NCBI GenBank assembly: GCA_037131895.1
Contig: JBAXQE010000010.1
Location: forward strand, 17,778 to 81,777
DNA length: 64,000 nt
From: Chitinophagia bacterium
GTDB lineage: Bacteria; Bacteroidota; Bacteroidia; Chitinophagales; Chitinophagaceae
Direction: 5' to 3'
Within the stretch, counting starts at the first letter, position 1; each line of letters begins with the position of its first letter. Made by a program: the position numbers and the translations under genes. The notes beneath the pieces were generated by a model. It saw only the letters and a list, made by a program, of their open reading frames with translations, ran no database searches and had not been told where the DNA came from. Positions 1-64,000 of the stretch are shown piece after piece.

Positions 1-1924
1 CAATAATTCTTTGCATAAATGAATCAGCCTTAGAAAATGAATGAAGGCATATGCTTCCATACATAATAAAGGTTAGCATAAATGCGCTGGTGGTTCCCCA
101 GTCGAGCCATGCATCTAGCATTGCAAATCCAAGTGTTAAAAAAATACTGTTAACTATAAAAGCAGATTCATCTTGTAAGCCTATTTTGCGATAGGCTGAT
201 TTAACAAAACCTGAAAATATATAAATAAAGCCAAGTAGTATGGTAATAATCTTTAGCCATAAGGGCGAATGGAGCGTCCAGTTAAGTCCTTGATTATATC
301 TATATTGATCATACCATTTTAATGGAGCAAAACAAAACGGCTCATGTAGGGTTTGAATGGGACATTTAACTAAGTTTGATTGAGTAGCATCAATTATTCC
401 ATTAACGGCTCTGCGTGCTGCCTCATTTGCTCCTTCCATGGTTGCCAAATCTGTGTGCGTTCTTACATAATCTGATGCAAAAAACAAATTGGGAATACCT
501 GTACTGGCATTCGGACGTAAATCCCATGAATTGATTCTGTTTACTAATAAGGGCTCAATATTTTTTAATACATGTTCACTTACTTGTGAAGAGGGAATCA
601 ATTGAATATCTCTATCAAGATAATAGTCCACTTTCATTTCATCAGAAATAACTATCCCCTCTGTATTTAAACTGTGTTTTAATTGCTCCCATACTTCTTT
701 TTCAACTTCATCTCTTGTGCAATCTTCTGCTGTTTTATTTGTAGTGAATTTTCCTGGTGACTGCCAATCACTGATGTCAACACTCAAAACTCCTTTTACT
801 TCTCCATTTCCCATTTGTGAAATGGAGTAATCTTCCCAAAACTGAGTTTGAGATATACAAGTAATAGCCCATTCAGAATCTGAACAAATTACATGACCTT
901 TATTTACAGGAACATCCTGATTCAAGAAGTATTGAATTCCATTCATCCAAGCAACACTGGTTGCCATTTCTTTCAGCGTTAGTAAACTGTTATCTACTTC
1001 AATAATTGAATCATTTATCAATTCTGCCGCTTTTTCCACGGGCACTGCTAAAAGATAATAGTCTCCTGTAACTTGCCTACTCGAATTATTTTCTTGAATG
1101 GTAATGCCCGATATAGATCCAGTTGCTTGATTATATTCCACGGATGTTGCACTTACTCCCTGATGTATTACAACTCCTTTATTGATAAGATGTTCTTTCC
1201 AAGGATTGAGCCATTTTTCATTAGTTGGGCCATTGAGCACACGATCCGTATCAATCGAGGGATCGGTATTACAATATAATAATTGAAGAAATATATCTCC
1301 TCCCGTTTTGGTGCTGGCTAATTCGGCTTTAGCTGCTACTAGCGTTCTGGTTAATCCTTCTACTAATAAATGCCGGTAACTTTCACTAAACTTTTCTGCC
1401 TCCGTAAACTTCCACCATGAAATTCTTTCGTAATCATTATTTCTTCTATCACTGCAAGAAGTAACCAATTGCCAAACCCTTTCAGCAAAAAATTTTAACT
1501 CCTCTTTTGATAATCCCGAATTTACTCCCCCAGTAATATCCTTGATTAATAATTCAATATCAGCTCTTGTTCTGGGAAATGAGGAAGGGGTAATAATGGG
1601 TGGTTTTCCATAGCGTGCAATCATTATTCTTTGCGTTGCCACTAGATTATCAAAAACTGAAACCGTACGATCATTTTTTTGAAAAGGGATTTCTCGCATT
1701 GTTGCAGTAATGTGCTGATAAAATCCAGGAAAAAAACGAAAGCCATGTTCACCTGGAAGAGGTCGTGTATATTTCCCTTCATTCGTATAGTCTATACTTC
1801 TTGCTTTTCCTCCAACATAATTGGGATTTTTTTCATAGACTTCCACTTCAAAATTTCGATAAATCAATTCGTGTGCCGCACTTAAACCTGCAACTCCACC
1901 ACCCAGAATAATTACTTTAGGCAT
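1..1924 (-). CDS. FAD-dependent oxidoreductase (HpnE / carotenoid-desaturase-like amine-oxidase fold) with a hydrophobic C-terminal extension; 3' end lies beyond the window edge
   Basis: Not in the ORF track because no stop falls in the window. Hand translation from ATG at 1924: MPKVIILGGGVAGLSAAHEL..EK (Rossmann GxGxxG), GEHGFRFFPGFY, and ASDYVRTHTDLATMEGANE near the end; the segments spot-checked down to position 2 are in the same frame. Confidence 0.85.
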   Translation of the reverse strand, partial: MPKVIILGGGVAGLSAAHELIYRNFEVEVYEKNPNYVGGKARSIDYTNEGKYTRPLPGEHGFRFFPGFYQHITATMREIPFQKNDRTVSVFDNLVATQRIMIARYGKPPIITPSSFPRTRADIELLIKDITGGVNSGLSKEELKFFAERVWQLVTSCSDRRNNDYERISWWKFTEAEKFSESYRHLLVEGLTRTLVAAKAELASTKTGGDIFLQLLYCNTDPSIDTDRVLNGPTNEKWLNPWKEHLINKGVVIHQGVSATSVEYNQATGSISGITIQENNSSRQVTGDYYLLAVPVEKAAELINDSIIEVDNSLLTLKEMATSVAWMNGIQYFLNQDVPVNKGHVICSDSEWAITCISQTQFWEDYSISQMGNGEVKGVLSVDISDWQSPGKFTTNKTAEDCTRDEVEKEVWEQLKHSLNTEGIVISDEMKVDYYLDRDIQLIPSSQVSEHVLKNIEPLLVNRINSWDLRPNASTGIPNLFFASDYVRTHTDLATMEGANEAARRAVNGIIDATQSNLVKCPIQTLHEPFCFAPLKWYDQYRYNQGLNWTLHSPLWLKIITILLGFIYIFSGFVKSAYRKIGLQDESAFIVNSIFLTLGFAMLDAWLDWGTTSAFMLTFIMYGSICLHSFSKADSFMQRII

Positions 1925-2584
1925 ATTAGTTTTGTTTTATTTCTGTAAGTTGAAGATTGTTAAAGTAATTTAAATTTTATTTACAGCATATCCAAATAAT
2001 TTTTTATGGAAGCGCATTTACCTTGAAAAACTATTAATTTATCTATTCATAAATTAAATTTATATAAATAGATGTACCTACTTTAAAGTAATTGCGAAAA
2101 TTAAAGAGATGAGCTGCATGTAATAAATTAAAATTTTTTTTGCAAAAAAGAGATGCTATTAAACGTTGATAGTTTCTGATATGTAAGAATTTCATAAATT
2201 AATGAAATACTACATCATGCACCGAATTGCATTTCTTATTTTGAGGGGTCCTTAAATTGCCCTCTATGTATGATTGGAATCAGAAATTACAGCCTAAAAA
2301 ATATCAACAAAAAAAATCCCTACCTTACCATTTTGTTCTATGATTACTTGTACGATTCTTAAAACTATTTGTTTAACCCTGCTGCTACTGAATTTGGAGT
2401 TTCTTTTTCACTGATGGCAGTAAATTCACCAATATTTTTAAAATTTGCAAATAGAAAGCTAAGCTTACAATTCCTGTTAAAAAATGTAGAAATGGATAAA
2501 TTGTATCTGAAAAATCAACCAATTTTATCTAACAGTTAAGTCTATTCTTTTCAAAAAAACACAAACAGTTAATCCCTTTAACTT

Positions 2585-4045
2585 TTAATGGTGTTTTATT
2601 CTTTTAACCACACCTCCGGATGTTTCTTTAATAGTATTAGCAAACACAAATGCTGCAGGATCTATTTCAGTAATAAGGTTTTTGAGTCTCCTAAGTTCTA
2701 AGCGGGTAATTACCGTGAAAATAATGTCACAATCGTTGCTGATACCATATTTTCCGGGTAAAAAGCCCCTTTCTCCTTTATAAATAGTAATACCTTTTCC
2801 CATTGTATTCACCAATTGGTACTTGATTACTTCACTTTTCGCAGAAATAATCGTTACTCCGGTATACGCTTGAATACCCTCTACCACATAGTCTATACAG
2901 CGTGTAGCTGCAAAATAAGTAAGAATTGAATAGAGGGCAGTTTCTAATCCAAATTTGGAGGCAGCAATCGAAAATATTATAATATTAATTCCTAAAATAA
3001 TTTCTGTAATGGTAAATGAACTTCTCCTTAAAGTATACAATGCTACCACCTCTATTCCATCTAACGCAGCACCCGCGCGCATAACTAACCCCACACCTGT
3101 ACCTAAAAATGCCCCTCCAAATAGGGAAATCAACAATTTGTCGTGGGTTAAAGGGAAGCTGGGAATAATTTGCAACAATATAGCTAATAGGAGAACTCCA
3201 AAGCACATTCGAATTGAAAATCGCAAACTTACCATAAAATAGCCGACAATCATCAGCGGCAAATTCAAGAAAATGAGCAATAGTCCCAAATTGAAATGTG
3301 TGCTTTCGTGAATCAATAGTGCCATTCCAGTAACCCCCCCATCAAAAAAATGGTTCGGTACCAAAAATCCATCTAAAGCTATGGCTGCTAGTCCGGCACC
3401 TGCCACCATTAACAAGGCATCGCGAACCTGTTTAATTAAGTTTTGTCTTTTGGTTGAAGGAGAAGAACTTTGAGCCAAAACCCTAAGTTGTTTCAGATGT
3501 TCCTGCTTAAGTGGTTCAAAAGTAGTGAGGGCGTAATCGGTAAAATATTTATGACTCGAAATAAAATTTAGCTGAACCTGATTCCAGTCTGCTTTTGCCG
3601 CTAATAATCCGAGTTTGCGTAATTCCTGTTCCAGATGCACAGCTGTTGAATAATAATCGTCAGTACCCAAATAACATAGATCGGCATCGCATACAATTTT
3701 TGCGAGCAGGTTCTGAGGACTCTGCGGCACTTTAGTAGCTAAAATGATGGCAGCAATCTGGTCGATTTGTTCCAGACTATACCCATAATCCGGGAGCCAT
3801 TTTTTGGCATATAGGCAGGAAGTTTCCTCATGATTAAGATGATTTTGTAAATAGCCAACATCATGAAGTAATGCCGCAGTTTTTACTATTAGCATTTCAT
3901 CTTCTGTTAATCTTTCATGGCTTCCAATTTTTTCTGCCATGGTAACAACTTGCTCCGTATGAGAGGTGTTATGATAAGTGAGCTGGTCCGACAGTCCTTC
4001 ATTAAGCTTCTGAATAACAAAAGGATATAATAAATCAAATTGCAT
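2585..4045 (-). CDS. HD-domain phosphohydrolase fused to a YitT-family membrane protein (C-terminal DUF2179-like domain)
   Basis: N-terminal YHN..HT, ALLHDVGY, NHEE, CDADL (HD motifs); then multi-TM YitT signature FLVPNHFFDGGVTG, GGAFLGTGVGL and the C-terminal GITIYKGERG..IDPAAFV. Confidence 0.85.
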   Translation of the reverse strand: MQFDLLYPFVIQKLNEGLSDQLTYHNTSHTEQVVTMAEKIGSHERLTEDEMLIVKTAALLHDVGYLQNHLNHEETSCLYAKKWLPDYGYSLEQIDQIAAIILATKVPQSPQNLLAKIVCDADLCYLGTDDYYSTAVHLEQELRKLGLLAAKADWNQVQLNFISSHKYFTDYALTTFEPLKQEHLKQLRVLAQSSSPSTKRQNLIKQVRDALLMVAGAGLAAIALDGFLVPNHFFDGGVTGMALLIHESTHFNLGLLLIFLNLPLMIVGYFMVSLRFSIRMCFGVLLLAILLQIIPSFPLTHDKLLISLFGGAFLGTGVGLVMRAGAALDGIEVVALYTLRRSSFTITEIILGINIIIFSIAASKFGLETALYSILTYFAATRCIDYVVEGIQAYTGVTIISAKSEVIKYQLVNTMGKGITIYKGERGFLPGKYGISNDCDIIFTVITRLELRRLKNLITEIDPAAFVFANTIKETSGGVVKRIKHH

Positions 4046-4369
4046 GGAGCATAATTAAATTAGCACTTTCAAATATACTTATTTTATAAATGACTTTTAA
4101 AGCTATTTTAGGCTTATTATGATTTATGTAATCCGTTGTATAATTTTCTAGAAAGGGATAAAATGCACTCTAGCATAGTTCCTGTTAGAATTGGAACGAA
4201 AGAGTAAATTTTGCATTTGTATGAATCGCCGCGCATAAATGTAAGCTTGAATAGGTAGGTTTTAATAAACTCTGTATTCGGTAAGCAATAAATGAAATCG
4301 GTTAATAGATGGATTTAATTCGACTTATTTAATAATCTCTGTTTACCTTTATTTTATAAATTATGTAAA

Positions 4370-5413
4370 ATGAAAAATTGTATCAGAACCTTTTTTGCCT
4401 TTGTGTGCATATTATTTTTTTCAGGTATGCTACCTGCTCAAAAAAATCAATCCATTGGTTTATTGAAAAAATTTTCCATCGCTAGTTCAGGTGGATGGGA
4501 TTATCTAGCAATTTCACCAGTGCACGATTGGCTATATGTAAGTCATGCTACCCAAGTGAATATCTTGAACAAAACTACTGGCGACTCTGTGGGTGTTATA
4601 CTCAATACTACCGGGGTTCATGGAATTGCTTTCGACCCAGCCAACAAAAAAGGGTTTACCAGCAATGGTAGACTGAATAATGTTACCGTTTTTGATATCA
4701 ATACCAATGAAATACTAGCGCAAATTCCTACTGGCATCAATCCCGATGCAATTTTCTTGGAGCCTTTTTCTAAAAAAATTATCACTTGTAATGGCCGCAG
4801 TAAAACACTCAGTATTATTGATCCAGCCACCAATCAATTAGTAGATAGCATTTTTGTTGGGGGTAAACCCGAAACCGCTGTTTCCGATGGAGCAGGCAAT
4901 CTTTGGGTGAATGTGGAAGACAAACATGAAATCGTTCGCATCAATCTCCGTACACTTCAAGTAACACATCATTATAGTTTGGCACCTGCCGAATCTCCAA
5001 CTGGACTTGCCTACGACCCCCAATCCAAGCGTTTATTTGCCGGTTGCGATAAAACATTGGTGGTGGTAGATGCCCTGGAGGGAAATATAATTGCTCAATT
5101 GCCTATTGGAGAAGGATGCGATGGGGTTGCTTTTGATCCAGCTTTGAGAATGATTTATACCAGCAACGGCGCTGCCGGCACATTGTCGATTATCCAACAA
5201 ATTGATGCCAATAAGTATCAGCTAGTTGACAATTTACCCAGTCAAAAATCTGCCAAAACCATTACACTTGATCCAGTAACCCATTGGGTATATCTCCCTG
5301 CTGCTGAATTAGAACCGCTTGCACCAGGAGAAACGGGTAGACCCAAAGTTAAACCCGGTACTTTTCAGATATTGGTGTTCGGATCAAACGAGCCGGTTAA
5401 AAAAACTAAGTAA
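4370..5413 (+). CDS. Secreted YncE/YVTN beta-propeller protein
   Basis: Signal peptide; GGWDYLA, GVHGIAFD, GKPETAVSDG, PTGLAYD, GCDGVAFD repeats. Confidence 0.85.
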   Translation: MKNCIRTFFAFVCILFFSGMLPAQKNQSIGLLKKFSIASSGGWDYLAISPVHDWLYVSHATQVNILNKTTGDSVGVILNTTGVHGIAFDPANKKGFTSNGRLNNVTVFDINTNEILAQIPTGINPDAIFLEPFSKKIITCNGRSKTLSIIDPATNQLVDSIFVGGKPETAVSDGAGNLWVNVEDKHEIVRINLRTLQVTHHYSLAPAESPTGLAYDPQSKRLFAGCDKTLVVVDALEGNIIAQLPIGEGCDGVAFDPALRMIYTSNGAAGTLSIIQQIDANKYQLVDNLPSQKSAKTITLDPVTHWVYLPAAELEPLAPGETGRPKVKPGTFQILVFGSNEPVKKTK

Positions 5414-7803
5414 TGCTATACAGAAATTTTTTGATGATAGTGGTTGGGTTATTGTTGAGTACCCAATTATTTGCTCAAACTGCCTCTGTATCCGGTACAC
5501 TGATGCAATCGGGTAAACCACTGGAACTGGTGAGTGTAATTCTATATAAGGATAGTACCAAACAAGTAGTAACTGCTTTTTCGGATAGCTTGGGAAAATT
5601 TCAGTTGAATAATATCCCAGTGGGAAATTATCAGTTGCGATTATTATTAATGGGCTTTGAAACCCAATATATACAACTGAACCTGGTTGCTGGTCCCAGC
5701 ACAATTGGCACTGTAACGATGGTGCCTAATGCCAATACTTTACAATCGGTGGAAGTTAACAGCATCCGCCGCATGATAAAAAAAACACCCAATGGATTTA
5801 TCATCAATGCTAAAGATAACCTTACCCAAATAGGCGGCTCTGCTACCGACCTGCTGAGCAATACCCCCACCGTGGTTACCGATCCCGAAAATGGCATTAC
5901 CATCCGTGGTAAAACTCCACTGATACTGATCAATGGCCGCAACTCGAATATCCGCTCCATCGACAATATTCCCGCTTCTTCCATAGAAACTATAGAAATT
6001 ATCAATAACCCTTCCGCACAATACGATGCGGAAGCTGAAGGGGGGATCATCAACATCACGCTTAAAAAAAATACCGGTAAGGGCACCAATGGTTCCTTTT
6101 TGTTAGGCACTGGAGTAGGTGCCAAAGGCAGATTGAATTCGGCTATTTTATTAGGGCATCAGGAAGGTAAATGGAATATTGGACTCACTTACGATAATCG
6201 CTTTGCCGGTAGAACCCGCCATGCGGATGCAGAAAGGATCAATTATAACCTTACCAACAATTATCAACAAACGCAGGTGCGGGATGACGATCGTTATGAA
6301 GAAACGCATAACGGAAAATTGAATCTGGATTTTACGCCCGATAAGCGACATTCAATCGGGCTCGAGGTGAATGGCAATATCGATAACCAGCATAATATCG
6401 AAACACTGCTAACCAAAATCAAATCGAATACCCAACAATTTGTAGGCGCCAATCAGCGGGTGTCGGATGAGCGAGAAACGGGTAAATCGCTTGAGTTCGC
6501 CCTTAACTACAACCAAACCTTTGCCAACCCAAAAAAGAAGCTCGCGATTTTATTAAGCAGTGGACAAAACCGCGACCGTCAGAATACCGATATACCCACC
6601 ACGCAGCTTGATAATGCCGGTAATCCTACCGGTTCGGTATACAAGCAGCGTACGCGTAATTTTGAGGATGCTGGCGTTAGCAATGCACGAATTGATTATA
6701 CGGTTCCGGTTACAGCGCATGCCACCTTGGCAATGGGCTATAAAGGAACGTTTAGAAATATTGATGCCGATTTCGTGAGTGAATACCAGCAAGGGGGTAA
6801 TTATTTCGTGAATACTGCGGCAAGCAATCGATTTATCTTTCAGGAGAACATTCAGGCCGGCTATTTGCAATACAAGGGTTCTGCCGAAGCGGCATCCGGG
6901 AAAAATATTAAATACGACCTAGGACTCCGTGCCGAACAAACCAATAATTCCGGTAAAGAGGGCAGTGGTAAAAATTTGTTCACCAATAGCTACCTCCAAT
7001 TTTTTCCTTCTGCAACGCTTTCGTATTATCTTTCCTCCAACGATTTTATCAAGTTGGGTTATTACCGACGCATTAATCGGCCTGGGTTGGGGCAGCTCAA
7101 TCCCTTTATTGATATAACGGATTCACTCAACCCGCATGGTGGTAATCCGTATTTGCAGCCCGAGTTGGTGAATGCGATTGAAACAGGTATCACCAAAGAG
7201 TGGAATAAAAATTCTATTACCGTTAATCTGTTTTACCGACACGCTATCAATAGTATACGCACTTTGATTACGCTTAACAATAATGGTGTTGCGCTGGTAT
7301 TGCCGCAGAATATCGGGTCGAATAATACCTATGGACTCGAAGCGATTGCTTCATTTGAGCCGCTGCCGGTTTGGTCGCTGAATGCAAGTGTTTCTGTTTT
7401 TCGCCAGCAGATGAATGCCGACAATATAGCCAAAGATTTGAGCAATGATGCTTGGAGTGGCTATGCTAAGTGTATCAATAATTTTTCATTGTCAAAAAAC
7501 AGTAAGCTGCAGATTGCCATCAACTATACAGCCCCCTCAGTTACGCCGCAAGGAACCCGGATTGCCGTGTACAATACCGATTGGGGCTTTCAGCAAAAAA
7601 TCAGCAAGGGTAGGGGAGCGATTGGGTTGGTGTTAACGGATGTGTTTAATACCCAGCAAAGTGGCATTACCGCATCTGGAAAAGATTTTAATTACTATCG
7701 CAATTTTAAAGTAGATAGCCGTGCCATTATGGTAAGCTTTGTATGGTCGTTTCGCACTAAGTTGAAGGAAGAGTTGTTGGAGAATAGGTATTCGAATGAT
7801 TAA
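5413..7803 (+). CDS. TonB-dependent-receptor-like outer-membrane beta-barrel protein with N-terminal carboxypeptidase-regulatory-like domain
   Basis: Signal peptide; plug motif LILINGR..IETIEIINNPSAQYDAEAEGGIINITLKK; RRINRP..QLNPF, GNPYLQPE. Start overlaps the upstream stop. Confidence 0.9.
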   Translation: MLYRNFLMIVVGLLLSTQLFAQTASVSGTLMQSGKPLELVSVILYKDSTKQVVTAFSDSLGKFQLNNIPVGNYQLRLLLMGFETQYIQLNLVAGPSTIGTVTMVPNANTLQSVEVNSIRRMIKKTPNGFIINAKDNLTQIGGSATDLLSNTPTVVTDPENGITIRGKTPLILINGRNSNIRSIDNIPASSIETIEIINNPSAQYDAEAEGGIINITLKKNTGKGTNGSFLLGTGVGAKGRLNSAILLGHQEGKWNIGLTYDNRFAGRTRHADAERINYNLTNNYQQTQVRDDDRYEETHNGKLNLDFTPDKRHSIGLEVNGNIDNQHNIETLLTKIKSNTQQFVGANQRVSDERETGKSLEFALNYNQTFANPKKKLAILLSSGQNRDRQNTDIPTTQLDNAGNPTGSVYKQRTRNFEDAGVSNARIDYTVPVTAHATLAMGYKGTFRNIDADFVSEYQQGGNYFVNTAASNRFIFQENIQAGYLQYKGSAEAASGKNIKYDLGLRAEQTNNSGKEGSGKNLFTNSYLQFFPSATLSYYLSSNDFIKLGYYRRINRPGLGQLNPFIDITDSLNPHGGNPYLQPELVNAIETGITKEWNKNSITVNLFYRHAINSIRTLITLNNNGVALVLPQNIGSNNTYGLEAIASFEPLPVWSLNASVSVFRQQMNADNIAKDLSNDAWSGYAKCINNFSLSKNSKLQIAINYTAPSVTPQGTRIAVYNTDWGFQQKISKGRGAIGLVLTDVFNTQQSGITASGKDFNYYRNFKVDSRAIMVSFVWSFRTKLKEELLENRYSND

Positions 7804-7879
7804 TACATAACAATTGTGAAGAAAACTACTTTTTAAAAGTTTGGTATTTTGGGGAAGTTGAATCGAATTGAGGGGGGGT

Positions 7880-8020
7880 ACTTTCCAAAAGTAGGGACTT
7901 TTGGAAAGCTATGTCGGAGTGAGCATCTTTTAAGTGAAGATTACCTTTTGCGAAGTGTATTTTAATTCCAAACAGCAAAGTTTCCTTCTCCGGCGGAAGA
8001 CTTTTGGGAGAATGAAATTG
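7880..8020. repeat. Copy A of the degenerate intergenic hairpin repeat (REP-like)
   Basis: Hairpin actttccaaaagt-aggg-acttttggaaag, then ggagtga..taagtgaa..ccttttgcgaag..attttaattccaaac..ggagaatgaaat; aligns by eye with copies at 9438, 11044 and 13494. Confidence 0.75.
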
Positions 8021-8032
8021 GTTTCACAATTG

Positions 8033-8368
8033 TTATAAATCCATCAAAACACGGATATTTCTTTTCAGTTGCTGAATTTGTTGGGAGTTAAGTTTCCCAA
8101 CTTTTTGAATCAATCGATTATTGTCAATTGCTCGTATCTGATCTACTAAAATATCCGAGGATAAGGGGAGCTGACCTTTCTTAATGTGCACGCGCAGCAA
8201 ATCAATTTCCGTATTTACATTTGATGTAATCGGACAAATAAGCGTAGATGGGTGAAAATCATTTAGTAAGTCGGTTTGAACAATAACTACGGGCCGGGTT
8301 TTTCCAGGTTCAGTACCCATGTGCGGATTTAAATTGGCCAGCCAAATATCATATTGTTTGCCTGCCAT
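8033..8368 (-). CDS. mazF: Type II TA toxin, PemK/MazF family endoribonuclease
   Basis: YDIWLANLNPHMGTEPGKTRPVVIVQ, CPITS, SDILVDQIRAIDNNRL are PemK/MazF hallmarks. Confidence 0.92.
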   Translation of the reverse strand: MAGKQYDIWLANLNPHMGTEPGKTRPVVIVQTDLLNDFHPSTLICPITSNVNTEIDLLRVHIKKGQLPLSSDILVDQIRAIDNNRLIQKVGKLNSQQIQQLKRNIRVLMDL

Positions 8369-8588
8369 CGATTAATTTTTCAAATTCCTGTAAAGCTTCC
8401 ATAGAATCAGGCGCCGTTAGGGACGATTCTTTGTAAAGTTGTTTTTTCAATAGTTTTCTTTTGTTAAACTGATTGTATAAATCCACTGCCTCATTAATAT
8501 AACGATTACGGGCTTTTTTTATCTGAGAAGTTATGCGTTCAGTTTCCAGGTAAATGTCATCATCCATTTTTAATGATAAGTTTTTCAT
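8349..8588 (-). CDS. Cognate antitoxin (ribbon-helix-helix-like N-terminus)
   Basis: 79 aa, overlaps the toxin start by 20 bp; N-terminal strand LSLKMDD followed by a helix with RNRYINEAV. Confidence 0.75.
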   Translation of the reverse strand: MKNLSLKMDDDIYLETERITSQIKKARNRYINEAVDLYNQFNKRKLLKKQLYKESSLTAPDSMEALQEFEKLIDGRQTI

Positions 8589-8601
8589 ACCAGTGGTTTT
8601 T

Positions 8602-8628
8602 ACAAAAGTATATATTTTTAGTATATAC
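8602..8628 (-). promoter_or_regulatory. Bacteroidota -7 promoter element (TActTTTG) overlapped by GTATATA/TATATAC repeats; likely TA autoregulatory operator
   Basis: Minus strand reads ggtatatactaaaaatatatacttttgtaaaaaccactggtATG. Confidence 0.55.
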
Positions 8629-8842
8629 CTTATCGTTGTTTGATATTTCTATTATAATGAAACTCCAATTTCAGTTAAAATCATAAGGAAATGTTAGGTG
8701 TTTATACGCTCAACTGTAAACTTGCATACAGTAACGCCATTCTGCACCAAGATCATAGTATGCGCTTGTGGGCCTTTGGAGCATGTGGGGTAGGTTTCCC
8801 GTGTAGTTTCCGAGCGAAAGGGAGGAATAGCATTGCATTTGC

Positions 8843-8875
8843 AAAATCAGTGTGCGTATGAGCGGGAGTGTGAGG
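8843..8875. repeat. Partial repeat unit (aaaatcagtgtg..tgag..gagtgtgag)
   Basis: Matches sub-units at about 11172, 55371 and 55564; lies just 3' of the 8889 gene. Confidence 0.5.
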
Positions 8876-8888
8876 AGGGACCCCCTTT

Positions 8889-9380
8889 CTATTTCTGTTC
8901 AGCAACTACCCTAGCAGGCAAGCTTTTCTGCATTTCCCGAAATTCTTGCTTGCTTAAAGACGAAGTAGCTACTTCCAATGTAAAATTATGTCTAGTTTTT
9001 ATTTCCATCATATGCTGCAATGGATAATGCCCATAATACAGGGAATCGTTTACTTGTACCTTTTTTAAAAATGAATTCCCCAATAAAGAATTTTTAAATT
9101 TTTGAAAACAAGAATCACAACTTAGGGTAGCTATTTCTCTATCGCAGCGACCGCCTTCTGAAAAATGAAAATAGTAGTCCAAATTTTGAACAGTTGTGTC
9201 TCTTAACAGAAACAGCAGCGTAGATTCGGTTTCTGTTAGCATAGCATTGAATTTATTCTTTTTGATTTTGGCATTCAAATCTTTTTTGATAGCATTCCGG
9301 GTATATCCATTAAAAAATATCTGTGCATTGCAATAGCTGCTAAGCAGGAGTGCCACTGTAAAAAGGGTAAGGACTTTCAT
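8889..9380 (-). CDS. Secreted hypothetical protein with CxxC motif (paralog of 10462..10935)
   Basis: Signal peptide from MKVLTLF (ATG 9380 preferred over track start 9398); shares ETxS..FLLRD.TV.N.D.Y.HFS..G.CD.E....SCDSCF..NDxLYYGxYP with the paralog. Confidence 0.8.
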   Translation of the reverse strand: MKVLTLFTVALLLSSYCNAQIFFNGYTRNAIKKDLNAKIKKNKFNAMLTETESTLLFLLRDTTVQNLDYYFHFSEGGRCDREIATLSCDSCFQKFKNSLLGNSFLKKVQVNDSLYYGHYPLQHMMEIKTRHNFTLEVATSSLSKQEFREMQKSLPARVVAEQK

Positions 9381-9437
9381 CGTAAAATAAATATACAAAA
9401 TTATATAAACTTTAACCTACTAAAAGGTAAGAGAATT

Positions 9438-9535
9438 ACTTTCCATTTGTTCGAGACTTTTGGAAAGTTTTATCGGAGTGAAAATCTGCTAAGTGAATGG
9501 TGTCCTTTTGCGAAGGAATTTTCGTTCCAAACCCG
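9438..9535. repeat. Copy B of the degenerate intergenic hairpin repeat
   Basis: actttcca..ttcgag-acttttggaaagt..ggagtga..taagtgaa..ccttttgcgaagg.attttcgttccaaac, co-linear with copy A. Confidence 0.75.
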
Positions 9536-9620
9536 GCAGTTCGCGAGGGAGCATTTTGTTGAACGAGTTAGTTTGGTGGAGCAAAATATCCTCATACGCA
9601 AACTCACTCTCACGCTGTTT

Positions 9621-10340
9621 TTAAAAGTCTTTTCCAGCAATATTCGACCCCTCATGCTTCATCCGCTTGCCAAAGATTTCTAAGTAGTAGCCCAATACAA
9701 GGTAATGATTGCGGGTAGCGTTGGGGGTGGCAACCAGTAATTGATTCAAATAACCCATTTGCAGCAGCACTTCCGGCGAAAGGCGGTAGTTGAGGGATAA
9801 TTGCAAGCGATTCTGCTCGAAAAAAGGACTTTGTTTGCCGAAGAATATCTCATCGCCCACACTAACTTGCCAGGGTTTAAAACCCTTGGTAGCAGCCCCA
9901 AAAGGGTAGGAGGCCGCCATCCGATATCGGTAGCGATTTCTAAAACCACTGCTTTGCCACCGAAACTCGGTGCGAAAGCGTTGCTCGATTGTGATACGTC
10001 CTAAATTGGTTAATACAATTAATTGCGGCCATAGGCGAAATTCGCTGTTGGTTTTTGGGGTAGTAAAATTGCCCGACGGCTGATAAGTTTGATAACTACC
10101 CGCCCCCAGGGTAAATAAAACGGATGGACGAATAGAATAATGCACCCCACCCTTTAACTCGTGGTAGTTAAACTGGTTATAAAACCCCAGCGACCGCAAT
10201 TGTCCCTCGGCAAAAAAACTCCATTTTTCAGTATAGGTAAATTTGGTGTTGAAGATATTCCAGGTTCCAAGGCCGGAGGTTTGGGCGGTACCCTTTACAG
10301 CCATTGATGCCAGAAAAAGAACCCATATTGTTTTACGCAT
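9621..10340 (-). CDS. DUF2490-family outer-membrane beta-barrel protein
   Basis: Signal peptide; EGQLRS, EFRLWPQL, IEQRFRTEFRW, RNRYRYR, GDEIFF, FEQNRLQ, LQMGYLNQ pattern. Confidence 0.85.
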   Translation of the reverse strand: MRKTIWVLFLASMAVKGTAQTSGLGTWNIFNTKFTYTEKWSFFAEGQLRSLGFYNQFNYHELKGGVHYSIRPSVLFTLGAGSYQTYQPSGNFTTPKTNSEFRLWPQLIVLTNLGRITIEQRFRTEFRWQSSGFRNRYRYRMAASYPFGAATKGFKPWQVSVGDEIFFGKQSPFFEQNRLQLSLNYRLSPEVLLQMGYLNQLLVATPNATRNHYLVLGYYLEIFGKRMKHEGSNIAGKDF

Positions 10341-10461
10341 GCTAACTACTACTTACAGAAAGCGAAAATAGATTTTTTTGGGGAATTGGATTGAAGTAGA
10401 TAGGGTGTGCGAAAATGAAAGCAGCCTCTGAAAGTGAAAATGTATTAGTTATAAAATCTCT

Positions 10462-10935
10462 TTATTTGTTCCCATTATTTTTCCGCATGGCTTTAAAAGT
10501 TTTTTTATCCATAGTTAAGCCCGATATCTCCACTGTTCGATTACTGCCAATTTTAATTTGCATCAACGGCCATGGGGGATAGTATCCATAATACAGGGTA
10601 TCATTAATTTTAGTTTTTTTCATCCACCAATCATTTTTTAATAAATTTACATATTCCAAAAAGCAGGAATCACAGCTATAACTGCTAAATTCAAGGTCAC
10701 ATATACCTGATTTAGAAAAATGGTAGTATTTATCATAATTAAATACTGTTGAATCTCTAAGTAGAAAAACAATACTTGAATCGGTTTCGGATATTATGGC
10801 ATTATACCGATTTTTGGCAGTGAATTTTTTTAAGGTTTTAATAACGCTAGTTCTGTCCATACTAAATTGGACCATTTGCCCAATTGCAAAATTAGTTTGA
10901 AGCATGATTGTTATGGTAAGTAGGAGTGATTTCAT
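10462..10935 (-). CDS. Secreted hypothetical protein with CxxC motif (paralog of 8889..9380)
   Basis: Signal peptide from MKSLLL (ATG 10935 preferred over track start 10965); motif identity with the 8889 protein. Confidence 0.8.
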   Translation of the reverse strand: MKSLLLTITIMLQTNFAIGQMVQFSMDRTSVIKTLKKFTAKNRYNAIISETDSSIVFLLRDSTVFNYDKYYHFSKSGICDLEFSSYSCDSCFLEYVNLLKNDWWMKKTKINDTLYYGYYPPWPLMQIKIGSNRTVEISGLTMDKKTFKAMRKNNGNK

Positions 10936-11043
10936 GATTTGTAAATAGGCATAATAATACTTCAATTACCTAAATTAATATTTTTAAATGATTTGCTGTC
11001 TCTTTATCTGAACAAAAAGTATAGCAACTCTTCATTCTTTATT

Positions 11044-11215
11044 ACTCCCCAAAGTTCGAGCCTTTTGGAAAGTTGTACCTTTCTAACCATTTGGTAATTG
11101 ATCTGCAAATGCAGAAAGGGACATTTTCATTTCAATCCGTGAAATGCCCCTAGGCTAAAAATTCGGAGAAAAAAATCAGTGTAAGTGTTGGTGCCCGTGC
11201 GCCTCTGGCGAAAAA
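11044..11215. repeat. Copy C of the degenerate intergenic hairpin repeat
   Basis: actccccaaagttcgagccttttggaaagtt..aagggacattttcatttcaatccgtgaaatgcccctaggc..cggagaaaaaaatcagtgtaag..gcgcctctggcg. Confidence 0.7.
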
Positions 11216-11247
11216 TATTTTCCTACATTTCCAGACTTTACTTTTCT

Positions 11248-11808
11248 TTACTCTGTAAGTAAAGTTATCTGTTCAGCCATGCTTACTAACTCATTTGTCG
11301 TTTTCCAATTTCTGGTGGTTGCACTTACTTGTAATTTTGTTTCCAAAAAGTTATTGGTCAATTTTGTTTTTCCATAACCATTCGGGCAATACAAATACAC
11401 AGCTGCATTAGTAAAAGCGATTGCTTCACCACTTAGTTTTTTTTCTTCTATTGATTTTACGTCAAATTTGGGTGGTTGGGCAGATAAAAAAGTAACATGT
11501 AAATAAGCAATATCTTTTTCTCTATCATTTATAAATGGGTTGCTAGCAATGATTTGTTTCAGCGTAAGCATACTAAACACAATTACTGGAACCTGAAAGC
11601 CAAAGTCTTTGGCAATTTGTTGAGTAATGGCTGCTGCCAGTTTTTCTGGGGCTGCCTTTTTACCTGTAAAAACAACATTTCCACTTTGCACATAGGTGGT
11701 AATGTTACCAAAACCTAACTTTTCATAGGTTTTGTGTAAGTCGGCCATTTTAATTAATTTTTGTCCGCTTACATTAATTCCTCTTAGTATTGAAATGTAG
11801 GTTAGCAT
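11248..11808 (-). CDS. DUF1697-domain protein
   Basis: YISILRGINVSGQKLIKMADL, TYVQSGNVVF, YLYCPNGYGKTKL, ATTRNWKT. Confidence 0.92.
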   Translation of the reverse strand: MLTYISILRGINVSGQKLIKMADLHKTYEKLGFGNITTYVQSGNVVFTGKKAAPEKLAAAITQQIAKDFGFQVPVIVFSMLTLKQIIASNPFINDREKDIAYLHVTFLSAQPPKFDVKSIEEKKLSGEAIAFTNAAVYLYCPNGYGKTKLTNNFLETKLQVSATTRNWKTTNELVSMAEQITLLTE

Positions 11809-12005
11809 TTGTGTTTGGTCATTTCAGGTTGTCGTTCTCGGGTTAAGTTACCTTTTGCTAACTCCGAAGGATTGTCGTGGAAAGAAAGTAAAAATACAAC
11901 AGTTCAAAGGGCTAGCCAGTATAAAGTACTATTGTGTTGTTCCTTCCTTGGTGTGGGAGAATAAGAGAGCTAGTGCCTATGCGCTACGGGAGCAAGATTT
12001 TTAGT

Positions 12006-12314
12006 TTATTGGTACACACTTAGAGTTAGCCTTCCCCCCAGCCCGTCTTGAATGATGCGCATGAGTGTAGACAAGCGAATATCACTAGCATTGTTCTCGA
12101 TTCGGGAAATATACGTTTTACTGGTTCCACATTTTTCCGCCAGTTCCTCTTGGGTAAGTCCCTTCTCTTTTCTTAGTTCCTGAATCATCACACCCAGTTT
12201 AAATGCCTCAAATTCTTGTTCATAGTTTTCCCTTTCCTTGGTTCCGCGTTTGACATATTGCCTATCCAGATGATCTGAAAAGGTAGTCAGGTTTTTATTA
12301 CTCTTTTTCATCAA
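12006..12314 (-). CDS. HigA-like XRE helix-turn-helix antitoxin
   Basis: IQELRKEKGLTQEELAEKCGTSKTYISRIENNASDIRLSTL; start overlaps the stop of an upstream toxin remnant. Confidence 0.9.
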   Translation of the reverse strand: MMKKSNKNLTTFSDHLDRQYVKRGTKERENYEQEFEAFKLGVMIQELRKEKGLTQEELAEKCGTSKTYISRIENNASDIRLSTLMRIIQDGLGGRLTLSVYQ

Positions 12315-12521
12315 AGTATAGTTTTTTTATTCTTTGCGCTAATATTATTTCTCGTCGGGGTGTTTTATGCGATTTTTTTTGAAATCCATTAATCACTATA
12401 ACTGGCTTATCAATTGTAAAGTCCAGTTGAATTATTTATGTACTTCGGAAGTAAGCAGCCCAAAAAAATTGAGGTAATACCGTTTGTAAAAAAAATCCCG
12501 CTTGTTCAAAGCATCCAACAT
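12298..12521 (-). pseudogene. RelE/HigB (Gp49-like) toxin remnant with internal deletion and frameshift
   Basis: Hand translation: ATG 12521 gives MLDALNKRDFFYKRYYLNFFGLLTSEVHK* (stop 12432-12434); another frame gives the C-terminus ..VIVINGFQKKSHKTPRREIILAQRIKKLYFDEKE* ending 12298 with the family motif NGFQKKxxKTP. A TAtaTTTG element sits just upstream. Confidence 0.75.
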
Positions 12522-12780
12522 CTATACGCAAATATAGAGTTATCTTATTAGTTAACGTTTTCCAATAAGTTTTTTTGATCAATTGCTTATTTTCTGCAGT
12601 TGGAAAGCAATGATTAGTCAACTTCTTTTTAATGGAGTAGATGCAAAATATACTGGTTGATCTTTTGCGGGAAGCGTATTTGTACCAAGGCATTTTTCGA
12701 CAAAAGAAGGGGGAATGTGAGCTTGTGAGCCTGTGGGGCATTTGAGAGAATGCGAAAGTAATGCTAAAGCTCTATGCCTT

Positions 12781-13062
12781 TTAACTATAATGAAACCTAC
12801 ACTGCACCACGCAGCATTGCTGATTCGCCCCCTTTTTTCCAGTAATGGAATATACCAGCCGATGCTCGTTGGTTATTCGGCGCGACCAATACCCGGTTAA
12901 ATCGTATCGGAGAGGTTCAGGCTTACCCATACCCTGAAAGGGAGTTTTGCGTATTTCATTCAGTAGGGTAATGATTTTATTGGCTATTTCCGGATCGGAG
13001 GCCATCCAATATTGAAAATCTTCCCAACCGATCTCTGTAAACAGGAAAGTCATACTCGCCAC
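12781..13062 (-). CDS. yoeB: Txe/YoeB family addiction-module toxin
   Basis: GWEDFQYW, PFQGMGKPEPLRYDLTGYWSRRITNEHRLVY, CRFHY; start may be ATG 13053. Confidence 0.93.
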   Translation of the reverse strand: MASMTFLFTEIGWEDFQYWMASDPEIANKIITLLNEIRKTPFQGMGKPEPLRYDLTGYWSRRITNEHRLVYSITGKKGANQQCCVVQCRFHYS

Positions 13063-13064
13063 AT

Positions 13065-13313
13065 TTATAACTTGTATTTCCGAGTTTTGCCCTCTTTCTG
13101 CTGACTGATCGACTCCCGCAGTCTTTTTCTATTGGCGGCAGCCGATAATAGGTGACCGGTTTCCTGCAATGAATTGTATTCTTTCAGCGATACCATCACC
13201 ACTGCCTCTTCATCTGTTCCGCGGGACACAATTATCACATCCGATGATTGGGAAACATCATCCAAATATCTTTTGAGGTTATTTCTCAGTTGGGTGGTAG
13301 TTACTGCCTGCAT
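13065..13313 (-). CDS. yefM: Phd/YefM family antitoxin
   Basis: From ATG 13313: [57 protein letters not shown]. The track start 13391 is probably too long. Confidence 0.92.
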
Positions 13314-13324
13314 TGCGTTAAGAT

Positions 13325-13353
13325 TGTACTTACAAATGTACGTATTTGTGTAC
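13325..13353 (-). promoter_or_regulatory. YefM-YoeB operator: three TGTAC cores at exact 12-bp spacing over a TAcaTTTG -7 element
   Basis: TGTAC at 13325, 13337 and 13349; minus strand contains tacatttg at 13333-13340. Confidence 0.75.
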
Positions 13354-13493
13354 GGTTTGGCTAGATTGCTCTGATTAATTTTTAGGCGCAATGTGAAATT
13401 AATTTGTGGACTAAAGTAAGTTCATAATACGAACAGAATAAGCATATGTATACCTAGTATTTATACTTAATAGCAAGGAAAAAAGTTTCAAAT

Positions 13494-13617
13494 AATTCGA
13501 TACTTTTAAAAAGTTGTATCTGAGTGAACGGCTTTTATGTGAAGTATGTTTTTTCGAAGGGCATTTTTATTCCAAATCGTAATGTGCCCCTGGGCGTAGA
13601 TGCGGAGAATGAAATGC
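13494..13617. repeat. Copy D of the degenerate intergenic hairpin repeat
   Basis: ttcgatacttttaaaaagtt..tgagtgaa..atgtgaag..ttttcgaagggcatttttattccaaatcgt..gcccctgggcg..gcggagaatgaaat. Confidence 0.72.
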
Positions 13618-13634
13618 ATACTTACTGAATTTCT

Positions 13635-14576
13635 CTACTTTCTTAGTATAGTACATTCCACGTCAATTCTTTTAAAATAGGTTGACCCATTTTCTATTCG
13701 GTTGTGCTCAAATATGCCTACGAACTTATACTCGTTGTATCCAAGTGGATCTTTGTACTTCATAAAAACGATCCGCTTTTTTAGGTCGGGGATATAAGAT
13801 TGATTTTTTTCGTTCCTTTCTATAATCACAGCGCCTCCTTCTGCTAACTGATTATGCCAGCCCGAATGTGTAGCAGCAATTAACTGCTGATTGCCCTGCT
13901 CATCTATAACCGGAATTGCCAGTTTTGGGAACCATAATTTATATCCCTCCAATTCTGTGCCTGTAAATGCAGGTAAGCTGAAATAGGCTCTGGAAGCACC
14001 TCCGGCAATTTCTTTTCTACCTGCAGCAAATAGCACATTGCAGGTTTTGTTGATAGAACTAAAACCCTTGCGGTCGCTAATAGAAATGGTGGATTTATTT
14101 TTATAATACCCTTCCGGTGTTTCTATTTGCCACAAGGGGGGATTCAATTCGCTTATCCGGCGTTGTATTCTTTCCACTGCTCTACTGATTGCTCCCTCCA
14201 GCTCTTGAAAATGGCCAGTTACCTTTATATGAATGGCCTCATAATTTTCAGCGGTAATTTTATACAAAATGTCGAATATAGTTACTTCCCGATGTTGGTC
14301 TCTTGCTGCTTGCCCAACTTCTGCATGATAGGCTTCATCACATTCAATACCTAGATTCAGTGCCGGAAAATAGAGGTCAATAAAAAAATGTGAGCGACCC
14401 GATTTTTTATTCGTATCCAATATATACTGTTGCGAAACTACTTCCAGGTTGGGATTTCCGAGTCGATGCCAAATGGCATTGATCACATAATTTTCGTAAT
14501 CTTTCCGATGGGTTCTCGATAAAGTTTTAATAAGGTACCTGGTTTTCGGATCGATAATGATGGCGTCGGATTGCAT
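13635..14576 (-). CDS. PvuRts1I/AbaSI-family modification-dependent (5hmC / glucosyl-5hmC) restriction endonuclease
   Basis: YLIKTLSRTHRKDYENYVINAIWHRL, VSQQYI, IDLYFPALNLGIECDEAYH (nuclease core); KLWFPKL, SGWHNQL and C-terminal RIVFMKYKDPLGYNEYKFVGIF (SRA-like domain) follow the PvuRts1I layout as recalled. Confidence 0.85.
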   Translation of the reverse strand: MQSDAIIIDPKTRYLIKTLSRTHRKDYENYVINAIWHRLGNPNLEVVSQQYILDTNKKSGRSHFFIDLYFPALNLGIECDEAYHAEVGQAARDQHREVTIFDILYKITAENYEAIHIKVTGHFQELEGAISRAVERIQRRISELNPPLWQIETPEGYYKNKSTISISDRKGFSSINKTCNVLFAAGRKEIAGGASRAYFSLPAFTGTELEGYKLWFPKLAIPVIDEQGNQQLIAATHSGWHNQLAEGGAVIIERNEKNQSYIPDLKKRIVFMKYKDPLGYNEYKFVGIFEHNRIENGSTYFKRIDVECTILRK

Positions 14577-14625
14577 GGATATTGGGTTGTGTCGGAAATA
14601 AAATAAGAATACTTTATTTGGATGC

Positions 14626-14904
14626 TCAACGCTTACTAATCTTATTCAACGAAATTGTTTTCTGCAAACTGCATTTGAAGCGACTGATTTCCTGATTTCG
14701 GGTTTTGGCATGTTTCTGACTCACCCCACTATTTACCCGCTTACGCCAAAGATTAAAACTACTGCGTTTCAGTTGCCTGCGCATCAGGGCAATTACCCTA
14801 GCCTCCGTAAGGCCAAATTGCAAATGGATGGCTTCAAAGGGGGTTCTGTCTTCCCAGGCCATTTCAATAATGCGATCGATATCCGTGGGAGTTAAATTTT
14901 CCAT
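14626..14904 (-). CDS. TIGR03643 (DUF2805) family protein
   Basis: IDRIIEMAWEDRTPFEAI..QFGL.E..VIALMR..LK.SSF.LWRKRV. Confidence 0.9.
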   Translation of the reverse strand: MENLTPTDIDRIIEMAWEDRTPFEAIHLQFGLTEARVIALMRRQLKRSSFNLWRKRVNSGVSQKHAKTRNQEISRFKCSLQKTISLNKISKR

Positions 14905-14938
14905 TGGAGTGCAAGGTACATGATGCTCGTAAATAATT

Positions 14939-15787
14939 TTATATCGCTTTTTCTAATTTGAAAAGGGTTATTTCTGGCCGTACATTAAATCGAACCTGCC
15001 AGAGATGCCCAAGCGCCCGGTTTATGTAAAGGGTTCTGCCATTGGAAAGAGAAATTTCACCAGCCGAATAGGTTTTATTTTTTACGGGTAACAGGGGAGG
15101 AGGTAAAAATGGTGGCCTGCATTGCCCGCCATGGGTATGGCCCGAAAGTATCCATCCATCATAACCTTGCCAAACATCCAAATCACATACATCGGGGTTA
15201 TGACAAAGTACCAAGCTTGCCTGAGAACTATCATATTCCTTCATAGCTGCCTCAGGATTAAAGCAGGTGCCCCAAAAATCATCCATCCCTATCAGGTGTA
15301 AACCTGCGCAGTCTTTTTGGCGGTTCCTCAATACTTCAATCCCTTTATCATTCAGCAGGGTAGTAATCGTATCTGCTACTTCGGATTGTTTCCAGTTAAT
15401 TCCATAATCATGATTTCCCAAAATACCAACGGTGGCTATTTTGCCCTTTACGCAGTGGTTGAGTACTTCGGTTAATGCTTCATATACAACCTCTCTCTTG
15501 TGTAAGCTTACATAATCGCCGGTATACACAACCAGGTCGGGATGATATTCCTGAGCTTTGCGGAAGGAGTCAATAATGTATTGATGGTCAAATCTTTTTC
15601 CAATATGGATATCGCTAATTTGCATCACTGTTTTTCCAACCCAATAATCAGGGAGATTTCGGATAGGCATTTTGCGTTGCACAAATTCAAGCCAAAAGGG
15701 TTCTACTTGCCAGGCATAGCCACCCCCTAGTATGCCTAACCCGGCAAATCCCGCTAGTGATTTTTTGATAAAAGCTTTTCTGTTCAT
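14939..15787 (-). CDS. Metallophosphoesterase (YkuE/YaeI-like)
   Basis: SDIHIG, YTGDYV, GNHDYG, LCHNPD, LSGHTHGGQ; N-terminal export/anchor segment. Confidence 0.92.
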   Translation of the reverse strand: MNRKAFIKKSLAGFAGLGILGGGYAWQVEPFWLEFVQRKMPIRNLPDYWVGKTVMQISDIHIGKRFDHQYIIDSFRKAQEYHPDLVVYTGDYVSLHKREVVYEALTEVLNHCVKGKIATVGILGNHDYGINWKQSEVADTITTLLNDKGIEVLRNRQKDCAGLHLIGMDDFWGTCFNPEAAMKEYDSSQASLVLCHNPDVCDLDVWQGYDGWILSGHTHGGQCRPPFLPPPLLPVKNKTYSAGEISLSNGRTLYINRALGHLWQVRFNVRPEITLFKLEKAI

Positions 15788-15922
15788 AGCCTAATTTCAT
15801 CCCATTCATCAAAAATACAATGTTAAAAAAGGGGGATTGGGAGGTTTTAATATTGGAATGGTAAATAACTATGAGGGAGCTAGAAGGGTTTTCACACGCA
15901 CCTATAGACTGATTGATCTCGC

Positions 15923-16348
15923 TTACGGTGTGGTTCTCCGCTCGCGTATTAATCCTATACCCAGGGTAACCAATCCCACAGCCAGCAATACCATGCCTGC
16001 ATATAGTATCACAATCATGCTATTAGGCCGGGTAAGTTGATGACCGATAGCGGCTGCAAAAAATCCGCCACTAACCGCAATGGCCGCCAGGGGAAAAGAT
16101 ATGCGAACCAGCCATTCCCAGCTCTTACTCAAATTTGCATGATCGGTAAGTACCTGCGCCACCAGCGATAAAATCACCAGCACCCCTGCATGGGCATGCC
16201 CTGCCCGAAACATGGATTGCTGAAAAGGGGTAAGTTCCAGTTCGGATGCTTGTCCGCTCAGTACCGTAAGTAAAAAATAGCCACCATAAATAATGGAAGG
16301 GATGGTGAGTAAGATAATACCACAGATTTTTTTGGTTAGAATTTGCAT
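15923..16348 (-). CDS. Hypothetical 4-TM membrane protein with FRAGHAHAGVL motif
   Basis: Four hydrophobic segments; ATG start with A-rich leader; co-oriented with neighbours. Confidence 0.75.
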   Translation of the reverse strand: MQILTKKICGIILLTIPSIIYGGYFLLTVLSGQASELELTPFQQSMFRAGHAHAGVLVILSLVAQVLTDHANLSKSWEWLVRISFPLAAIAVSGGFFAAAIGHQLTRPNSMIVILYAGMVLLAVGLVTLGIGLIRERRTTP

Positions 16349-16409
16349 AGTCGGATAATTGGGCGTACTTACTATTTTGATGAAGTTCGTTAATTGATTT
16401 TTTTATCAT

Positions 16410-18299
16410 TTATTCTATATACAACTGTTTTGACTTTGGTAATTTAACCGTATATTTTAATTCGAATTGCTGGGAAGCAGCATTTTTTAGCGGGAAATTC
16501 CAAAATAGTATGCCTGTTTCTGGTATTAGATTTCCATTGGAAATATTTAGAGGGGTTACTTCTATTTCTCCATTTGCTGAAACTGGAATTTGATCGTACA
16601 CCATGAGTTGGATAGGTTGACTTTTATTATTTTTTAGAGTTATTAACCAGGTTTTGGTTTCATCTTTTTTGTTTCCAAGGTATTGTTTAGAACTAAATTT
16701 TTTCTGACTCTCTCTCTTTACACTTACCCCTTTATCATTTCCAAGCGATATACTCAATGTGTCAGACATATAGCGCACATCCAGCAGGGTTTTGCCTGTA
16801 TAGGTGTCTTCAAAAAATAGATTTGCTTCTCCTTCCATAAAATTATATTTTTCCCAGTCAACAATTTTGGCAACTAGATAAGCCTTTTCATCTATTTTAG
16901 GAGTACAGTAGTAAAGATATTCTGCCGGCAGTTGATAATTTTCTATTTCTACTGTTTGCACCTTTCCATCCGATAATATCGTGTAAGGCGTTTTAATATT
17001 GAATTCAACACTGGTTTGATGATAGGTTTGCTGCGTTTCTACCAAGGCTTTATTTTTTTGAAATTTATTGTTTAAACTAAGTCCGGGTACTTTTCCTAAT
17101 AATTCATATTCAGGTTTGGAATATCCTGTAACAACAACCTCCTGTAATTCTTGTATACTGGCTTCTAAGCCAATATTAATTTGCTCTTGTAAAATTGGAA
17201 TTTCTTTTGTTTGATAGCCTACCAATGAAACAGAAAGCGTACCACCATTTTTGGGTATCGATAACTCATAATAACCATTTTTGTCGGAAATGTTTCCAAT
17301 AGAACTACCCTGAATAAATATAGAAGCTCCTTGAATAGGGCTGCCTGTTCTGCTATCATAAATTTTTCCACTTACTTTTCCAGATTTTAGGGTGTAAACG
17401 GGCGGTGGTAAATTGTAATCTAAATAATAGGGTTTTAGCTCCCTGAATGAACTGGAACCATTCGGGTCGGCGGAGGAAAGTTTGAGGCTTACATTTTTCC
17501 AGTTTTCAAGGGTATTTTGTTGAATATTTGCCTTATAGGCAATGTCCACCGGCTGCTCGATATTTTTTACTTTAATGTCATAGGAGGGCGTCCAGCCAGC
17601 ATTCGATACAATATATTTCAAATCAAATACGGCCCGGGTAGGATTTTTCGCTTCTATCTTCAACACAATTACTCCAGATGGATTGGTTGCCTTGGTTGTT
17701 TGTCCGGCAAGTTGTTTTTCTATTTTTGTAAGTTGCTTAGTCAAATCATCTAGTATCAACTGCCTTTCCACTCTTTTTAATTTGATAGCTGTAATTCTTT
17801 CTGTAAAATAGTTATTGGCTTCTTTTAGAGCGGCAATATTGATTCCCGTATTGGTACCACCAATGCTGCTGTTGTTTTTTAAGAATGTAAGTTCATCCTG
17901 TAGCACATCTTGGTATACAGATTCTATTTTCAGTTTTTTTTCAATTTCCAGTTTCGTTTTTTTGAGTTCTTCGTTTTCAGATGGTATCCCGTATTGAGTG
18001 ATATAGTCATCCTGCAGGTTTACTGACAATATTTGAAATTCTCCTTTTCCATTAATCTGTATACTCTTTGGGTCAATATAGGGCGACAAGCCCGTAAAAC
18101 TAATGGTACTTTTTCCAGCAGGTATTTCCGTGGTTTTGGATCTGCTAATCTGGGCACCTATCAGATATACGGTTACTTCTTTGATATCTGATTTTAACTC
18201 TATTTCCGAAATGGTTTGTGCGGATATAGCGTTATTGAAACAAATTAGACAGGGAATGAAAAGTAATTTTACGTAATCGGCAAGTTTAGATTTTTTCAT
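16410..18299 (-). CDS. DUF4140/DUF4139 (MuiA-like) protein with an internal carboxypeptidase-regulatory-like domain
   Basis: VTVYLIGAQISR, AGWTPSYDIKV, QQNTLENWKNVSLKLSS, GEANLFFEDTYTGKT, DQIPVS; inserted SGKIYDS..GASI..G...D.NGYY domain. Confidence 0.9.
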   Translation of the reverse strand: MKKSKLADYVKLLFIPCLICFNNAISAQTISEIELKSDIKEVTVYLIGAQISRSKTTEIPAGKSTISFTGLSPYIDPKSIQINGKGEFQILSVNLQDDYITQYGIPSENEELKKTKLEIEKKLKIESVYQDVLQDELTFLKNNSSIGGTNTGINIAALKEANNYFTERITAIKLKRVERQLILDDLTKQLTKIEKQLAGQTTKATNPSGVIVLKIEAKNPTRAVFDLKYIVSNAGWTPSYDIKVKNIEQPVDIAYKANIQQNTLENWKNVSLKLSSADPNGSSSFRELKPYYLDYNLPPPVYTLKSGKVSGKIYDSRTGSPIQGASIFIQGSSIGNISDKNGYYELSIPKNGGTLSVSLVGYQTKEIPILQEQINIGLEASIQELQEVVVTGYSKPEYELLGKVPGLSLNNKFQKNKALVETQQTYHQTSVEFNIKTPYTILSDGKVQTVEIENYQLPAEYLYYCTPKIDEKAYLVAKIVDWEKYNFMEGEANLFFEDTYTGKTLLDVRYMSDTLSISLGNDKGVSVKRESQKKFSSKQYLGNKKDETKTWLITLKNNKSQPIQLMVYDQIPVSANGEIEVTPLNISNGNLIPETGILFWNFPLKNAASQQFELKYTVKLPKSKQLYIE

Positions 18300-19017
18300 A
18301 ATGATATATTTATAAGGTTACATAAATTAAGTAGATTCCCTTTTTGCAATAATTTATTATTTTTTGGTTTACAATTTTTGCCCATATCGCTCACTTAATC
18401 TTACAAAAGTTCTTTTGCAAATATCAGAATGTTGGAAATATTTGGTATAGTGATTTCCATTGAAATTTGGCATGAACCTCCCCTATATAGATAATCATTA
18501 TAAAAATTGTTTCAATATCGTCTCATTCATTAAATGAATAAATTGCTTTTTCTTTTTAAGGGATTCGCAATTATGTTTATTGGTCATTAATTTAATCTAT
18601 TTTATTATACAAATTTCTTAAAGCGCTAAAATTTCTTGCTTAAAGTTATTTTTTTGATTTTTTTATCCAATTTGACCTAACTACCCTTTTGAATTAGCTA
18701 ACTTTTAAATCAATTAAAAATTTCCCCAGAATATTTAGTTGCAATTTTTGTGGGCTATTTATAATTTAACTATACTAATACTATTTTCGAAAAGGGGTTT
18801 TTCTCCACAGCATCTTGCATCTAGGGCTGGTTGTTTACTTTGAGGAACGAACTAACCACTTATTTTTATCACCAATTTTTGGTCAATTCTTTATTTCTGC
18901 CAGCCCCTTTTTCCCACCATTTTCTCTCTTCATTTAAACCCCACTGCCAACCCATAACCTCAAAAAATTGCAACCTCGCGCAGGCGGAATTTAATTAGAA
19001 TTATACATCCTAAATAT

Positions 19018-19031
19018 CGGTGTATTCACCG
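19018..19031. promoter_or_regulatory. Candidate response-regulator operator CGGTGTATTCACCG
   Basis: Pseudo-palindrome similar to motifs at 18793, 48351, 49361, 49384 and 49797. Confidence 0.4.
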
Positions 19032-19210
19032 TTTTATTACTCCGTATAATCACTGAATTTTGTTGGGCTGTTAAGTAATAAATAATTGATATTCAACTTT
19101 CTACATATTTTTATGCGTCTCAATAGTATAAAATTGACTGGTTTATATACACCTACTCTACTTATTTTGGTGATGTGTTTTTCATTTATAAACCCATCAA
19201 TCAACCACTC

Positions 19211-19684
19211 ATGAAAATGAATTTCTCCGCCGGTAAATGGTGTTGGCTGTTTATCGGAATTGCATTCACTGCTTGCAACAAGCAGAACGATTCTCCCACT
19301 ACCCCTACAGCGCCCCAAATGGTGCAAGCACTTAAGGGGGATAGTTCGGTAAACGGACTCATCACCGCCCTTACCGCAACTGCCCTCAAAAACAGCTTTA
19401 TTGAAAAGCGAGGCGACCAGGAAACCCGCCTGGTAAAAATTTCGGTGAAGGATTTAATCAATTACCTCCACCAGATGCAAACCAATGCCTATACCGATTC
19501 AATCGGCATTCACATGGGCATCTATACCGCAGCTACTGTTCCCGAGGCTCATCCCGATTATGTGGGCAAATCAACCCTCTATTTTTCGGTATTTCCAGCA
19601 GGTAATCCGGCTACTTCGGGTATCAAAATTTTCGGTAATTCAAACGGCAACACCTTCTTAAATCACGGAACCCTATATCCTTAA
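19211..19684 (+). CDS. Hypothetical lipoprotein, first gene of the signalling cassette
   Basis: Lipobox FTA-C after a hydrophobic stretch (start ATG 19211 or 19217); stop overlaps the next start. Confidence 0.75.
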   Translation: MKMNFSAGKWCWLFIGIAFTACNKQNDSPTTPTAPQMVQALKGDSSVNGLITALTATALKNSFIEKRGDQETRLVKISVKDLINYLHQMQTNAYTDSIGIHMGIYTAATVPEAHPDYVGKSTLYFSVFPAGNPATSGIKIFGNSNGNTFLNHGTLYP

Positions 19685-20346
19685 TGCTATCTATTTTATT
19701 TCTTTTATTGTGGCAGTTACTCACCCTAACCTTAACTGGGGTGGTATACTATAAACAACGCAATTCCGGATTTTTGTTAGTAGCGGGGTTACTGCTTTTA
19801 CAAATACTGGCGAATATTTTTCAGCTGGAGGTATTTAGCAGTAACCCCTTATTTTTTCGAATTCAGTATGCCATTAATTTTCTTTCAGTTGCCGGCTACG
19901 CCTTTTTATTGCTGCTGCAGTTGAATCATCCACACTATAAGCATTTTGCAAAGGCTATACTAGTCTGTTTTACTTGTGCAGCCATTTACTTGCTTTGGAT
20001 ACCATACGATTTACTAATAACCTATATCAACTACCTATTGGTAGCCGCCTCCATTTGTATGGTGCTGCTTAGTGTTCGATACTTATACGAAACAGCCATC
20101 AATCCTCCTATGCCGCTACCACATAGTTCCTTTCCACCCTTTGTTTGGATGGCGGCAGGACTCTGCTGTTATTTCTTATCCATGTCGCTACTGCATGCCT
20201 TTTACGGTTGGCTGCACCAAATAACGCTGCCGGTATCGGGAAGCTGGATTTTTAATCAGGTAAATCAAGTACTGTTGGTGGCTTTGTATATTTTTTTCAG
20301 CGTAGCCCTTTTGATAGGCATACCCAAATCGAAATCATGTATATAA
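19684..20346 (+). CDS. Hypothetical 7-TM membrane protein (putative sensor)
   Basis: Seven hydrophobic segments; PFVWMAAGLCCY in helix 6; coupled to the flanking genes. Confidence 0.8.
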   Translation: MLSILFLLLWQLLTLTLTGVVYYKQRNSGFLLVAGLLLLQILANIFQLEVFSSNPLFFRIQYAINFLSVAGYAFLLLLQLNHPHYKHFAKAILVCFTCAAIYLLWIPYDLLITYINYLLVAASICMVLLSVRYLYETAINPPMPLPHSSFPPFVWMAAGLCCYFLSMSLLHAFYGWLHQITLPVSGSWIFNQVNQVLLVALYIFFSVALLIGIPKSKSCI

Positions 20347-20558
20347 ATCTTTTTGTAAGGAATGTCACCTCTTTCATTATTGCCGCTTCTATTTTGGTGA
20401 GGCTGGATAAGCATTTTTTTCAACCGAATACTGAAAAATTGTTGGGATGGAAAAGCAGTTACTTTCGTATGCATTTTATACAGGGCCGGGTGAATATACA
20501 AACTTATGGCACTGGAACCTGTGTACCCCTATCCGTTCCTATAAGTAAAGCCGAATGA
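20337..20558 (+). pseudogene. Internally deleted NarX-type histidine kinase remnant (N-terminal hydrophobic stub + last HATPase strands)
   Basis: C-terminus GWKSSYFRMHFIQGRVNIQTYGTGTCVPLSVP resembles the GLxNIxSRVxFLxGxxxIxSxxxGTxIxIxIP tail of HisKA_3 kinases; ATGA overlap with the response regulator; H-box and N-box absent. Confidence 0.6.
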
Positions 20559-21217
20559 ACACGAAAGTTGCTGTTGTGGATGATCACCAGTTGGTCCGTA
20601 TCGGATTGGTGCAGATGGTTCAGGCACTTCCCGGGTGGGAGGTAACGATTGAAGCCGCTAATGGCAAAGATTTTATAGATCAAACCAATTTATTATCACC
20701 CCCCGATATTGTACTGTTAGATATTCGCATGCCCATCATGGATGGCTATGAAACTGCCTTGTGGATCCGATCCCATTTACCCGAAACCCGCGTATTAGTG
20801 GTATCTATGGTTAGTCGCGAACCTGCAATAATCCGCATGTTGCGACTGGGGGTTTACGGATTTATTACCAAAGAAAGTACCCAGGCCGAATTGCACCAAG
20901 CCCTGATTCGGATACAACAAAAACAATTTCATGTAAATGAATTAGTGGGTAATCGCATATTTCATTATTTCTCCGAAAACTCCACCGAACAATTACCCGA
21001 CGAAAAAAATGATATTACCGACCGAGAATTTATTTTTTTGCGCAAATGTTGCAGCGAATTAACCTATCGCCAAATTGCAAAGGAAATGCATGTGAGTCCG
21101 CGTACCATCGATACCTATCGAGATCATTTATTCGAAAAGTTGCAGGTACGTACCCGGGTAGGACTAGTAATTTATGCCCTCCGTACTGGCCTGATAGAGG
21201 TGGATGATTTGGTGTAG
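20555..21217 (+). CDS. NarL/LuxR-family response regulator
   Basis: VVDDH, LLDIRMPIMDG (phospho-Asp), GFITK; HTH TYRQIAKEMHVSPRTIDTYR. Confidence 0.95.
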   Translation: MNTKVAVVDDHQLVRIGLVQMVQALPGWEVTIEAANGKDFIDQTNLLSPPDIVLLDIRMPIMDGYETALWIRSHLPETRVLVVSMVSREPAIIRMLRLGVYGFITKESTQAELHQALIRIQQKQFHVNELVGNRIFHYFSENSTEQLPDEKNDITDREFIFLRKCCSELTYRQIAKEMHVSPRTIDTYRDHLFEKLQVRTRVGLVIYALRTGLIEVDDLV

Positions 21218-21244
21218 TATTTGATATAACTATTAGAGTTGATT

Positions 21245-21294
21245 GTTCCTAGCTTAGTTTGCCTAGTCGCAGTATACGGAGAAAAAAATGTAAG
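21245..21294. repeat. Partial copy of the intergenic repeat
   Basis: gttcctagcttagt and cctagtcgcagtatacggagaaaaaaatgtaag match sub-units at 11149, 21951, 22060 and 55466. Confidence 0.5.
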
Positions 21295-21357
21295 GTAGAT
21301 TTAGTTAATTGCTTAGCAGCAGCCCAATTTGTAAGGAATAAATAAGCAAGCTACTTT

Positions 21358-21687
21358 TTAGACTCCCGATATAATAATGGGACCGAAAGGTAGTGGTGGA
21401 TTTTTCAAATACACTTGAACTTGTGAAGATAATTTTGTTAGTTCTGCGTATGAATTGATAGAAGCATTTAGTACAAAAACTGTAATGTTATATTTAGAAA
21501 AACTTTGCTGATAACTTAGGTTTTTGTCAAAAGTAAACAATGCATCAAATTCATTTTGAAGTAACAAATTCAGTAGTTGTCCATTTTTTATTCCATTCCA
21601 ACCTTTATCCCTGACTGTAAAAATCTCATGATCTGGAAAATCTAACTTTAAACGTTTTGGAAGATTTTCATCAAGCAAGAGTCGCAT
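21358..21687 (-). CDS. DUF5615 PIN-like toxin (VapC45-type)
   Basis: MRLLLDENLP, GWNGIKNGQLL, FDALFTFDKNL. Confidence 0.88.
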   Translation of the reverse strand: MRLLLDENLPKRLKLDFPDHEIFTVRDKGWNGIKNGQLLNLLLQNEFDALFTFDKNLSYQQSFSKYNITVFVLNASINSYAELTKLSSQVQVYLKNPPLPFGPIIISGV

Positions 21688-21910
21688 ATATTTGATCCGC
21701 TTTATGTGAAGTAAGCATTTTATGTGCTATTTCAAGAAGAGCTATTGCCTGTTCGCGGGTAACTGAAGGAAAATCCTCAAGAAATTCGTCTAGTGAAATT
21801 CCGGCCTCTAGATGGTCAAAAAGGGTGTCTACAGGAACTCGAGTACCTACAAAAACGGCTTGTCCGTTTTGTATTTCCTTGTCAACATGAATGATATCCT
21901 GAATGCGCAT
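21671..21910 (-). CDS. DUF433 antitoxin
   Basis: IHVDKEIQNGQAVFVGTRVPVDTLFDHLEAG..EFLEDFPSVTREQ; overlaps the PIN gene. Confidence 0.92.
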   Translation of the reverse strand: MRIQDIIHVDKEIQNGQAVFVGTRVPVDTLFDHLEAGISLDEFLEDFPSVTREQAIALLEIAHKMLTSHKADQIYATLA

Positions 21911-21950
21911 ATTATGAAGTTACGAAAATTCTTACTTGAAGGAAATTTTT

Positions 21951-22170
21951 GTTCCTAGCAAAGTACGCCTCCTTTTCATTGCACACCTTCGGAAATTTTT
22001 ATTCCAGACGGAGCAGTCTTTCACAGTATTCATTGGCTACACTGGGAAATTTCTAAGATGTTCCTAGCGTAGTCACCGTAACGATAGTGTAGAGACTGCG
22101 CGCTTTCGGAAGTTTTTATTCCAATCCGTGCAGTATACCTAGGCGCACTACACTGCGGAAAATTGGGGAA
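21951..22170. repeat. Two tandem units of the intergenic repeat (copies E and F)
   Basis: gttcctagc.. and gcacaccttcggaaatttttattccagacggagcagt duplicated as gttcctagcgtagt.. and gcgcgctttcggaagtttttattccaatccgtgcagtatacctaggcgcactacactgcggaa. Confidence 0.7.
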
Positions 22171-22212
22171 CCACCCTCTACTACCATTTCACTCACACAA
22201 TAATGGTAATAA

Positions 22213-22240
22213 AAAAAGGACAGCAATCGCTGTCCTTTTT
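22213..22240 (-). terminator. Intrinsic terminator of katG
   Basis: aaaaaggacagc-aatc-gctgtccttttt, about 30 bp past the katG stop. Confidence 0.8.
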
Positions 22241-22271
22241 CTTAATTATCTGAAGCCTAAAATTCAATCTA

Positions 22272-24479
<2,208 letters not shown>

Positions 24480-24806
24480 TTACTTTTTTATTTGAGATGA
24501 TGTTAAGGCAGTTAATTTTTTTCTATTTAGGGTACAAAATTAAGCTATTATCGGTAAGGAATGCAATCAAATGAATGTAGCGAATCTTTGGTAAGGGAAG
24601 AAATTGTGTAAAACTTTTAATGAATTCTATAAACAAAAGGGAAGGGTGTATGAGAGTATTTCGGAAGGTTATTCATCCTAATAAGACGTTGCTTAGAAAT
24701 ATGAGCACACAAGAAGGGCATTTAGTATAATATAATAAAAATTACCTACTTGTTTTCAAGCCAAGGGCAGATTTTTTCTAAACCTATTTTGGTTAAGCTA
24801 TTCAAT

Positions 24807-26552
24807 TTAAATGCCATCATCGGGTTCTACATAAGCAGGGTTAAATCTTTCCCAATGCTTTTCGTAAAGAGAGGTATGTAAGAACCAAATGGCAGCGAAG
24901 CTTAGCAAACAGCAAATAATTACCAACGGAAGCATATTGAAAATAAAATAATGCAAAACGCCGATGATTAGTGGTAATATCATAACCAATAGGTGAATAA
25001 TGAATGATGTGCCTCTGCCAATTGTATTTTCCGGTACAGAAAAGGGTAATTCTTTGATAACAAAGTAGGCATTTATGTAGGTCATTGCCACTAAATTTCC
25101 AATTGCCAACAATAGATTGGGGATGGCTATCCAACCAAGTAGCCAAATTCCAAACAGAGAACAAATTAAAAAGAAGGGGGCACAAAATTTAAAAAAAAGC
25201 GATTTTACGGTTCCAGTTATAATGGCACCGGGAAATTTGAGGGGTGATATGTAGAAGATCCAAGCTGCTTTATATTTTTCTGAGGATTTACTATGGGTAA
25301 GTGCACCTGCAATAAAAATCATAGACATATATATAACCATCATTAACATTGCCTTTAAATCACTTTCTGAGGCCGCCAAATCTTTGGTAGAAGCATTTTT
25401 CTTTGAATAAATCATTAAAAGGGAAAACACCACAAAATAACCTATACCCGGATAGGTTTTCAACTTAAAATCCCGGCTTCTTGCAGTAAGCAGCCAGGTA
25501 AATTCAAATCCCATTTTTTCGGCCCCTCTTCGGGTAAATTTCTCCGACAGCCATTGGTAATATTTTTTTCCAGTAGTCTTGCTTGGGTTGCTTGTAGATA
25601 CAGCCTGTTGAACCGGCACCTGATTATCCGATTCTGAGCCTGATGTAGAAATGGCAGCTAGTTTACGGTTAAATGATGGGCCAAAATATACCACCATAGC
25701 CCAGAGGGAGAGTATGGGTACTATGAATGCCATAATTGTGGCAGAGATTCGAACCAGTCCTGCGGCAGATAACCCTTGATGAAAAATTTGCCAGGCGGCG
25801 GCAAACCAATACGAAGGGATTGCCAAACTAGAAATTTGCTCAGGGACATGATACGACTTGAAAGATTCACTTGACATCAATCGCGGGATGATTTGAAAAC
25901 CCCCATAAATTATGATTCCCAGTATTATCTGAAAATAGGTAATGATGGATTTAAATTTTTGAACCGATACATATTTTAACATGAGAAGATAAAATACATT
26001 CAACAGGAATACCGTAAAGAAAACCGCAAATGGCGTGATAACCATAAAACCCAGCATACCCATTATGCCATTGGTAAAATATAGGGTAATCATGGCTGGA
26101 ATCGATATGGGAATTGCCAAATCCAAAATAAAAATAATCAGATGTAATATCCGAGAAAGCAGAAAAGTTCGGTCATTTACGGGTTTTGGTAAAATGATTT
26201 GATTATCTCTCCCATCCAGCAATACTGTTGTAAATTCTGATATAAGCATCATGGAAAGAATGATGATAAGAAACGAATAGACTATTAATATTTTAACGAG
26301 TACATCAGCTTCTATTAGTAAGGGGAAAATCAATACCAAACCTACTACCCCATATAAAAAAAGGCGTCCGATTCCTCCATATTTTGATGGCTTTCCTCCT
26401 GCTTTTTTATTTTTTCTGTTCAGATGTATGGGCCTACGATCATCCATCAGCAATTTAGCCGTGAGAATCGCTCTTAGTTGGGCAATATTTACCCCCATTC
26501 TGGTGTAATACCCTTTGGGTAATAAAAGTAATTTGAGTAGTAACTTTTTCAA
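24807..26552 (-). CDS. Large multi-TM ABC transporter permease-like protein
   Basis: About 12 hydrophobic segments; ILPKPVNDRTF motif; directly downstream of an ABC ATPase. Confidence 0.75.
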   Translation of the reverse strand: MKKLLLKLLLLPKGYYTRMGVNIAQLRAILTAKLLMDDRRPIHLNRKNKKAGGKPSKYGGIGRLFLYGVVGLVLIFPLLIEADVLVKILIVYSFLIIILSMMLISEFTTVLLDGRDNQIILPKPVNDRTFLLSRILHLIIFILDLAIPISIPAMITLYFTNGIMGMLGFMVITPFAVFFTVFLLNVFYLLMLKYVSVQKFKSIITYFQIILGIIIYGGFQIIPRLMSSESFKSYHVPEQISSLAIPSYWFAAAWQIFHQGLSAAGLVRISATIMAFIVPILSLWAMVVYFGPSFNRKLAAISTSGSESDNQVPVQQAVSTSNPSKTTGKKYYQWLSEKFTRRGAEKMGFEFTWLLTARSRDFKLKTYPGIGYFVVFSLLMIYSKKNASTKDLAASESDLKAMLMMVIYMSMIFIAGALTHSKSSEKYKAAWIFYISPLKFPGAIITGTVKSLFFKFCAPFFLICSLFGIWLLGWIAIPNLLLAIGNLVAMTYINAYFVIKELPFSVPENTIGRGTSFIIHLLVMILPLIIGVLHYFIFNMLPLVIICCLLSFAAIWFLHTSLYEKHWERFNPAYVEPDDGI

Positions 26553-26563
26553 ATGGATTTTCT

Positions 26564-27340
26564 TTAAGGGTGTATGGCCTGAATTAAGTCGGAAGCAGCA
26601 TGCCCCATGGTATCATTGGAAGTGAGCTGGGCAAATATTTTTTCTAGACTGCTATTGTTACCCGATTGTGCCTGTAACTCTTGTATCGTGCCCTGCGCAA
26701 TTACGGTTCCCTGATGGATTAATACGATAAGGTCGGAAACTTTTTCTACTACATCCATCATATGACTGCAATAAAAAATCGTTTTTCCTTCCGAAGCTAA
26801 TTTAGAAATCAGGTCTTTAATAATCAGTACGCTGTTGGCATCTAATCCACTCAGGGGCTCGTCTAAAATGATAATATCCGGGTTATGCAGGATGCCGGAA
26901 ATGATTAATACTTTCTGTTTCATACCCTTACTAAAAGTGTCCATGCGCTGATCTATCTGCCCCTCCAAACCCAATGCCTGTAACATTTTCAGAATACGTT
27001 CCTGTGCAGTTGCTTCGGGTAATTCGTAGAGTTCCGACATTAAGGTGAGAAATTCACGGGGTGTGAGTACATCATAGAGTTCCGCCAATTCGGGCACATA
27101 CCCGATTTTTCTTTTTACAGCCAGCAAATCATCCCGCAAATTGATGCCCGCTACTTCAACAGTTCCCTCATAATCATCTATCAATCCACATAAAATTTTA
27201 ACCGTAGTACTTTTTCCTGCACCGTTCGGACCAATATACCCAATTACCTGGCCGGCTTGTATGGTTAGGTTAATGCCATTCAGCACTTGTTTGGTTCCGT
27301 AAGATTTATGTACCGATTGAAGAGAGATAATAGGCTGCAT
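26564..27340 (-). CDS. ABC transporter ATP-binding protein
   Basis: GPNGAGKST (Walker A), FSKGMKQK signature, ILDEP, CSH switch. Confidence 0.97.
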   Translation of the reverse strand: MQPIISLQSVHKSYGTKQVLNGINLTIQAGQVIGYIGPNGAGKSTTVKILCGLIDDYEGTVEVAGINLRDDLLAVKRKIGYVPELAELYDVLTPREFLTLMSELYELPEATAQERILKMLQALGLEGQIDQRMDTFSKGMKQKVLIISGILHNPDIIILDEPLSGLDANSVLIIKDLISKLASEGKTIFYCSHMMDVVEKVSDLIVLIHQGTVIAQGTIQELQAQSGNNSSLEKIFAQLTSNDTMGHAASDLIQAIHP

Positions 27341-27378
27341 GATAGATGGCTTAAAATTATAGGTAAAGTTAATAGTAA

Positions 27379-30300
27379 TTATATTTTTTGATAGCTAGAT
27401 TCTATTGCTTTCAGTTGTTCTTGTAATTGTTCCAATACTTTTTTCTGTTGTGCCGTAGGGGGGTAGTCGGCACTCATTAGAAGCGCTTCTTTGGATAATC
27501 CCAGTAAGTGTTCGAAAAGTTGACTTGGATTGCGGAAACTATCCCAGCGGGCGCCGGTTTGATGTACATCTATCAGTTTTGCTTCTAGTTGATAAATGGC
27601 ATCTTCTCTTTTCAGGGAAGCGGGTGTATTGGTTTTTAGCAAAGCGGCTCTTTCTGTTTCCATTTTTTCTATCAAGCCATGTGTGCGCCGAATCGCTGAA
27701 AAAAGGGTTTGTCCCCAAGTATATTGCGCTTGAATTTCTACTGCAGTAGCTTTTGATTCGGGATCTTTTAGCAATACAATGGGCTGTTGCAGCCGAAGAT
27801 TATCTGCTTGCAAAACCAACTGATATTTTCCGGGCGGTAGGCGAAGTCCTTCTAAACCCGGTGCCATATCTAAATCATTGATATAGGGTAGCCGGGTGCC
27901 TTTTTCATCCAGCTTTACAAAGGGATTATCTCGTGGAATGGTTTTAAATACCGGCGCTTTTACAGATTCATGGGATAACGAAAACCATACCCTATTAATG
28001 CCCTTTAGATTAGTTCCTGTTAGTGTTGCAATGGTATCTGCTTTTTCATTGGTTAGATAAAGCTTAGGTGCTTTAGTAAGCGTATCGGGTAAAAAATATT
28101 GCGCTACTGCCTGGTCTTCGGGATTCTGTCCACCCTTTACGGCATCTCCACCATCATGGTTTTTATTCTGCTGATTAAAACGATAAGCAGTTCTGAGAGG
28201 GTATAATTGAGCAGCCGATGTTTTTTTTGATTTACTCCATTCCCGAATCGCGGTTATATCATCCAAAATATAAATGCCTCTGCCATAGGTTGCCACAATC
28301 AAATCTCTGAACTGCGGTTGAATATCGATATGGTAAACGGGTGCAGGCGGCAGATTACGTTTCAATTGAATCCATTCTTTTCCATCATTGCCACTTACAT
28401 ACAATCCATTGTCGGTACCTGCAAATAGCAGTCCCGGTTGCGCAGGATCTTCTTTTATAAAGTGTACAAACCCGCTATTCGTTCGAGGTAAGTTACCGGT
28501 AACGGATTGCCAGTTTTTACCATAGTTGGTGGTTTTAAAAATAAATGGATCATTATTTCCTTCCATTTGATAATGGATACTTACATAGGCAGTACCCTCC
28601 CCAAATTCGGAAGCACAAATATTGCTAACAGTTCCCCAGGGTGCCAGAGCAGGAATGTTTTTACTTACCAGCGTCCAGGTTTGTCCTTCATTTTGGGTAA
28701 CATAAATCTGTCCGTCATTACTGCCCGTCCATAATACCCCTTTCTTTACCGGCGACTCCGCAATGGCATATAATGTGGAGCCATCAAACGTCATCAGATT
28801 ATCATTTGCAATACCACCTGAGTTTTGTTGTCGGCTTTTGCTATTGGTGGTAAGGTCGCCACTGATCGTATTCCACTGCATACCGGCATTGCTGGTTTTA
28901 TGCACAAACTGACTGCCAACATAAACAACACCCGGCTGATGGCGGGAGAGGGTCATGGGAAAATTCCAGTGCCAGCGATAAGGAACATCCGCAGGCGCCC
29001 ATCCGTAACCGGTAACGGGCCAAACACGCACATCGTGGGATAAGCCCGTAGTTAAATCAGTAACGTCTAATCCGCCATCATAACATCCCGACCAGATAAT
29101 GTTGGGATTAAAAGGATCGGCCTGGGCAAAGCCACTCTCACAACCGCCCACAGATTTCCAACTGCCAATGGGTATACTGCCTTGGCGACTGATGGCAGCG
29201 GTGTGATAGGAATAGCCATCTTGTCGGTTACCCATGATATGATAGGGGATAGCATTGTCGGCCGACACATGGTACATCTGCGCAATGGGCAGGTTAATAT
29301 TTTTCCAGGTTTTACCTCCATTCAAACTCATGTTCATACATCCATCATGGGCCACCATAATTCGCTGCGCATTAGAAGGGTCGAACCAGATATCGTGGTT
29401 ATCGCCTCCGGGTTCAAAGGATCCGTTTCCATTAAAAGTTTTGCCACCATCTTTCGATTCCATTATGGTAACACTAATGGTGTATAATTTATTTTCATCC
29501 TGAGACGAAACCCGCACCCGGGTATAATAAGGTCCTCGTTGTGCAAGGGAATTTTTTTGCAATAATGTTTTCCAGCTTTCCCCCCCATCGATTGATTTGT
29601 ATAATGCAGGAATGGTATCTTCTGCCAATGCATATAAGGTACTAGGATTGGATGCCGCATAATCGATGGAAGTTTTTCCAATGGGGTGTTCTTTTCCACC
29701 CGGTAAGCCATTACGCATCGGTAGCCAGGTTTTACCACCATCCTGGGTTTTGTAAAATCCACTGCCTGGTCCACCACTATTTAGTAAACCGGTAGTCATG
29801 GATACCTGCCACATAGCCGCCACCAGTTGATCAGGTTGTTTTGGGTTGATGGATAAATCACTGCATCCCGTTAAATCATTTATGAATAAAATTTTATTCC
29901 AGGTTTTACCACCATCGGTAGTTTTATATACGCCTTTCTCAGATTGGGGCGCATGGGTACTTCCGAGAGCGGCAACATATACGGTGTTGGTGTCTGTGGG
30001 ATGAATGATTACTCTACTTATGCGGATGGTTTCTTTCAATCCCATATTCTGCCATGTAGTGCCACCGTCGGTTGATTTATAAACACCATTGCCATTGGGA
30101 TGTGCGGGCCGAATGATAAAGGTTTCACCAGTGCCGGCCCAAACATGACGGGGATTTGAAAGGGATACCGCTAAAGCACCAATGGCGGAATTATCCATTT
30201 CATCAAATATGGGTTTCCAGTGAAAGCCGCCATCGGTAGTTTTAAATATTCCTCCGGATGCAGCACCCACATACGATACCATCGGGTTTCCGGCTTCTCC

Positions 30301-30438
30301 GGCCACTGCAATGGCTCGGTTTCCATCGGGCCCAACAAAACGGAATTTCATCTCCTGAAAGGGATAGGGAGAACTTTTTTGTGCGCCAATTCCAGAAAAA
30401 AAGAGCAGGCAAAAAATAAAAAGTGTTATTCGCATCAC
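27379..30438 (-). CDS. Secreted sortilin/VPS10 (BNR/Asp-box) beta-propeller protein
   Basis: Repeated KTTDGG.TW / S.DGG.SW Asp-boxes; GGDNHDIWFDP; RWHWNFP; VATYGRGIYILDD. Confidence 0.9.
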   Translation of the reverse strand: MMRITLFIFCLLFFSGIGAQKSSPYPFQEMKFRFVGPDGNRAIAVAGEAGNPMVSYVGAASGGIFKTTDGGFHWKPIFDEMDNSAIGALAVSLSNPRHVWAGTGETFIIRPAHPNGNGVYKSTDGGTTWQNMGLKETIRISRVIIHPTDTNTVYVAALGSTHAPQSEKGVYKTTDGGKTWNKILFINDLTGCSDLSINPKQPDQLVAAMWQVSMTTGLLNSGGPGSGFYKTQDGGKTWLPMRNGLPGGKEHPIGKTSIDYAASNPSTLYALAEDTIPALYKSIDGGESWKTLLQKNSLAQRGPYYTRVRVSSQDENKLYTISVTIMESKDGGKTFNGNGSFEPGGDNHDIWFDPSNAQRIMVAHDGCMNMSLNGGKTWKNINLPIAQMYHVSADNAIPYHIMGNRQDGYSYHTAAISRQGSIPIGSWKSVGGCESGFAQADPFNPNIIWSGCYDGGLDVTDLTTGLSHDVRVWPVTGYGWAPADVPYRWHWNFPMTLSRHQPGVVYVGSQFVHKTSNAGMQWNTISGDLTTNSKSRQQNSGGIANDNLMTFDGSTLYAIAESPVKKGVLWTGSNDGQIYVTQNEGQTWTLVSKNIPALAPWGTVSNICASEFGEGTAYVSIHYQMEGNNDPFIFKTTNYGKNWQSVTGNLPRTNSGFVHFIKEDPAQPGLLFAGTDNGLYVSGNDGKEWIQLKRNLPPAPVYHIDIQPQFRDLIVATYGRGIYILDDITAIREWSKSKKTSAAQLYPLRTAYRFNQQNKNHDGGDAVKGGQNPEDQAVAQYFLPDTLTKAPKLYLTNEKADTIATLTGTNLKGINRVWFSLSHESVKAPVFKTIPRDNPFVKLDEKGTRLPYINDLDMAPGLEGLRLPPGKYQLVLQADNLRLQQPIVLLKDPESKATAVEIQAQYTWGQTLFSAIRRTHGLIEKMETERAALLKTNTPASLKREDAIYQLEAKLIDVHQTGARWDSFRNPSQLFEHLLGLSKEALLMSADYPPTAQQKKVLEQLQEQLKAIESSYQKI

Positions 30439-30615
30439 ATTTGATTATTTAAATATTAATAATTATGATGCAATAATATATATCTATCTATTATATTAAA
30501 TGTAAGATATATATCCATCATAAATGCTATCTAAACTAACAAATAATGCACAATAAAAAAATTTGGAATAGATTCCGCAAAAACTTAATATTGGAATGGA
30601 ATACAATCCGCTAAA

Positions 30616-30906
30616 TTGCCCAAAATTAGTTTTATGAACTCTTCTGTGGTGATCTCCGAAGACTCGCTTATACATCAGTTGCGAAGTGCGCATTCTGAGA
30701 AAGAACTTGCAAATATTTTAGAAGCAACTTACCAGAATGTTAGTACAGTTTCAGATGAAAGTGGATGGGAAAAATTATCCAAATCACTAGTTAATCAGCT
30801 TAATTCAATCAATCCACTTTACATTGATGATCCCAAAGAGTGGACCATGATTAAATTAGCAAGGGTATTCATTTACCGTATTTCTACCCATCAAATGGTG
30901 CATTGA
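30616..30906 (+). CDS. Small hypothetical helical protein
   Basis: 96-aa ORF filling an otherwise empty gap, stop 3 bp from the convergent gene; no family recognised. Confidence 0.55.
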   Translation: MPKISFMNSSVVISEDSLIHQLRSAHSEKELANILEATYQNVSTVSDESGWEKLSKSLVNQLNSINPLYIDDPKEWTMIKLARVFIYRISTHQMVH

Positions 30907-30909
30907 TTC

Positions 30910-33360
30910 TTACCTTTTATCCTCTTTTTCTTCCTTTTCAAAGGGGGTAAAGAAGGCGGCTCTTCTAGGAGCGGGTACAGAAGCAGATGCTCCCTTCACA
31001 GCTTTCCAAATTACCTCGGTAAATAGGCGGTCGGGTATTCGATCTTCTTTAGAAAAATCGAATCGCTCACTCATTTGTTGCCAAACATTTTCTACCGAAT
31101 TTTTTTCGTTGATATTTACTTGCAAGGGTTTTTGCGCAAAGGGAGTTGAGTTGGCTGTTGAAGTAAAACATCGCCACATTGGTTCTGCTGCAGCATCGTA
31201 TTGGCTCATCGGTTCTAATCCAAGTATCAGTTCAATGGTTCTTAACATTGAAGAAGTGGTGTACATAGTATGATCAATAAAATGTCTTTTTACCAATCCA
31301 CCGGCAACATACGCAGTACTTCTGTGCGCATCCACATGGTCGGGCCCATCTTGGGCATCATCCTCTAAAATAAAAATGGCGCATTGATTCCATATTTTAC
31401 TTTTACTCAGGTATTCTACAAACATGCCAATTGCTAAATCATTATCGGCCACATGCGCAAATGGGGTTGGGCGACCTTTGCTCAGTCCTTCTGTATGATC
31501 ATTTATAATTCGTAGGGTACTTAGTCTAGGCACAGCATTTATCGCCAATAGTGAATCGAAATCTCTTTTCCATTGTCCTACACGGGTTGTATCCCGAACG
31601 CTTTGATCCCAACTGGTAAAATAAGGGCAAAAATGATCTTTTAGAACTGGAATATTGGGTTTGTAATCATCGGCAAATTCGCCATAAGTGCGATAACTTA
31701 TCCCTGCCCGTTTACAATAATCCCAGATAAATCCTTTTTTATTGTTGGCAATCGCCCGGTTCCCTTCGGCATCATAATCGCCCCCTCTTCCACCATAACT
31801 GGTTACCCAGGTTTTTTCAAGATAGTCATTCGAATAAGCACCCAAGCTCCAGTTATGCCCGTCTGCACTCACTTCTCCATCTACATAAAAATTATCCAAT
31901 AGTACAAATTCACGGGAAAGAGCGTGCTGATTCGGGGTAACTTTTTCGCCAAAAAGGCAAAGGCTGGTATCACCATTTCCTTCGGGCATATCTCCTAAAA
32001 CTTGATCGTAGGTTCGGTTTTCTTTTACAATATAAAATACATATTGAATAGGAGATGGGTTGCCCAGTTTCATGGGAATCGGATTGCCTGCTTCTCCAGA
32101 TGCCTGGGTTTCCTTGGTTTTATTATAGGGGGTATTTCGGTAAACCGCCTGAGTAAATATCTTTAACTGACTGGGTTGTGGAATAGGAATGATACTCAAT
32201 GTTCCTTTAAATAACCCGCCAATATATTGTACTTCCTTGGGTTGGGTGGTATCGCCTTTTTGAAATGAGAGTTGAATATTTGTGTTAACAGGATTAGGAC
32301 CATAAGGATTCGCACGCGAGGTAAATCCTTTTCCGTTTGCTACAAACAATTCTTTTCCCACTACCCGAACACAGGTAGGATACCATCCGGTAGGGATAAA
32401 GCCTTTAGAAATACTGCTGCCCAGCACACTAACATCATACACCGATAAACAATTGTTATCAGCATTCGCGATAAACAGGGTTTTGGCATCAGAACTCAGG
32501 GCAACACTATTGGTAGTTGAACCTCCGGGAGCATCCGGATATAGTGCCGTATTCAATGTTTCAATTACGGAATATTTTTTCAAATCGATTACCGATACAC
32601 TGTTGTCATTAGCATTTGCCACGTATAATATATTGCCATTGGGCGACAAGGTAATGTCGTTAGGATTACTGCCTACTGCTATCTGATGGGTTATACTTTT
32701 CGATTGTGTGTTGAATACAACAATGGATGCACTCCCCCAAGAACTAATGTATACTTCGTTTTTGATAGGTGAAACTACAATCGTGTAAGCTTCTGCAGGC
32801 AGAGATACTTTTTTTAAAATTTGTTGGGTAGATAAATCTATCAAATACAACGAATTGTTTTCTTTGGTTACGGCATATAAAATATTAGTACGATGGTCGA
32901 TGTTCATACCAGCAATTGATATTCTTTCGGGCCAAGACTTGCCAATTACGATGCTATCCGAAAAAACCAACTTGTTGTCTTTAACGGCATACCGAATAAT
33001 CCGATTATCATTGCCTCCAGAAACATATAAGTAGTCGTCGTTTTTGCTGAAACACAAGCCCAGCCAGGCTTTGGCAATTTCTATCGAATGTAGAACCTTT
33101 TTATTTTTTATATCAATTAACTGCAAGGTTTGGGTGCTTTGTCCATTATTCGTTACCGCCATATATTTTTTTGAGTGGGCAACTGCGAGGTTCAGTGGTA
33201 AGTCTCCTAATGGCAGGCTGCTTCCTACCGGAGTAAGGTTCCAACCATTGGGTAATCCAATCCTTTTTTCATTCAGTTCCTGAAGAGTTTGGGCATATAT
33301 CTGCACTGCTGATAGTAGCAAAATGATGAACGCGAATACTATTTTTTTCATAACTATCAT
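30910..33360 (-). CDS. Bifunctional YncE beta-propeller / alkaline-phosphatase-superfamily phosphoesterase
   Basis: YVTN repeats, GWYPT, then YIVKENRTYDQVLGD, EVSADGHNW, NDHT, EDDAQDGPDHVDAHRS. Confidence 0.92.
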   Translation of the reverse strand: MIVMKKIVFAFIILLLSAVQIYAQTLQELNEKRIGLPNGWNLTPVGSSLPLGDLPLNLAVAHSKKYMAVTNNGQSTQTLQLIDIKNKKVLHSIEIAKAWLGLCFSKNDDYLYVSGGNDNRIIRYAVKDNKLVFSDSIVIGKSWPERISIAGMNIDHRTNILYAVTKENNSLYLIDLSTQQILKKVSLPAEAYTIVVSPIKNEVYISSWGSASIVVFNTQSKSITHQIAVGSNPNDITLSPNGNILYVANANDNSVSVIDLKKYSVIETLNTALYPDAPGGSTTNSVALSSDAKTLFIANADNNCLSVYDVSVLGSSISKGFIPTGWYPTCVRVVGKELFVANGKGFTSRANPYGPNPVNTNIQLSFQKGDTTQPKEVQYIGGLFKGTLSIIPIPQPSQLKIFTQAVYRNTPYNKTKETQASGEAGNPIPMKLGNPSPIQYVFYIVKENRTYDQVLGDMPEGNGDTSLCLFGEKVTPNQHALSREFVLLDNFYVDGEVSADGHNWSLGAYSNDYLEKTWVTSYGGRGGDYDAEGNRAIANNKKGFIWDYCKRAGISYRTYGEFADDYKPNIPVLKDHFCPYFTSWDQSVRDTTRVGQWKRDFDSLLAINAVPRLSTLRIINDHTEGLSKGRPTPFAHVADNDLAIGMFVEYLSKSKIWNQCAIFILEDDAQDGPDHVDAHRSTAYVAGGLVKRHFIDHTMYTTSSMLRTIELILGLEPMSQYDAAAEPMWRCFTSTANSTPFAQKPLQVNINEKNSVENVWQQMSERFDFSKEDRIPDRLFTEVIWKAVKGASASVPAPRRAAFFTPFEKEEKEDKR

Positions 33361-33364
33361 ATAA

Positions 33365-34492
33365 TTATAAAGTAGATACTACTTCTTCTGCAAAACCGAA
33401 CGAAAGGGTCATACCTGCACCACCCAATCCATTGATTATATAAACTCCCGGCTCGGGTTGTAAAAACAAATCCGTTTCTCCGTTGGTCATTTTAGGATAC
33501 ACTCCATTCCAGGTCTGAATCAATTGCCATTGCTTCGAGTGCATAAAAGTTTGCAAATAATCTAGAATCAGTTGGTTGATGTGCGCACTGTCGAATGGTT
33601 CAAACGTTTTTGCATACTCATGCGAATCGCCCACCGTAAGCTCACCACGATTGTTTTGAGAAACCATCACATGAATGCCAGCGTTTAGGTATTCGGCCAT
33701 TTCCATTTCATAACGTTGTTTTAGTTTTGGAAGGGAAGCGGCTGCTGTAAAACTTTTATAATGAATGAGTGAAAGGCCACCACATACCGAAGTGCCAATG
33801 GTATAACCAGGTTGTTCCGAAACAAACCGAAGCATTTGTAGTTTACATTTCGTTATGGGTAGTTCATTGAAGATTTCAGGAAAAAGGGTTTCAAAATCGG
33901 CTCCATTACATATACAAACAATATCTGCTTTAAATATTTCCTTTCCTGTGCGAACAGAATGGCTGGTTACTTCATTCACTTGCTTACCCCAAATAAATTG
34001 AACGCCTAAAAATTCTTCCAAATAGGCAGCTGCAGTTGCAATGGCTTCCCTAGGATCTACAATCATTTCTGTGGAACTGTACAGTCCTCCCAATAAGCCT
34101 TCCGTTTGTAATCCAGAAAATTTTTGTTGCATTTCGCTTATATTTAATAAAGAAACTGGCCTGTTTTCTTTACCAAATTCGGCTGCTAATTCCTGTAATA
34201 CTTGCCATTCATCGGCATGATACGCGGTATGTAAACTGCCATTTTCTAGATAGGGAAGTCCGGTACTATCTGCTACTTCTTTCCAAATTTGTTTCGATCG
34301 AATTGCACGCTGATACATCTTTCCTGCGGTTTGTCCAATAGGCCAGAGCATCCCAAAATTTCGGATAGAAGCACCTACGGCTTTATCGGTTCTTTCGATA
34401 ACCGTAACTGCATATCCTTTTAAAGACAAGGCACGGGCAGTTGCCAAGCCAACAATTCCGGCTCCAATTACAATTGCTTTAGTTGACTGCAT
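33365..34492 (-). CDS. TIGR03364-family FAD-dependent oxidoreductase (phosphonate-catabolism associated)
   Basis: VIGAGIVGLATA, GASIRNFG, VDPREA, CKLQML, VGDSHEY, GLGGAGMTLSFG. Confidence 0.9.
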   Translation of the reverse strand: MQSTKAIVIGAGIVGLATARALSLKGYAVTVIERTDKAVGASIRNFGMLWPIGQTAGKMYQRAIRSKQIWKEVADSTGLPYLENGSLHTAYHADEWQVLQELAAEFGKENRPVSLLNISEMQQKFSGLQTEGLLGGLYSSTEMIVDPREAIATAAAYLEEFLGVQFIWGKQVNEVTSHSVRTGKEIFKADIVCICNGADFETLFPEIFNELPITKCKLQMLRFVSEQPGYTIGTSVCGGLSLIHYKSFTAAASLPKLKQRYEMEMAEYLNAGIHVMVSQNNRGELTVGDSHEYAKTFEPFDSAHINQLILDYLQTFMHSKQWQLIQTWNGVYPKMTNGETDLFLQPEPGVYIINGLGGAGMTLSFGFAEEVVSTL

Positions 34493-35777
34493 ACTGTTGA
34501 TTTTTAGGAATTAGGTTCAATTTTTTTTTAAAATAAATTAGGGCAGCTATAGTAGCGCATATTCCAATAACTGAAAAAATAATCACTCCATTACTATACA
34601 GGTAAGTCCAGCTATTCGTATTTTTCATAAAGGTTTTTGCAATAATAATAACAACACTGCCCAAATAGCCAAATGAATCTGCTAGGTACATCAGAAATCC
34701 GATATTACCGGGCTGACGAAAAGCTGCAATCAGTCGTTCGAATAAGAGGCAATTGAAGGGGATGTATCCCATATACAAACCCAAACCTACCAAAGTCATC
34801 CACGGGATGGGATTCAGCAAATGCATCACAAAAAGCATTGAACTGATACCGGCAATCAGAAAGCCAACGATAATTAAATAGTGCGTAAGTATAAAAGCGC
34901 GGGTATTGTTTTTGATCAACATCATGCTGCCCATTAATACCAACACCATGAGGGTAATGGGTATTTCTGTTTTTGAAAAAACGGATGGCAGAGAACCATA
35001 TCCCAGTGTTTTCCAAATATCAGCGGCAAAGTTGTCGCGAATATCTCGGAAAATGGTGAGTACGATGTACACAAAAATAAGCAGTACTAGGCCGGCAGCA
35101 TATTTCCCAAAAAAAACTTTTCTTTCCTGCTTATTCATGGGGGATCTTTCAACCCTTAATAGCCTATCTTCTTCGGAGGGGGGAGGGATTTTTTCGAGTA
35201 GCTTAACGAAACAAATCAGGGGGATAATAAACAGCGCTCCTGTGGCAAAAGGTATCCATTTTTCTGAAATTGGAAAAGTTATCCAAAGCCATTTAGCTAC
35301 TGTTTTTACAAAACCAGAAGAAAATATAAAGCTAACAGCCAGGGCAGCTCCAATAAAATCGGTAGCTTTTCTGCCTTCAATATAAGAAAATAAAATACCC
35401 CAGATAATACCTAGCGGAAAGCCATTCAAAAAAAGGAATACAATATTCCAGGGTGCTGGAGTAATGCCAAATAGTAAGAGGGCTATCCAGGAAATTGTAA
35501 CCAATAAAATAATTAAATTGCCCCTGCCGAATTTTCCCAACTCAGCGATAAAGCGGATACCATAGAATTTGCTGATCATGTATCCAAGGGCTTGTGCAAT
35601 AACCAAAGCATCTTTATAAGGTATTCCAAATACATGGCCTTCCTGTTCAAAAGTACCTACTGTAAATGGTTTTCTGAAGGCATACACAGAGGCATAGGTA
35701 AGAAAAGATAATAGGGCGGCATACAATGCAACTCGAGTGGTTGGTTTAGGTAAGTAAGCATTGAGCGTTTCCTTCAT
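34479..35777 (-). CDS. DUF5690-family MFS-like transporter
   Basis: YASVYAFRKPF, GYMISKFYGI, NGFPLG..WG, RDIRDNF, LGLYMGYIPFN..FERL, GFLMYLADSFGYLG; about 12 TM. Confidence 0.85.
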   Translation of the reverse strand: MKETLNAYLPKPTTRVALYAALLSFLTYASVYAFRKPFTVGTFEQEGHVFGIPYKDALVIAQALGYMISKFYGIRFIAELGKFGRGNLIILLVTISWIALLLFGITPAPWNIVFLFLNGFPLGIIWGILFSYIEGRKATDFIGAALAVSFIFSSGFVKTVAKWLWITFPISEKWIPFATGALFIIPLICFVKLLEKIPPPSEEDRLLRVERSPMNKQERKVFFGKYAAGLVLLIFVYIVLTIFRDIRDNFAADIWKTLGYGSLPSVFSKTEIPITLMVLVLMGSMMLIKNNTRAFILTHYLIIVGFLIAGISSMLFVMHLLNPIPWMTLVGLGLYMGYIPFNCLLFERLIAAFRQPGNIGFLMYLADSFGYLGSVVIIIAKTFMKNTNSWTYLYSNGVIIFSVIGICATIAALIYFKKKLNLIPKNQQYAVN

Positions 35778-36352
35778 TAATCTTGGTTTTCCAAGTGTTG
35801 AATGATGCGATTTTCGAAGGGAAGAAGTGCAGGAACCGGAATATCATTTACTTTGGCTTGCTCGTCCCATTTTCTTAATGCTATGTATATCTCCCAATTG
35901 GGATCTGATTCAAATTCTTTGGCTTCCATTTCCGACATAACGCCTCCTTGTAGAATAAGTGTTTGTTTACTCGCATCTGAAAGTTGCTGAAAGTAGTCAG
36001 GAAATCTATAGGTAAGGTATCTTTTGGCAGCCACATGTGAAGCAACCATCTTAACCAGTCTTTCTGAAAATCCCAAGTCTTTTAAATAAGCTGCCCCAAT
36101 TTTTTCATGCGCGTGTACACCATATCCCTCCATCGATTTTGTAGGGAGTATGTGTTCACATAAATGACCTATATCATGTAAAAAAGCAGCCAAAATTACT
36201 TCTTCATCGTATCCTTGATCAATGGCCAATTGGGCAGATTGGCACATGTGTTCAATTTGAGAAACATTTTCACCAATATAATCTTCTTTGCCAAATTGTT
36301 CAAATAATGAAATGATCGTTCTTGCGTGCTCTTTAGCTAAATCTGTATTCAT
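35777..36352 (-). CDS. phnZ: PhnZ-type HD-domain phosphonate dioxygenase
   Basis: VSQIEHMCQSA, AAFLHDIGHL, HEKIGA, SHVAAKRYL, LSDASKQTLILQGG.M, LRKWDEQAK. Confidence 0.88.
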   Translation of the reverse strand: MNTDLAKEHARTIISLFEQFGKEDYIGENVSQIEHMCQSAQLAIDQGYDEEVILAAFLHDIGHLCEHILPTKSMEGYGVHAHEKIGAAYLKDLGFSERLVKMVASHVAAKRYLTYRFPDYFQQLSDASKQTLILQGGVMSEMEAKEFESDPNWEIYIALRKWDEQAKVNDIPVPALLPFENRIIQHLENQD

Positions 36353-37450
36353 TTATTTGTTTTTTATTATAGATTCGATTGGATCGGCAACTGGATGATT
36401 GGCTGTAAAATTCAGGCCCAGTAATTTTGCGAAAGTAGCAGCCAGTTGTTTTTGATAAAGCTGGATAGCATCTTTTCTTTCTCCGGCAGGTGCAGTATCT
36501 GGCCCCATAATGGCAACCCAAATTTCGCCCGCTTCTGGAATATTTGCACCATGGTTTCTCCAGTTTTCTTTTATCAAATCTCCTCTTCCATGATCGCAAG
36601 TTACAATTAACGTTGTTTTTCCTTTATAGCCAGGTTCTGATTGTACCCAATTCCATAAATCGGCTATCATCTGATCTTGTGCGCCAGCACTCAGTAAATA
36701 TTGATTGTATTGACCTCCATGCGCAAAATCATCGGTTTCGTCAAATGCTATATAAAGTACGCTGGGTCTCTTGGTTTTTAAATATTCTTTTGCAGCAAGA
36801 TACGTAATAACGTCTGGACGAACCCCTATTGGGCGCGGACTTAATCGCTGAAAATCGTTCAGTAATTGAAAATTGTTTACCGAAGAACTAAGTGTGTCGT
36901 GGTCGGAATTTACATATAGTCCACTTCTCTCTTTGTTTAAAATATACGGAAAAACATCCCAGGTAGTAAATGCAGCAACTTTATTATTAAATGCTGGTTG
37001 TTGATGGATAAATTCCAGCACATTGGTATTTTTATTCAGTATTTTATTGTTGGAGTTAACCAATGTATCAGGGTATCCGGTAAAAATTTCATTGTAACCC
37101 GGATAGGAAAACTTGTAAGGATTCGCATTATTAACTTTATTTCCAAAGTTTCTGTTTCCTAGTAACTGACCATTATTGGCCATGGTTGACCATAAGAATG
37201 GAAAAATCTTTTTTCTTCTGATGGTTGGGTCCTCATTCCAATATTTTGCAAATGCCGATAAACTATCTTGTGTAAATCTTTTGTTGGATAAAAGAGCCTT
37301 ATCCGCCCCAGTGAACACTTCCTGCCAACGCATTCCATCTAAAGTTACGATAATCAAGTTTTCAGTTTGTTGCTGGGCAGTTGCATGAATGCTAAAAAAG
37401 CTTGTATGTAACCCGAAAAATAGTAATAAAACTTTTACAGATTTTTTCAT
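36353..37450 (-). CDS. Secreted alkaline-phosphatase-superfamily protein
   Basis: Signal peptide; IIVTLDGMRWQE, FSYPGYNE (putative Ser nucleophile), DETDDFAH, VTCDHGRG, WRNHG. Confidence 0.88.
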   Translation of the reverse strand: MKKSVKVLLLFFGLHTSFFSIHATAQQQTENLIIVTLDGMRWQEVFTGADKALLSNKRFTQDSLSAFAKYWNEDPTIRRKKIFPFLWSTMANNGQLLGNRNFGNKVNNANPYKFSYPGYNEIFTGYPDTLVNSNNKILNKNTNVLEFIHQQPAFNNKVAAFTTWDVFPYILNKERSGLYVNSDHDTLSSSVNNFQLLNDFQRLSPRPIGVRPDVITYLAAKEYLKTKRPSVLYIAFDETDDFAHGGQYNQYLLSAGAQDQMIADLWNWVQSEPGYKGKTTLIVTCDHGRGDLIKENWRNHGANIPEAGEIWVAIMGPDTAPAGERKDAIQLYQKQLAATFAKLLGLNFTANHPVADPIESIIKNK

Positions 37451-37464
37451 GTAATTTCTTATAA

Positions 37465-37500
37465 GAAAGAAACGAGGTAATTAATTACCTCGTTTCTTTC
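37465..37500. terminator. Perfect 36-bp palindrome between susD and the downstream enzyme genes (stabiliser or partial terminator)
   Basis: gaaagaaacgaggtaattaattacctcgtttctttc is its own reverse complement. Confidence 0.75.
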
Positions 37501-37535
37501 CTGATTTTATTTAATGTAATTTATATGCTATTCCA

Positions 37536-39110
37536 TTATTGAAGAATCCACATAATCTGAAATATACCATCAGTTCCTGTGTATTGACTTTGTACAGCTG
37601 CTTTTACATTAGCAGAATTGGTAGAATATTCTGAAGATGGATATTGAAAGCGAAGAGGAATCGCATTTCCGTTTCCTACCCCAGCACCTGTTGAGAAAGT
37701 TGGAATCCCCGTTCTTCTCCATTGGTAATAGCCTTCATAACCTGAATTACGTGCTAGAGATAAATACCTTTGGGTAAGAATTTTTGTCAAATCATTCGCA
37801 TCGCCCAACAACTTTACGGAGTTTTGGTTAAAATAATCCGCATAATTAAAAGTGATATTATAATTAACATAGTCGCCTGGGGCTGTTCCTTTTAAGAAAG
37901 AAACTGTGTTTGCACCATCATTTACACCATAAAAAGCAAACATGGCTTTTATTCCATTTTGATACCATGTATTGGCAGTTCCCGTAACCCAACCACGATT
38001 TATTGCTTCGGCTATATTCAAACACATTTCAGGGTATCCAACAATGAATGTGTTTTCTCCAGTAAAACCATCGTAATATCTTTTACGACCAATTGGGGAA
38101 ATGGTAAAAGCATTGATTTGCCCTCCTAAAGTACTCATGTCAGCTCCATTTGCTCCACCAACAAAAGACTTATAAGAAGTATCAGGAAATCCTAAACCAC
38201 GTGCCGGATCGGCTACTTTCATAGCTCTTAAATCATTTAAACTAGAAAGGGTATTTAACCATGTAGCTGCTACACATAAACGAGTTGCATCATTTCCATA
38301 ATTACCTTTATTGTTTGGGTAGTAATTATAAGTTGAGTTATAAACATATTCCCAATTGTCCGATAATGAAGTCATTATTGGATATTTTGAAGGGTTGTTC
38401 ACAACATCTGCAAACTTTTGTTTGATATTTAAATCAGCATCAGCAGATTTTTTACTTAAGTTAATCAAAATACGTAATTTAAAAGTATTCACTACTTTTT
38501 GCCATTGCTTCAAAGATGTTAAAGCATCTTTTGGATCTGAAATTCTTTCTTTATAATAAAAGTCTCCTAACAGTGCATTATTTGAACTGCTGATAAGTGA
38601 AGCCAACTGAGTATTTGCATCTTCTAATAACTGTAAACACTGAACAAAAATTTGTTTTTGGTTATCGTATTTAGGAGTAGGATTGCTAGTACCCTGTAAA
38701 GCTTCAGACATTGGCAAATCTCCCACTTTCATCGTCATATTGTAGAAAATATATGCTTTAAACAACTTGGCTAAAGCTGAATAAGGATTAGAAGCTCCTG
38801 ATGCCTTTACTGCTTCTTTTTCCATTGCATTTATGTCGTTCAATACGTTGTATTGAAGTGATGCACTTCCCGACCAATATTGGTTGTCTCCATAGTAGGT
38901 ATAGGTAGATAAAGTGTATTGCGATCTTTTGTCTTCATCACCCCCAGGGAATACTACTAAATTGTTCTCAATGTTACGTAACAATAAATAGGCCGGAACG
39001 GTAGTCGGCTGGTTATTGTTTACAGCGTAATTGTCAAATGTTTTTGAGCAACTACTTGCAATCATTACTATTACTAATAATAAAGCTGTAATTATATTTG
39101 TCTTTTTCAT
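37536..39110 (-). CDS. susD: SusD/RagB-family nutrient-binding lipoprotein
   Basis: Lipobox ASS-C; GDLPMSEALQG..PKYDNQ; W.K..N..KLR; RRTGIP, IPLRFQYP. Confidence 0.93.
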   Translation of the reverse strand: MKKTNIITALLLVIVMIASSCSKTFDNYAVNNNQPTTVPAYLLLRNIENNLVVFPGGDEDKRSQYTLSTYTYYGDNQYWSGSASLQYNVLNDINAMEKEAVKASGASNPYSALAKLFKAYIFYNMTMKVGDLPMSEALQGTSNPTPKYDNQKQIFVQCLQLLEDANTQLASLISSSNNALLGDFYYKERISDPKDALTSLKQWQKVVNTFKLRILINLSKKSADADLNIKQKFADVVNNPSKYPIMTSLSDNWEYVYNSTYNYYPNNKGNYGNDATRLCVAATWLNTLSSLNDLRAMKVADPARGLGFPDTSYKSFVGGANGADMSTLGGQINAFTISPIGRKRYYDGFTGENTFIVGYPEMCLNIAEAINRGWVTGTANTWYQNGIKAMFAFYGVNDGANTVSFLKGTAPGDYVNYNITFNYADYFNQNSVKLLGDANDLTKILTQRYLSLARNSGYEGYYQWRRTGIPTFSTGAGVGNGNAIPLRFQYPSSEYSTNSANVKAAVQSQYTGTDGIFQIMWILQ

Positions 39111-39147
39111 AAATTGTTTTTTTGTGTTTTCAGTAAGAATGATTCAA

Positions 39148-42100
39148 TTAGAAAACAAAATTTACATTAAACCCATAACTGCGTGTTGTAGGCGTTTGAA
39201 GATCGTATTCTCTGCTATTTCCGCTGTTGTAATTCCGACCTGAATATTGGTCAACATCCATATCTTTAAAACGACTAGGGAAGAAATATAATAGGTTACG
39301 ACCAACAAGGGAAACATCAATTTTGGATATAAATGTCTTCTTGCCTAAAAACTTAGTAGGTACTGAATATGTAATTACTACCTCTCTCAGTTTTGCATAT
39401 GTTTTTTTAACAGAAGTATGTTCAAAATCATTAAAGAAACTACTTACATAGTCTTGAATATAATTAACTACACCTGTATTATTTACATATTTTAAGGCAC
39501 CAGCATTGGTAATTACACCAGTAATTGGATCATAGGTAATTGCAGGGCTGCCCGCAGCCAATTGAACTCCTTCTCCAACATAGGTACCCTTAAAGCCCGG
39601 TACAGCAGAGAAACTGTTTGTAGCAGCATTATATACTACATTTTTTGCTTCAATTGCTCTTGCTGCTCCTACAGCGCCTTCAACAGTAGATATATTCGAT
39701 CCACCCTCTATACCTTTACGCATAACTCTATCCTGAACCATTCCACCAACTTTGCCATCAAATTGGAAAGAGAAGCTAAATTGTTTATAATAAAACTTGT
39801 TATAAATCGACCAAGACCAATCTACATCTGCATTACCAACGTACTGGGCTTTGGGTAAATAGATTGGATAACCAGCACTATTGTTTATTACTTGGCCATC
39901 AGTTGTTTTTGCAGTAACACCAGCATATAATTTATCTACTCGATCACCCTGTTGGAATTGGTAATTGGCGAAGTTTGCAGGCAAATCTTTATAAGTCTCT
40001 TTATAAGTAGACCAGTTTAGAATCACATCCCAGTTTAAACCTTGGGCATTTTTCAAAGGAGATCCGTTTACTGTTATTTCAGCACCCTTCACCTGGGTTT
40101 TAATAGCATTAGTTGTAAAACCACTTAAACCGGTTGTTTGAGATAAGGGATAATTTCTAATACCAGGACCAATTATATTGTTAAATAATGTTACGGAAGC
40201 ACCTAAACGATTTTTTATAAACCGAACGTCAAATCCATATTCTAAACTGCTGGTTTCAGATGATTTTATATTAGGATCTAGAACGGTTGAAGGGGCACTT
40301 GCTCCAGATTGTCCATTATATACAGTTCCAATAGAATAAGCTGGATTTGCTAAAGAATAAGAAGGACCTCCATAGGCAGAAACATAAGGTGATCCATAAC
40401 CTATAGGATAACCAGCTGGTCCGATGTAAGGAGAAGTACTAGGTGCTTTTGCTTGTGCATAAGAAGCTCTAACCTTCAAAAAGCTGATTGATGAAGGTAA
40501 TTTTAAATAATCTGATAATACACTAGCTCCTGAAAATGATGGATAGAAATAGGTATTATTATTTAACAACAAAGTAGAATTTTTGTCTGCACGTCCGGTG
40601 GCAGTTAAAGAAAAATATTTATTAAAATCTACATTAATTGAATAATAAGCACTCAATACCAACATTTTTGAATTGAAATTGTAGGCTCTAACAGGATTTA
40701 ATGAATTAGAAAATGAATATAAGCCCGGTACGTTCAGATAATCGGTAGTTACAAAGCTTGATCTATATTCAAAATTTCTTGCATTAACACCTCCTAAAAC
40801 ATCATAGGTAATCCCACCTTTCAACTTGTTATTATATTTTACAAATGCCTCAACGTTATTATCGAATAAAGAACGTTGATCTTCTCTGTAATCACCTCTA
40901 TTCAACTCCCTTCCATAAGGATGCGCTGAGTATGGCATTTTTTCAGTTCTTAAAACGTCATTTGTTGACAAATTGGTTCTTAAAGTGGCTTCTAAATGCT
41001 TATTGGGAGTATAAGTTAATGAAACGTTACCAGTGATATCATTTTTGGTATGTCCTCTTAACCATTCATAACTTACAAAATAAGGATTGTGGTACCGCTG
41101 ATATTCGGCGAAAATTGATTGAACACCTTCTTTACCTGGCTGCCAATAATTTTTCATATCATCAATATTCCAATCCGCACCTGTCCAAACAGTAACAGTA
41201 TAGATAACGCTGTTTGGTCCATAAACTACATCAGGAATGTTAGGAGAGAATTGGCGATTGTAATTTAAGGTACCTTCAATTTTCAACTTGCTGCTTAAAT
41301 TATAGCTAGCATTAATATTGAAATTAATGGTATTTAATTTGGTATTCGGAATGATACCTTTTTGGTTCGTGTGGGTTAACGACATACGGATACTTGAACG
41401 ATCCGTTGCAGATGAAAAACTAAGATTATTTGTGGTTAATAAACCTGGACGAATAAAGCGCTTTAAATTGTCAACGCCTCTAGCGACATAAGGAGTTGCT
41501 TTTCTAACTCCAGTTACAGGGTCAATTGGACTATCATACTGAGGAATTAATTGCCCATTTAAGGCAGGTCCCCAAACATCATAATCTCCATCATTTAATC
41601 CACCTCCCTTTCCATCTCCAAAAATATAAGTAGAGTAATCACCCCCTCCATATAAAGCTTGTGTTTTTGGAAGAGCAATAAATCCTTTGTTTACTTGCGT
41701 GCTAGAATTAAACTCAATGGTATAGCCCTTGTCATTTTTTTTACCTCTTTTGGTAGTAATTAGAATGGCTCCATTCTGAGCACGGCTTCCATAAATAGCA
41801 GTTGCTGCAAGACCTTTCAATATGGTATAGGATTCAATATCATCTGGACTAAGATTCCAAGTATCCGATGTAATGGGTATACCATCTACTACATATAAAC
41901 TAATGTTATATCCACGAAATGACACATTTGGAGAAGCTAGCATCTCTTGGTTGATAGCAACATCAAGACCAGCAACTTTACCTACTAAGCTGTTTACTGG
42001 ATTTACTTCTCTTGCTTTTACTAAATCAGATCCTTTCACCTCTTGAACTGAATACCCCAATTTCTTGGTTTCTTTTTTTACTCCTAATGAAGTTACTACA

Positions 42101-42426
42101 ACTTCATTTAAATTTTCAGCTACTCTTTCTAATTTAACTGAAATAAATGAACCATTGGCAACAACTTTCTGACTGTTGTAACCAACAATAGAAACTGTGA
42201 TAGTGCTGCTACTTTTAACACCATCCAATTGAAATTCACCTGCGTTATTAGTTTTTGCATTCAAATTTTGGCCAGCAACAACTACACTAGCCATTTCAAT
42301 TGGTTTGCCGGTTTCGGCATCTACTACTTTTCCCTTTACCTGAACATTCTGTGAAAAGGCGGTTAGGCCAATACACATAAATAGGAGGGTAGAGAATACC
42401 CATGTTAGTTTTGATTGCTTGCCCAT
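39148..42426 (-). CDS. susC: SusC/RagA-family TonB-dependent transporter
   Basis: N-terminal extension, EVVVTSLG, YVVDGIP, DDIESYTILKG..ATAIYGSRAQNGAILITTK; C-terminal PTTRSYGFNVNFVF. Confidence 0.97.
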   Translation of the reverse strand: MGKQSKLTWVFSTLLFMCIGLTAFSQNVQVKGKVVDAETGKPIEMASVVVAGQNLNAKTNNAGEFQLDGVKSSSTITVSIVGYNSQKVVANGSFISVKLERVAENLNEVVVTSLGVKKETKKLGYSVQEVKGSDLVKAREVNPVNSLVGKVAGLDVAINQEMLASPNVSFRGYNISLYVVDGIPITSDTWNLSPDDIESYTILKGLAATAIYGSRAQNGAILITTKRGKKNDKGYTIEFNSSTQVNKGFIALPKTQALYGGGDYSTYIFGDGKGGGLNDGDYDVWGPALNGQLIPQYDSPIDPVTGVRKATPYVARGVDNLKRFIRPGLLTTNNLSFSSATDRSSIRMSLTHTNQKGIIPNTKLNTINFNINASYNLSSKLKIEGTLNYNRQFSPNIPDVVYGPNSVIYTVTVWTGADWNIDDMKNYWQPGKEGVQSIFAEYQRYHNPYFVSYEWLRGHTKNDITGNVSLTYTPNKHLEATLRTNLSTNDVLRTEKMPYSAHPYGRELNRGDYREDQRSLFDNNVEAFVKYNNKLKGGITYDVLGGVNARNFEYRSSFVTTDYLNVPGLYSFSNSLNPVRAYNFNSKMLVLSAYYSINVDFNKYFSLTATGRADKNSTLLLNNNTYFYPSFSGASVLSDYLKLPSSISFLKVRASYAQAKAPSTSPYIGPAGYPIGYGSPYVSAYGGPSYSLANPAYSIGTVYNGQSGASAPSTVLDPNIKSSETSSLEYGFDVRFIKNRLGASVTLFNNIIGPGIRNYPLSQTTGLSGFTTNAIKTQVKGAEITVNGSPLKNAQGLNWDVILNWSTYKETYKDLPANFANYQFQQGDRVDKLYAGVTAKTTDGQVINNSAGYPIYLPKAQYVGNADVDWSWSIYNKFYYKQFSFSFQFDGKVGGMVQDRVMRKGIEGGSNISTVEGAVGAARAIEAKNVVYNAATNSFSAVPGFKGTYVGEGVQLAAGSPAITYDPITGVITNAGALKYVNNTGVVNYIQDYVSSFFNDFEHTSVKKTYAKLREVVITYSVPTKFLGKKTFISKIDVSLVGRNLLYFFPSRFKDMDVDQYSGRNYNSGNSREYDLQTPTTRSYGFNVNFVF

Positions 42427-42440
42427 AATTTTTTAATTAA

Positions 42441-42530
42441 TTAGGTGACAAAACTATTGACAACCCTTTAACATATTGTTTAACAAATATGATGATAGCG
42501 TTATGCAATTGTTACCGCAATGTAAACATG
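42441..42530 (-). promoter_or_regulatory. 11-12-bp periodic direct repeats upstream of susC (Pho-box-like)
   Basis: Minus strand: tttac-gtaac-ataac at 11-bp period, then TGTTAAA/TGTTAAA/TGTCAAT/TGTCACC at 12/11/12-bp period. Confidence 0.4.
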
Positions 42531-42594
42531 CGAAATGGAGGGTATTATTACAAATTAAATTTTGAAAAAACTAACTTCTGTAAGCTTAGTTTAA

Positions 42595-43638
42595 TTATAT
42601 GCCAGTTGCAAGCTGAGAGAAGTTTTCCTGATAATTTGCAGATTTACTTAAGGCATAACCCTTTTCTACTACCAATCGAATCAACTGTTCAGTTGAATGA
42701 GTAAGGGTCAGGGATTGCGGATGGGGTGCAGATAGCCAATTGGATACATGTTCGTGGAAAGTATGATCCATTTTAAGTAATACAGGTATATTTCTTTTAA
42801 TTAATGCAGCTGCATTGCAAAGCTGCTCATACTGGCCTCTAATTGGAAGCGCCAATAATTTTTTTCCCAGGTAAAGTGTTTCAGCAGGTGTTTCAAATCC
42901 CGCTCCAGTGATAACACCCGTACTTTCTATCATGCTTGTAGTAAATGCTGCATTATTCACTGGAAAGTAAGAACAGTTTCCTTCGGTATAGGAAGATTTT
43001 ACAAGGGGTGAAAATATTTCGAAACGAATGCCATCCATTTTTTTAAGTTCTTTCTGTATTTCCTGCAAGCCGTAATGCGGCAAGTAAACAGTTATATGGC
43101 CTTTGTCAACTGGGTTGGCTTGTAAAATCTGTTCTTTAATAATAGGATTATAGATATTATTATCATACGAATCGAAGTGCAATCCAACATATTCCTGTGC
43201 CCAACCATAATACCGCAATATCATTTCGCCAAACCTGTCTTTTTTTTCTGGACGTGGGGTAAGCGTACTCTGAAAGCTTGCCTGATGTCCAAAACCAATA
43301 CTCGCTTTACCACTTAATTTACAAGCTAATGAAGTAATGCTTTCAAAGTCATTAATTACTAAGTCATAGTTGTTTACTGGTAAATTCCTTGCTTCTTTTA
43401 TTGCTTTACCTATTTGTAGTTCTTTGGCAATTTTCCAATAATCTAATTTCCCCATGGGTGCATAAAACAAGCTCAAACCCTTGCTACGAAAACGGATTGG
43501 TAAGTCAACTGGAAGATGGCAGTTACTGCCACTTAAGAAAACATCTACTTCGCCATATTTTTTCAAGTAAGGAAGTATTTCTTTCGCCCTTGCGATGTGT
43601 CCATTTCCAGTAGCCTGAACAGCGTATAAAATTTTCAT
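42595..43638 (-). CDS. Glycosyltransferase, MJ1255/VC2487 (TIGR00661-like) family
   Basis: MKILYAVQATGNGHIARA, VINDFE, GHQA, ITGAGFETPAETLYLGK, GQYEQLCNA. Confidence 0.9.
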   Translation of the reverse strand: MKILYAVQATGNGHIARAKEILPYLKKYGEVDVFLSGSNCHLPVDLPIRFRSKGLSLFYAPMGKLDYWKIAKELQIGKAIKEARNLPVNNYDLVINDFESITSLACKLSGKASIGFGHQASFQSTLTPRPEKKDRFGEMILRYYGWAQEYVGLHFDSYDNNIYNPIIKEQILQANPVDKGHITVYLPHYGLQEIQKELKKMDGIRFEIFSPLVKSSYTEGNCSYFPVNNAAFTTSMIESTGVITGAGFETPAETLYLGKKLLALPIRGQYEQLCNAAALIKRNIPVLLKMDHTFHEHVSNWLSAPHPQSLTLTHSTEQLIRLVVEKGYALSKSANYQENFSQLATGI

Positions 43639-43643
43639 AAGAA

Positions 43644-44528
43644 CTATTTTACAGAAGTAGCATTCAATATTAATTGTTCAGCTAACAGATCTTCGATGGA
43701 TAATGCTTTTCGTATAGGTACCACAGGAGTTTTTTGAGTGCTGGCTTTTTGATTTTGTTCATCGTATTGATAAATAGTCCATGCACAATTGTCGTATTCC
43801 AAAGCCGTTAGGTTTTCTATCCAGTCGCCACTATTTAGATACACTACAGATCCTTTGTCTGTTTTAACAATACGATGTTGAGGCTGATGGATGTGTCCAC
43901 AAATCACATACTCATATCCATTCTCTATGGCTAATTCCGCAGCGGTTTGTTCAAAATTTCCGATCCAAGAAACCGCTTTTTTTACTCCATTTTTCACCTT
44001 TTTACTCAAACTCATCTTTTCCCTTCCTACTAATTGGAGTAAATAATTGATGGAGCGATTGAGTAAAATCAATAAATCGTAGCCATATCCACCGAGTTTC
44101 GCTATAATTTTTGCTGAGCCCTTAGTCGTTCTGTCAAAAACATCTCCATGGAAAATCCAAGTTTTTTTACCATCTAGTTCTAATACCCATTTATCGGTTA
44201 ATTGCAATTGGCCAATCGTTAAGTCGCTATACCTGCGCATAATTTCATCATGATTGCCGGTAATGTAAACTACTTTTGTACCCAAACTAAGCAGACTGAA
44301 AATTTCTTTTATCACCTGCATGTGAGATTGTGGGAAATAGCGCTTATTAAATTGCCAGATATCTATTATATCACCATTTAATACTAAAGTTTCTGGTTGA
44401 ATGCTCCGGAGATATTGAATAAGTTCGGTGGCGTGGCAGCCAAATGTGCCTAGATGTACGTCGCTGATAACAACCAATTCAACGCTTCTTCTACTCATAA
44501 TAAGGGTTTGCCAAAATTGAAACTGCAT
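43644..44528 (-). CDS. Metallophosphoesterase of the UDP-2,3-diacylglucosamine hydrolase / PlcP-like family
   Basis: ISDVHLGT, NGDIIDIW, GNHDE, HGDVFD, ICGHIHQP, YLNSGDWIENLTALEY. Confidence 0.9.
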   Translation of the reverse strand: MQFQFWQTLIMSRRSVELVVISDVHLGTFGCHATELIQYLRSIQPETLVLNGDIIDIWQFNKRYFPQSHMQVIKEIFSLLSLGTKVVYITGNHDEIMRRYSDLTIGQLQLTDKWVLELDGKKTWIFHGDVFDRTTKGSAKIIAKLGGYGYDLLILLNRSINYLLQLVGREKMSLSKKVKNGVKKAVSWIGNFEQTAAELAIENGYEYVICGHIHQPQHRIVKTDKGSVVYLNSGDWIENLTALEYDNCAWTIYQYDEQNQKASTQKTPVVPIRKALSIEDLLAEQLILNATSVK

Positions 44529-44646
44529 TGTTATCTTAGCTTTACGAGAATATTAACCTATCGTAAATTTTACTTTAACAAATTGTAAACAAATAGGTTA
44601 TTTATACGATTTAAGGCTATTCTAAGTTAATTATCAATTAAATTAT

Positions 44647-45999
44647 ATGATAACAGCTGAAGAATTTGGAGGAGATTTTTTGTGGGGCGCTGGCATCTCT
44701 GCACCTCAAAATGAAGGAGCTGCTTTGGAGGATGGGAGAGGACTATCCGTGTGGGATGTATTTTCTCGCAGGGTAGCCGTTATTCGGGGAGGTACCAAGC
44801 CAACGGTTACCAGTGATTTTTATCATCGATATAAAGAGGATCTGTTACTAGCGAAGGCGCTGGGCTTCTCTGCCTTTCGGTTTTCAATTTCATGGAGTAG
44901 GATTTTACCTGCCGGAACTGGTAAAATAAACCAAGCTGGACTAAAATTTTACCATGCTGTTATAGATGAGTGCTTATTGTTAGGACTTACGCCCGTGGTA
45001 ACATTGTATCATTGGGATTTGCCACAGGCTTTGCAAAAGGAAGGTGGGTGGGCGAATCATCATATAATAAAATGGTTTACACGGTATGTAAAAATATGTG
45101 TGCAGGAATTTACACCTAAAGTGCAACATTGGATCATCATTAATGAGCCATTGGCCTTTACTTCTTTGGGTTATATGACTGGTTTACATGCTCCTGGTAA
45201 AATTAGTGTGCAATCATTCTATTTGGCTGCCCACCATACAGCCCTTTGCACTGCAGAAGCCTCACGCCTTATTCGCCAGATTAATTCCAATGCAATTATA
45301 GGCAGCAGTTTCTCATTTAGTGAAACACATGCACACCGAAATCAGCCTGCCGATTTGCGTGCAGCCGAAAAGTCTGATTTAATACTTAACAGGTTTTTTT
45401 TAGAGCCAGCCTTGGGTATGGGATTTCCTATGATGGATGGATTTCCGGTAATAGAGAAATTTCATTTATTTAACCGTAGTTGGCGTTTTAAGGAAGCTAT
45501 GAAATGTGATTTGGATTTTGTTGGATTTCAAAACTATTTTCCGGTAACAGTAAGGCATAATCCACTAGTGCCCTATGTTGGTACTTCAGAAGTGAGTGCG
45601 AAAAGTCGTAAGGTTCCGCATACTGCGTTGGGGTGGGAAATTAATGCCGCCAGTTGTTACCGGATGTTGAGGAGAGTGGCAGATTATCCAGGCGTGAAAA
45701 AAATTATCGTAACCGAAGGCGGCTGTGCCGAAAAGGAAACGCTGCATCCCGGTAAAGTGGTCGACCCCCTGCGGATAAAGTATTTTCAGCAATACCTTCA
45801 AGCCGTTTTACAAGCTAAAAAAGAAGGGGTGCCCATTGATGGGTATTTTGTATGGACGCTCACCGACAATTTTGAATGGGCTTTCGGTTTCACTGCCCGT
45901 TTTGGTTTGGTTCGTGTGGATTTTGAAACTCAGTTACGAACCATCAAAGATTCTGGGTATTGGTTTAGAAATTTTTTAAGTGGCACCGGGGATCGTTAA
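44647..45999 (+). CDS. Glycoside hydrolase family 1 beta-glucosidase
   Basis: QNEGA, DFYHRY, RFSISWSR, TLYHWDLP, INEP (acid/base), VTEGG (nucleophile), WTLTDNFEWAFG..RFGL. Confidence 0.95.
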   Translation: MITAEEFGGDFLWGAGISAPQNEGAALEDGRGLSVWDVFSRRVAVIRGGTKPTVTSDFYHRYKEDLLLAKALGFSAFRFSISWSRILPAGTGKINQAGLKFYHAVIDECLLLGLTPVVTLYHWDLPQALQKEGGWANHHIIKWFTRYVKICVQEFTPKVQHWIIINEPLAFTSLGYMTGLHAPGKISVQSFYLAAHHTALCTAEASRLIRQINSNAIIGSSFSFSETHAHRNQPADLRAAEKSDLILNRFFLEPALGMGFPMMDGFPVIEKFHLFNRSWRFKEAMKCDLDFVGFQNYFPVTVRHNPLVPYVGTSEVSAKSRKVPHTALGWEINAASCYRMLRRVADYPGVKKIIVTEGGCAEKETLHPGKVVDPLRIKYFQQYLQAVLQAKKEGVPIDGYFVWTLTDNFEWAFGFTARFGLVRVDFETQLRTIKDSGYWFRNFLSGTGDR

Positions 46000-46787
46000 A
46001 ATTGTTCTGCAACTGTAACCAATTGTTTTTGAGTTTTTTTAACTGCCAACTTCTCTTTTTTATGTATGCTCGCTAAAGCAATTGCCATTGCTTGCCTACT
46101 GTTTAGTGGGGACTTATCCATATGCTCTACCTCTTCGAGCCGGTTAATGATAGTGCAGCATTCATGCCAGTCGCCGATATTTTTCTCCAGTTTACTAATT
46201 GCATGGATTTTTTTCTGATTAGGAAGCCGGTCTTTATCAAGCCAATTGGTTGCATATATCCATTTCTTGCAAAGTTTCCTTATCTCATGCCAGTCTTTCT
46301 GTTTTGCTTTTTTGAGTCCTTTTTTAAGGGAGGCAGATAATTGCATAAAATACTGTTCCGCTAAAATATTATGGGTTTTGTTGGCCAAACTCTCAGCCTT
46401 TTTCATTTGTTTGGTATAGGCATTGAAATGCTTTTGCAGAAAAGCTTGTGTTTGGTTTGCTTGTTGGAGTATATCTGCCTCTGTACAACCGAGGGTTGCA
46501 TCCAATTGTACATTTATTTTTTGTAGCCATTGATTGATCAACTGCATTTCTCTCCATTCTCCGGCTTGTTGAAATAGTTCTCTGGTAACATTGGGTAATT
46601 TTCCTATAGACCCTTTTCCATAAATCGATTGAAGAAAGGAGAATATAGCTTTGATTCTTTTCATCTGTACCCGCAAATCATGCAAATTAGATACAGAGCC
46701 CACCTGAGCCGTGTCCATCCAAGAGTTAAAAAGGGATAGGGTGGTTTGGCGGAAATAAGTATGAAAATTTCCTTTCATACCAAACAA
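45996..46787 (-). CDS. CHAD-domain (polyphosphate-binding) protein
   Basis: LHDLRVQMKRIK, WHEIRKLCKKWIY, IGDWHE; very Lys/Arg-rich. Confidence 0.82.
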   Translation of the reverse strand: MFGMKGNFHTYFRQTTLSLFNSWMDTAQVGSVSNLHDLRVQMKRIKAIFSFLQSIYGKGSIGKLPNVTRELFQQAGEWREMQLINQWLQKINVQLDATLGCTEADILQQANQTQAFLQKHFNAYTKQMKKAESLANKTHNILAEQYFMQLSASLKKGLKKAKQKDWHEIRKLCKKWIYATNWLDKDRLPNQKKIHAISKLEKNIGDWHECCTIINRLEEVEHMDKSPLNSRQAMAIALASIHKKEKLAVKKTQKQLVTVAEQF

Positions 46788-46885
46788 TATACGAAATATT
46801 TTAAATGTTCAACCGAACGCTGTATCAATTAATTGTTAATTCTGATTAATTTTTATGGGTAGTTTTGAATAATTACTAATATGAA

Positions 46886-46920
46886 CAAAAAAGGCTGACT
46901 ATAAAAGTCAGCCTTTTTTG
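46886..46920 (-). terminator. Intrinsic terminator
   Basis: caaaaaaggctgact-ataaa-agtcagccttttttg downstream of the 46935 gene. Confidence 0.85.
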
Positions 46921-46934
46921 TTGATACTGTTGGT

Positions 46935-47393
46935 TTAAAAAAACAGGTTACTCAGTACATTCCCTGCTCCGTTTCCGCCCGGTTTCAAATTCATAAATTT
47001 GCTAAAATTAGCTGCACCCATAATACCTTTCATTTTTCCAAAAAGGCCTTGTTGCATAGGGGCAAATTTACTCAGGTAGGCGGAAGGGTCGCTGCCTGCT
47101 AATCCCATAATGCCTTGCTTTTGCTTTAAAAAACCGCCAACTGCCTCTGTTAAAGCGCCTTTTTGAGAAGCGGGTAGGGAGAGCTGACTGGTTAGTTTAT
47201 CTACTACACTATTGGTAGTACCCGTAATATCACCCAATTTAGGGGGAGCAATAAAACTACCCAGTGCTGAGGTAGCCGCTTTGGTTACGTCGGCAGTTTT
47301 TGGGAGACTAATTTGGGCATTGATTTGATTCAACAACAGGCTGGTAATGATCAGCAGTAAAACTTTTTTCATAATTAGTAATGTTTTTGGCAA
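46935..47393 (-). CDS. Secreted hypothetical protein
   Basis: Signal peptide (MKKVLLL..INA-Q); followed by a terminator. Confidence 0.75.
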   Translation of the reverse strand: MPKTLLIMKKVLLLIITSLLLNQINAQISLPKTADVTKAATSALGSFIAPPKLGDITGTTNSVVDKLTSQLSLPASQKGALTEAVGGFLKQKQGIMGLAGSDPSAYLSKFAPMQQGLFGKMKGIMGAANFSKFMNLKPGGNGAGNVLSNLFF

Positions 47394-47442
47394 TTTAGTA
47401 AATCTTATTCATTAACTAAACTATCTACATAGAAACTATAAT

Positions 47443-47472
47443 AACAAAGGTGCTCAGTTGAGCACCTTTGTT
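47443..47472 (-). terminator. Hairpin terminator downstream of the 47504 gene
   Basis: aacaaaggtgctca-gt-tgagcacctttgtt. Confidence 0.75.
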
Positions 47473-47503
47473 GATAAAGGATATTGGATATAAATGTACT
47501 AAA

Positions 47504-48019
47504 CTAGATGGCTTTAGATCGCTGCGTCATATAAATTTCGCGGGCAACTCGAATGGGTTGGGTATTTGTTTTTTCAGTTCTTTTTTCTACAATTTTTTCT
47601 GCTTGAACAGTTTCAGCAGGTTTATGGCCTACAATGCTAAGGCAGATTAAAGAAAGAGCCGGAAAAATCGCCGCAAATGTAATCCAGAAGGATTCGCTTC
47701 TGTTTTTTTCTGCAGCCATGCCTTTTATTACGATGCTCATGGTAAGTCTGGCTGCGATGGCTCCGCCACCTATATATAAACCATAGGTAGTGAGGTCTTC
47801 AACTAACAAATAATGCAGTCCGAATGCTACCGCACTAAAAAGGGTGGGTACCAGAAAACAAAAGATGCCCACCATCAGTTGTCCCTCATCAATTCTGTCT
47901 ATGAATGAGGTTTTAACAGACTGGCGGTTGTTTTGCTGATAATAGTTGGCTGTTGGGCGAGCATTTGCATATGCATATCTGCTGCCTGCTGATTGGTTGG
48001 GTAAATACGTGGTTGACAT
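47504..48019 (-). CDS. Hypothetical membrane protein (3 TM, polar termini)
   Basis: Three hydrophobic segments; own terminator; A-rich leader. Confidence 0.7.
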   Translation of the reverse strand: MSTTYLPNQSAGSRYAYANARPTANYYQQNNRQSVKTSFIDRIDEGQLMVGIFCFLVPTLFSAVAFGLHYLLVEDLTTYGLYIGGGAIAARLTMSIVIKGMAAEKNRSESFWITFAAIFPALSLICLSIVGHKPAETVQAEKIVEKRTEKTNTQPIRVAREIYMTQRSKAI

Positions 48020-48117
48020 TGTTGGGTTTTTATAGGATTAAGAGTTGGTGGCGTGTATTTGTTTAATTGCGATAGGCAAAGTTTCAGCGGTTTTTACTTT
48101 TGCCGGATAGGGTGTTT

Positions 48118-48249
48118 TTACTTTTTATTGTAATTGTTTTTTGATAAAAAAGTAACCGGGTCATTTTTGCAAGTAGTAAAAGCCCCACGTAAGAGGTGGA
48201 TTTGGCTCTTTTGGAGGCTTTTACTTTTTAGGTTGGTTTGGTTTTTCAT
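48118..48249 (-). CDS. 43-aa peptide with a possible double-glycine-type (GA) leader
   Basis: ATG 48249 with A-rich leader: MKNQTNLKSKSLQKSQIHLLRGA-FTTCKNDPVTFLSKNNYNKK. Confidence 0.35.
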   Translation of the reverse strand: MKNQTNLKSKSLQKSQIHLLRGAFTTCKNDPVTFLSKNNYNKK

Positions 48250-48504
48250 TTTAGTATGTTTAATCGTACTGGTTTTTGTTTGTTTGATTGATGATGTAAA
48301 ATTACTTGCAGGATATAGGGTAAACAACGGGTAAAACACTTAAAGATTGGAGGGGAAAACCCTGTATTTATTTGTAGTGGTATATTTACAGTTGTAGCAA
48401 TTGCTTAGGAAAGAATTTATAAAGCCCATGCTAGTATTGATTTTTAGGAGATGTAATGCGGCTGATTTAGAATTATTTTTCATGGGAGATACTAAGTATT
48501 TGAT

Positions 48505-49284
48505 TTAAAATTCTCTTACCAGACGTATATAATAATGTGCTGGATTTGCATCCTGTACTTTTTGGGTATCTTGTATATGCAGCCAGTATATGGCATCTTG
48601 ATCTTTAAATCCCCAGGCTCCACCTGCTTTAAAGGATGCACTTAGGATGCTCTCTTGCAGCATAGCTAATAATTCGGCAAGGGTAGGAATTCTCCATCCC
48701 CGAATCATTTCTCCATGAATGCTTACGCAATAATGCGCAGCCATTCTTTCTCCATACGACATATTTTTGCCCTGTAGGATGGATAACGGATATTGATTGA
48801 TCGGTAGGTTGTGTTGATTGGGCAGTTTAGAAACGGGAATTCTTTTTACAACATCATTCCACTGAACGGTGGTAATATGATGAGAAATATTGGTTAACAA
48901 GCCATGCGTTCCGGCTTCGTTAATTTGAAAAACGATGCCACCCAGTAAACGTTCGCCAGGATAATGACTGATAGATTGCCAAGTAACCCCATCGAATCTC
49001 TGATAGGATTGCTCACTGGTATTGTATAATATAGTACCGTTTGTAACATTGTTAATATAGGCAATCTGCTGACTGCTCATTCTGGCAGGTTTATAAAATT
49101 GTTTGGGGGTACTTGGATTTACAGGAACAGATATGCGCCCGATACTTTCTTTTTTAGCAAACTTGCCTAGGATTCCTTTTGGGCTCTTTTTGGTAGAAAG
49201 AAATCGCTCTTGAATTTTATTCAATAAACCAGTAGTGGAAACGTTTAAAGCAATATTTGCGTTAGAATATAATGCTGTTTTCAT
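48505..49284 (-). CDS. Hypothetical protein with degenerate DUF1566 (Lcl C-terminal)-like domain
   Basis: PARMSSQQIAYINNVTNGTILYNTSEQSYQRFDGVTW repeat-like motif, then GERLLGGIVFQINEAGTHGL and GWRIPTLAEL, ending YIRLVREF. Confidence 0.6.
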   Translation of the reverse strand: MKTALYSNANIALNVSTTGLLNKIQERFLSTKKSPKGILGKFAKKESIGRISVPVNPSTPKQFYKPARMSSQQIAYINNVTNGTILYNTSEQSYQRFDGVTWQSISHYPGERLLGGIVFQINEAGTHGLLTNISHHITTVQWNDVVKRIPVSKLPNQHNLPINQYPLSILQGKNMSYGERMAAHYCVSIHGEMIRGWRIPTLAELLAMLQESILSASFKAGGAWGFKDQDAIYWLHIQDTQKVQDANPAHYYIRLVREF

Positions 49285-49360
49285 AATCTGTTAGTGGGTA
49301 TCTGGATGATGATATATTTTTATTACTCCAAAACTATGGGCATCATTAGGGGTATGCAAT

Positions 49361-49397
49361 AGGGAAAACCCCCTAATTGACATAGGGAAACTCACCG
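49361..49397. promoter_or_regulatory. Tandem candidate operator sites AGGGAAAACCCCCT and AGGGAAACTCACCG
   Basis: About 25 bp upstream of a TAgtTTTG -7 element (49329-49336, minus strand) for the 49284 gene. Confidence 0.45.
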
Positions 49398-49796
49398 AAA
49401 TGCCATAGGGAGAAATCCTTTTAGAAGGGTAGTGCTGGGTTACCTGAACTGCGTTCTTCTCTGATTTAAACAGCTGGTTGCTCCTTCGAATAGTTGAAGT
49501 TTTGTTACAAATATAGCTGTAGGTACATCTATTAAACATAAAAATTTTATAAGATACTAACGATTGTTAATTATTTTTTGATTAAACGAATCTTTCCAGT
49601 TGATAGTCTAAATATATGTACATACAGCAATTATTATATGTACGTACATTTATGATACAAGATAAAAGGGATATTTAAAACGCTGCCCGTTGGCAATTAT
49701 TTTTTAATGAGCATTGGAAAAAAATCCTCCCCCTTTTTTTAAGTGATTGTAAATCAATAATTTACATTTTTATTTTCTTAAAAATGTTCAAAAAAT

Positions 49797-49809
49797 AGGG
49801 GTTTTCCCT
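49797..49809. promoter_or_regulatory. Candidate operator AGGGGTTTTCCCT upstream of the kinase-regulator pair
   Basis: Reverse complement nearly identical to the 49361 site; about 27 bp upstream of a tgattttg -7-like element. Confidence 0.45.
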
Positions 49810-49923
49810 GTTTTTTTATTGAACGAAAAGTGTTGATTTTGTACTATCCAGTGTTAGTATTTAGCGAGGGGACTTAACAAATGAGGCAAGCACTGGAATT
49901 TCTCAAAGAAAAATTAACTGTTA

Positions 49924-50709
49924 GTGCTCTACCTATTTGCCTTTACTTTTTTATTTCCGGTACTCTACTGGATGCTACAATCTTGGTTTATCCTAGTATT
50001 GTTTTTATTGGTATTGACTATAATTTCTATTGTTTACCTACTTTATTTATCCCAAAAATCTCGAAAAAGGTTAAAGATTGCCAAAGACATGCTTCGGGTA
50101 CAATTAGAGATACAGGACCTAACATTCTCTGCTATCAGTCACGAAATTCATGATAATGTTGGGCAAATTCTTAGTTTGGCTAAGGTTCAATTGAATTTAC
50201 TTTCAGAGGAGGAAATAAAAGAAGGAACATTATTAAACGATGCAAAAGAGAATATCAGCAATGCGTTGATTGATTTGCGCGAAATCGCTAAAAGCCTCTC
50301 TAACAAGAAATTAATTTCATTAGGTCTTTTATCTTCCATTCAACATGAAGCTCACCGATTAGAGGAAACGAATGGATGGGATGTGCAAGTGGCAGTGGAA
50401 GGAAATCCCCTTCCGGTAACCGAAACCCAGCATTTGGTAATATTTAGAGCAATTCAATATTTTCTTAACCGAATTACACAAATGGAAGCGGGCTCAAATA
50501 AAATATCCGTTACCATGGGCTTTTATCCACAAAACTGGCATATCAAAATAGTACACCACAGAAAAGATTCCGATATCAACCAGCAACAAGAACAACAATA
50601 TAACCAAGAACAATCCCTTGTTTTACGAAGATTAGCAATTATTGGGGGTACATTTACAGTAACAGAGAATGGTGAAACGCAGATATTAATACAGATACCT
50701 TATGCTTGA
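49924..50709 (+). CDS. HisKA_3 sensor histidine kinase with degenerate ATP-binding domain (pseudokinase)
   Basis: N-terminal TM; H-box ISHEIHDNVGQILS intact; N-box reads QYFLNRITQM; DxGxG and GxGL boxes replaced by HHRKDS and NQEQS. Confidence 0.85.
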   Translation: MLYLFAFTFLFPVLYWMLQSWFILVLFLLVLTIISIVYLLYLSQKSRKRLKIAKDMLRVQLEIQDLTFSAISHEIHDNVGQILSLAKVQLNLLSEEEIKEGTLLNDAKENISNALIDLREIAKSLSNKKLISLGLLSSIQHEAHRLEETNGWDVQVAVEGNPLPVTETQHLVIFRAIQYFLNRITQMEAGSNKISVTMGFYPQNWHIKIVHHRKDSDINQQQEQQYNQEQSLVLRRLAIIGGTFTVTENGETQILIQIPYA

Positions 50710-51361
50710 TAAACATAACATTGCAGTAGTGGATGATCACACTCTTTTTCGGAAGGGACTGATTTCTCTTATAAATGTTTTTCCAAATTTTGAAGTGATT
50801 TTGGAGGCTTCTAATGGGAAGGATTTTATTGAGCGACTGAATCCTGAGCAGTTACCCGAAATTGTGCTGATGGACATCTCCATGCCAGAAATGGATGGAT
50901 ATGCAACCTGCGAATGGCTGAAAAGTCATTACCCCGCCATTAAAGTGCTGGCCCTGAGTACTATGGATGCAGAAACCGCCATTATTAAAATGATTCGAAG
51001 TGGTGCTAAAGGCTATATTGTAAAAGATGCCGACCTCTCTGAACTTAAACTCGCGTTTTCCGAACTGCTTTCTATCGGCTTCTTTTATAATGAACTGGTT
51101 TCCAGAAAAGTTATTCACTCTATTAGTAGAATTGTTGAAGACAACGATGCAGTTACCGCCCTCCAAAAACTTTCAGACAATGAGTTAACATTTCTTCGAC
51201 TATCCTGCAGTGAAAAAACCTACCAGGAAATCGCCAACGAAATGTTTAAAAGCGAAAAAACCATTGATGGATACCGGGCCGAGTTGTTTAAAAAACTCAA
51301 TGTATCTAGCCGCGTTGGCATGGTAATGTATGCTATCAAAAACGGGATTGTTCAACTATAA
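50702..51361 (+). CDS. NarL/LuxR-family response regulator (paralog of 20555..21217)
   Basis: VVDDH, LMDISMPEMDG, GYIVK, TYQEIANEMFKSEKTIDGYR; overlaps the kinase stop. Confidence 0.95.
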   Translation: MLDKHNIAVVDDHTLFRKGLISLINVFPNFEVILEASNGKDFIERLNPEQLPEIVLMDISMPEMDGYATCEWLKSHYPAIKVLALSTMDAETAIIKMIRSGAKGYIVKDADLSELKLAFSELLSIGFFYNELVSRKVIHSISRIVEDNDAVTALQKLSDNELTFLRLSCSEKTYQEIANEMFKSEKTIDGYRAELFKKLNVSSRVGMVMYAIKNGIVQL

Positions 51362-51536
51362 TCCAAAAAACAGGATACTGCTTCTACAAAATATCTAATG
51401 TTTTGAAGCAACCGCGCATCTCCACTCATACGGCTTACCTGCCGTTGGTACTATTTTCAATTTTTCACAAATTTCTTTTTCTAAAATTTGTAATAAATAT
51501 TCATTCTATTCTACAAATGAAAGTAAAATAAACATC

Positions 51537-52238
51537 ATGAAAAAACTCTTTATTTCAGCAGCCCTGCTGCTTACTACCTTTGCTTCCGTATCTGCCCAAA
51601 CGGCTGATGAGGTAATTAACAAATACATCGATGCCATTGGCGGAAAAGCTAAGTGGCTCAACTTGAATAGTCTTAAAGTTGAAGGGCAAATAGAAGTACA
51701 GGGAGTATCTATTCCTTTTACTATGCAGGCTATTCAAAATAAGGGTAACAGAACAGATGCTGAATTTCAGGGTATGAAGATTATAGAGATAGTTACACCT
51801 TTAGCTGGTTGGTCTATGAATGGCCTTCAAGGCCAAACTTCCCTCCAACCCATGTCGCAGGAGGATTTAAAAACGAAAGTGGATAATCTTGATATTCAAG
51901 ATCAAATGATTGATTATGCCCAAAAAGGACATAAAGTTGAAATGTTAGGCAAGGATGAAGCAGACGGAAATGAATATTTTAAAGTGAAGCTAACCACCAA
52001 ACAAGGGAACGATAAAGTTTATTTTATTGATACCAAAACTTATTTGCCCTATAAAGTGGAAAATACCATGAATGTAAATGGTCAGGAAGTAAAAGCAGAA
52101 GTGAAATACCTAGATTACCAAACCTTAGAAAATGGAATTAAAATGGCTTTTAAACAAGAAGTAGGCCCTATGATGATGGTATCTAAAAAAATTACGGTTA
52201 ATCCGGTAATTGATGAAAGTCTTTTTAAAGGAAACTAG
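51537..52238 (+). CDS. Secreted LolA-like / outer-membrane lipoprotein-sorting-type protein
   Basis: Signal peptide, AQTADEVINKYIDAIGG, beta-rich body, NPVIDESLFK C-terminus. Confidence 0.75.
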   Translation: MKKLFISAALLLTTFASVSAQTADEVINKYIDAIGGKAKWLNLNSLKVEGQIEVQGVSIPFTMQAIQNKGNRTDAEFQGMKIIEIVTPLAGWSMNGLQGQTSLQPMSQEDLKTKVDNLDIQDQMIDYAQKGHKVEMLGKDEADGNEYFKVKLTTKQGNDKVYFIDTKTYLPYKVENTMNVNGQEVKAEVKYLDYQTLENGIKMAFKQEVGPMMMVSKKITVNPVIDESLFKGN

Positions 52239-52253
52239 TGCATGATTGTTTTT

Positions 52254-52285
52254 TTAAATCGGCTACTAATCAGTAGCCGATTTAA
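52254..52285 (+). terminator. Intergenic hairpin
   Basis: ttaaatcggctact-aatc-agtagccgatttaa between co-oriented genes. Confidence 0.7.
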
Positions 52286-52311
52286 TATATACTATATCTA
52301 AAGCTATTGTT

Positions 52312-55300
52312 ATGAAAAAATTTGGATTCCTTTCTTTCAGTTTCTGTTTGTTTGTGGGTATCGCTACCGCTCAAACTTCTATTAATTCTTCTTTTTTTCA
52401 GGTGATGAGTGCCCGTTCCCTTGGCCCCTCTACCATGAGTGGTCGCATTACCGCTATTGAGGGTATCATTTCCGAAAAGCAGGTGAACTTATATGTGGGT
52501 ACTGCCGGTGGTGGTATTTGGAAAAGTCAAAATGGGGGTATTTCCTTCTCACCCATATTCGATAAATACGCTCAATCCATTGGAGCCTTAGCCATTGAGC
52601 CTGGAAATGCCAAAGTAGTATATGCTGGCACCGGAGAAAGTAATATGCGCAATTCGGTTTCCATTGGGGTTGGTATGTATAAAACCACCGATGGAGGCAG
52701 TAATTGGCAGAAATTAGGCTTAGATAGTACTGAGCACATCAGCAAAATCATCATCGACCCTGCCGATAAAAAAACTTTATACGTAGCTGCACCCGGGCCA
52801 CTCTGGCACGATTCACCGCATCGGGGTTTGTATAAATCAACCGATGCTGGTAAAACCTGGCAAAAGATATGGTTTGTAGATAATCAAACCGGCTGCGCAG
52901 ATATAGCGGTTCATCCTCAACAGTCCAATATAATTCTGGCTTCTAGCTGGCAGTTCAGAAGAAAAGCTTACGCATTTAGTTCGGGTGGCCTCGGTAGTGG
53001 ATTATTTAAATCGGAAGATGCCGGTAAAACTTGGCGAAAATTAACCAATGGATTACCGGAAGGTTTATTGGGAAGAATTGTTATTTCCATGAATCCTTCT
53101 CAACCCTCTCAAATTTTAGCCATCGTAGAAGCTAAAAATCCGGGTTTATATATTTCAAACGATTTGGGTGAAACCTGGAAAAAATTAAGTGTTACCGAAA
53201 ATATCACAGCTCGCCCTTTTTACTTCAGCACCCTGGTGCACGATCCAAAAGATCCTAAGCGGGTATATCGACCTTCCTTTGCATTTGAATACTCAGATGA
53301 TGGGGGATATTCATGGAGTAGCAATATATCTGGAGGGGTTGTACCTCATTCCGATCACCACGCTTTATGGGTGAATCCACAACAAACCGATCAATTATTT
53401 TTAGGTACTGATGGTGGAGTTTATGTAAGTTATAACCGCGGTAACAGCTGGCAATTTTTAAATAACCTGCCAGTAGGTCAATTTTATCATGTAAGTGTTG
53501 ACCAACAAAAAGATTACCGAGTATTTGGTGGCTTGCAAGACAATAACAGCTGGGTAGCCCCCAATTCTCAACCCGGTGGCGTTTCCGCGGCTGACTGGAA
53601 GGTAATCGGAGGTGGCGATGGTTTTTGGGTGCAGGCAAGTCCCTTTAATCCCAATATCATGTTTTCTGAAAGTCAGGGGGGTGAAATGAATCGCGTTGAC
53701 CTAGCAACTGGTTTAACTACTGGTATCCGTCCTAAAAAACAGGCGGGAGAAGAAGAACATCGTTGGAACTGGAATACACCTATTGTAATTGCTCCATCAG
53801 CCAGTAAAACGCCTCAAGGTAAATCTAGTTATAATTTATATACCGGAGCTCAATACCTCTTCCGGTCGCGGGATGAAGGCAGAAGTTGGGAGAGAATTTC
53901 TCCAGATCTTACTACTAATGATACGCTAAAAAAACAGCAAACCGAAAATAGCGGCGGAATAACTGGTGATAATACCAGTGCTGAAAACCATTGTACCATT
54001 TTTACCCTGGCACAGCGCCCCGACAATGAACAAATTATTTGGGTGGGTACGGATGATGGGCATTTACAGCTAACCACGAATGGCGGAAAAACCTGGGAGC
54101 GCAAAGAAAAAGGTATTTATCAAACCGGCGTTCCGGAGCATGCTTGGATCAGCAGTATCACCCTTTCTGCTCATCAGAAGCAACGGGTTTTTGTAACGCT
54201 CGATCACCACATGTACGGCGATCATAAAACCTATGCAGTAGTAAGTGAAGATGGCGGAAATACTTGGAAAAAATTCAATTCAGATGAATTCACAGGCTTT
54301 GCGCATATTTTGTTAGAAGATCCTATAAATCCTAACCTGGTATTTCTGGGTACAGAAATGGGCTTTTTTATATCGTTGGATGCCGGTAAAAACTGGATGC
54401 GTAGTAAATACCAAAATATGCCTTGGTACACGCCAGTAAGAGATTTGCAAGTCAATCGGGTAACCAATGATTTAGTAATCGCAACACATGGCAGAGGTAT
54501 TTATATTATCGACAACTTGCAGCCTCTGCGAGATATGGCAAAAGCAGATCTGAATAAAGAGATACATTTTTTCACGCCAGATCCTTTTGTGTATAGTTTA
54601 TCGGGACAATTTCCACAATCACCCCCTAATATTAGTGGATGGGTGGGAGAAAGTAAGCCTGTATTTCCTACCTTCTATTATTACTTAAAAGATAGAAGTT
54701 CGGATGCGGTAAAAATTGCCATCTTCGATGAAGCAGGAAAGAAATTGAAAGATTTAAATGGAACGGGCGTGAAGGGTTTGAATAAAGTTTTCTGGGGGCT
54801 TTCCATTAATCCGCCAAAAGTGGCTAAAGGAGGCTTTATTGCGCAAACCAGTGTTTTGTCTGCTTCGGTAATTTCTCCCAATGTGCCGGCAGGTAAATAC
54901 AAGATAGTGGTAACCCACAATAAAATTAATTACGAGCAGTGGTTACTCATTAAGCCCAATGATGCAGCAGGATTTACAGCAGAAAAGCTGAAAAAATTAA
55001 ATGCGCAGGGTATGCGTTTGTATCAGATGGAGGAAGAATTGCACAAATGGGTGGATACCTTAGATAAAAAAATAGTGCAGGTTCAATCCGCCGATACAAC
55101 TCAGCCTGCCACAGCCCAAAAATTGAAGACACTTAACGATTTACGGAAAGAAATTATAGAAACGAACCGGAAATCTATTTTCTTCGACGAATTTAAATTC
55201 CGTAGAAGATTGAGTGATTTATATGTAAGTGTTTGTTCTCAAACAGAGCCTCTGAGTGCCAATCAGGAAAAAGGAATTGATGTAATGAAGCAAGAACTCG

Positions 55301-55335
55301 ACGACTTTATCCGGCGTATTCAGGCAGTTTTGTAA
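52312..55335 (+). CDS. Secreted sortilin/VPS10 (BNR/Asp-box) beta-propeller protein (paralog of 27379..30438)
   Basis: GPSTMSGRITAI, GGIWKSQNGG, HSDHHALWVNP, RWNWNTPI, IATHGRGIYIIDN. Confidence 0.9.
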   Translation: MKKFGFLSFSFCLFVGIATAQTSINSSFFQVMSARSLGPSTMSGRITAIEGIISEKQVNLYVGTAGGGIWKSQNGGISFSPIFDKYAQSIGALAIEPGNAKVVYAGTGESNMRNSVSIGVGMYKTTDGGSNWQKLGLDSTEHISKIIIDPADKKTLYVAAPGPLWHDSPHRGLYKSTDAGKTWQKIWFVDNQTGCADIAVHPQQSNIILASSWQFRRKAYAFSSGGLGSGLFKSEDAGKTWRKLTNGLPEGLLGRIVISMNPSQPSQILAIVEAKNPGLYISNDLGETWKKLSVTENITARPFYFSTLVHDPKDPKRVYRPSFAFEYSDDGGYSWSSNISGGVVPHSDHHALWVNPQQTDQLFLGTDGGVYVSYNRGNSWQFLNNLPVGQFYHVSVDQQKDYRVFGGLQDNNSWVAPNSQPGGVSAADWKVIGGGDGFWVQASPFNPNIMFSESQGGEMNRVDLATGLTTGIRPKKQAGEEEHRWNWNTPIVIAPSASKTPQGKSSYNLYTGAQYLFRSRDEGRSWERISPDLTTNDTLKKQQTENSGGITGDNTSAENHCTIFTLAQRPDNEQIIWVGTDDGHLQLTTNGGKTWERKEKGIYQTGVPEHAWISSITLSAHQKQRVFVTLDHHMYGDHKTYAVVSEDGGNTWKKFNSDEFTGFAHILLEDPINPNLVFLGTEMGFFISLDAGKNWMRSKYQNMPWYTPVRDLQVNRVTNDLVIATHGRGIYIIDNLQPLRDMAKADLNKEIHFFTPDPFVYSLSGQFPQSPPNISGWVGESKPVFPTFYYYLKDRSSDAVKIAIFDEAGKKLKDLNGTGVKGLNKVFWGLSINPPKVAKGGFIAQTSVLSASVISPNVPAGKYKIVVTHNKINYEQWLLIKPNDAAGFTAEKLKKLNAQGMRLYQMEEELHKWVDTLDKKIVQVQSADTTQPATAQKLKTLNDLRKEIIETNRKSIFFDEFKFRRRLSDLYVSVCSQTEPLSANQEKGIDVMKQELDDFIRRIQAVL

Positions 55336-55370
55336 ACTGTATGGTTGGTAAATAGGAAAGGGTAGGGGAC

Positions 55371-55658
55371 AAAATCAGCGTGAGTGTGAGTTTGAGTGTG
55401 ATAGAGGAAATGAAAAGTCGTTAGCGTAAAAAGCCAAAGGCGCAATACGCGCATTCGCGAAAAGTTCTTAGCGTAGTACGCCAGAGGCGCACTGCGCTCC
55501 TTCACAAAGGACATTCTCATTCCAAAACGTGCAGTACGCCTGGGCGCACTACACGGGGAACGGAAATCAGTGTGAGCGTGAGTGTGATAGAGGAAATGAA
55601 AAATAATAAGTTAATCACACTCAAACTCATGCTCTAGAGGCGCATAGGCTCTCACGCT
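55371..55658. repeat. Composite MITE/REP-like element: 16-bp inverted repeat, internal direct repeat and the family core unit
   Basis: tgagtttgagtgtgat (55387-55402) vs atcacactcaaactca (55614-55629); aaatcag..gagtgtgatagaggaaatgaaaa twice; core aaggacattctcattccaaaacgtgcagtacgcctgggcgcactacac. Confidence 0.75.
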
Positions 55659-55663
55659 GTAAT

Positions 55664-56032
55664 TTACTGTCCTTTTTGGCGCAATAAAAAGTGCCCGGCT
55701 AACCGCATACCTTTTTCATCATCCCGCACTTTGTGTAACAGTATTTTACAACCCTCCGGTATTTCCTGAATAATTTCAGGGGTTAACTCTTCAAAAGTCT
55801 CTACAAAATCATCCTCTTCATCATAATCACCCGCTACCGCAAGCCATCGATCGTTTCCTAAAAAGCGAATGGATAATTGCGAATCATCTTTCTCGTCAAA
55901 CTCAGTTATTACCGCCCAAGTGTCTTCCCCTTCAAAATCGAAGCGAATGTCTACCTGGGGTAATTGCGATAGTCTTTCCAATAAATCATGAATAACCTGT
56001 ACCGTGTTTTTGTCTTTTCCTTTGATCAACAT
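55664..56032 (-). CDS. Acidic hypothetical protein
   Basis: 122-aa ORF rich in Asp/Glu; no family recognised. Confidence 0.65.
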   Translation of the reverse strand: MLIKGKDKNTVQVIHDLLERLSQLPQVDIRFDFEGEDTWAVITEFDEKDDSQLSIRFLGNDRWLAVAGDYDEEDDFVETFEELTPEIIQEIPEGCKILLHKVRDDEKGMRLAGHFLLRQKGQ

Positions 56033-56234
56033 TATAAATATTATTTATTTTATATATTTAAATCACTATTTATCAAATAATTAGTGAATATAATTTCTTG
56101 TAGTAGAATCTTTACATTTGGATTTGTAAAATTACTACAAAAAACCACCAATTTCAAGCGTAATTATACGTTATGAAGTTACACTTCTTTTGCTGTGGCG
56201 AAATTAATCAATGAATGTTAAGTAGTAAATTACT

Positions 56235-56861
56235 ATGAGAATTTTAATAGCCGACGACCATACCCTGATACGAGAAGGATTGCGTAAGATTCTGTCTGAA
56301 GCTTTTCCTTTTGCCGAAATTACCGATGTGGCAGACTCAGCTGATTTACTGAAAAATGCCCTAATGCATACGTGGGATATCATTATATCTGATATAAGCA
56401 TGCCTGGATATTCGGGAATAGAAATTCTCAAACAAATTAAAGAGCATGCACCCCTTACTCCGGTATTAATTCTATCAATGCATGCTCCGGAGCAATATGC
56501 TGTTCGCTCTTTGCGCTCTGGTGCCTCCGGATACTTAACTAAAGAAAGCGCCCCATTTGAACTGGTTAAGGCGGTTAAACAGATTTTATCTGGCAGAAAA
56601 TATATTACCAGCGAAGTGGCAGAAGTACTCGCCGGTTCCATTGAAGATAATAATTCACAGCAACCCCACACATCTCTTTCTGATCGCGAGTTTGAGGTTT
56701 TTAAGATGATAGTGATGGGGCAAAGCATATCTGCTATTGGTGAACAACTGAGCTTGAATGTAAATACTATTAGCACCTATCGGAGCCGAATCATGGAAAA
56801 AATGAACATGAAAACCAATGCAGATTTGGTTAAATATGCTATCCTCAATAGTATTATATAA
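56235..56861 (+). CDS. NarL/UvrY-type response regulator
   Basis: IADDH, ISDISMPG, SGASGYLTK, LSDREFEVFKMIVMG..TISTYRSRIMEK. Confidence 0.95.
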   Translation: MRILIADDHTLIREGLRKILSEAFPFAEITDVADSADLLKNALMHTWDIIISDISMPGYSGIEILKQIKEHAPLTPVLILSMHAPEQYAVRSLRSGASGYLTKESAPFELVKAVKQILSGRKYITSEVAEVLAGSIEDNNSQQPHTSLSDREFEVFKMIVMGQSISAIGEQLSLNVNTISTYRSRIMEKMNMKTNADLVKYAILNSII

Positions 56862-56862
56862 C

Positions 56863-56885
56863 GGAAGCACTCAGCTTCCTTTTTT
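56863..56885 (+). terminator. Intrinsic terminator
   Basis: ggaagc-actca-gcttcc followed by a T run immediately after the stop. Confidence 0.7.
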
Positions 56886-57126
56886 GTAGTATATCATTTA
56901 CAGTTGGGTTTTTTCTAGTTACACAATAACCTTCTAAAGTTCTATTCCCAAAGGGCCTCAGTGTTCGTTACTTTGTATTACAATATCCGATAAGCGTAGC
57001 AAGTCCCGTTTTAAAATCCAATAAATTACCGTTCTTATCCTAGCGGTAAATAACAACCTTAATAAAAGGTAATTATCCAATTACAGGGATGGTTGACTTT
57101 TCTTCCATCCCAGTAATTCAAATCCT

Positions 57127-57513
57127 ATGAAATATCCTTCTTTTCATGTATTACTGGTAGACGATATGAAAATCATTTTACAAAAAATGAAAATGTTTAT
57201 CTCTAACATACCTTATGTTACCAGAGTTGATACCGCCAGTAGTGCGCAGGAAGCTTTTACCTTTTTACAGACATCTAATCCCGAACTTGTAGTATTAGAT
57301 GTAAATATGCCCGGTACCAATGGCATTGAAATATTACAGCGTATCCGTAAAAGTACGGGGCACCAGCCAATAGTAATCATGCTTACCAATGAAACAGGCA
57401 GCCAATTTAAAGAGACCTGCCTCCAATCCGGGGCTGATTATTATTTGGATAAATCGAAAGACTTTTTGAAAATTCCCATCATCATCGGGGAATTAATTGC
57501 TAAGCATGCCTGA
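57127..57513 (+). CDS. Single-domain response regulator receiver
   Basis: LLVDD, VLDVNMPG, IMLT, YLDK; no output domain. Confidence 0.92.
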   Translation: MKYPSFHVLLVDDMKIILQKMKMFISNIPYVTRVDTASSAQEAFTFLQTSNPELVVLDVNMPGTNGIEILQRIRKSTGHQPIVIMLTNETGSQFKETCLQSGADYYLDKSKDFLKIPIIIGELIAKHA

Positions 57514-57517
57514 TTGG

Positions 57518-58459
57518 TTAAGTAGCTTGTAGCGGGGTTTCTGAGTGCTTTTTGGTATCACTAATCAGTAATACCCCCACAATTACCAAAATCGTTCCAA
57601 ATATTTGCCAGCCGGTAATCGGCTCACCCAAAAACCAATGTGCCTGTAAAATAGTAGATACAGGTCCAATACTGGTTATGATGGAAACCTGGTTACTTCC
57701 AATCCTTTTCATACCACTACTCATTAGCAAGGAGGGAATTACGGTAGCCAACAATGCAAGTGCAATTGAATACCCCACCAAACCTTGTTTCATAGGGATT
57801 GGTTTCCACCCCTTTAATACTAAATAGTGTACTACAATTCCCGCAGTAGCTGCTAACATTGCGGTACTCGTATATCGAATCACCCCTGCCTGTTTTACCA
57901 GTCTGCCAGTGCCAACCAGATAAATAGCAAAAGTAATGGCACAAAGCAAAATCATCCCACAACCAAAATAAAAACCATCCTTTACCTGTAGCATTTTTAT
58001 TTCACTATAGCAGGCAATTACAATACCCATATAAGTAATTAGCAAAGCCCAACGTTGCTTTTTGTTGAATGGGGTTTTGAAAAACCACTTATTAATCAAA
58101 ACGGCTAATGTAGGATAAACAAATAAAATCAGCCTTTCTAGTCCGGCCGATACATATTGCAATCCTATAAAATCAAACAAACTGCTGGCATAATATCCTA
58201 CTAAACCCATAGCTAGCATACCCAACCATAGTCGATAATCTTTAAAAAATTGTTGGTCTTTATAACCAACCCATACAAAAAGTATCAGGTAAAAGGGAAA
58301 CGAAAAAAGCATACGCAACAGCAACAGTGATACTGCATCAATTTCAGTATCCCGATAAGCCAATTTAACCCAAATAGCTTTGGTAGAAAAAAGTAACGCA
58401 CCCGATAAAGCCAGCCAGAAACCAATTCGGCTAATGCTGGATGGCATTAATTTACCCAT
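57518..58459 (-). CDS. DMT/EamA family transporter
   Basis: Ten TM in two repeats; FSTKAIWVKL, GLERLILFVYPT, GPVSTI. Confidence 0.92.
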   Translation of the reverse strand: MGKLMPSSISRIGFWLALSGALLFSTKAIWVKLAYRDTEIDAVSLLLLRMLFSFPFYLILFVWVGYKDQQFFKDYRLWLGMLAMGLVGYYASSLFDFIGLQYVSAGLERLILFVYPTLAVLINKWFFKTPFNKKQRWALLITYMGIVIACYSEIKMLQVKDGFYFGCGMILLCAITFAIYLVGTGRLVKQAGVIRYTSTAMLAATAGIVVHYLVLKGWKPIPMKQGLVGYSIALALLATVIPSLLMSSGMKRIGSNQVSIITSIGPVSTILQAHWFLGEPITGWQIFGTILVIVGVLLISDTKKHSETPLQAT

Positions 58460-58480
58460 AAGTGCAGCTATTATTCAAAT

Positions 58481-59293
58481 TTACACACTCACATTAAAAT
58501 CGCGGAGTGCATCGTTCAGGCTCGTTTTTAAATCGGTACTGGCTTTTCTTTGTCCGATTATCAGGGCACAGCTAACAGCATAATCACCCGCAGGAAAACT
58601 TTTGGTATAGCTGCCAGGAATTACAACACTGCGTGCCGGAACACGGCCTCGGTATTCTACTGGTTCAGTTCCAGATACATCTATGATTTTTGTTGACTGG
58701 GTTAAAACCACATTTGCTCCCAATACCGCTTCGGCTTCTACTTTTACCCCTTCTACCACTATGCAGCGGCTACCGATAAAGCAACCATCTTCAATAATAA
58801 CTGGACTTGCCTGAAGCGGCTCTAACACCCCCCCAATACCTACGCCGCCACTCAGGTGCACATTTTTGCCAATCTGCGCACAACTACCCACAGTTGCCCA
58901 GGTATCTACCATCGTTCCCTCATCTACATAGGCACCAATATTTACATAGCTGGGCATCAACACCACATTTCTCGCGATATAGCTCCCAAACCTTGCAGTA
59001 GCAGGGGGTACAGCTCTTACGCCTAATTCCTGATAATTCTTCTTCAGCAACATTTTATCATAAAACTCAAAGGGCGGTAATTCCCAGGTTTGCATGTTTT
59101 GGATGCCGAAATATAACAAAATCGCTTGCTTCACCCACTCATTTACTACCCATCCGTTTTCAGTGGAACTCGCTACTCTCAGTCTTCCCTTGTCTACTTC
59201 TTCTATTACTGCCTTTACCCCCAATTGGTAGGGTTCTTCTTTTAAAAGTCCACGATCGGCCCAGGCAACTTCAATCATTATTTTCAATTCCAT
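58481..59293 (-). CDS. dapD: 2,3,4,5-tetrahydropyridine-2,6-dicarboxylate N-succinyltransferase
   Basis: NEWVKQAILLYF, RAVPPATAR, MPSYVNIGAYVDEGTMVDTWATVGSCAQIG, GGVLEPLQA; ATG 59293 preferred. Confidence 0.97.
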   Translation of the reverse strand: MELKIMIEVAWADRGLLKEEPYQLGVKAVIEEVDKGRLRVASSTENGWVVNEWVKQAILLYFGIQNMQTWELPPFEFYDKMLLKKNYQELGVRAVPPATARFGSYIARNVVLMPSYVNIGAYVDEGTMVDTWATVGSCAQIGKNVHLSGGVGIGGVLEPLQASPVIIEDGCFIGSRCIVVEGVKVEAEAVLGANVVLTQSTKIIDVSGTEPVEYRGRVPARSVVIPGSYTKSFPAGDYAVSCALIIGQRKASTDLKTSLNDALRDFNVSV

Positions 59294-59376
59294 GCTACTG
59301 ATTTTTTTGCAAACATACAATTTCAAAATTTTATGCTCCCTTATTTACCTGCATTGCGTAATTTAACGCCCACAAT

Positions 59377-59952
59377 ATGAGTTTTTCTTTTCAATACGAA
59401 GTTGATCAATGCATAGAACTGCTGGCTGCCGGGGGGATCATTTTGTATCCAACCGATACGGTTTGGGGTATAGGATGCGATGCCACCTGTTCGGAAGCAG
59501 TAGATCGGATTTACCAACTGAAACAACGAGCCGACCATAAAGCAATGATTGTTCTGGTGGCAGATGAAAGAGATATTTTGCAATATGTTGCCCAGCCAGA
59601 TTTACAGGTGTTCGACTATATAAAAGGGGTTCAACGGCCCACTACCATTATTTACGAAAATGCGGTAGGGCTTGCCGATAATCTGATTGCGCCAGACGGA
59701 TCGGTGGGTATCAGAATTTGCAATGATCTTTTTTGCCGGCATTTACTCAAGCGGTTGCGCAAACCTCTGGTAAGCACATCTGCCAATATTAGTGGTTACC
59801 CAGCACCCGGATGTTTTAGAGATATCGATGAGTGGATTGTTTCGGGGGTAGATTATGCTGTGCAATATCGCAGGGAAGAAACAGATACATTTCGTCCTTC
59901 CTCTGTTGTGAAATGGGAAAAAGACGGCTCCATTACCATTTTGCGTGCCTGA
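59377..59952 (+). CDS. tsaC: L-threonylcarbamoyladenylate synthase (Sua5/YrdC family)
   Basis: LYPTDTVWGIGCDA, IYQLKQR, GIRI, PLVSTSANISG. Confidence 0.93.
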   Translation: MSFSFQYEVDQCIELLAAGGIILYPTDTVWGIGCDATCSEAVDRIYQLKQRADHKAMIVLVADERDILQYVAQPDLQVFDYIKGVQRPTTIIYENAVGLADNLIAPDGSVGIRICNDLFCRHLLKRLRKPLVSTSANISGYPAPGCFRDIDEWIVSGVDYAVQYRREETDTFRPSSVVKWEKDGSITILRA

Positions 59953-60021
59953 TTTACCGAATTCATCGTTTTTTTACAGCTCTTTTTGCAGAAACCTGCA
60001 GTAGTGCTATACTTTTGCAGC

Positions 60022-61029
60022 ATGGCAAAAATCCTGCTCATTCAAACGGCTTTTATTGGCGATGCAGTATTAGCAACTGCTTTGCAGGAAAAAATTCATA
60101 CCTGGGATCCTACCATAGAAATACACTGGCTGGTTCGTGAGGGAAATGAATCGCTCTGGCAAGATCATCCCTATGTAAAAAAAGTATGGGTATGGCATAA
60201 ACAAAAACAGAAGTACCTCGAATTATTTCGTTTAATAAAAGCCATCAGAAAAGAGAGATATCAAAAAGTAATCAATGTTCAACGATTTGCTGCCACTGGT
60301 TTACTAACGATTTTTTCTGCTGCCAAAGAAACTATCGGGTTTGATAAAAATCCATTCTCCCGTTTCTTTACTACCGTTATTAAGCATCAGATTTCAACGG
60401 GAGATCAGCCCTTACACGAAACTGAACGGAACCAACTTTTAATAGCCGGATTTACGGATGCTATTCCTGCCAAACCCAAATTATATCCCACTGCAGCCCA
60501 TTACCAGAAAATCGCTGGGTACCAGTCAAAACCCTATATCTGCCTGGCACCAGCTTCTGTATGGTTTACCAAGCAGTTTCCCGCAGATCAGTGGGTTTCG
60601 TTAATAGATTCTATCCCACCAGTGTATACTATTTATTTGTTGGGTGCACCGAGCGATCGAAAATGGTGCGATCAGATTGTGCGTTCGGCGGCAAAAGGGA
60701 ATACCACAAATTTATGCGGGTTACTCAGTTTGTTAGAGTCTGCCGCCCTGCAATCAGGTGCTGTGATGAATTATGTAAATGATTCTGCTCCCATGCATTT
60801 TGCTTCGGCCATGAATGCGCCCGTTACCGCCATTTATTGCTCAACGCTGCCTGCATTTGGGTTTGGTCCACTCTCCGATAATCGGCACTTGGTTCAAACC
60901 ACCCATTCCCTAAGCTGCCGTCCCTGTGGCTTGCATGGCAAAATGGCCTGCCCCGAAAAACATTTCCAGTGTGCAAGTACTATTACAACCCAGCAGTTGC
61001 TGAACACATTGCCGAATTTCACCAACTGA
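60022..61029 (+). CDS. Glycosyltransferase family 9 (heptosyltransferase-like)
   Basis: [40 protein letters not shown]; ATG 60022 preferred over 59986. Confidence 0.92.
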
Positions 61030-61051
61030 AACATTTGTACCTTTGCGGCCC

Positions 61052-62470
61052 ATGCATATTCATTGTTCGGAGGCTGAAGCCAATATATTGTTTATAATCG
61101 CCCAACAGGCCGAGGAACTGGGATACCCCTGTTACTTGATCGGTGGTTTTGTGCGAGATAAGCTATTGGGTAGACCCGTTAGCGATGCGGATATTGTTTG
61201 TTTGGGAGATGGTATCCTATTAGCTCGAAGGGTAGCTGCGTGTTTTCATCCTGCCCCTCCCGTATCCATTTTTAAGAACTTTGGAACGGCACAAATTAAA
61301 CTTCCCTCATTTGAACTGGAATTTGTAGGTGCCCGTAAAGAAAGTTACCGCAGTGATAGCCGTAAACCAGCCGTTGAAGCCGGCACCATTGAAGACGATC
61401 AGAACCGGCGCGACTTTACGATTAATGCACTGGCCATTTCTTTAAATAAAGGAGATTATGGTCAACTAATAGATCCCTTTAATGGAATAGAAGATTTACA
61501 TAATAGGTTACTAAAAACTCCCTTGCAGCCCGAACAAACTTTTAGTGATGATCCCTTGCGAATGTTGCGCGCGATTCGGTTCGCGGCCCAGTTGCAGTTT
61601 ACCATCGTACCGGATACATTTTTGGCGATAGCTACCCATGCTCATCGAATAAGCATAGTTTCTCAGGAGCGGATTACCGATGAGTTAAATAAAATTATGA
61701 TGTGCCCAAAGCCCTCTGTAGGCTGGCATTTATTGCTAACCAGCGGATTACTGAATCGCATATTTCCCCAGGTGGCCGACCTGCAGGGGGCGGAAAATAT
61801 TGACGGAATGGGGCATAAGGATAATTTCTATCATACCCTGCAGGTATTGGATAATGTTGCTGCTGTATCCGATGATCTGTGGCTAAGATGGGCAGCATTA
61901 TTGCACGATATCGGTAAGCCGGCTACCAAGCAATTTGAGCCTGGTCATGGATTTACGTTTCATGGGCATGAAGTAGTGGGTGCCCGAATGGTGCCCAAAA
62001 TATTCAATAAACTAAAATTGCCGCTGAACGAAAAAATGAAGTGGGTACAAAAATTGGTATTACTTCACCTTCGGCCCATCAGCTTAACTAAAGAAAATAT
62101 TACCGATAGTGCAGTACGCCGTTTATTGTTTGATGCAGGAGAAGATATTGATAGTTTGATGACTTTATGCGAAGCCGATATCACCAGTAAAAATAAGGTG
62201 AAAGTAAAACGATATTTACAAAATTTTGAGTTGGTTCGGCATCGCATGCACGAAGTGGAAGCTACCGATCAGTTGCGGAATTGGCAGCCCCCTGTAACTG
62301 GTGAAATGATTATGCAATACTTTTCTATTTCGCCGGGCAAACAGGTTGGTATAATTAAAGATGCGATTCGGGAAGCAATTTTAGACGGGATTATCCCCAA
62401 TGACTTTGAAGCTGCATTTTTATTCATGCAGGAAAAAGGGAAAGAACTAGGGCTTACCAGCAGAAATTGA
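61052..62470 (+). CDS. cca: CCA tRNA nucleotidyltransferase with HD domain
   Basis: [48 protein letters not shown]; TAccTTTG element just upstream of ATG 61052. Confidence 0.95.
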
Positions 62471-62532
62471 GTATTTTTGTTTCAAACAGTCATTATTTTC
62501 AATTGGCTGATTATCTCGCAAAACAATCCCGC

Positions 62533-63117
62533 ATGGCCGTACTAAAATTTAGGGTATATCTGGAGGAAGATGAAACCATTTACCGCGACGTAGTAATTTT
62601 GCATAAGCAATATTTTAATGATTTACACAATATCATTCTAAAATCATTCGAGTTTGATCAGCAACATGCCGCAACTTTTTTTCGAAGCAACGACCAATGG
62701 GCCCGAGGTAGGGAAATCAGTTTGGCTGTGTACGATAAGTCCTATAAAGTAGAGCCACTGCTGATGCATGAAGTAACCATTGGTTCGGAAATAAAAGATA
62801 CCAATCAGAAATTTATTTACGAGTATGATTTTCAAAAACACTGGATTTTTTTGATTGAGTTGATTCATGTTAGCAAAGAAGAAAACCCTAAAATTACTTA
62901 CCCGTCTATATCCCGCATCGAAGGAATTGGTCCCCAACAATATGGCACCAAAAGTTTACTCGGTAGCAAGTTTGCCGACATTGAAGAAAAATACGATCTA
63001 ACCGAAGCTGCGGTAGGTTTTGGGGAAGAAGGGGAGGAAGATGGAGAGTCGGATGAGGCTGATAGTACCAACGATGCTTCAGAAGCAGATGCTTTTGATT
63101 CGGGCGAAGATTTTTAG
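62533..63117 (+). CDS. pRiA4b ORF-3-like (IS1096 TnpR-related) protein with acidic tail
   Basis: MAVLKFRVYLEED..YRDVVI, LHNIILKSFEFD, FIYEYDFQKHWIF, YP; ATG 62533 preferred. Confidence 0.8.
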   Translation: MAVLKFRVYLEEDETIYRDVVILHKQYFNDLHNIILKSFEFDQQHAATFFRSNDQWARGREISLAVYDKSYKVEPLLMHEVTIGSEIKDTNQKFIYEYDFQKHWIFLIELIHVSKEENPKITYPSISRIEGIGPQQYGTKSLLGSKFADIEEKYDLTEAAVGFGEEGEEDGESDEADSTNDASEADAFDSGEDF

Positions 63118-63153
63118 TTTCCGGTTCTATTTTTCAACTGAATGCGCCCACTT

Positions 63154-64000
63154 ATGCAGCACACCCCCAACGTTATTATTATAGCAGGCGCAACCGCAAC
63201 TGGAAAAACGGCAATTGCTGTGCAACTGGCTATTGAGCTTGCTACCGAAATTATTTCAGCTGATTCCCGTCAATGTTTTCAGGAATTATCTATTGGGGTT
63301 GCTCGCCCAACAAAAGAAGAGCTTGCAATTATACCGCATCATTTTATTGCTAGTCAATCGATTACTGAGCCCTCTAATGCAGGTTTATTTGAGCAAATGG
63401 CATTACAAAAAGTATCGGAATTGTTCGTAAATCATTCCACAGTTATTATGTGTGGTGGAACCGGATTATATATAAAGGCATTTATGGAAGGCATCGACCC
63501 CATGCCCGAAGTACCCGATTCGGTGCGCCAAGCGATTGAGCAGGAATATCAGTCAAAAGGACTTATCTGGTTGCAACGAGAATTGCAGCATCGTGATCCG
63601 GCTTTCTGGCAACAGGCAGAACAACAAAATCCACGCAGACTGCAACGGGCGTTAGAAGTATTACAGGCTACGGGTAAATCAATCTTGGCTTTTAGAAATG
63701 CCACACCCGCTAAACGTTCTTTTGCGATCACTCCGCTGTTAATTACCGTTCCTCCAGAGGTACTTCGCCAACGAATCAATGAGCGGGTAGATGCTATGAT
63801 GAAGGAGGGATTATTAGAGGAAGTAAAATCCGTTTTTGATTTTCGGCACCTGCCTGCTTTACAAACAGTAGGTTATCGCGAATTGATCAATCATTTGGAA
63901 GGAAAAAGTTCTTTGGACGAAACTGTTCAGCAAATAAAAATCAACACCTGGCAGTATGCCCGCCGGCAAATCACCTGGTTTAAAAAGCAGCCCGGTTTTT
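63154..64000 (+). CDS. miaA: tRNA dimethylallyltransferase (partial, runs off the right edge)
   Basis: Not in the ORF track because no stop falls in the window. Hand translation: IIIAGATATGKT, IISADSRQ, CGGTGLYIKA, NPRRLQRALEV, LQTVGYREL, QYARRQITWFKKQ. Confidence 0.96.
   Translation, partial: MQHTPNVIIIAGATATGKTAIAVQLAIELATEIISADSRQCFQELSIGVARPTKEELAIIPHHFIASQSITEPSNAGLFEQMALQKVSELFVNHSTVIMCGGTGLYIKAFMEGIDPMPEVPDSVRQAIEQEYQSKGLIWLQRELQHRDPAFWQQAEQQNPRRLQRALEVLQATGKSILAFRNATPAKRSFAITPLLITVPPEVLRQRINERVDAMMKEGLLEEVKSVFDFRHLPALQTVGYRELINHLEGKSSLDETVQQIKINTWQYARRQITWFKKQPGF

Follow-up and report, generated by a model that had tools for sequence, protein, structure and literature searches.

The window analysed here, a stretch of 64,000 nucleotides from a freshwater Sediminibacterium-like bacterium, contains the full-length gene of a histidine pseudokinase which overlaps with the gene of a NarL/LuxR-type response regulator. 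The protein is homologous to an active kinase family, has lost the elements for nucleotide binding and has then been conserved, which identifies it as a pseudokinase; purifying selection acts on it except for the former ATP-lid (G1-lid-G2) stretch, which is relaxed. Judged from sequence data, we tentatively favour, at slightly below even probability, the view that it serves as a kinase-dead gatekeeper or phosphatase for the regulator of its own operon, which would be phosphorylated in trans. Phosphatase, relay and scaffold functions remain live mechanistic options. The operon comprises the following features:

49924..50709 (+), histidine pseudokinase gene, 261 aa: short N-tail, one TM helix, HisKA_3 DHp domain and degenerate CA-like domain
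49984..50052 (+), predicted single TM helix (residues ~21-43), based on the hydrophobic run FILVLFLLVLTIISIVYLLYL read in the sequence
50080..50331 (+), DHp (HisKA_3) domain (residues ~53-136), based on Pfam
50098-50100 and 50119-50121 (+), V59 and L66, clade-specific hydrophobic substitutions in the signalling helix of DHp
50149-50166 (+), intact H-box H76-D-N-V-G-Q81
50332..50706 (+), degenerate CA-like domain (residues 137-261)
50455-50484, 50554-50571 and 50602-50616 (+), former N box QYFLNRITQM, former G1 box HHRKDS and former G2 box NQEQS
50702..50709 (+), 8-nt overlap ATGCTTGA between kinase stop and regulator start, translational coupling
50702..51361 (+), NarL/LuxR-type response regulator, 219 aa: REC with intact phospho-acceptor site and GerE helix-turn-helix

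Domain composition and loss of the ATP-binding motifs

The pseudokinase ORF is open over its whole length and begins with GTG, the exact start being uncertain by a few codons. Its match to PF07730 (E 3.4e-7; 31.1 bits at a cut-off of 24) places the protein in the HisKA_3 family. PF02518 (HATPase_c) gave no match even at E<=1; in a paralog of the same length from the same genome, Pfam detects HATPase_c at E 1.2e-11. Alignment to canonical kinases positions QYFLNRITQM onto the N box QEalqNiiKH, HHRKDS onto the G1 box DNGkGF and NQEQS onto the G2 box xGLGL; nothing is left of the Mg-binding Asn, DxGxG and GxGxG. By motif regex, the H-box was found and the N, G1 and G2 boxes were missing in 33 of 33 metagenome clusters and 12 of 12 genome loci of the pseudokinase clade (45/45), compared with all four motifs in 82 of 83 canonical relatives; this contrast is, at the sequence level, far beyond chance. 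Alignment, Pfam and regex thereby agree with the first-pass annotation, which had described a full-length ORF with an intact H-box and replaced N, G1 and G2 boxes. ATP-dependent autophosphorylation is predicted to be absent. The replacement of the phospho-acceptor histidine, as in proteins of the DivL/PsmA type, is not observed, His76 being intact and invariant.

The C-terminal domain is homologous in sequence to CA domains (E 6.5e-16 against an HMM built from canonical CA domains), and the CA fold is predicted to be kept. An AF2 model of moderate confidence (pLDDT 72.8; about 50-60 in DHp) shows the CA-like domain as an alpha/beta sandwich with the topology beta-alpha-beta-beta-alpha-beta-beta, a Bergerat-type CA fold modelled with moderate confidence, and one continuous helix across residues 2-96. 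A Foldseek search with this model yielded DesKC as best match (E 7e-8), with the CA domains of VraS (TMt 0.74) and VanS among the top matches. A PDB sequence search with the whole pseudokinase returned nothing significant, so that the kinase core is recognised by fold search only. HK1 and HK2 of Mycobacterium constitute a split kinase; a short stand-alone CA-domain protein, as expected for such an arrangement, was not found with the subfamily HMM.

The downstream regulator (50702) is intact, as previously annotated: Pfam detects REC (E 1.1e-23) and GerE (E 5.9e-11), and the acidic pair, D58, S/T86-87 and K108 are all in place according to sequence reading and alignment. It is kept beside the pseudokinase in all complete orthologous loci. 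The same 8-nt overlap of the two genes recurs in most of these loci and in the canonical cassette of genome G130; with the starts as called, the overlap is 20 nt in L012 and 17 nt in L013. Four other orphan NarL-type regulators are present in the genome.

A single clade under purifying selection

The motif-less protein forms one monophyletic clade of 12 species genomes and 33 metagenome clusters (defined at 90% identity), all of them freshwater Chitinophagaceae; assemblies of close relatives come from, e.g., Lake Mendota and Lac Pavin. Among the 401 genomes of a GTDB family sample the clade is present in the own genome only, the other genomes of the clade originating from the species-genome collection. 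The clade has one origin and is nested among canonical kinases (SH-aLRT 100; stem of 2.03 substitutions per site), its sister group having no resolution in the tree, and collapses to one 50%-identity cluster among 1.84 billion representatives. In those loci of the 12 species that are long enough to show it, the gene order pseudokinase, regulator, LolA-like protein and BNR protein is conserved.

The analysis of dN/dS across orthologs, suggested by the first-pass annotation, gave values of 0.08-0.15 overall, 0.01-0.07 for DHp and 0.11-0.18 for the CA-like domain (unsaturated pairs), and refutes neutral decay. Together with monophyly, synteny and the conservation of DHp, the low ratio of about 0.1 bears out the earlier notion of a retained pseudokinase. 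Pairwise identity within the clade amounts to 90% in helix alpha1 and 79% in helix alpha2 of DHp, a conservation of the DHp helices equal to that in active paralogs. Within the H-box, His76 (43/43 members), N, V, G and Q81 are invariant, and D77 is kept in at least 90% of the members with E in a few. In the CA-like domain, conservation reaches 85-90% for the former N-box helix and for the final helix. Least conserved of all segments is the equivalent of G1-lid-G2, with 31% pairwise identity versus 57% in active paralogs; besides this region, the TM helix is the least conserved part (40%). Segment by segment, the conservation of the pseudokinase equals that of the active orphan kinase (see below) from the same genomes, G1-lid-G2 excepted. 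As a whole, the pseudokinase evolves faster than its regulator (52-96% versus 84-97% identity across the clade), for which dN/dS is 0.02-0.03.

A candidate trans-acting partner and possible modes of action

A four-gene cassette of Bacteroidota consists of a small secreted protein, a 7TM protein, a 1-TM HisKA_3 kinase and a NarL regulator; it is complete at C20 of the own genome as well as in genomes G130 and G398. None of the 7TM proteins has a Pfam family. At the pseudokinase locus the gene directly upstream (48505-49284) is divergently transcribed and encodes a non-7TM protein, the intergenic region being 640 nt long. On contig C1 of the genome, however, an orphan pair of a 7TM sensor and a short canonical kinase (59079-60508) was found, with the same synteny in most clade genomes; no regulator adjoins it, and no REC domain is encoded anywhere on this contig. 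The C1 kinase and the cassette kinases of G130 and G398, which adjoin orthologs of regulator 50702, find each other as reciprocal best hits. The docking helix of the pseudokinase, EIHDNVGQILSLAKVQLN, is identical in the canonical kinase of G130, which lies beside a 69%-identical regulator, and nearly identical in the C1 kinase; the alpha1 helix of the regulator (DDHTLFRKGL) is the same in 50702 and in the G130 regulator. Because of its missing own regulator, its near-identical docking helix and its reciprocal relationship to the outgroup kinase, the C1 pair is a candidate phosphoryl donor. Heterodimer formation with the C1 kinase is not implied, since their DHp domains are identical at only 38 of 74 positions.

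The signalling helix of the pseudokinase carries a second distinguishing feature. All 43 clade members have V at position His-17 and L at His-10, compared with S/T/A and Q/E in canonical relatives (polar in about 190 of 198); convergent V/L changes were not found in the other degenerate relatives P0214, P0224, P0233 and P0189. In DesK, the S150I/S153L/R157I mutant is phosphatase-constitutive, the CA domains pack in the phosphatase state on DHp and thereby add >400 A2 to the regulator interface, and DxxxQ is the phosphatase motif of HisKA_3 (PMC5231405, PMC3510030). DesK shares with the pseudokinase the DHp family with H-D-x-x-x-Q and provides the best structural match to its model, and in the DesKC-STAB mutant the phosphatase state is locked by hydrophobic residues that take the place of polar core residues of the helix preceding the histidine (PMC5231405). 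DesK itself is, unlike the pseudokinase, active and switchable, with five TM helices and a complete ATP site (PMC5231405). By analogy, the V59/L66 seam resembles this engineered lock; as the substituted positions are not identical to those of DesK, we can only infer a phosphatase lock.

On this basis we propose the following scenario. The pseudokinase would be a membrane-anchored HisKA_3 paralog which no longer binds ATP and, for this reason, would not autophosphorylate, and which selection presumably maintains for the remaining ability of its DHp four-helix bundle to dock the regulator of the same operon. V59 and L66 would occupy core positions of the signalling coiled coil that are otherwise polar and hold DHp in a rigid, CA-docked, phosphatase-competent state as in DesK, turning the protein into a constitutive phosphatase or gatekeeper which maintains regulator 50702 in its unphosphorylated form and shields it from cross-talk. 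The regulator would be phosphorylated in trans by an active kinase, for which the orphan C1 pair is the best candidate. The two loci might have arisen by splitting of the ancestral cassette (small protein, 7TM, kinase, regulator) into a sensor-kinase locus and a locus of dead kinase and regulator. It is possible, yet somewhat unlikely, that this natural split followed a duplication, after which one copy kept the 7TM protein and activity and lost the regulator, and the other kept the regulator, lost ATP binding and acquired the V/L changes, becoming either a signal-blind constitutive phosphatase/gatekeeper or a bifunctional phosphotransferase similar to PhyT.

A precedent for phosphorylation in trans beside a dead kinase is provided by the laboratory-evolved ChrS_CA-fs of Corynebacterium glutamicum, a CA-disabled HisKA_3 kinase that still matters for the output and whose NarL-type regulator is phosphorylated by the paralog HrrS (PMC9491836). 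However, ChrS_CA-fs originates from a frameshift and lost its phosphatase activity with the CA domain instead of being locked in it, and its authors stated that no natural ChrS pseudokinase was known (PMC9491836); the present protein, in contrast, occurs naturally, is old (12 species), retains its full length and evolves under purifying selection. Several further points weaken the phosphatase assignment. The coiled-coil argument is drawn by analogy with DesK, three other singleton degenerate relatives have no V/L changes, the sister group lacks resolution and the AF2 model is of moderate confidence, particularly low in DHp. On similar evidence PhyT was for a long time regarded as a phosphatase, but it is a phosphotransferase (PMC5898713). 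The invariant His76 fits phosphotransfer at least as well, the histidine of NarX being, as cited in PMC5231405, dispensable for phosphatase activity. The orphan C1 kinase, in turn, could serve one of the four other orphan NarL-type regulators.

The last two arguments on the pseudokinase itself lead to a rather unlikely but serious alternative, in which it acts as a histidine phosphotransferase or relay like PhyT, ChpT and Spo0B, receiving a phosphoryl group on His76 in trans and passing it on to regulator 50702. As donor, either a single-domain receiver such as the 128-aa REC at 57127-57513 or, within a heterodimer, the CA domain belonging to an active paralog is conceivable; in addition, the pseudokinase might sequester the unphosphorylated regulator. 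This would explain the conservation of His76 in every clade member, which a HisKA_3 phosphatase, as far as the citation on NarX reaches, does not require. The DHp-like bundle with conserved histidine and a degenerate CA-like domain, predicted not to bind ATP, is common to Spo0B, ChpT, PhyT and the pseudokinase. PhyT of Sphingomonas melonis (formerly PhyP; related to the alphaproteobacterial PhyP type) is likewise membrane-anchored, with the DHp histidine kept, the ATPase domain degenerate, its gene adjoining that of its regulator and the active kinases scattered in the genome; PhyT acts on the regulator in two ways, negatively by forming a complex with it and positively through phosphotransfer, and no phosphatase activity was detectable in vitro (PMC5898713). 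PhyT differs in belonging to the HWE/HisKA_2 class (HRxxN), in acting on the anti-anti-sigma regulator PhyR and in having a periplasmic domain (PMC5898713), whereas the pseudokinase is a HisKA_3 protein of Bacteroidota with DxxxQ, one TM helix, no sensor domain and a DNA-binding NarL/LuxR regulator. ChpT (Caulobacter) and Spo0B (Bacillus), the classical cases, are dimeric histidine phosphotransferases which evolved from histidine kinases and combine a DHp-like bundle carrying a phosphorylatable histidine with a kinase-like alpha/beta domain without ATP binding; unlike the pseudokinase they are soluble, operate in defined multistep phosphorelays and are not operonic with a NarL-type regulator (PMC3433190). 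Neither has a detectable sequence relationship to the pseudokinase clade. With regard to the donor, the single-domain REC lies ~6 kb downstream, is found in 9 of 12 clade genomes and is syntenic in at least G000, G405 and G411, and heterodimers of HisKA_3 kinases are documented for ChrS and HrrS (PMC9491836). However, this REC adjoins a different NarL regulator and is linked to the pseudokinase neither by an operon, as three genes lie in between, one of them on the opposite strand, nor in any other way; the low DHp identity to the orphan kinase gives no indication of a heterodimer; and, taking DesK as an analogy, the histidine would be buried by the hydrophobic seam.

It is improbable that the pseudokinase resembles DivL or ChrS_CA-fs in serving only as a scaffold or allosteric modulator, binding the regulator and/or an active kinase or 7TM sensor without any phosphoryl chemistry. 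Such a role accords with the dispensability of both histidine and ATPase domain for the function of DivL and the laboratory-evolved ChrS pseudokinase, and the conserved former N-box helix and last CA-like helix could mark a protein-protein surface. It leaves unexplained, however, why His76, D77 and Q81 are essentially invariant while identity elsewhere in the protein drops to about 50%. DivL (Caulobacter), RetS (Pseudomonas) and PsmA (Streptomyces; PMC12963549) are kinase-like proteins that act without autokinase activity via protein-protein contacts, but DivL and PsmA have no phosphorylatable histidine. RetS is a hybrid kinase acting on another kinase, GacS, and none of the three is a HisKA_3 protein or operonic with a NarL regulator.

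The first-pass annotation had also noted a second crippled kinase in the window, which is correct: between the 7TM gene (19684-20346) and the regulator gene (20555-21217) of a second cassette at 19-21 kb, only a stub is left, which was examined as a partner and judged to lie outside the pseudokinase system:

20337..20558 (+), 73-codon kinase stub

The stub joins the N-terminus to the last ~40 residues of a 254-aa kinase, whole in L092, and is open in all four genomes with the deletion, i.e. that of the window and its three closest relatives. The 7TM protein has no recognisable relatives in 150 family genomes and a weak paralog in the own genome. It was proposed that this cassette (lipoprotein, 7TM sensor, regulator, kinase deleted) and the pseudokinase (His domain, no sensor) are complementary and cross-wired, thus forming one composite system. 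Beyond the matching gene content, the 7TM protein and regulator 20555 are still 83-99% conserved after the deletion. The two regulators, described earlier as closely similar, are mutual nearest paralogs, but share only 45% identity, and even the nearest-paralog status barely holds as the next paralogs reach 41% and 40%. Cross-wiring is not supported, because the pseudokinase is present in 12 species, the kinase deletion in 4, and in G404 the pseudokinase coexists with an intact cassette kinase; the deletion is, by this sequence comparison, much younger than the pseudokinase. Moreover, the docking helix of the G404 cassette kinase is very different (ELHDDAGQQMIVLQQY versus EIHDNVGQILSLAKVQ in the comparison with the pseudokinase), the alpha1 helix of regulator 20555 deviates strongly from that of 50702, and in the tree no lineage is more distant than that of the cassette kinase, whose branches exceed 3. 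As the C1 orphan pair is also the better complementary partner, a composite system is very improbable.

Least probable of all is that the pseudokinase is still an active kinase with non-canonical ATP binding, for which its CA fold and two conserved main helices might speak but not the missing Mg-binding Asn, DxGxG and GxGxG and the least constrained lid, or a gene in neutral decay, as its higher rate relative to the regulator and the long stem branch might suggest. Against decay stand the dN/dS of about 0.1, the open ORF in all 12 species and 33 clusters and the conserved translational coupling.

Implications and a candidate operator

Only a handful of kinase-dead histidine-kinase relatives are known (ChpT, Spo0B, PhyT, DivL, RetS and the laboratory-evolved ChrS), and the natural conversion of a working two-component pair into such a protein has rarely been seen. 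Here, the states before and after are both available, in outgroups with the whole cassette and in a clade with an orphan sensor and kinase plus a dead kinase and regulator. The dead copy bears the signature of lost ATP motifs, a relaxed lid, a frozen docking helix and two hydrophobic substitutions in the signalling helix. If the split-cassette reading is true, it would be the first natural pseudokinase of the HisKA_3/NarL class and the first in Bacteroidota; pseudokinases of such a kind are already known in other kinase families. If the phosphatase lock is true, nature would have produced an equivalent of the engineered DesK-STAB mutant, a simple sequence rule would become available to spot dedicated phosphatase paralogs now annotated as 'sensor histidine kinase', and caution would be called for in inferring kinase-regulator wiring from gene adjacency. 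Scattered, independent CA-degenerate relatives hint at a possible recurrent route from kinases to dedicated response-regulator phosphatases.

The region upstream of the operon contains a candidate operator of regulator 50702:

49799..49808 (strand not assigned), GGGTTTTCCC palindrome, about 115 nt upstream of the start codon
49362-49371 and 48353-48362, two further exact GGGTTTTCCC copies

Strict AGGG-N5-7-CCCT elements upstream of orthologs are not conserved beyond the closest relatives, the upstream region of L012 being masked, and matches to GGGTTTTCCC with one mismatch are not enriched in the window (8 found versus 5.7 expected), so that only exact copies cluster. Three of the seven exact copies of the whole 2.88-Mb genome fall within this 1.45-kb stretch. 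The copy at 49799 lies just upstream of a conserved promoter-like block and is conserved in the four closest genomes (that of the window and L009-L011). As far as such sequence patterns indicate, regulator 50702 probably autoregulates its expression via the palindromes clustered around the operon.

Loss of the ATP-binding boxes in a conserved family

The pseudokinase and its response regulator are encoded by two ORFs which share 8 nt (ATGCTTGA):

49924-50709, + strand, pseudokinase, 261 codons, GTG start, with a HisKA_3 DHp (His-bearing helical) domain
50702-51361, + strand, NarL/LuxR-type response regulator (regulator 50702), 219 codons, REC and GerE domains (Pfam)

HisKA_3 (E 3.4e-7; 31.1 bits, cut-off 24) is the sole significant Pfam match of the pseudokinase, and HATPase_c is absent even at E<=1; a paralog of equal architecture from the same genome (267 aa), used as positive control, gives HATPase_c at 1.2e-11. 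Alignment with 30 relatives of equal length, 20 of them close and 10 more distant, revealed that the N box (canonical FRiiQEalqNiiKH) has become FRAIQYFLNRITQM, in which none of Glu, Mg-binding Asn and Lys-His is retained, and that the G1 (DNGkGF) and G2 (GLGLqNi) boxes read HHRKDS and EQSLVLR, respectively. The H-box H76-D-N-V-G-Q81 is unbroken, including the DxxxQ motif required for phosphatase activity in NarX and DesK (PMC3510030, PMC5231405). The same combination of a present H-box and absent N, G1 and G2 boxes was counted in 33/33 close protein clusters and 12/12 genome loci, versus all four motifs in 82 of 83 more distant relatives. The first-pass annotation, which had described disabled ATP boxes beside an intact H-box at 49924, was thus right in every particular, as alignment, motif count and Pfam agree. 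Regulator 50702 retains, by reading of its aligned sequence, the acidic pair D11 and D12 as well as D58, S86/T87 and K108.

The C-terminal half of the pseudokinase matches an HMM made from the CA (ATP-binding) domains of canonical relatives at E 6.5e-16. An AlphaFold2 monomer model of moderate confidence (pLDDT 72.8) begins with a long helical hairpin and continues as a beta-alpha-beta-beta-alpha-beta-beta sandwich; Foldseek found DesKC structures as its best PDB matches, and isolated VraS and VanS CA domains at TM about 0.72-0.74. HMM and model thus identify this half as a degenerate CA domain and nothing new.

The pseudokinase is a conserved family and not a product of decay. In a 5.8-billion-protein collection, clusters P0001-P0035, of about 260 aa and 52-92% identity, show PF02518 in no case and no more than PF07730, and matches from 42% identity down carry both throughout. 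A 50%-identity library of 1.84 billion proteins holds the clade as one representative (E 4.5e-82), the next match following at E 4e-31. Among GTDB species genomes, the clade occurs in 12 species, all freshwater MAGs named Sediminibacterium, Chitinophagaceae or similar, in the constant order pseudokinase, regulator, LolA-like protein and 1007-aa BNR/sortilin-type protein, with recurring upstream genes. A maximum-likelihood tree unites it on a single branch (SH-aLRT 100; long stem of 2.03 substitutions per site) within the canonical short kinases, so that one origin suffices. Independently of the clade, a few short Bacteroidota HisKA_3 kinases among the best 150 cluster representatives (P0214, P0224, P0233 and P0189) are devoid of G1/G2 and some also of the N box; CA degeneration may therefore recur in such kinases.

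Selection was estimated as dN/dS by Nei-Gojobori on pairs with unsaturated synonymous sites, saturation being reached beyond the four closest genomes. This comparison across orthologs, proposed in the first-pass annotation, gave 0.08-0.15 for the pseudokinase, which speaks against neutral decay, 0.02-0.03 for the regulator and 0.11-0.12 for the LolA-like neighbour. Split by domain, the pseudokinase has its DHp at 0.01-0.07, its CA-like domain at 0.11-0.18 and its TM part at 0.08-0.26.

Mean pairwise identity of pseudokinase segments within the clade
DHp alpha1: 90%
DHp alpha2: 79%
Former N-box helix: 85%
Last CA helix: 90%
G1-lid-G2 equivalent: 31%

An active orphan kinase compared over the matching genome set has a like profile, but 57% in G1-lid-G2; therefore, the nucleotide loop has been freed from constraint while the remainder is held as tightly as in a working kinase.

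A proposed divided cassette and a candidate phosphodonor

The genome (2.88 Mb, 99.5% complete) encodes six HisKA_3 kinases and seven NarL-type regulators, most of them at separate loci. Contig C20 carries a complete cassette of 7TM protein (219 aa), short kinase (267 aa) and regulator. Contig C1, on which no REC domain occurs anywhere, carries at 59079-60508 an orphan pair of a 7TM protein (227 aa) and a short canonical HisKA_3 kinase (267 aa) with no adjoining regulator. Two tandem multi-TM HisKA_3 kinases of ~568 aa, mutually close paralogs, are likewise encoded there (41367-44806) with no regulator adjoining. The orphan pair recurs in like synteny in most pseudokinase-bearing genomes (loci L098-L105, L110 and L111), with tandem extra copies in G402 and G403 and, in G402, an additional kinase fragment with two TAA stops.

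In the same-genus outgroups G130 and G398, which have no pseudokinase, regulator 50702 finds its best match (69% and 60%, respectively) inside a complete cassette in the order 7TM protein, canonical kinase and regulator, preceded by a 179-aa protein in G130 and a 302-aa ORF in G398. The reciprocal best hit of these cassette kinases is the C1 orphan kinase, not the pseudokinase. The regulator-docking helix EIHDNVGQILSLAKVQLN is identical in the pseudokinase and the G130 kinase and differs at three conservative positions in the C1 orphan; regulator 50702 and the G130 regulator have the alpha1 helix DDHTLFRKGL in common. Docking helices and reciprocal best hits are most simply explained by one ancestral cassette that would have given rise to two loci, one with sensor and active kinase, the other with dead kinase and regulator. 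Such a split would make the C1 pair the first candidate phosphodonor of regulator 50702. Against this assignment, the docking helices of both long C1 kinases are similar too, the genome has four further orphan NarL regulators, and the tree leaves the sister group unsettled.

Proposed mechanism and alternatives

Counting back from the His at fixed offsets, we tallied residues in 43 clade sequences and 198 canonical relatives. All 43 carry V at His-17 and L at His-10, whereas the relatives have S/T/A/N (193/198) and Q/E/H/N/S (183/198) at these positions; P0214, P0224, P0233 and P0189 are without the V/L substitutions. Together with M56, I63 and A70, V and L would form, in our reading of the spacing, an uninterrupted heptad seam. 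In DesK, replacement of polar core residues upstream of the His by Ile/Leu (S150I, S153L, R157I) generates a phosphatase-constitutive mutant with a stable coiled coil, a buried His and CA domains packed against the DHp, which supply >400 A2 of the regulator interface (PMC5231405). By analogy, the clade, with V/L upstream of the His, resembles a switch locked in the "off/phosphatase" conformation, which would account for the two conserved main helices in the dead CA domain. We tentatively favour, at somewhat less than even chances, a kinase-dead pseudokinase that would not bind ATP and would act, conformation-locked, as phosphatase or gatekeeper on regulator 50702, the phosphoryl group arriving in trans, in the first place perhaps from the C1 pair.

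The main rival, a phosphotransferase like PhyT, ChpT or Spo0B, is rather unlikely but has several points in its favour. HisKA_3 phosphatase activity works without the His, as far as the citation for NarX in PMC5231405 goes, and yet His76 is invariant; PhyT, presumed a phosphatase on like evidence, proved to be a phosphotransferase and sequestering partner (PMC5898713); and a single-domain receiver, which occurs in 9/12 clade genomes, lies with a NarL-type regulator about 6 kb downstream of the operon in the window, with no kinase nearby:

56235-56861, third NarL-type regulator, 208 aa
57127-57513, single-domain receiver, 128 aa, after the former

The receiver, syntenic in at least three clade genomes, is a possible donor in such a relay. 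A scaffold free of any chemistry is improbable, because His76, D77 and Q81 are essentially invariant.

Cross-wiring of the pseudokinase with the 19-21 kb cassette (7TM gene, kinase and regulator 20555), which the first-pass annotation had raised as a possibility, is very unlikely. Its observation of a disabled kinase there holds, since the orthologous locus of the relative G404 has a 254-aa kinase between 7TM gene and regulator, of which the window keeps a stub:

20337-20558, kinase stub, 73 codons (also at loci L089-L091)

The window genome shares with its three closest relatives an in-frame deletion of ~540 nt that has fused ~25 N-terminal residues to ~40 C-terminal ones (…LLGWKSSYFRMHFIQGRVNIQTYGTGTCVPLSVPISKAE); the His is gone, as is most of the CA domain. 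The pseudokinase long predates this deletion (12 species versus 4), however, and coexists with the intact cassette kinase in G404. That kinase has ELHDDAGQQMIVLQQY as its docking helix and regulator 20555 has DDHQLVRIGLVQMVQ as its alpha1 helix, both strongly unlike their counterparts in the pseudokinase and regulator 50702. The two regulators, described as closely similar, are indeed nearest to each other, but only marginally, with 45% identity versus 41% and 39% to the C20 regulator. The stub is open in all 4 genomes with the deletion and still overlaps the regulator start, so that a small membrane peptide may be made from it. Remaining kinase activity and neutral decay are, even taken together, very unlikely given the lost N, G1 and G2 boxes and relaxed G1-lid-G2 stretch on the one hand, and the low dN/dS and syntenic clade of 12 species on the other.

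Kinase-derived proteins with dead ATP sites are established in ChpT and Spo0B (PMC3433190), PhyT (PMC5898713), PsmA (PMC12963549), DivL and RetS. In the HisKA_3 class, ChrS_CA-fs is a laboratory-made kinase with a disabled CA domain, and a paralog feeds its NarL-type regulator; its authors knew of no natural counterpart (PMC9491836). In contrast to this laboratory product, the present clade is a natural, old and full-length, putatively kinase-dead example of the HisKA_3/NarL class in Bacteroidota. Both ancestral and derived gene arrangements are visible and a specific structural signature is present; the clade is narrow in scope, belongs to uncultured lineages and is described here from sequence and structural model.

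Palindromes and neighbouring genes

The genome has seven exact copies of the palindrome GGGTTTTCCC, and three of them cluster about the operon and its divergent neighbours, in a stretch of 1.45 kb:

48353-48362, exact copy
49362-49371, exact copy
49799-49808, exact copy

The last lies immediately before a promoter-like block and recurs in all of the four closest genomes (the window and L009-L011); it is probably, as predicted from sequence, the operator of the LuxR-type regulator. The cluster would fit autoregulation and control of the divergent neighbour genes by this regulator. The constant downstream genes (51537-55335) encode a LolA-like lipoprotein-carrier fold and the 1007-aa secreted BNR/sortilin-Vps10 repeat protein, which are possible targets or merely stable neighbours.
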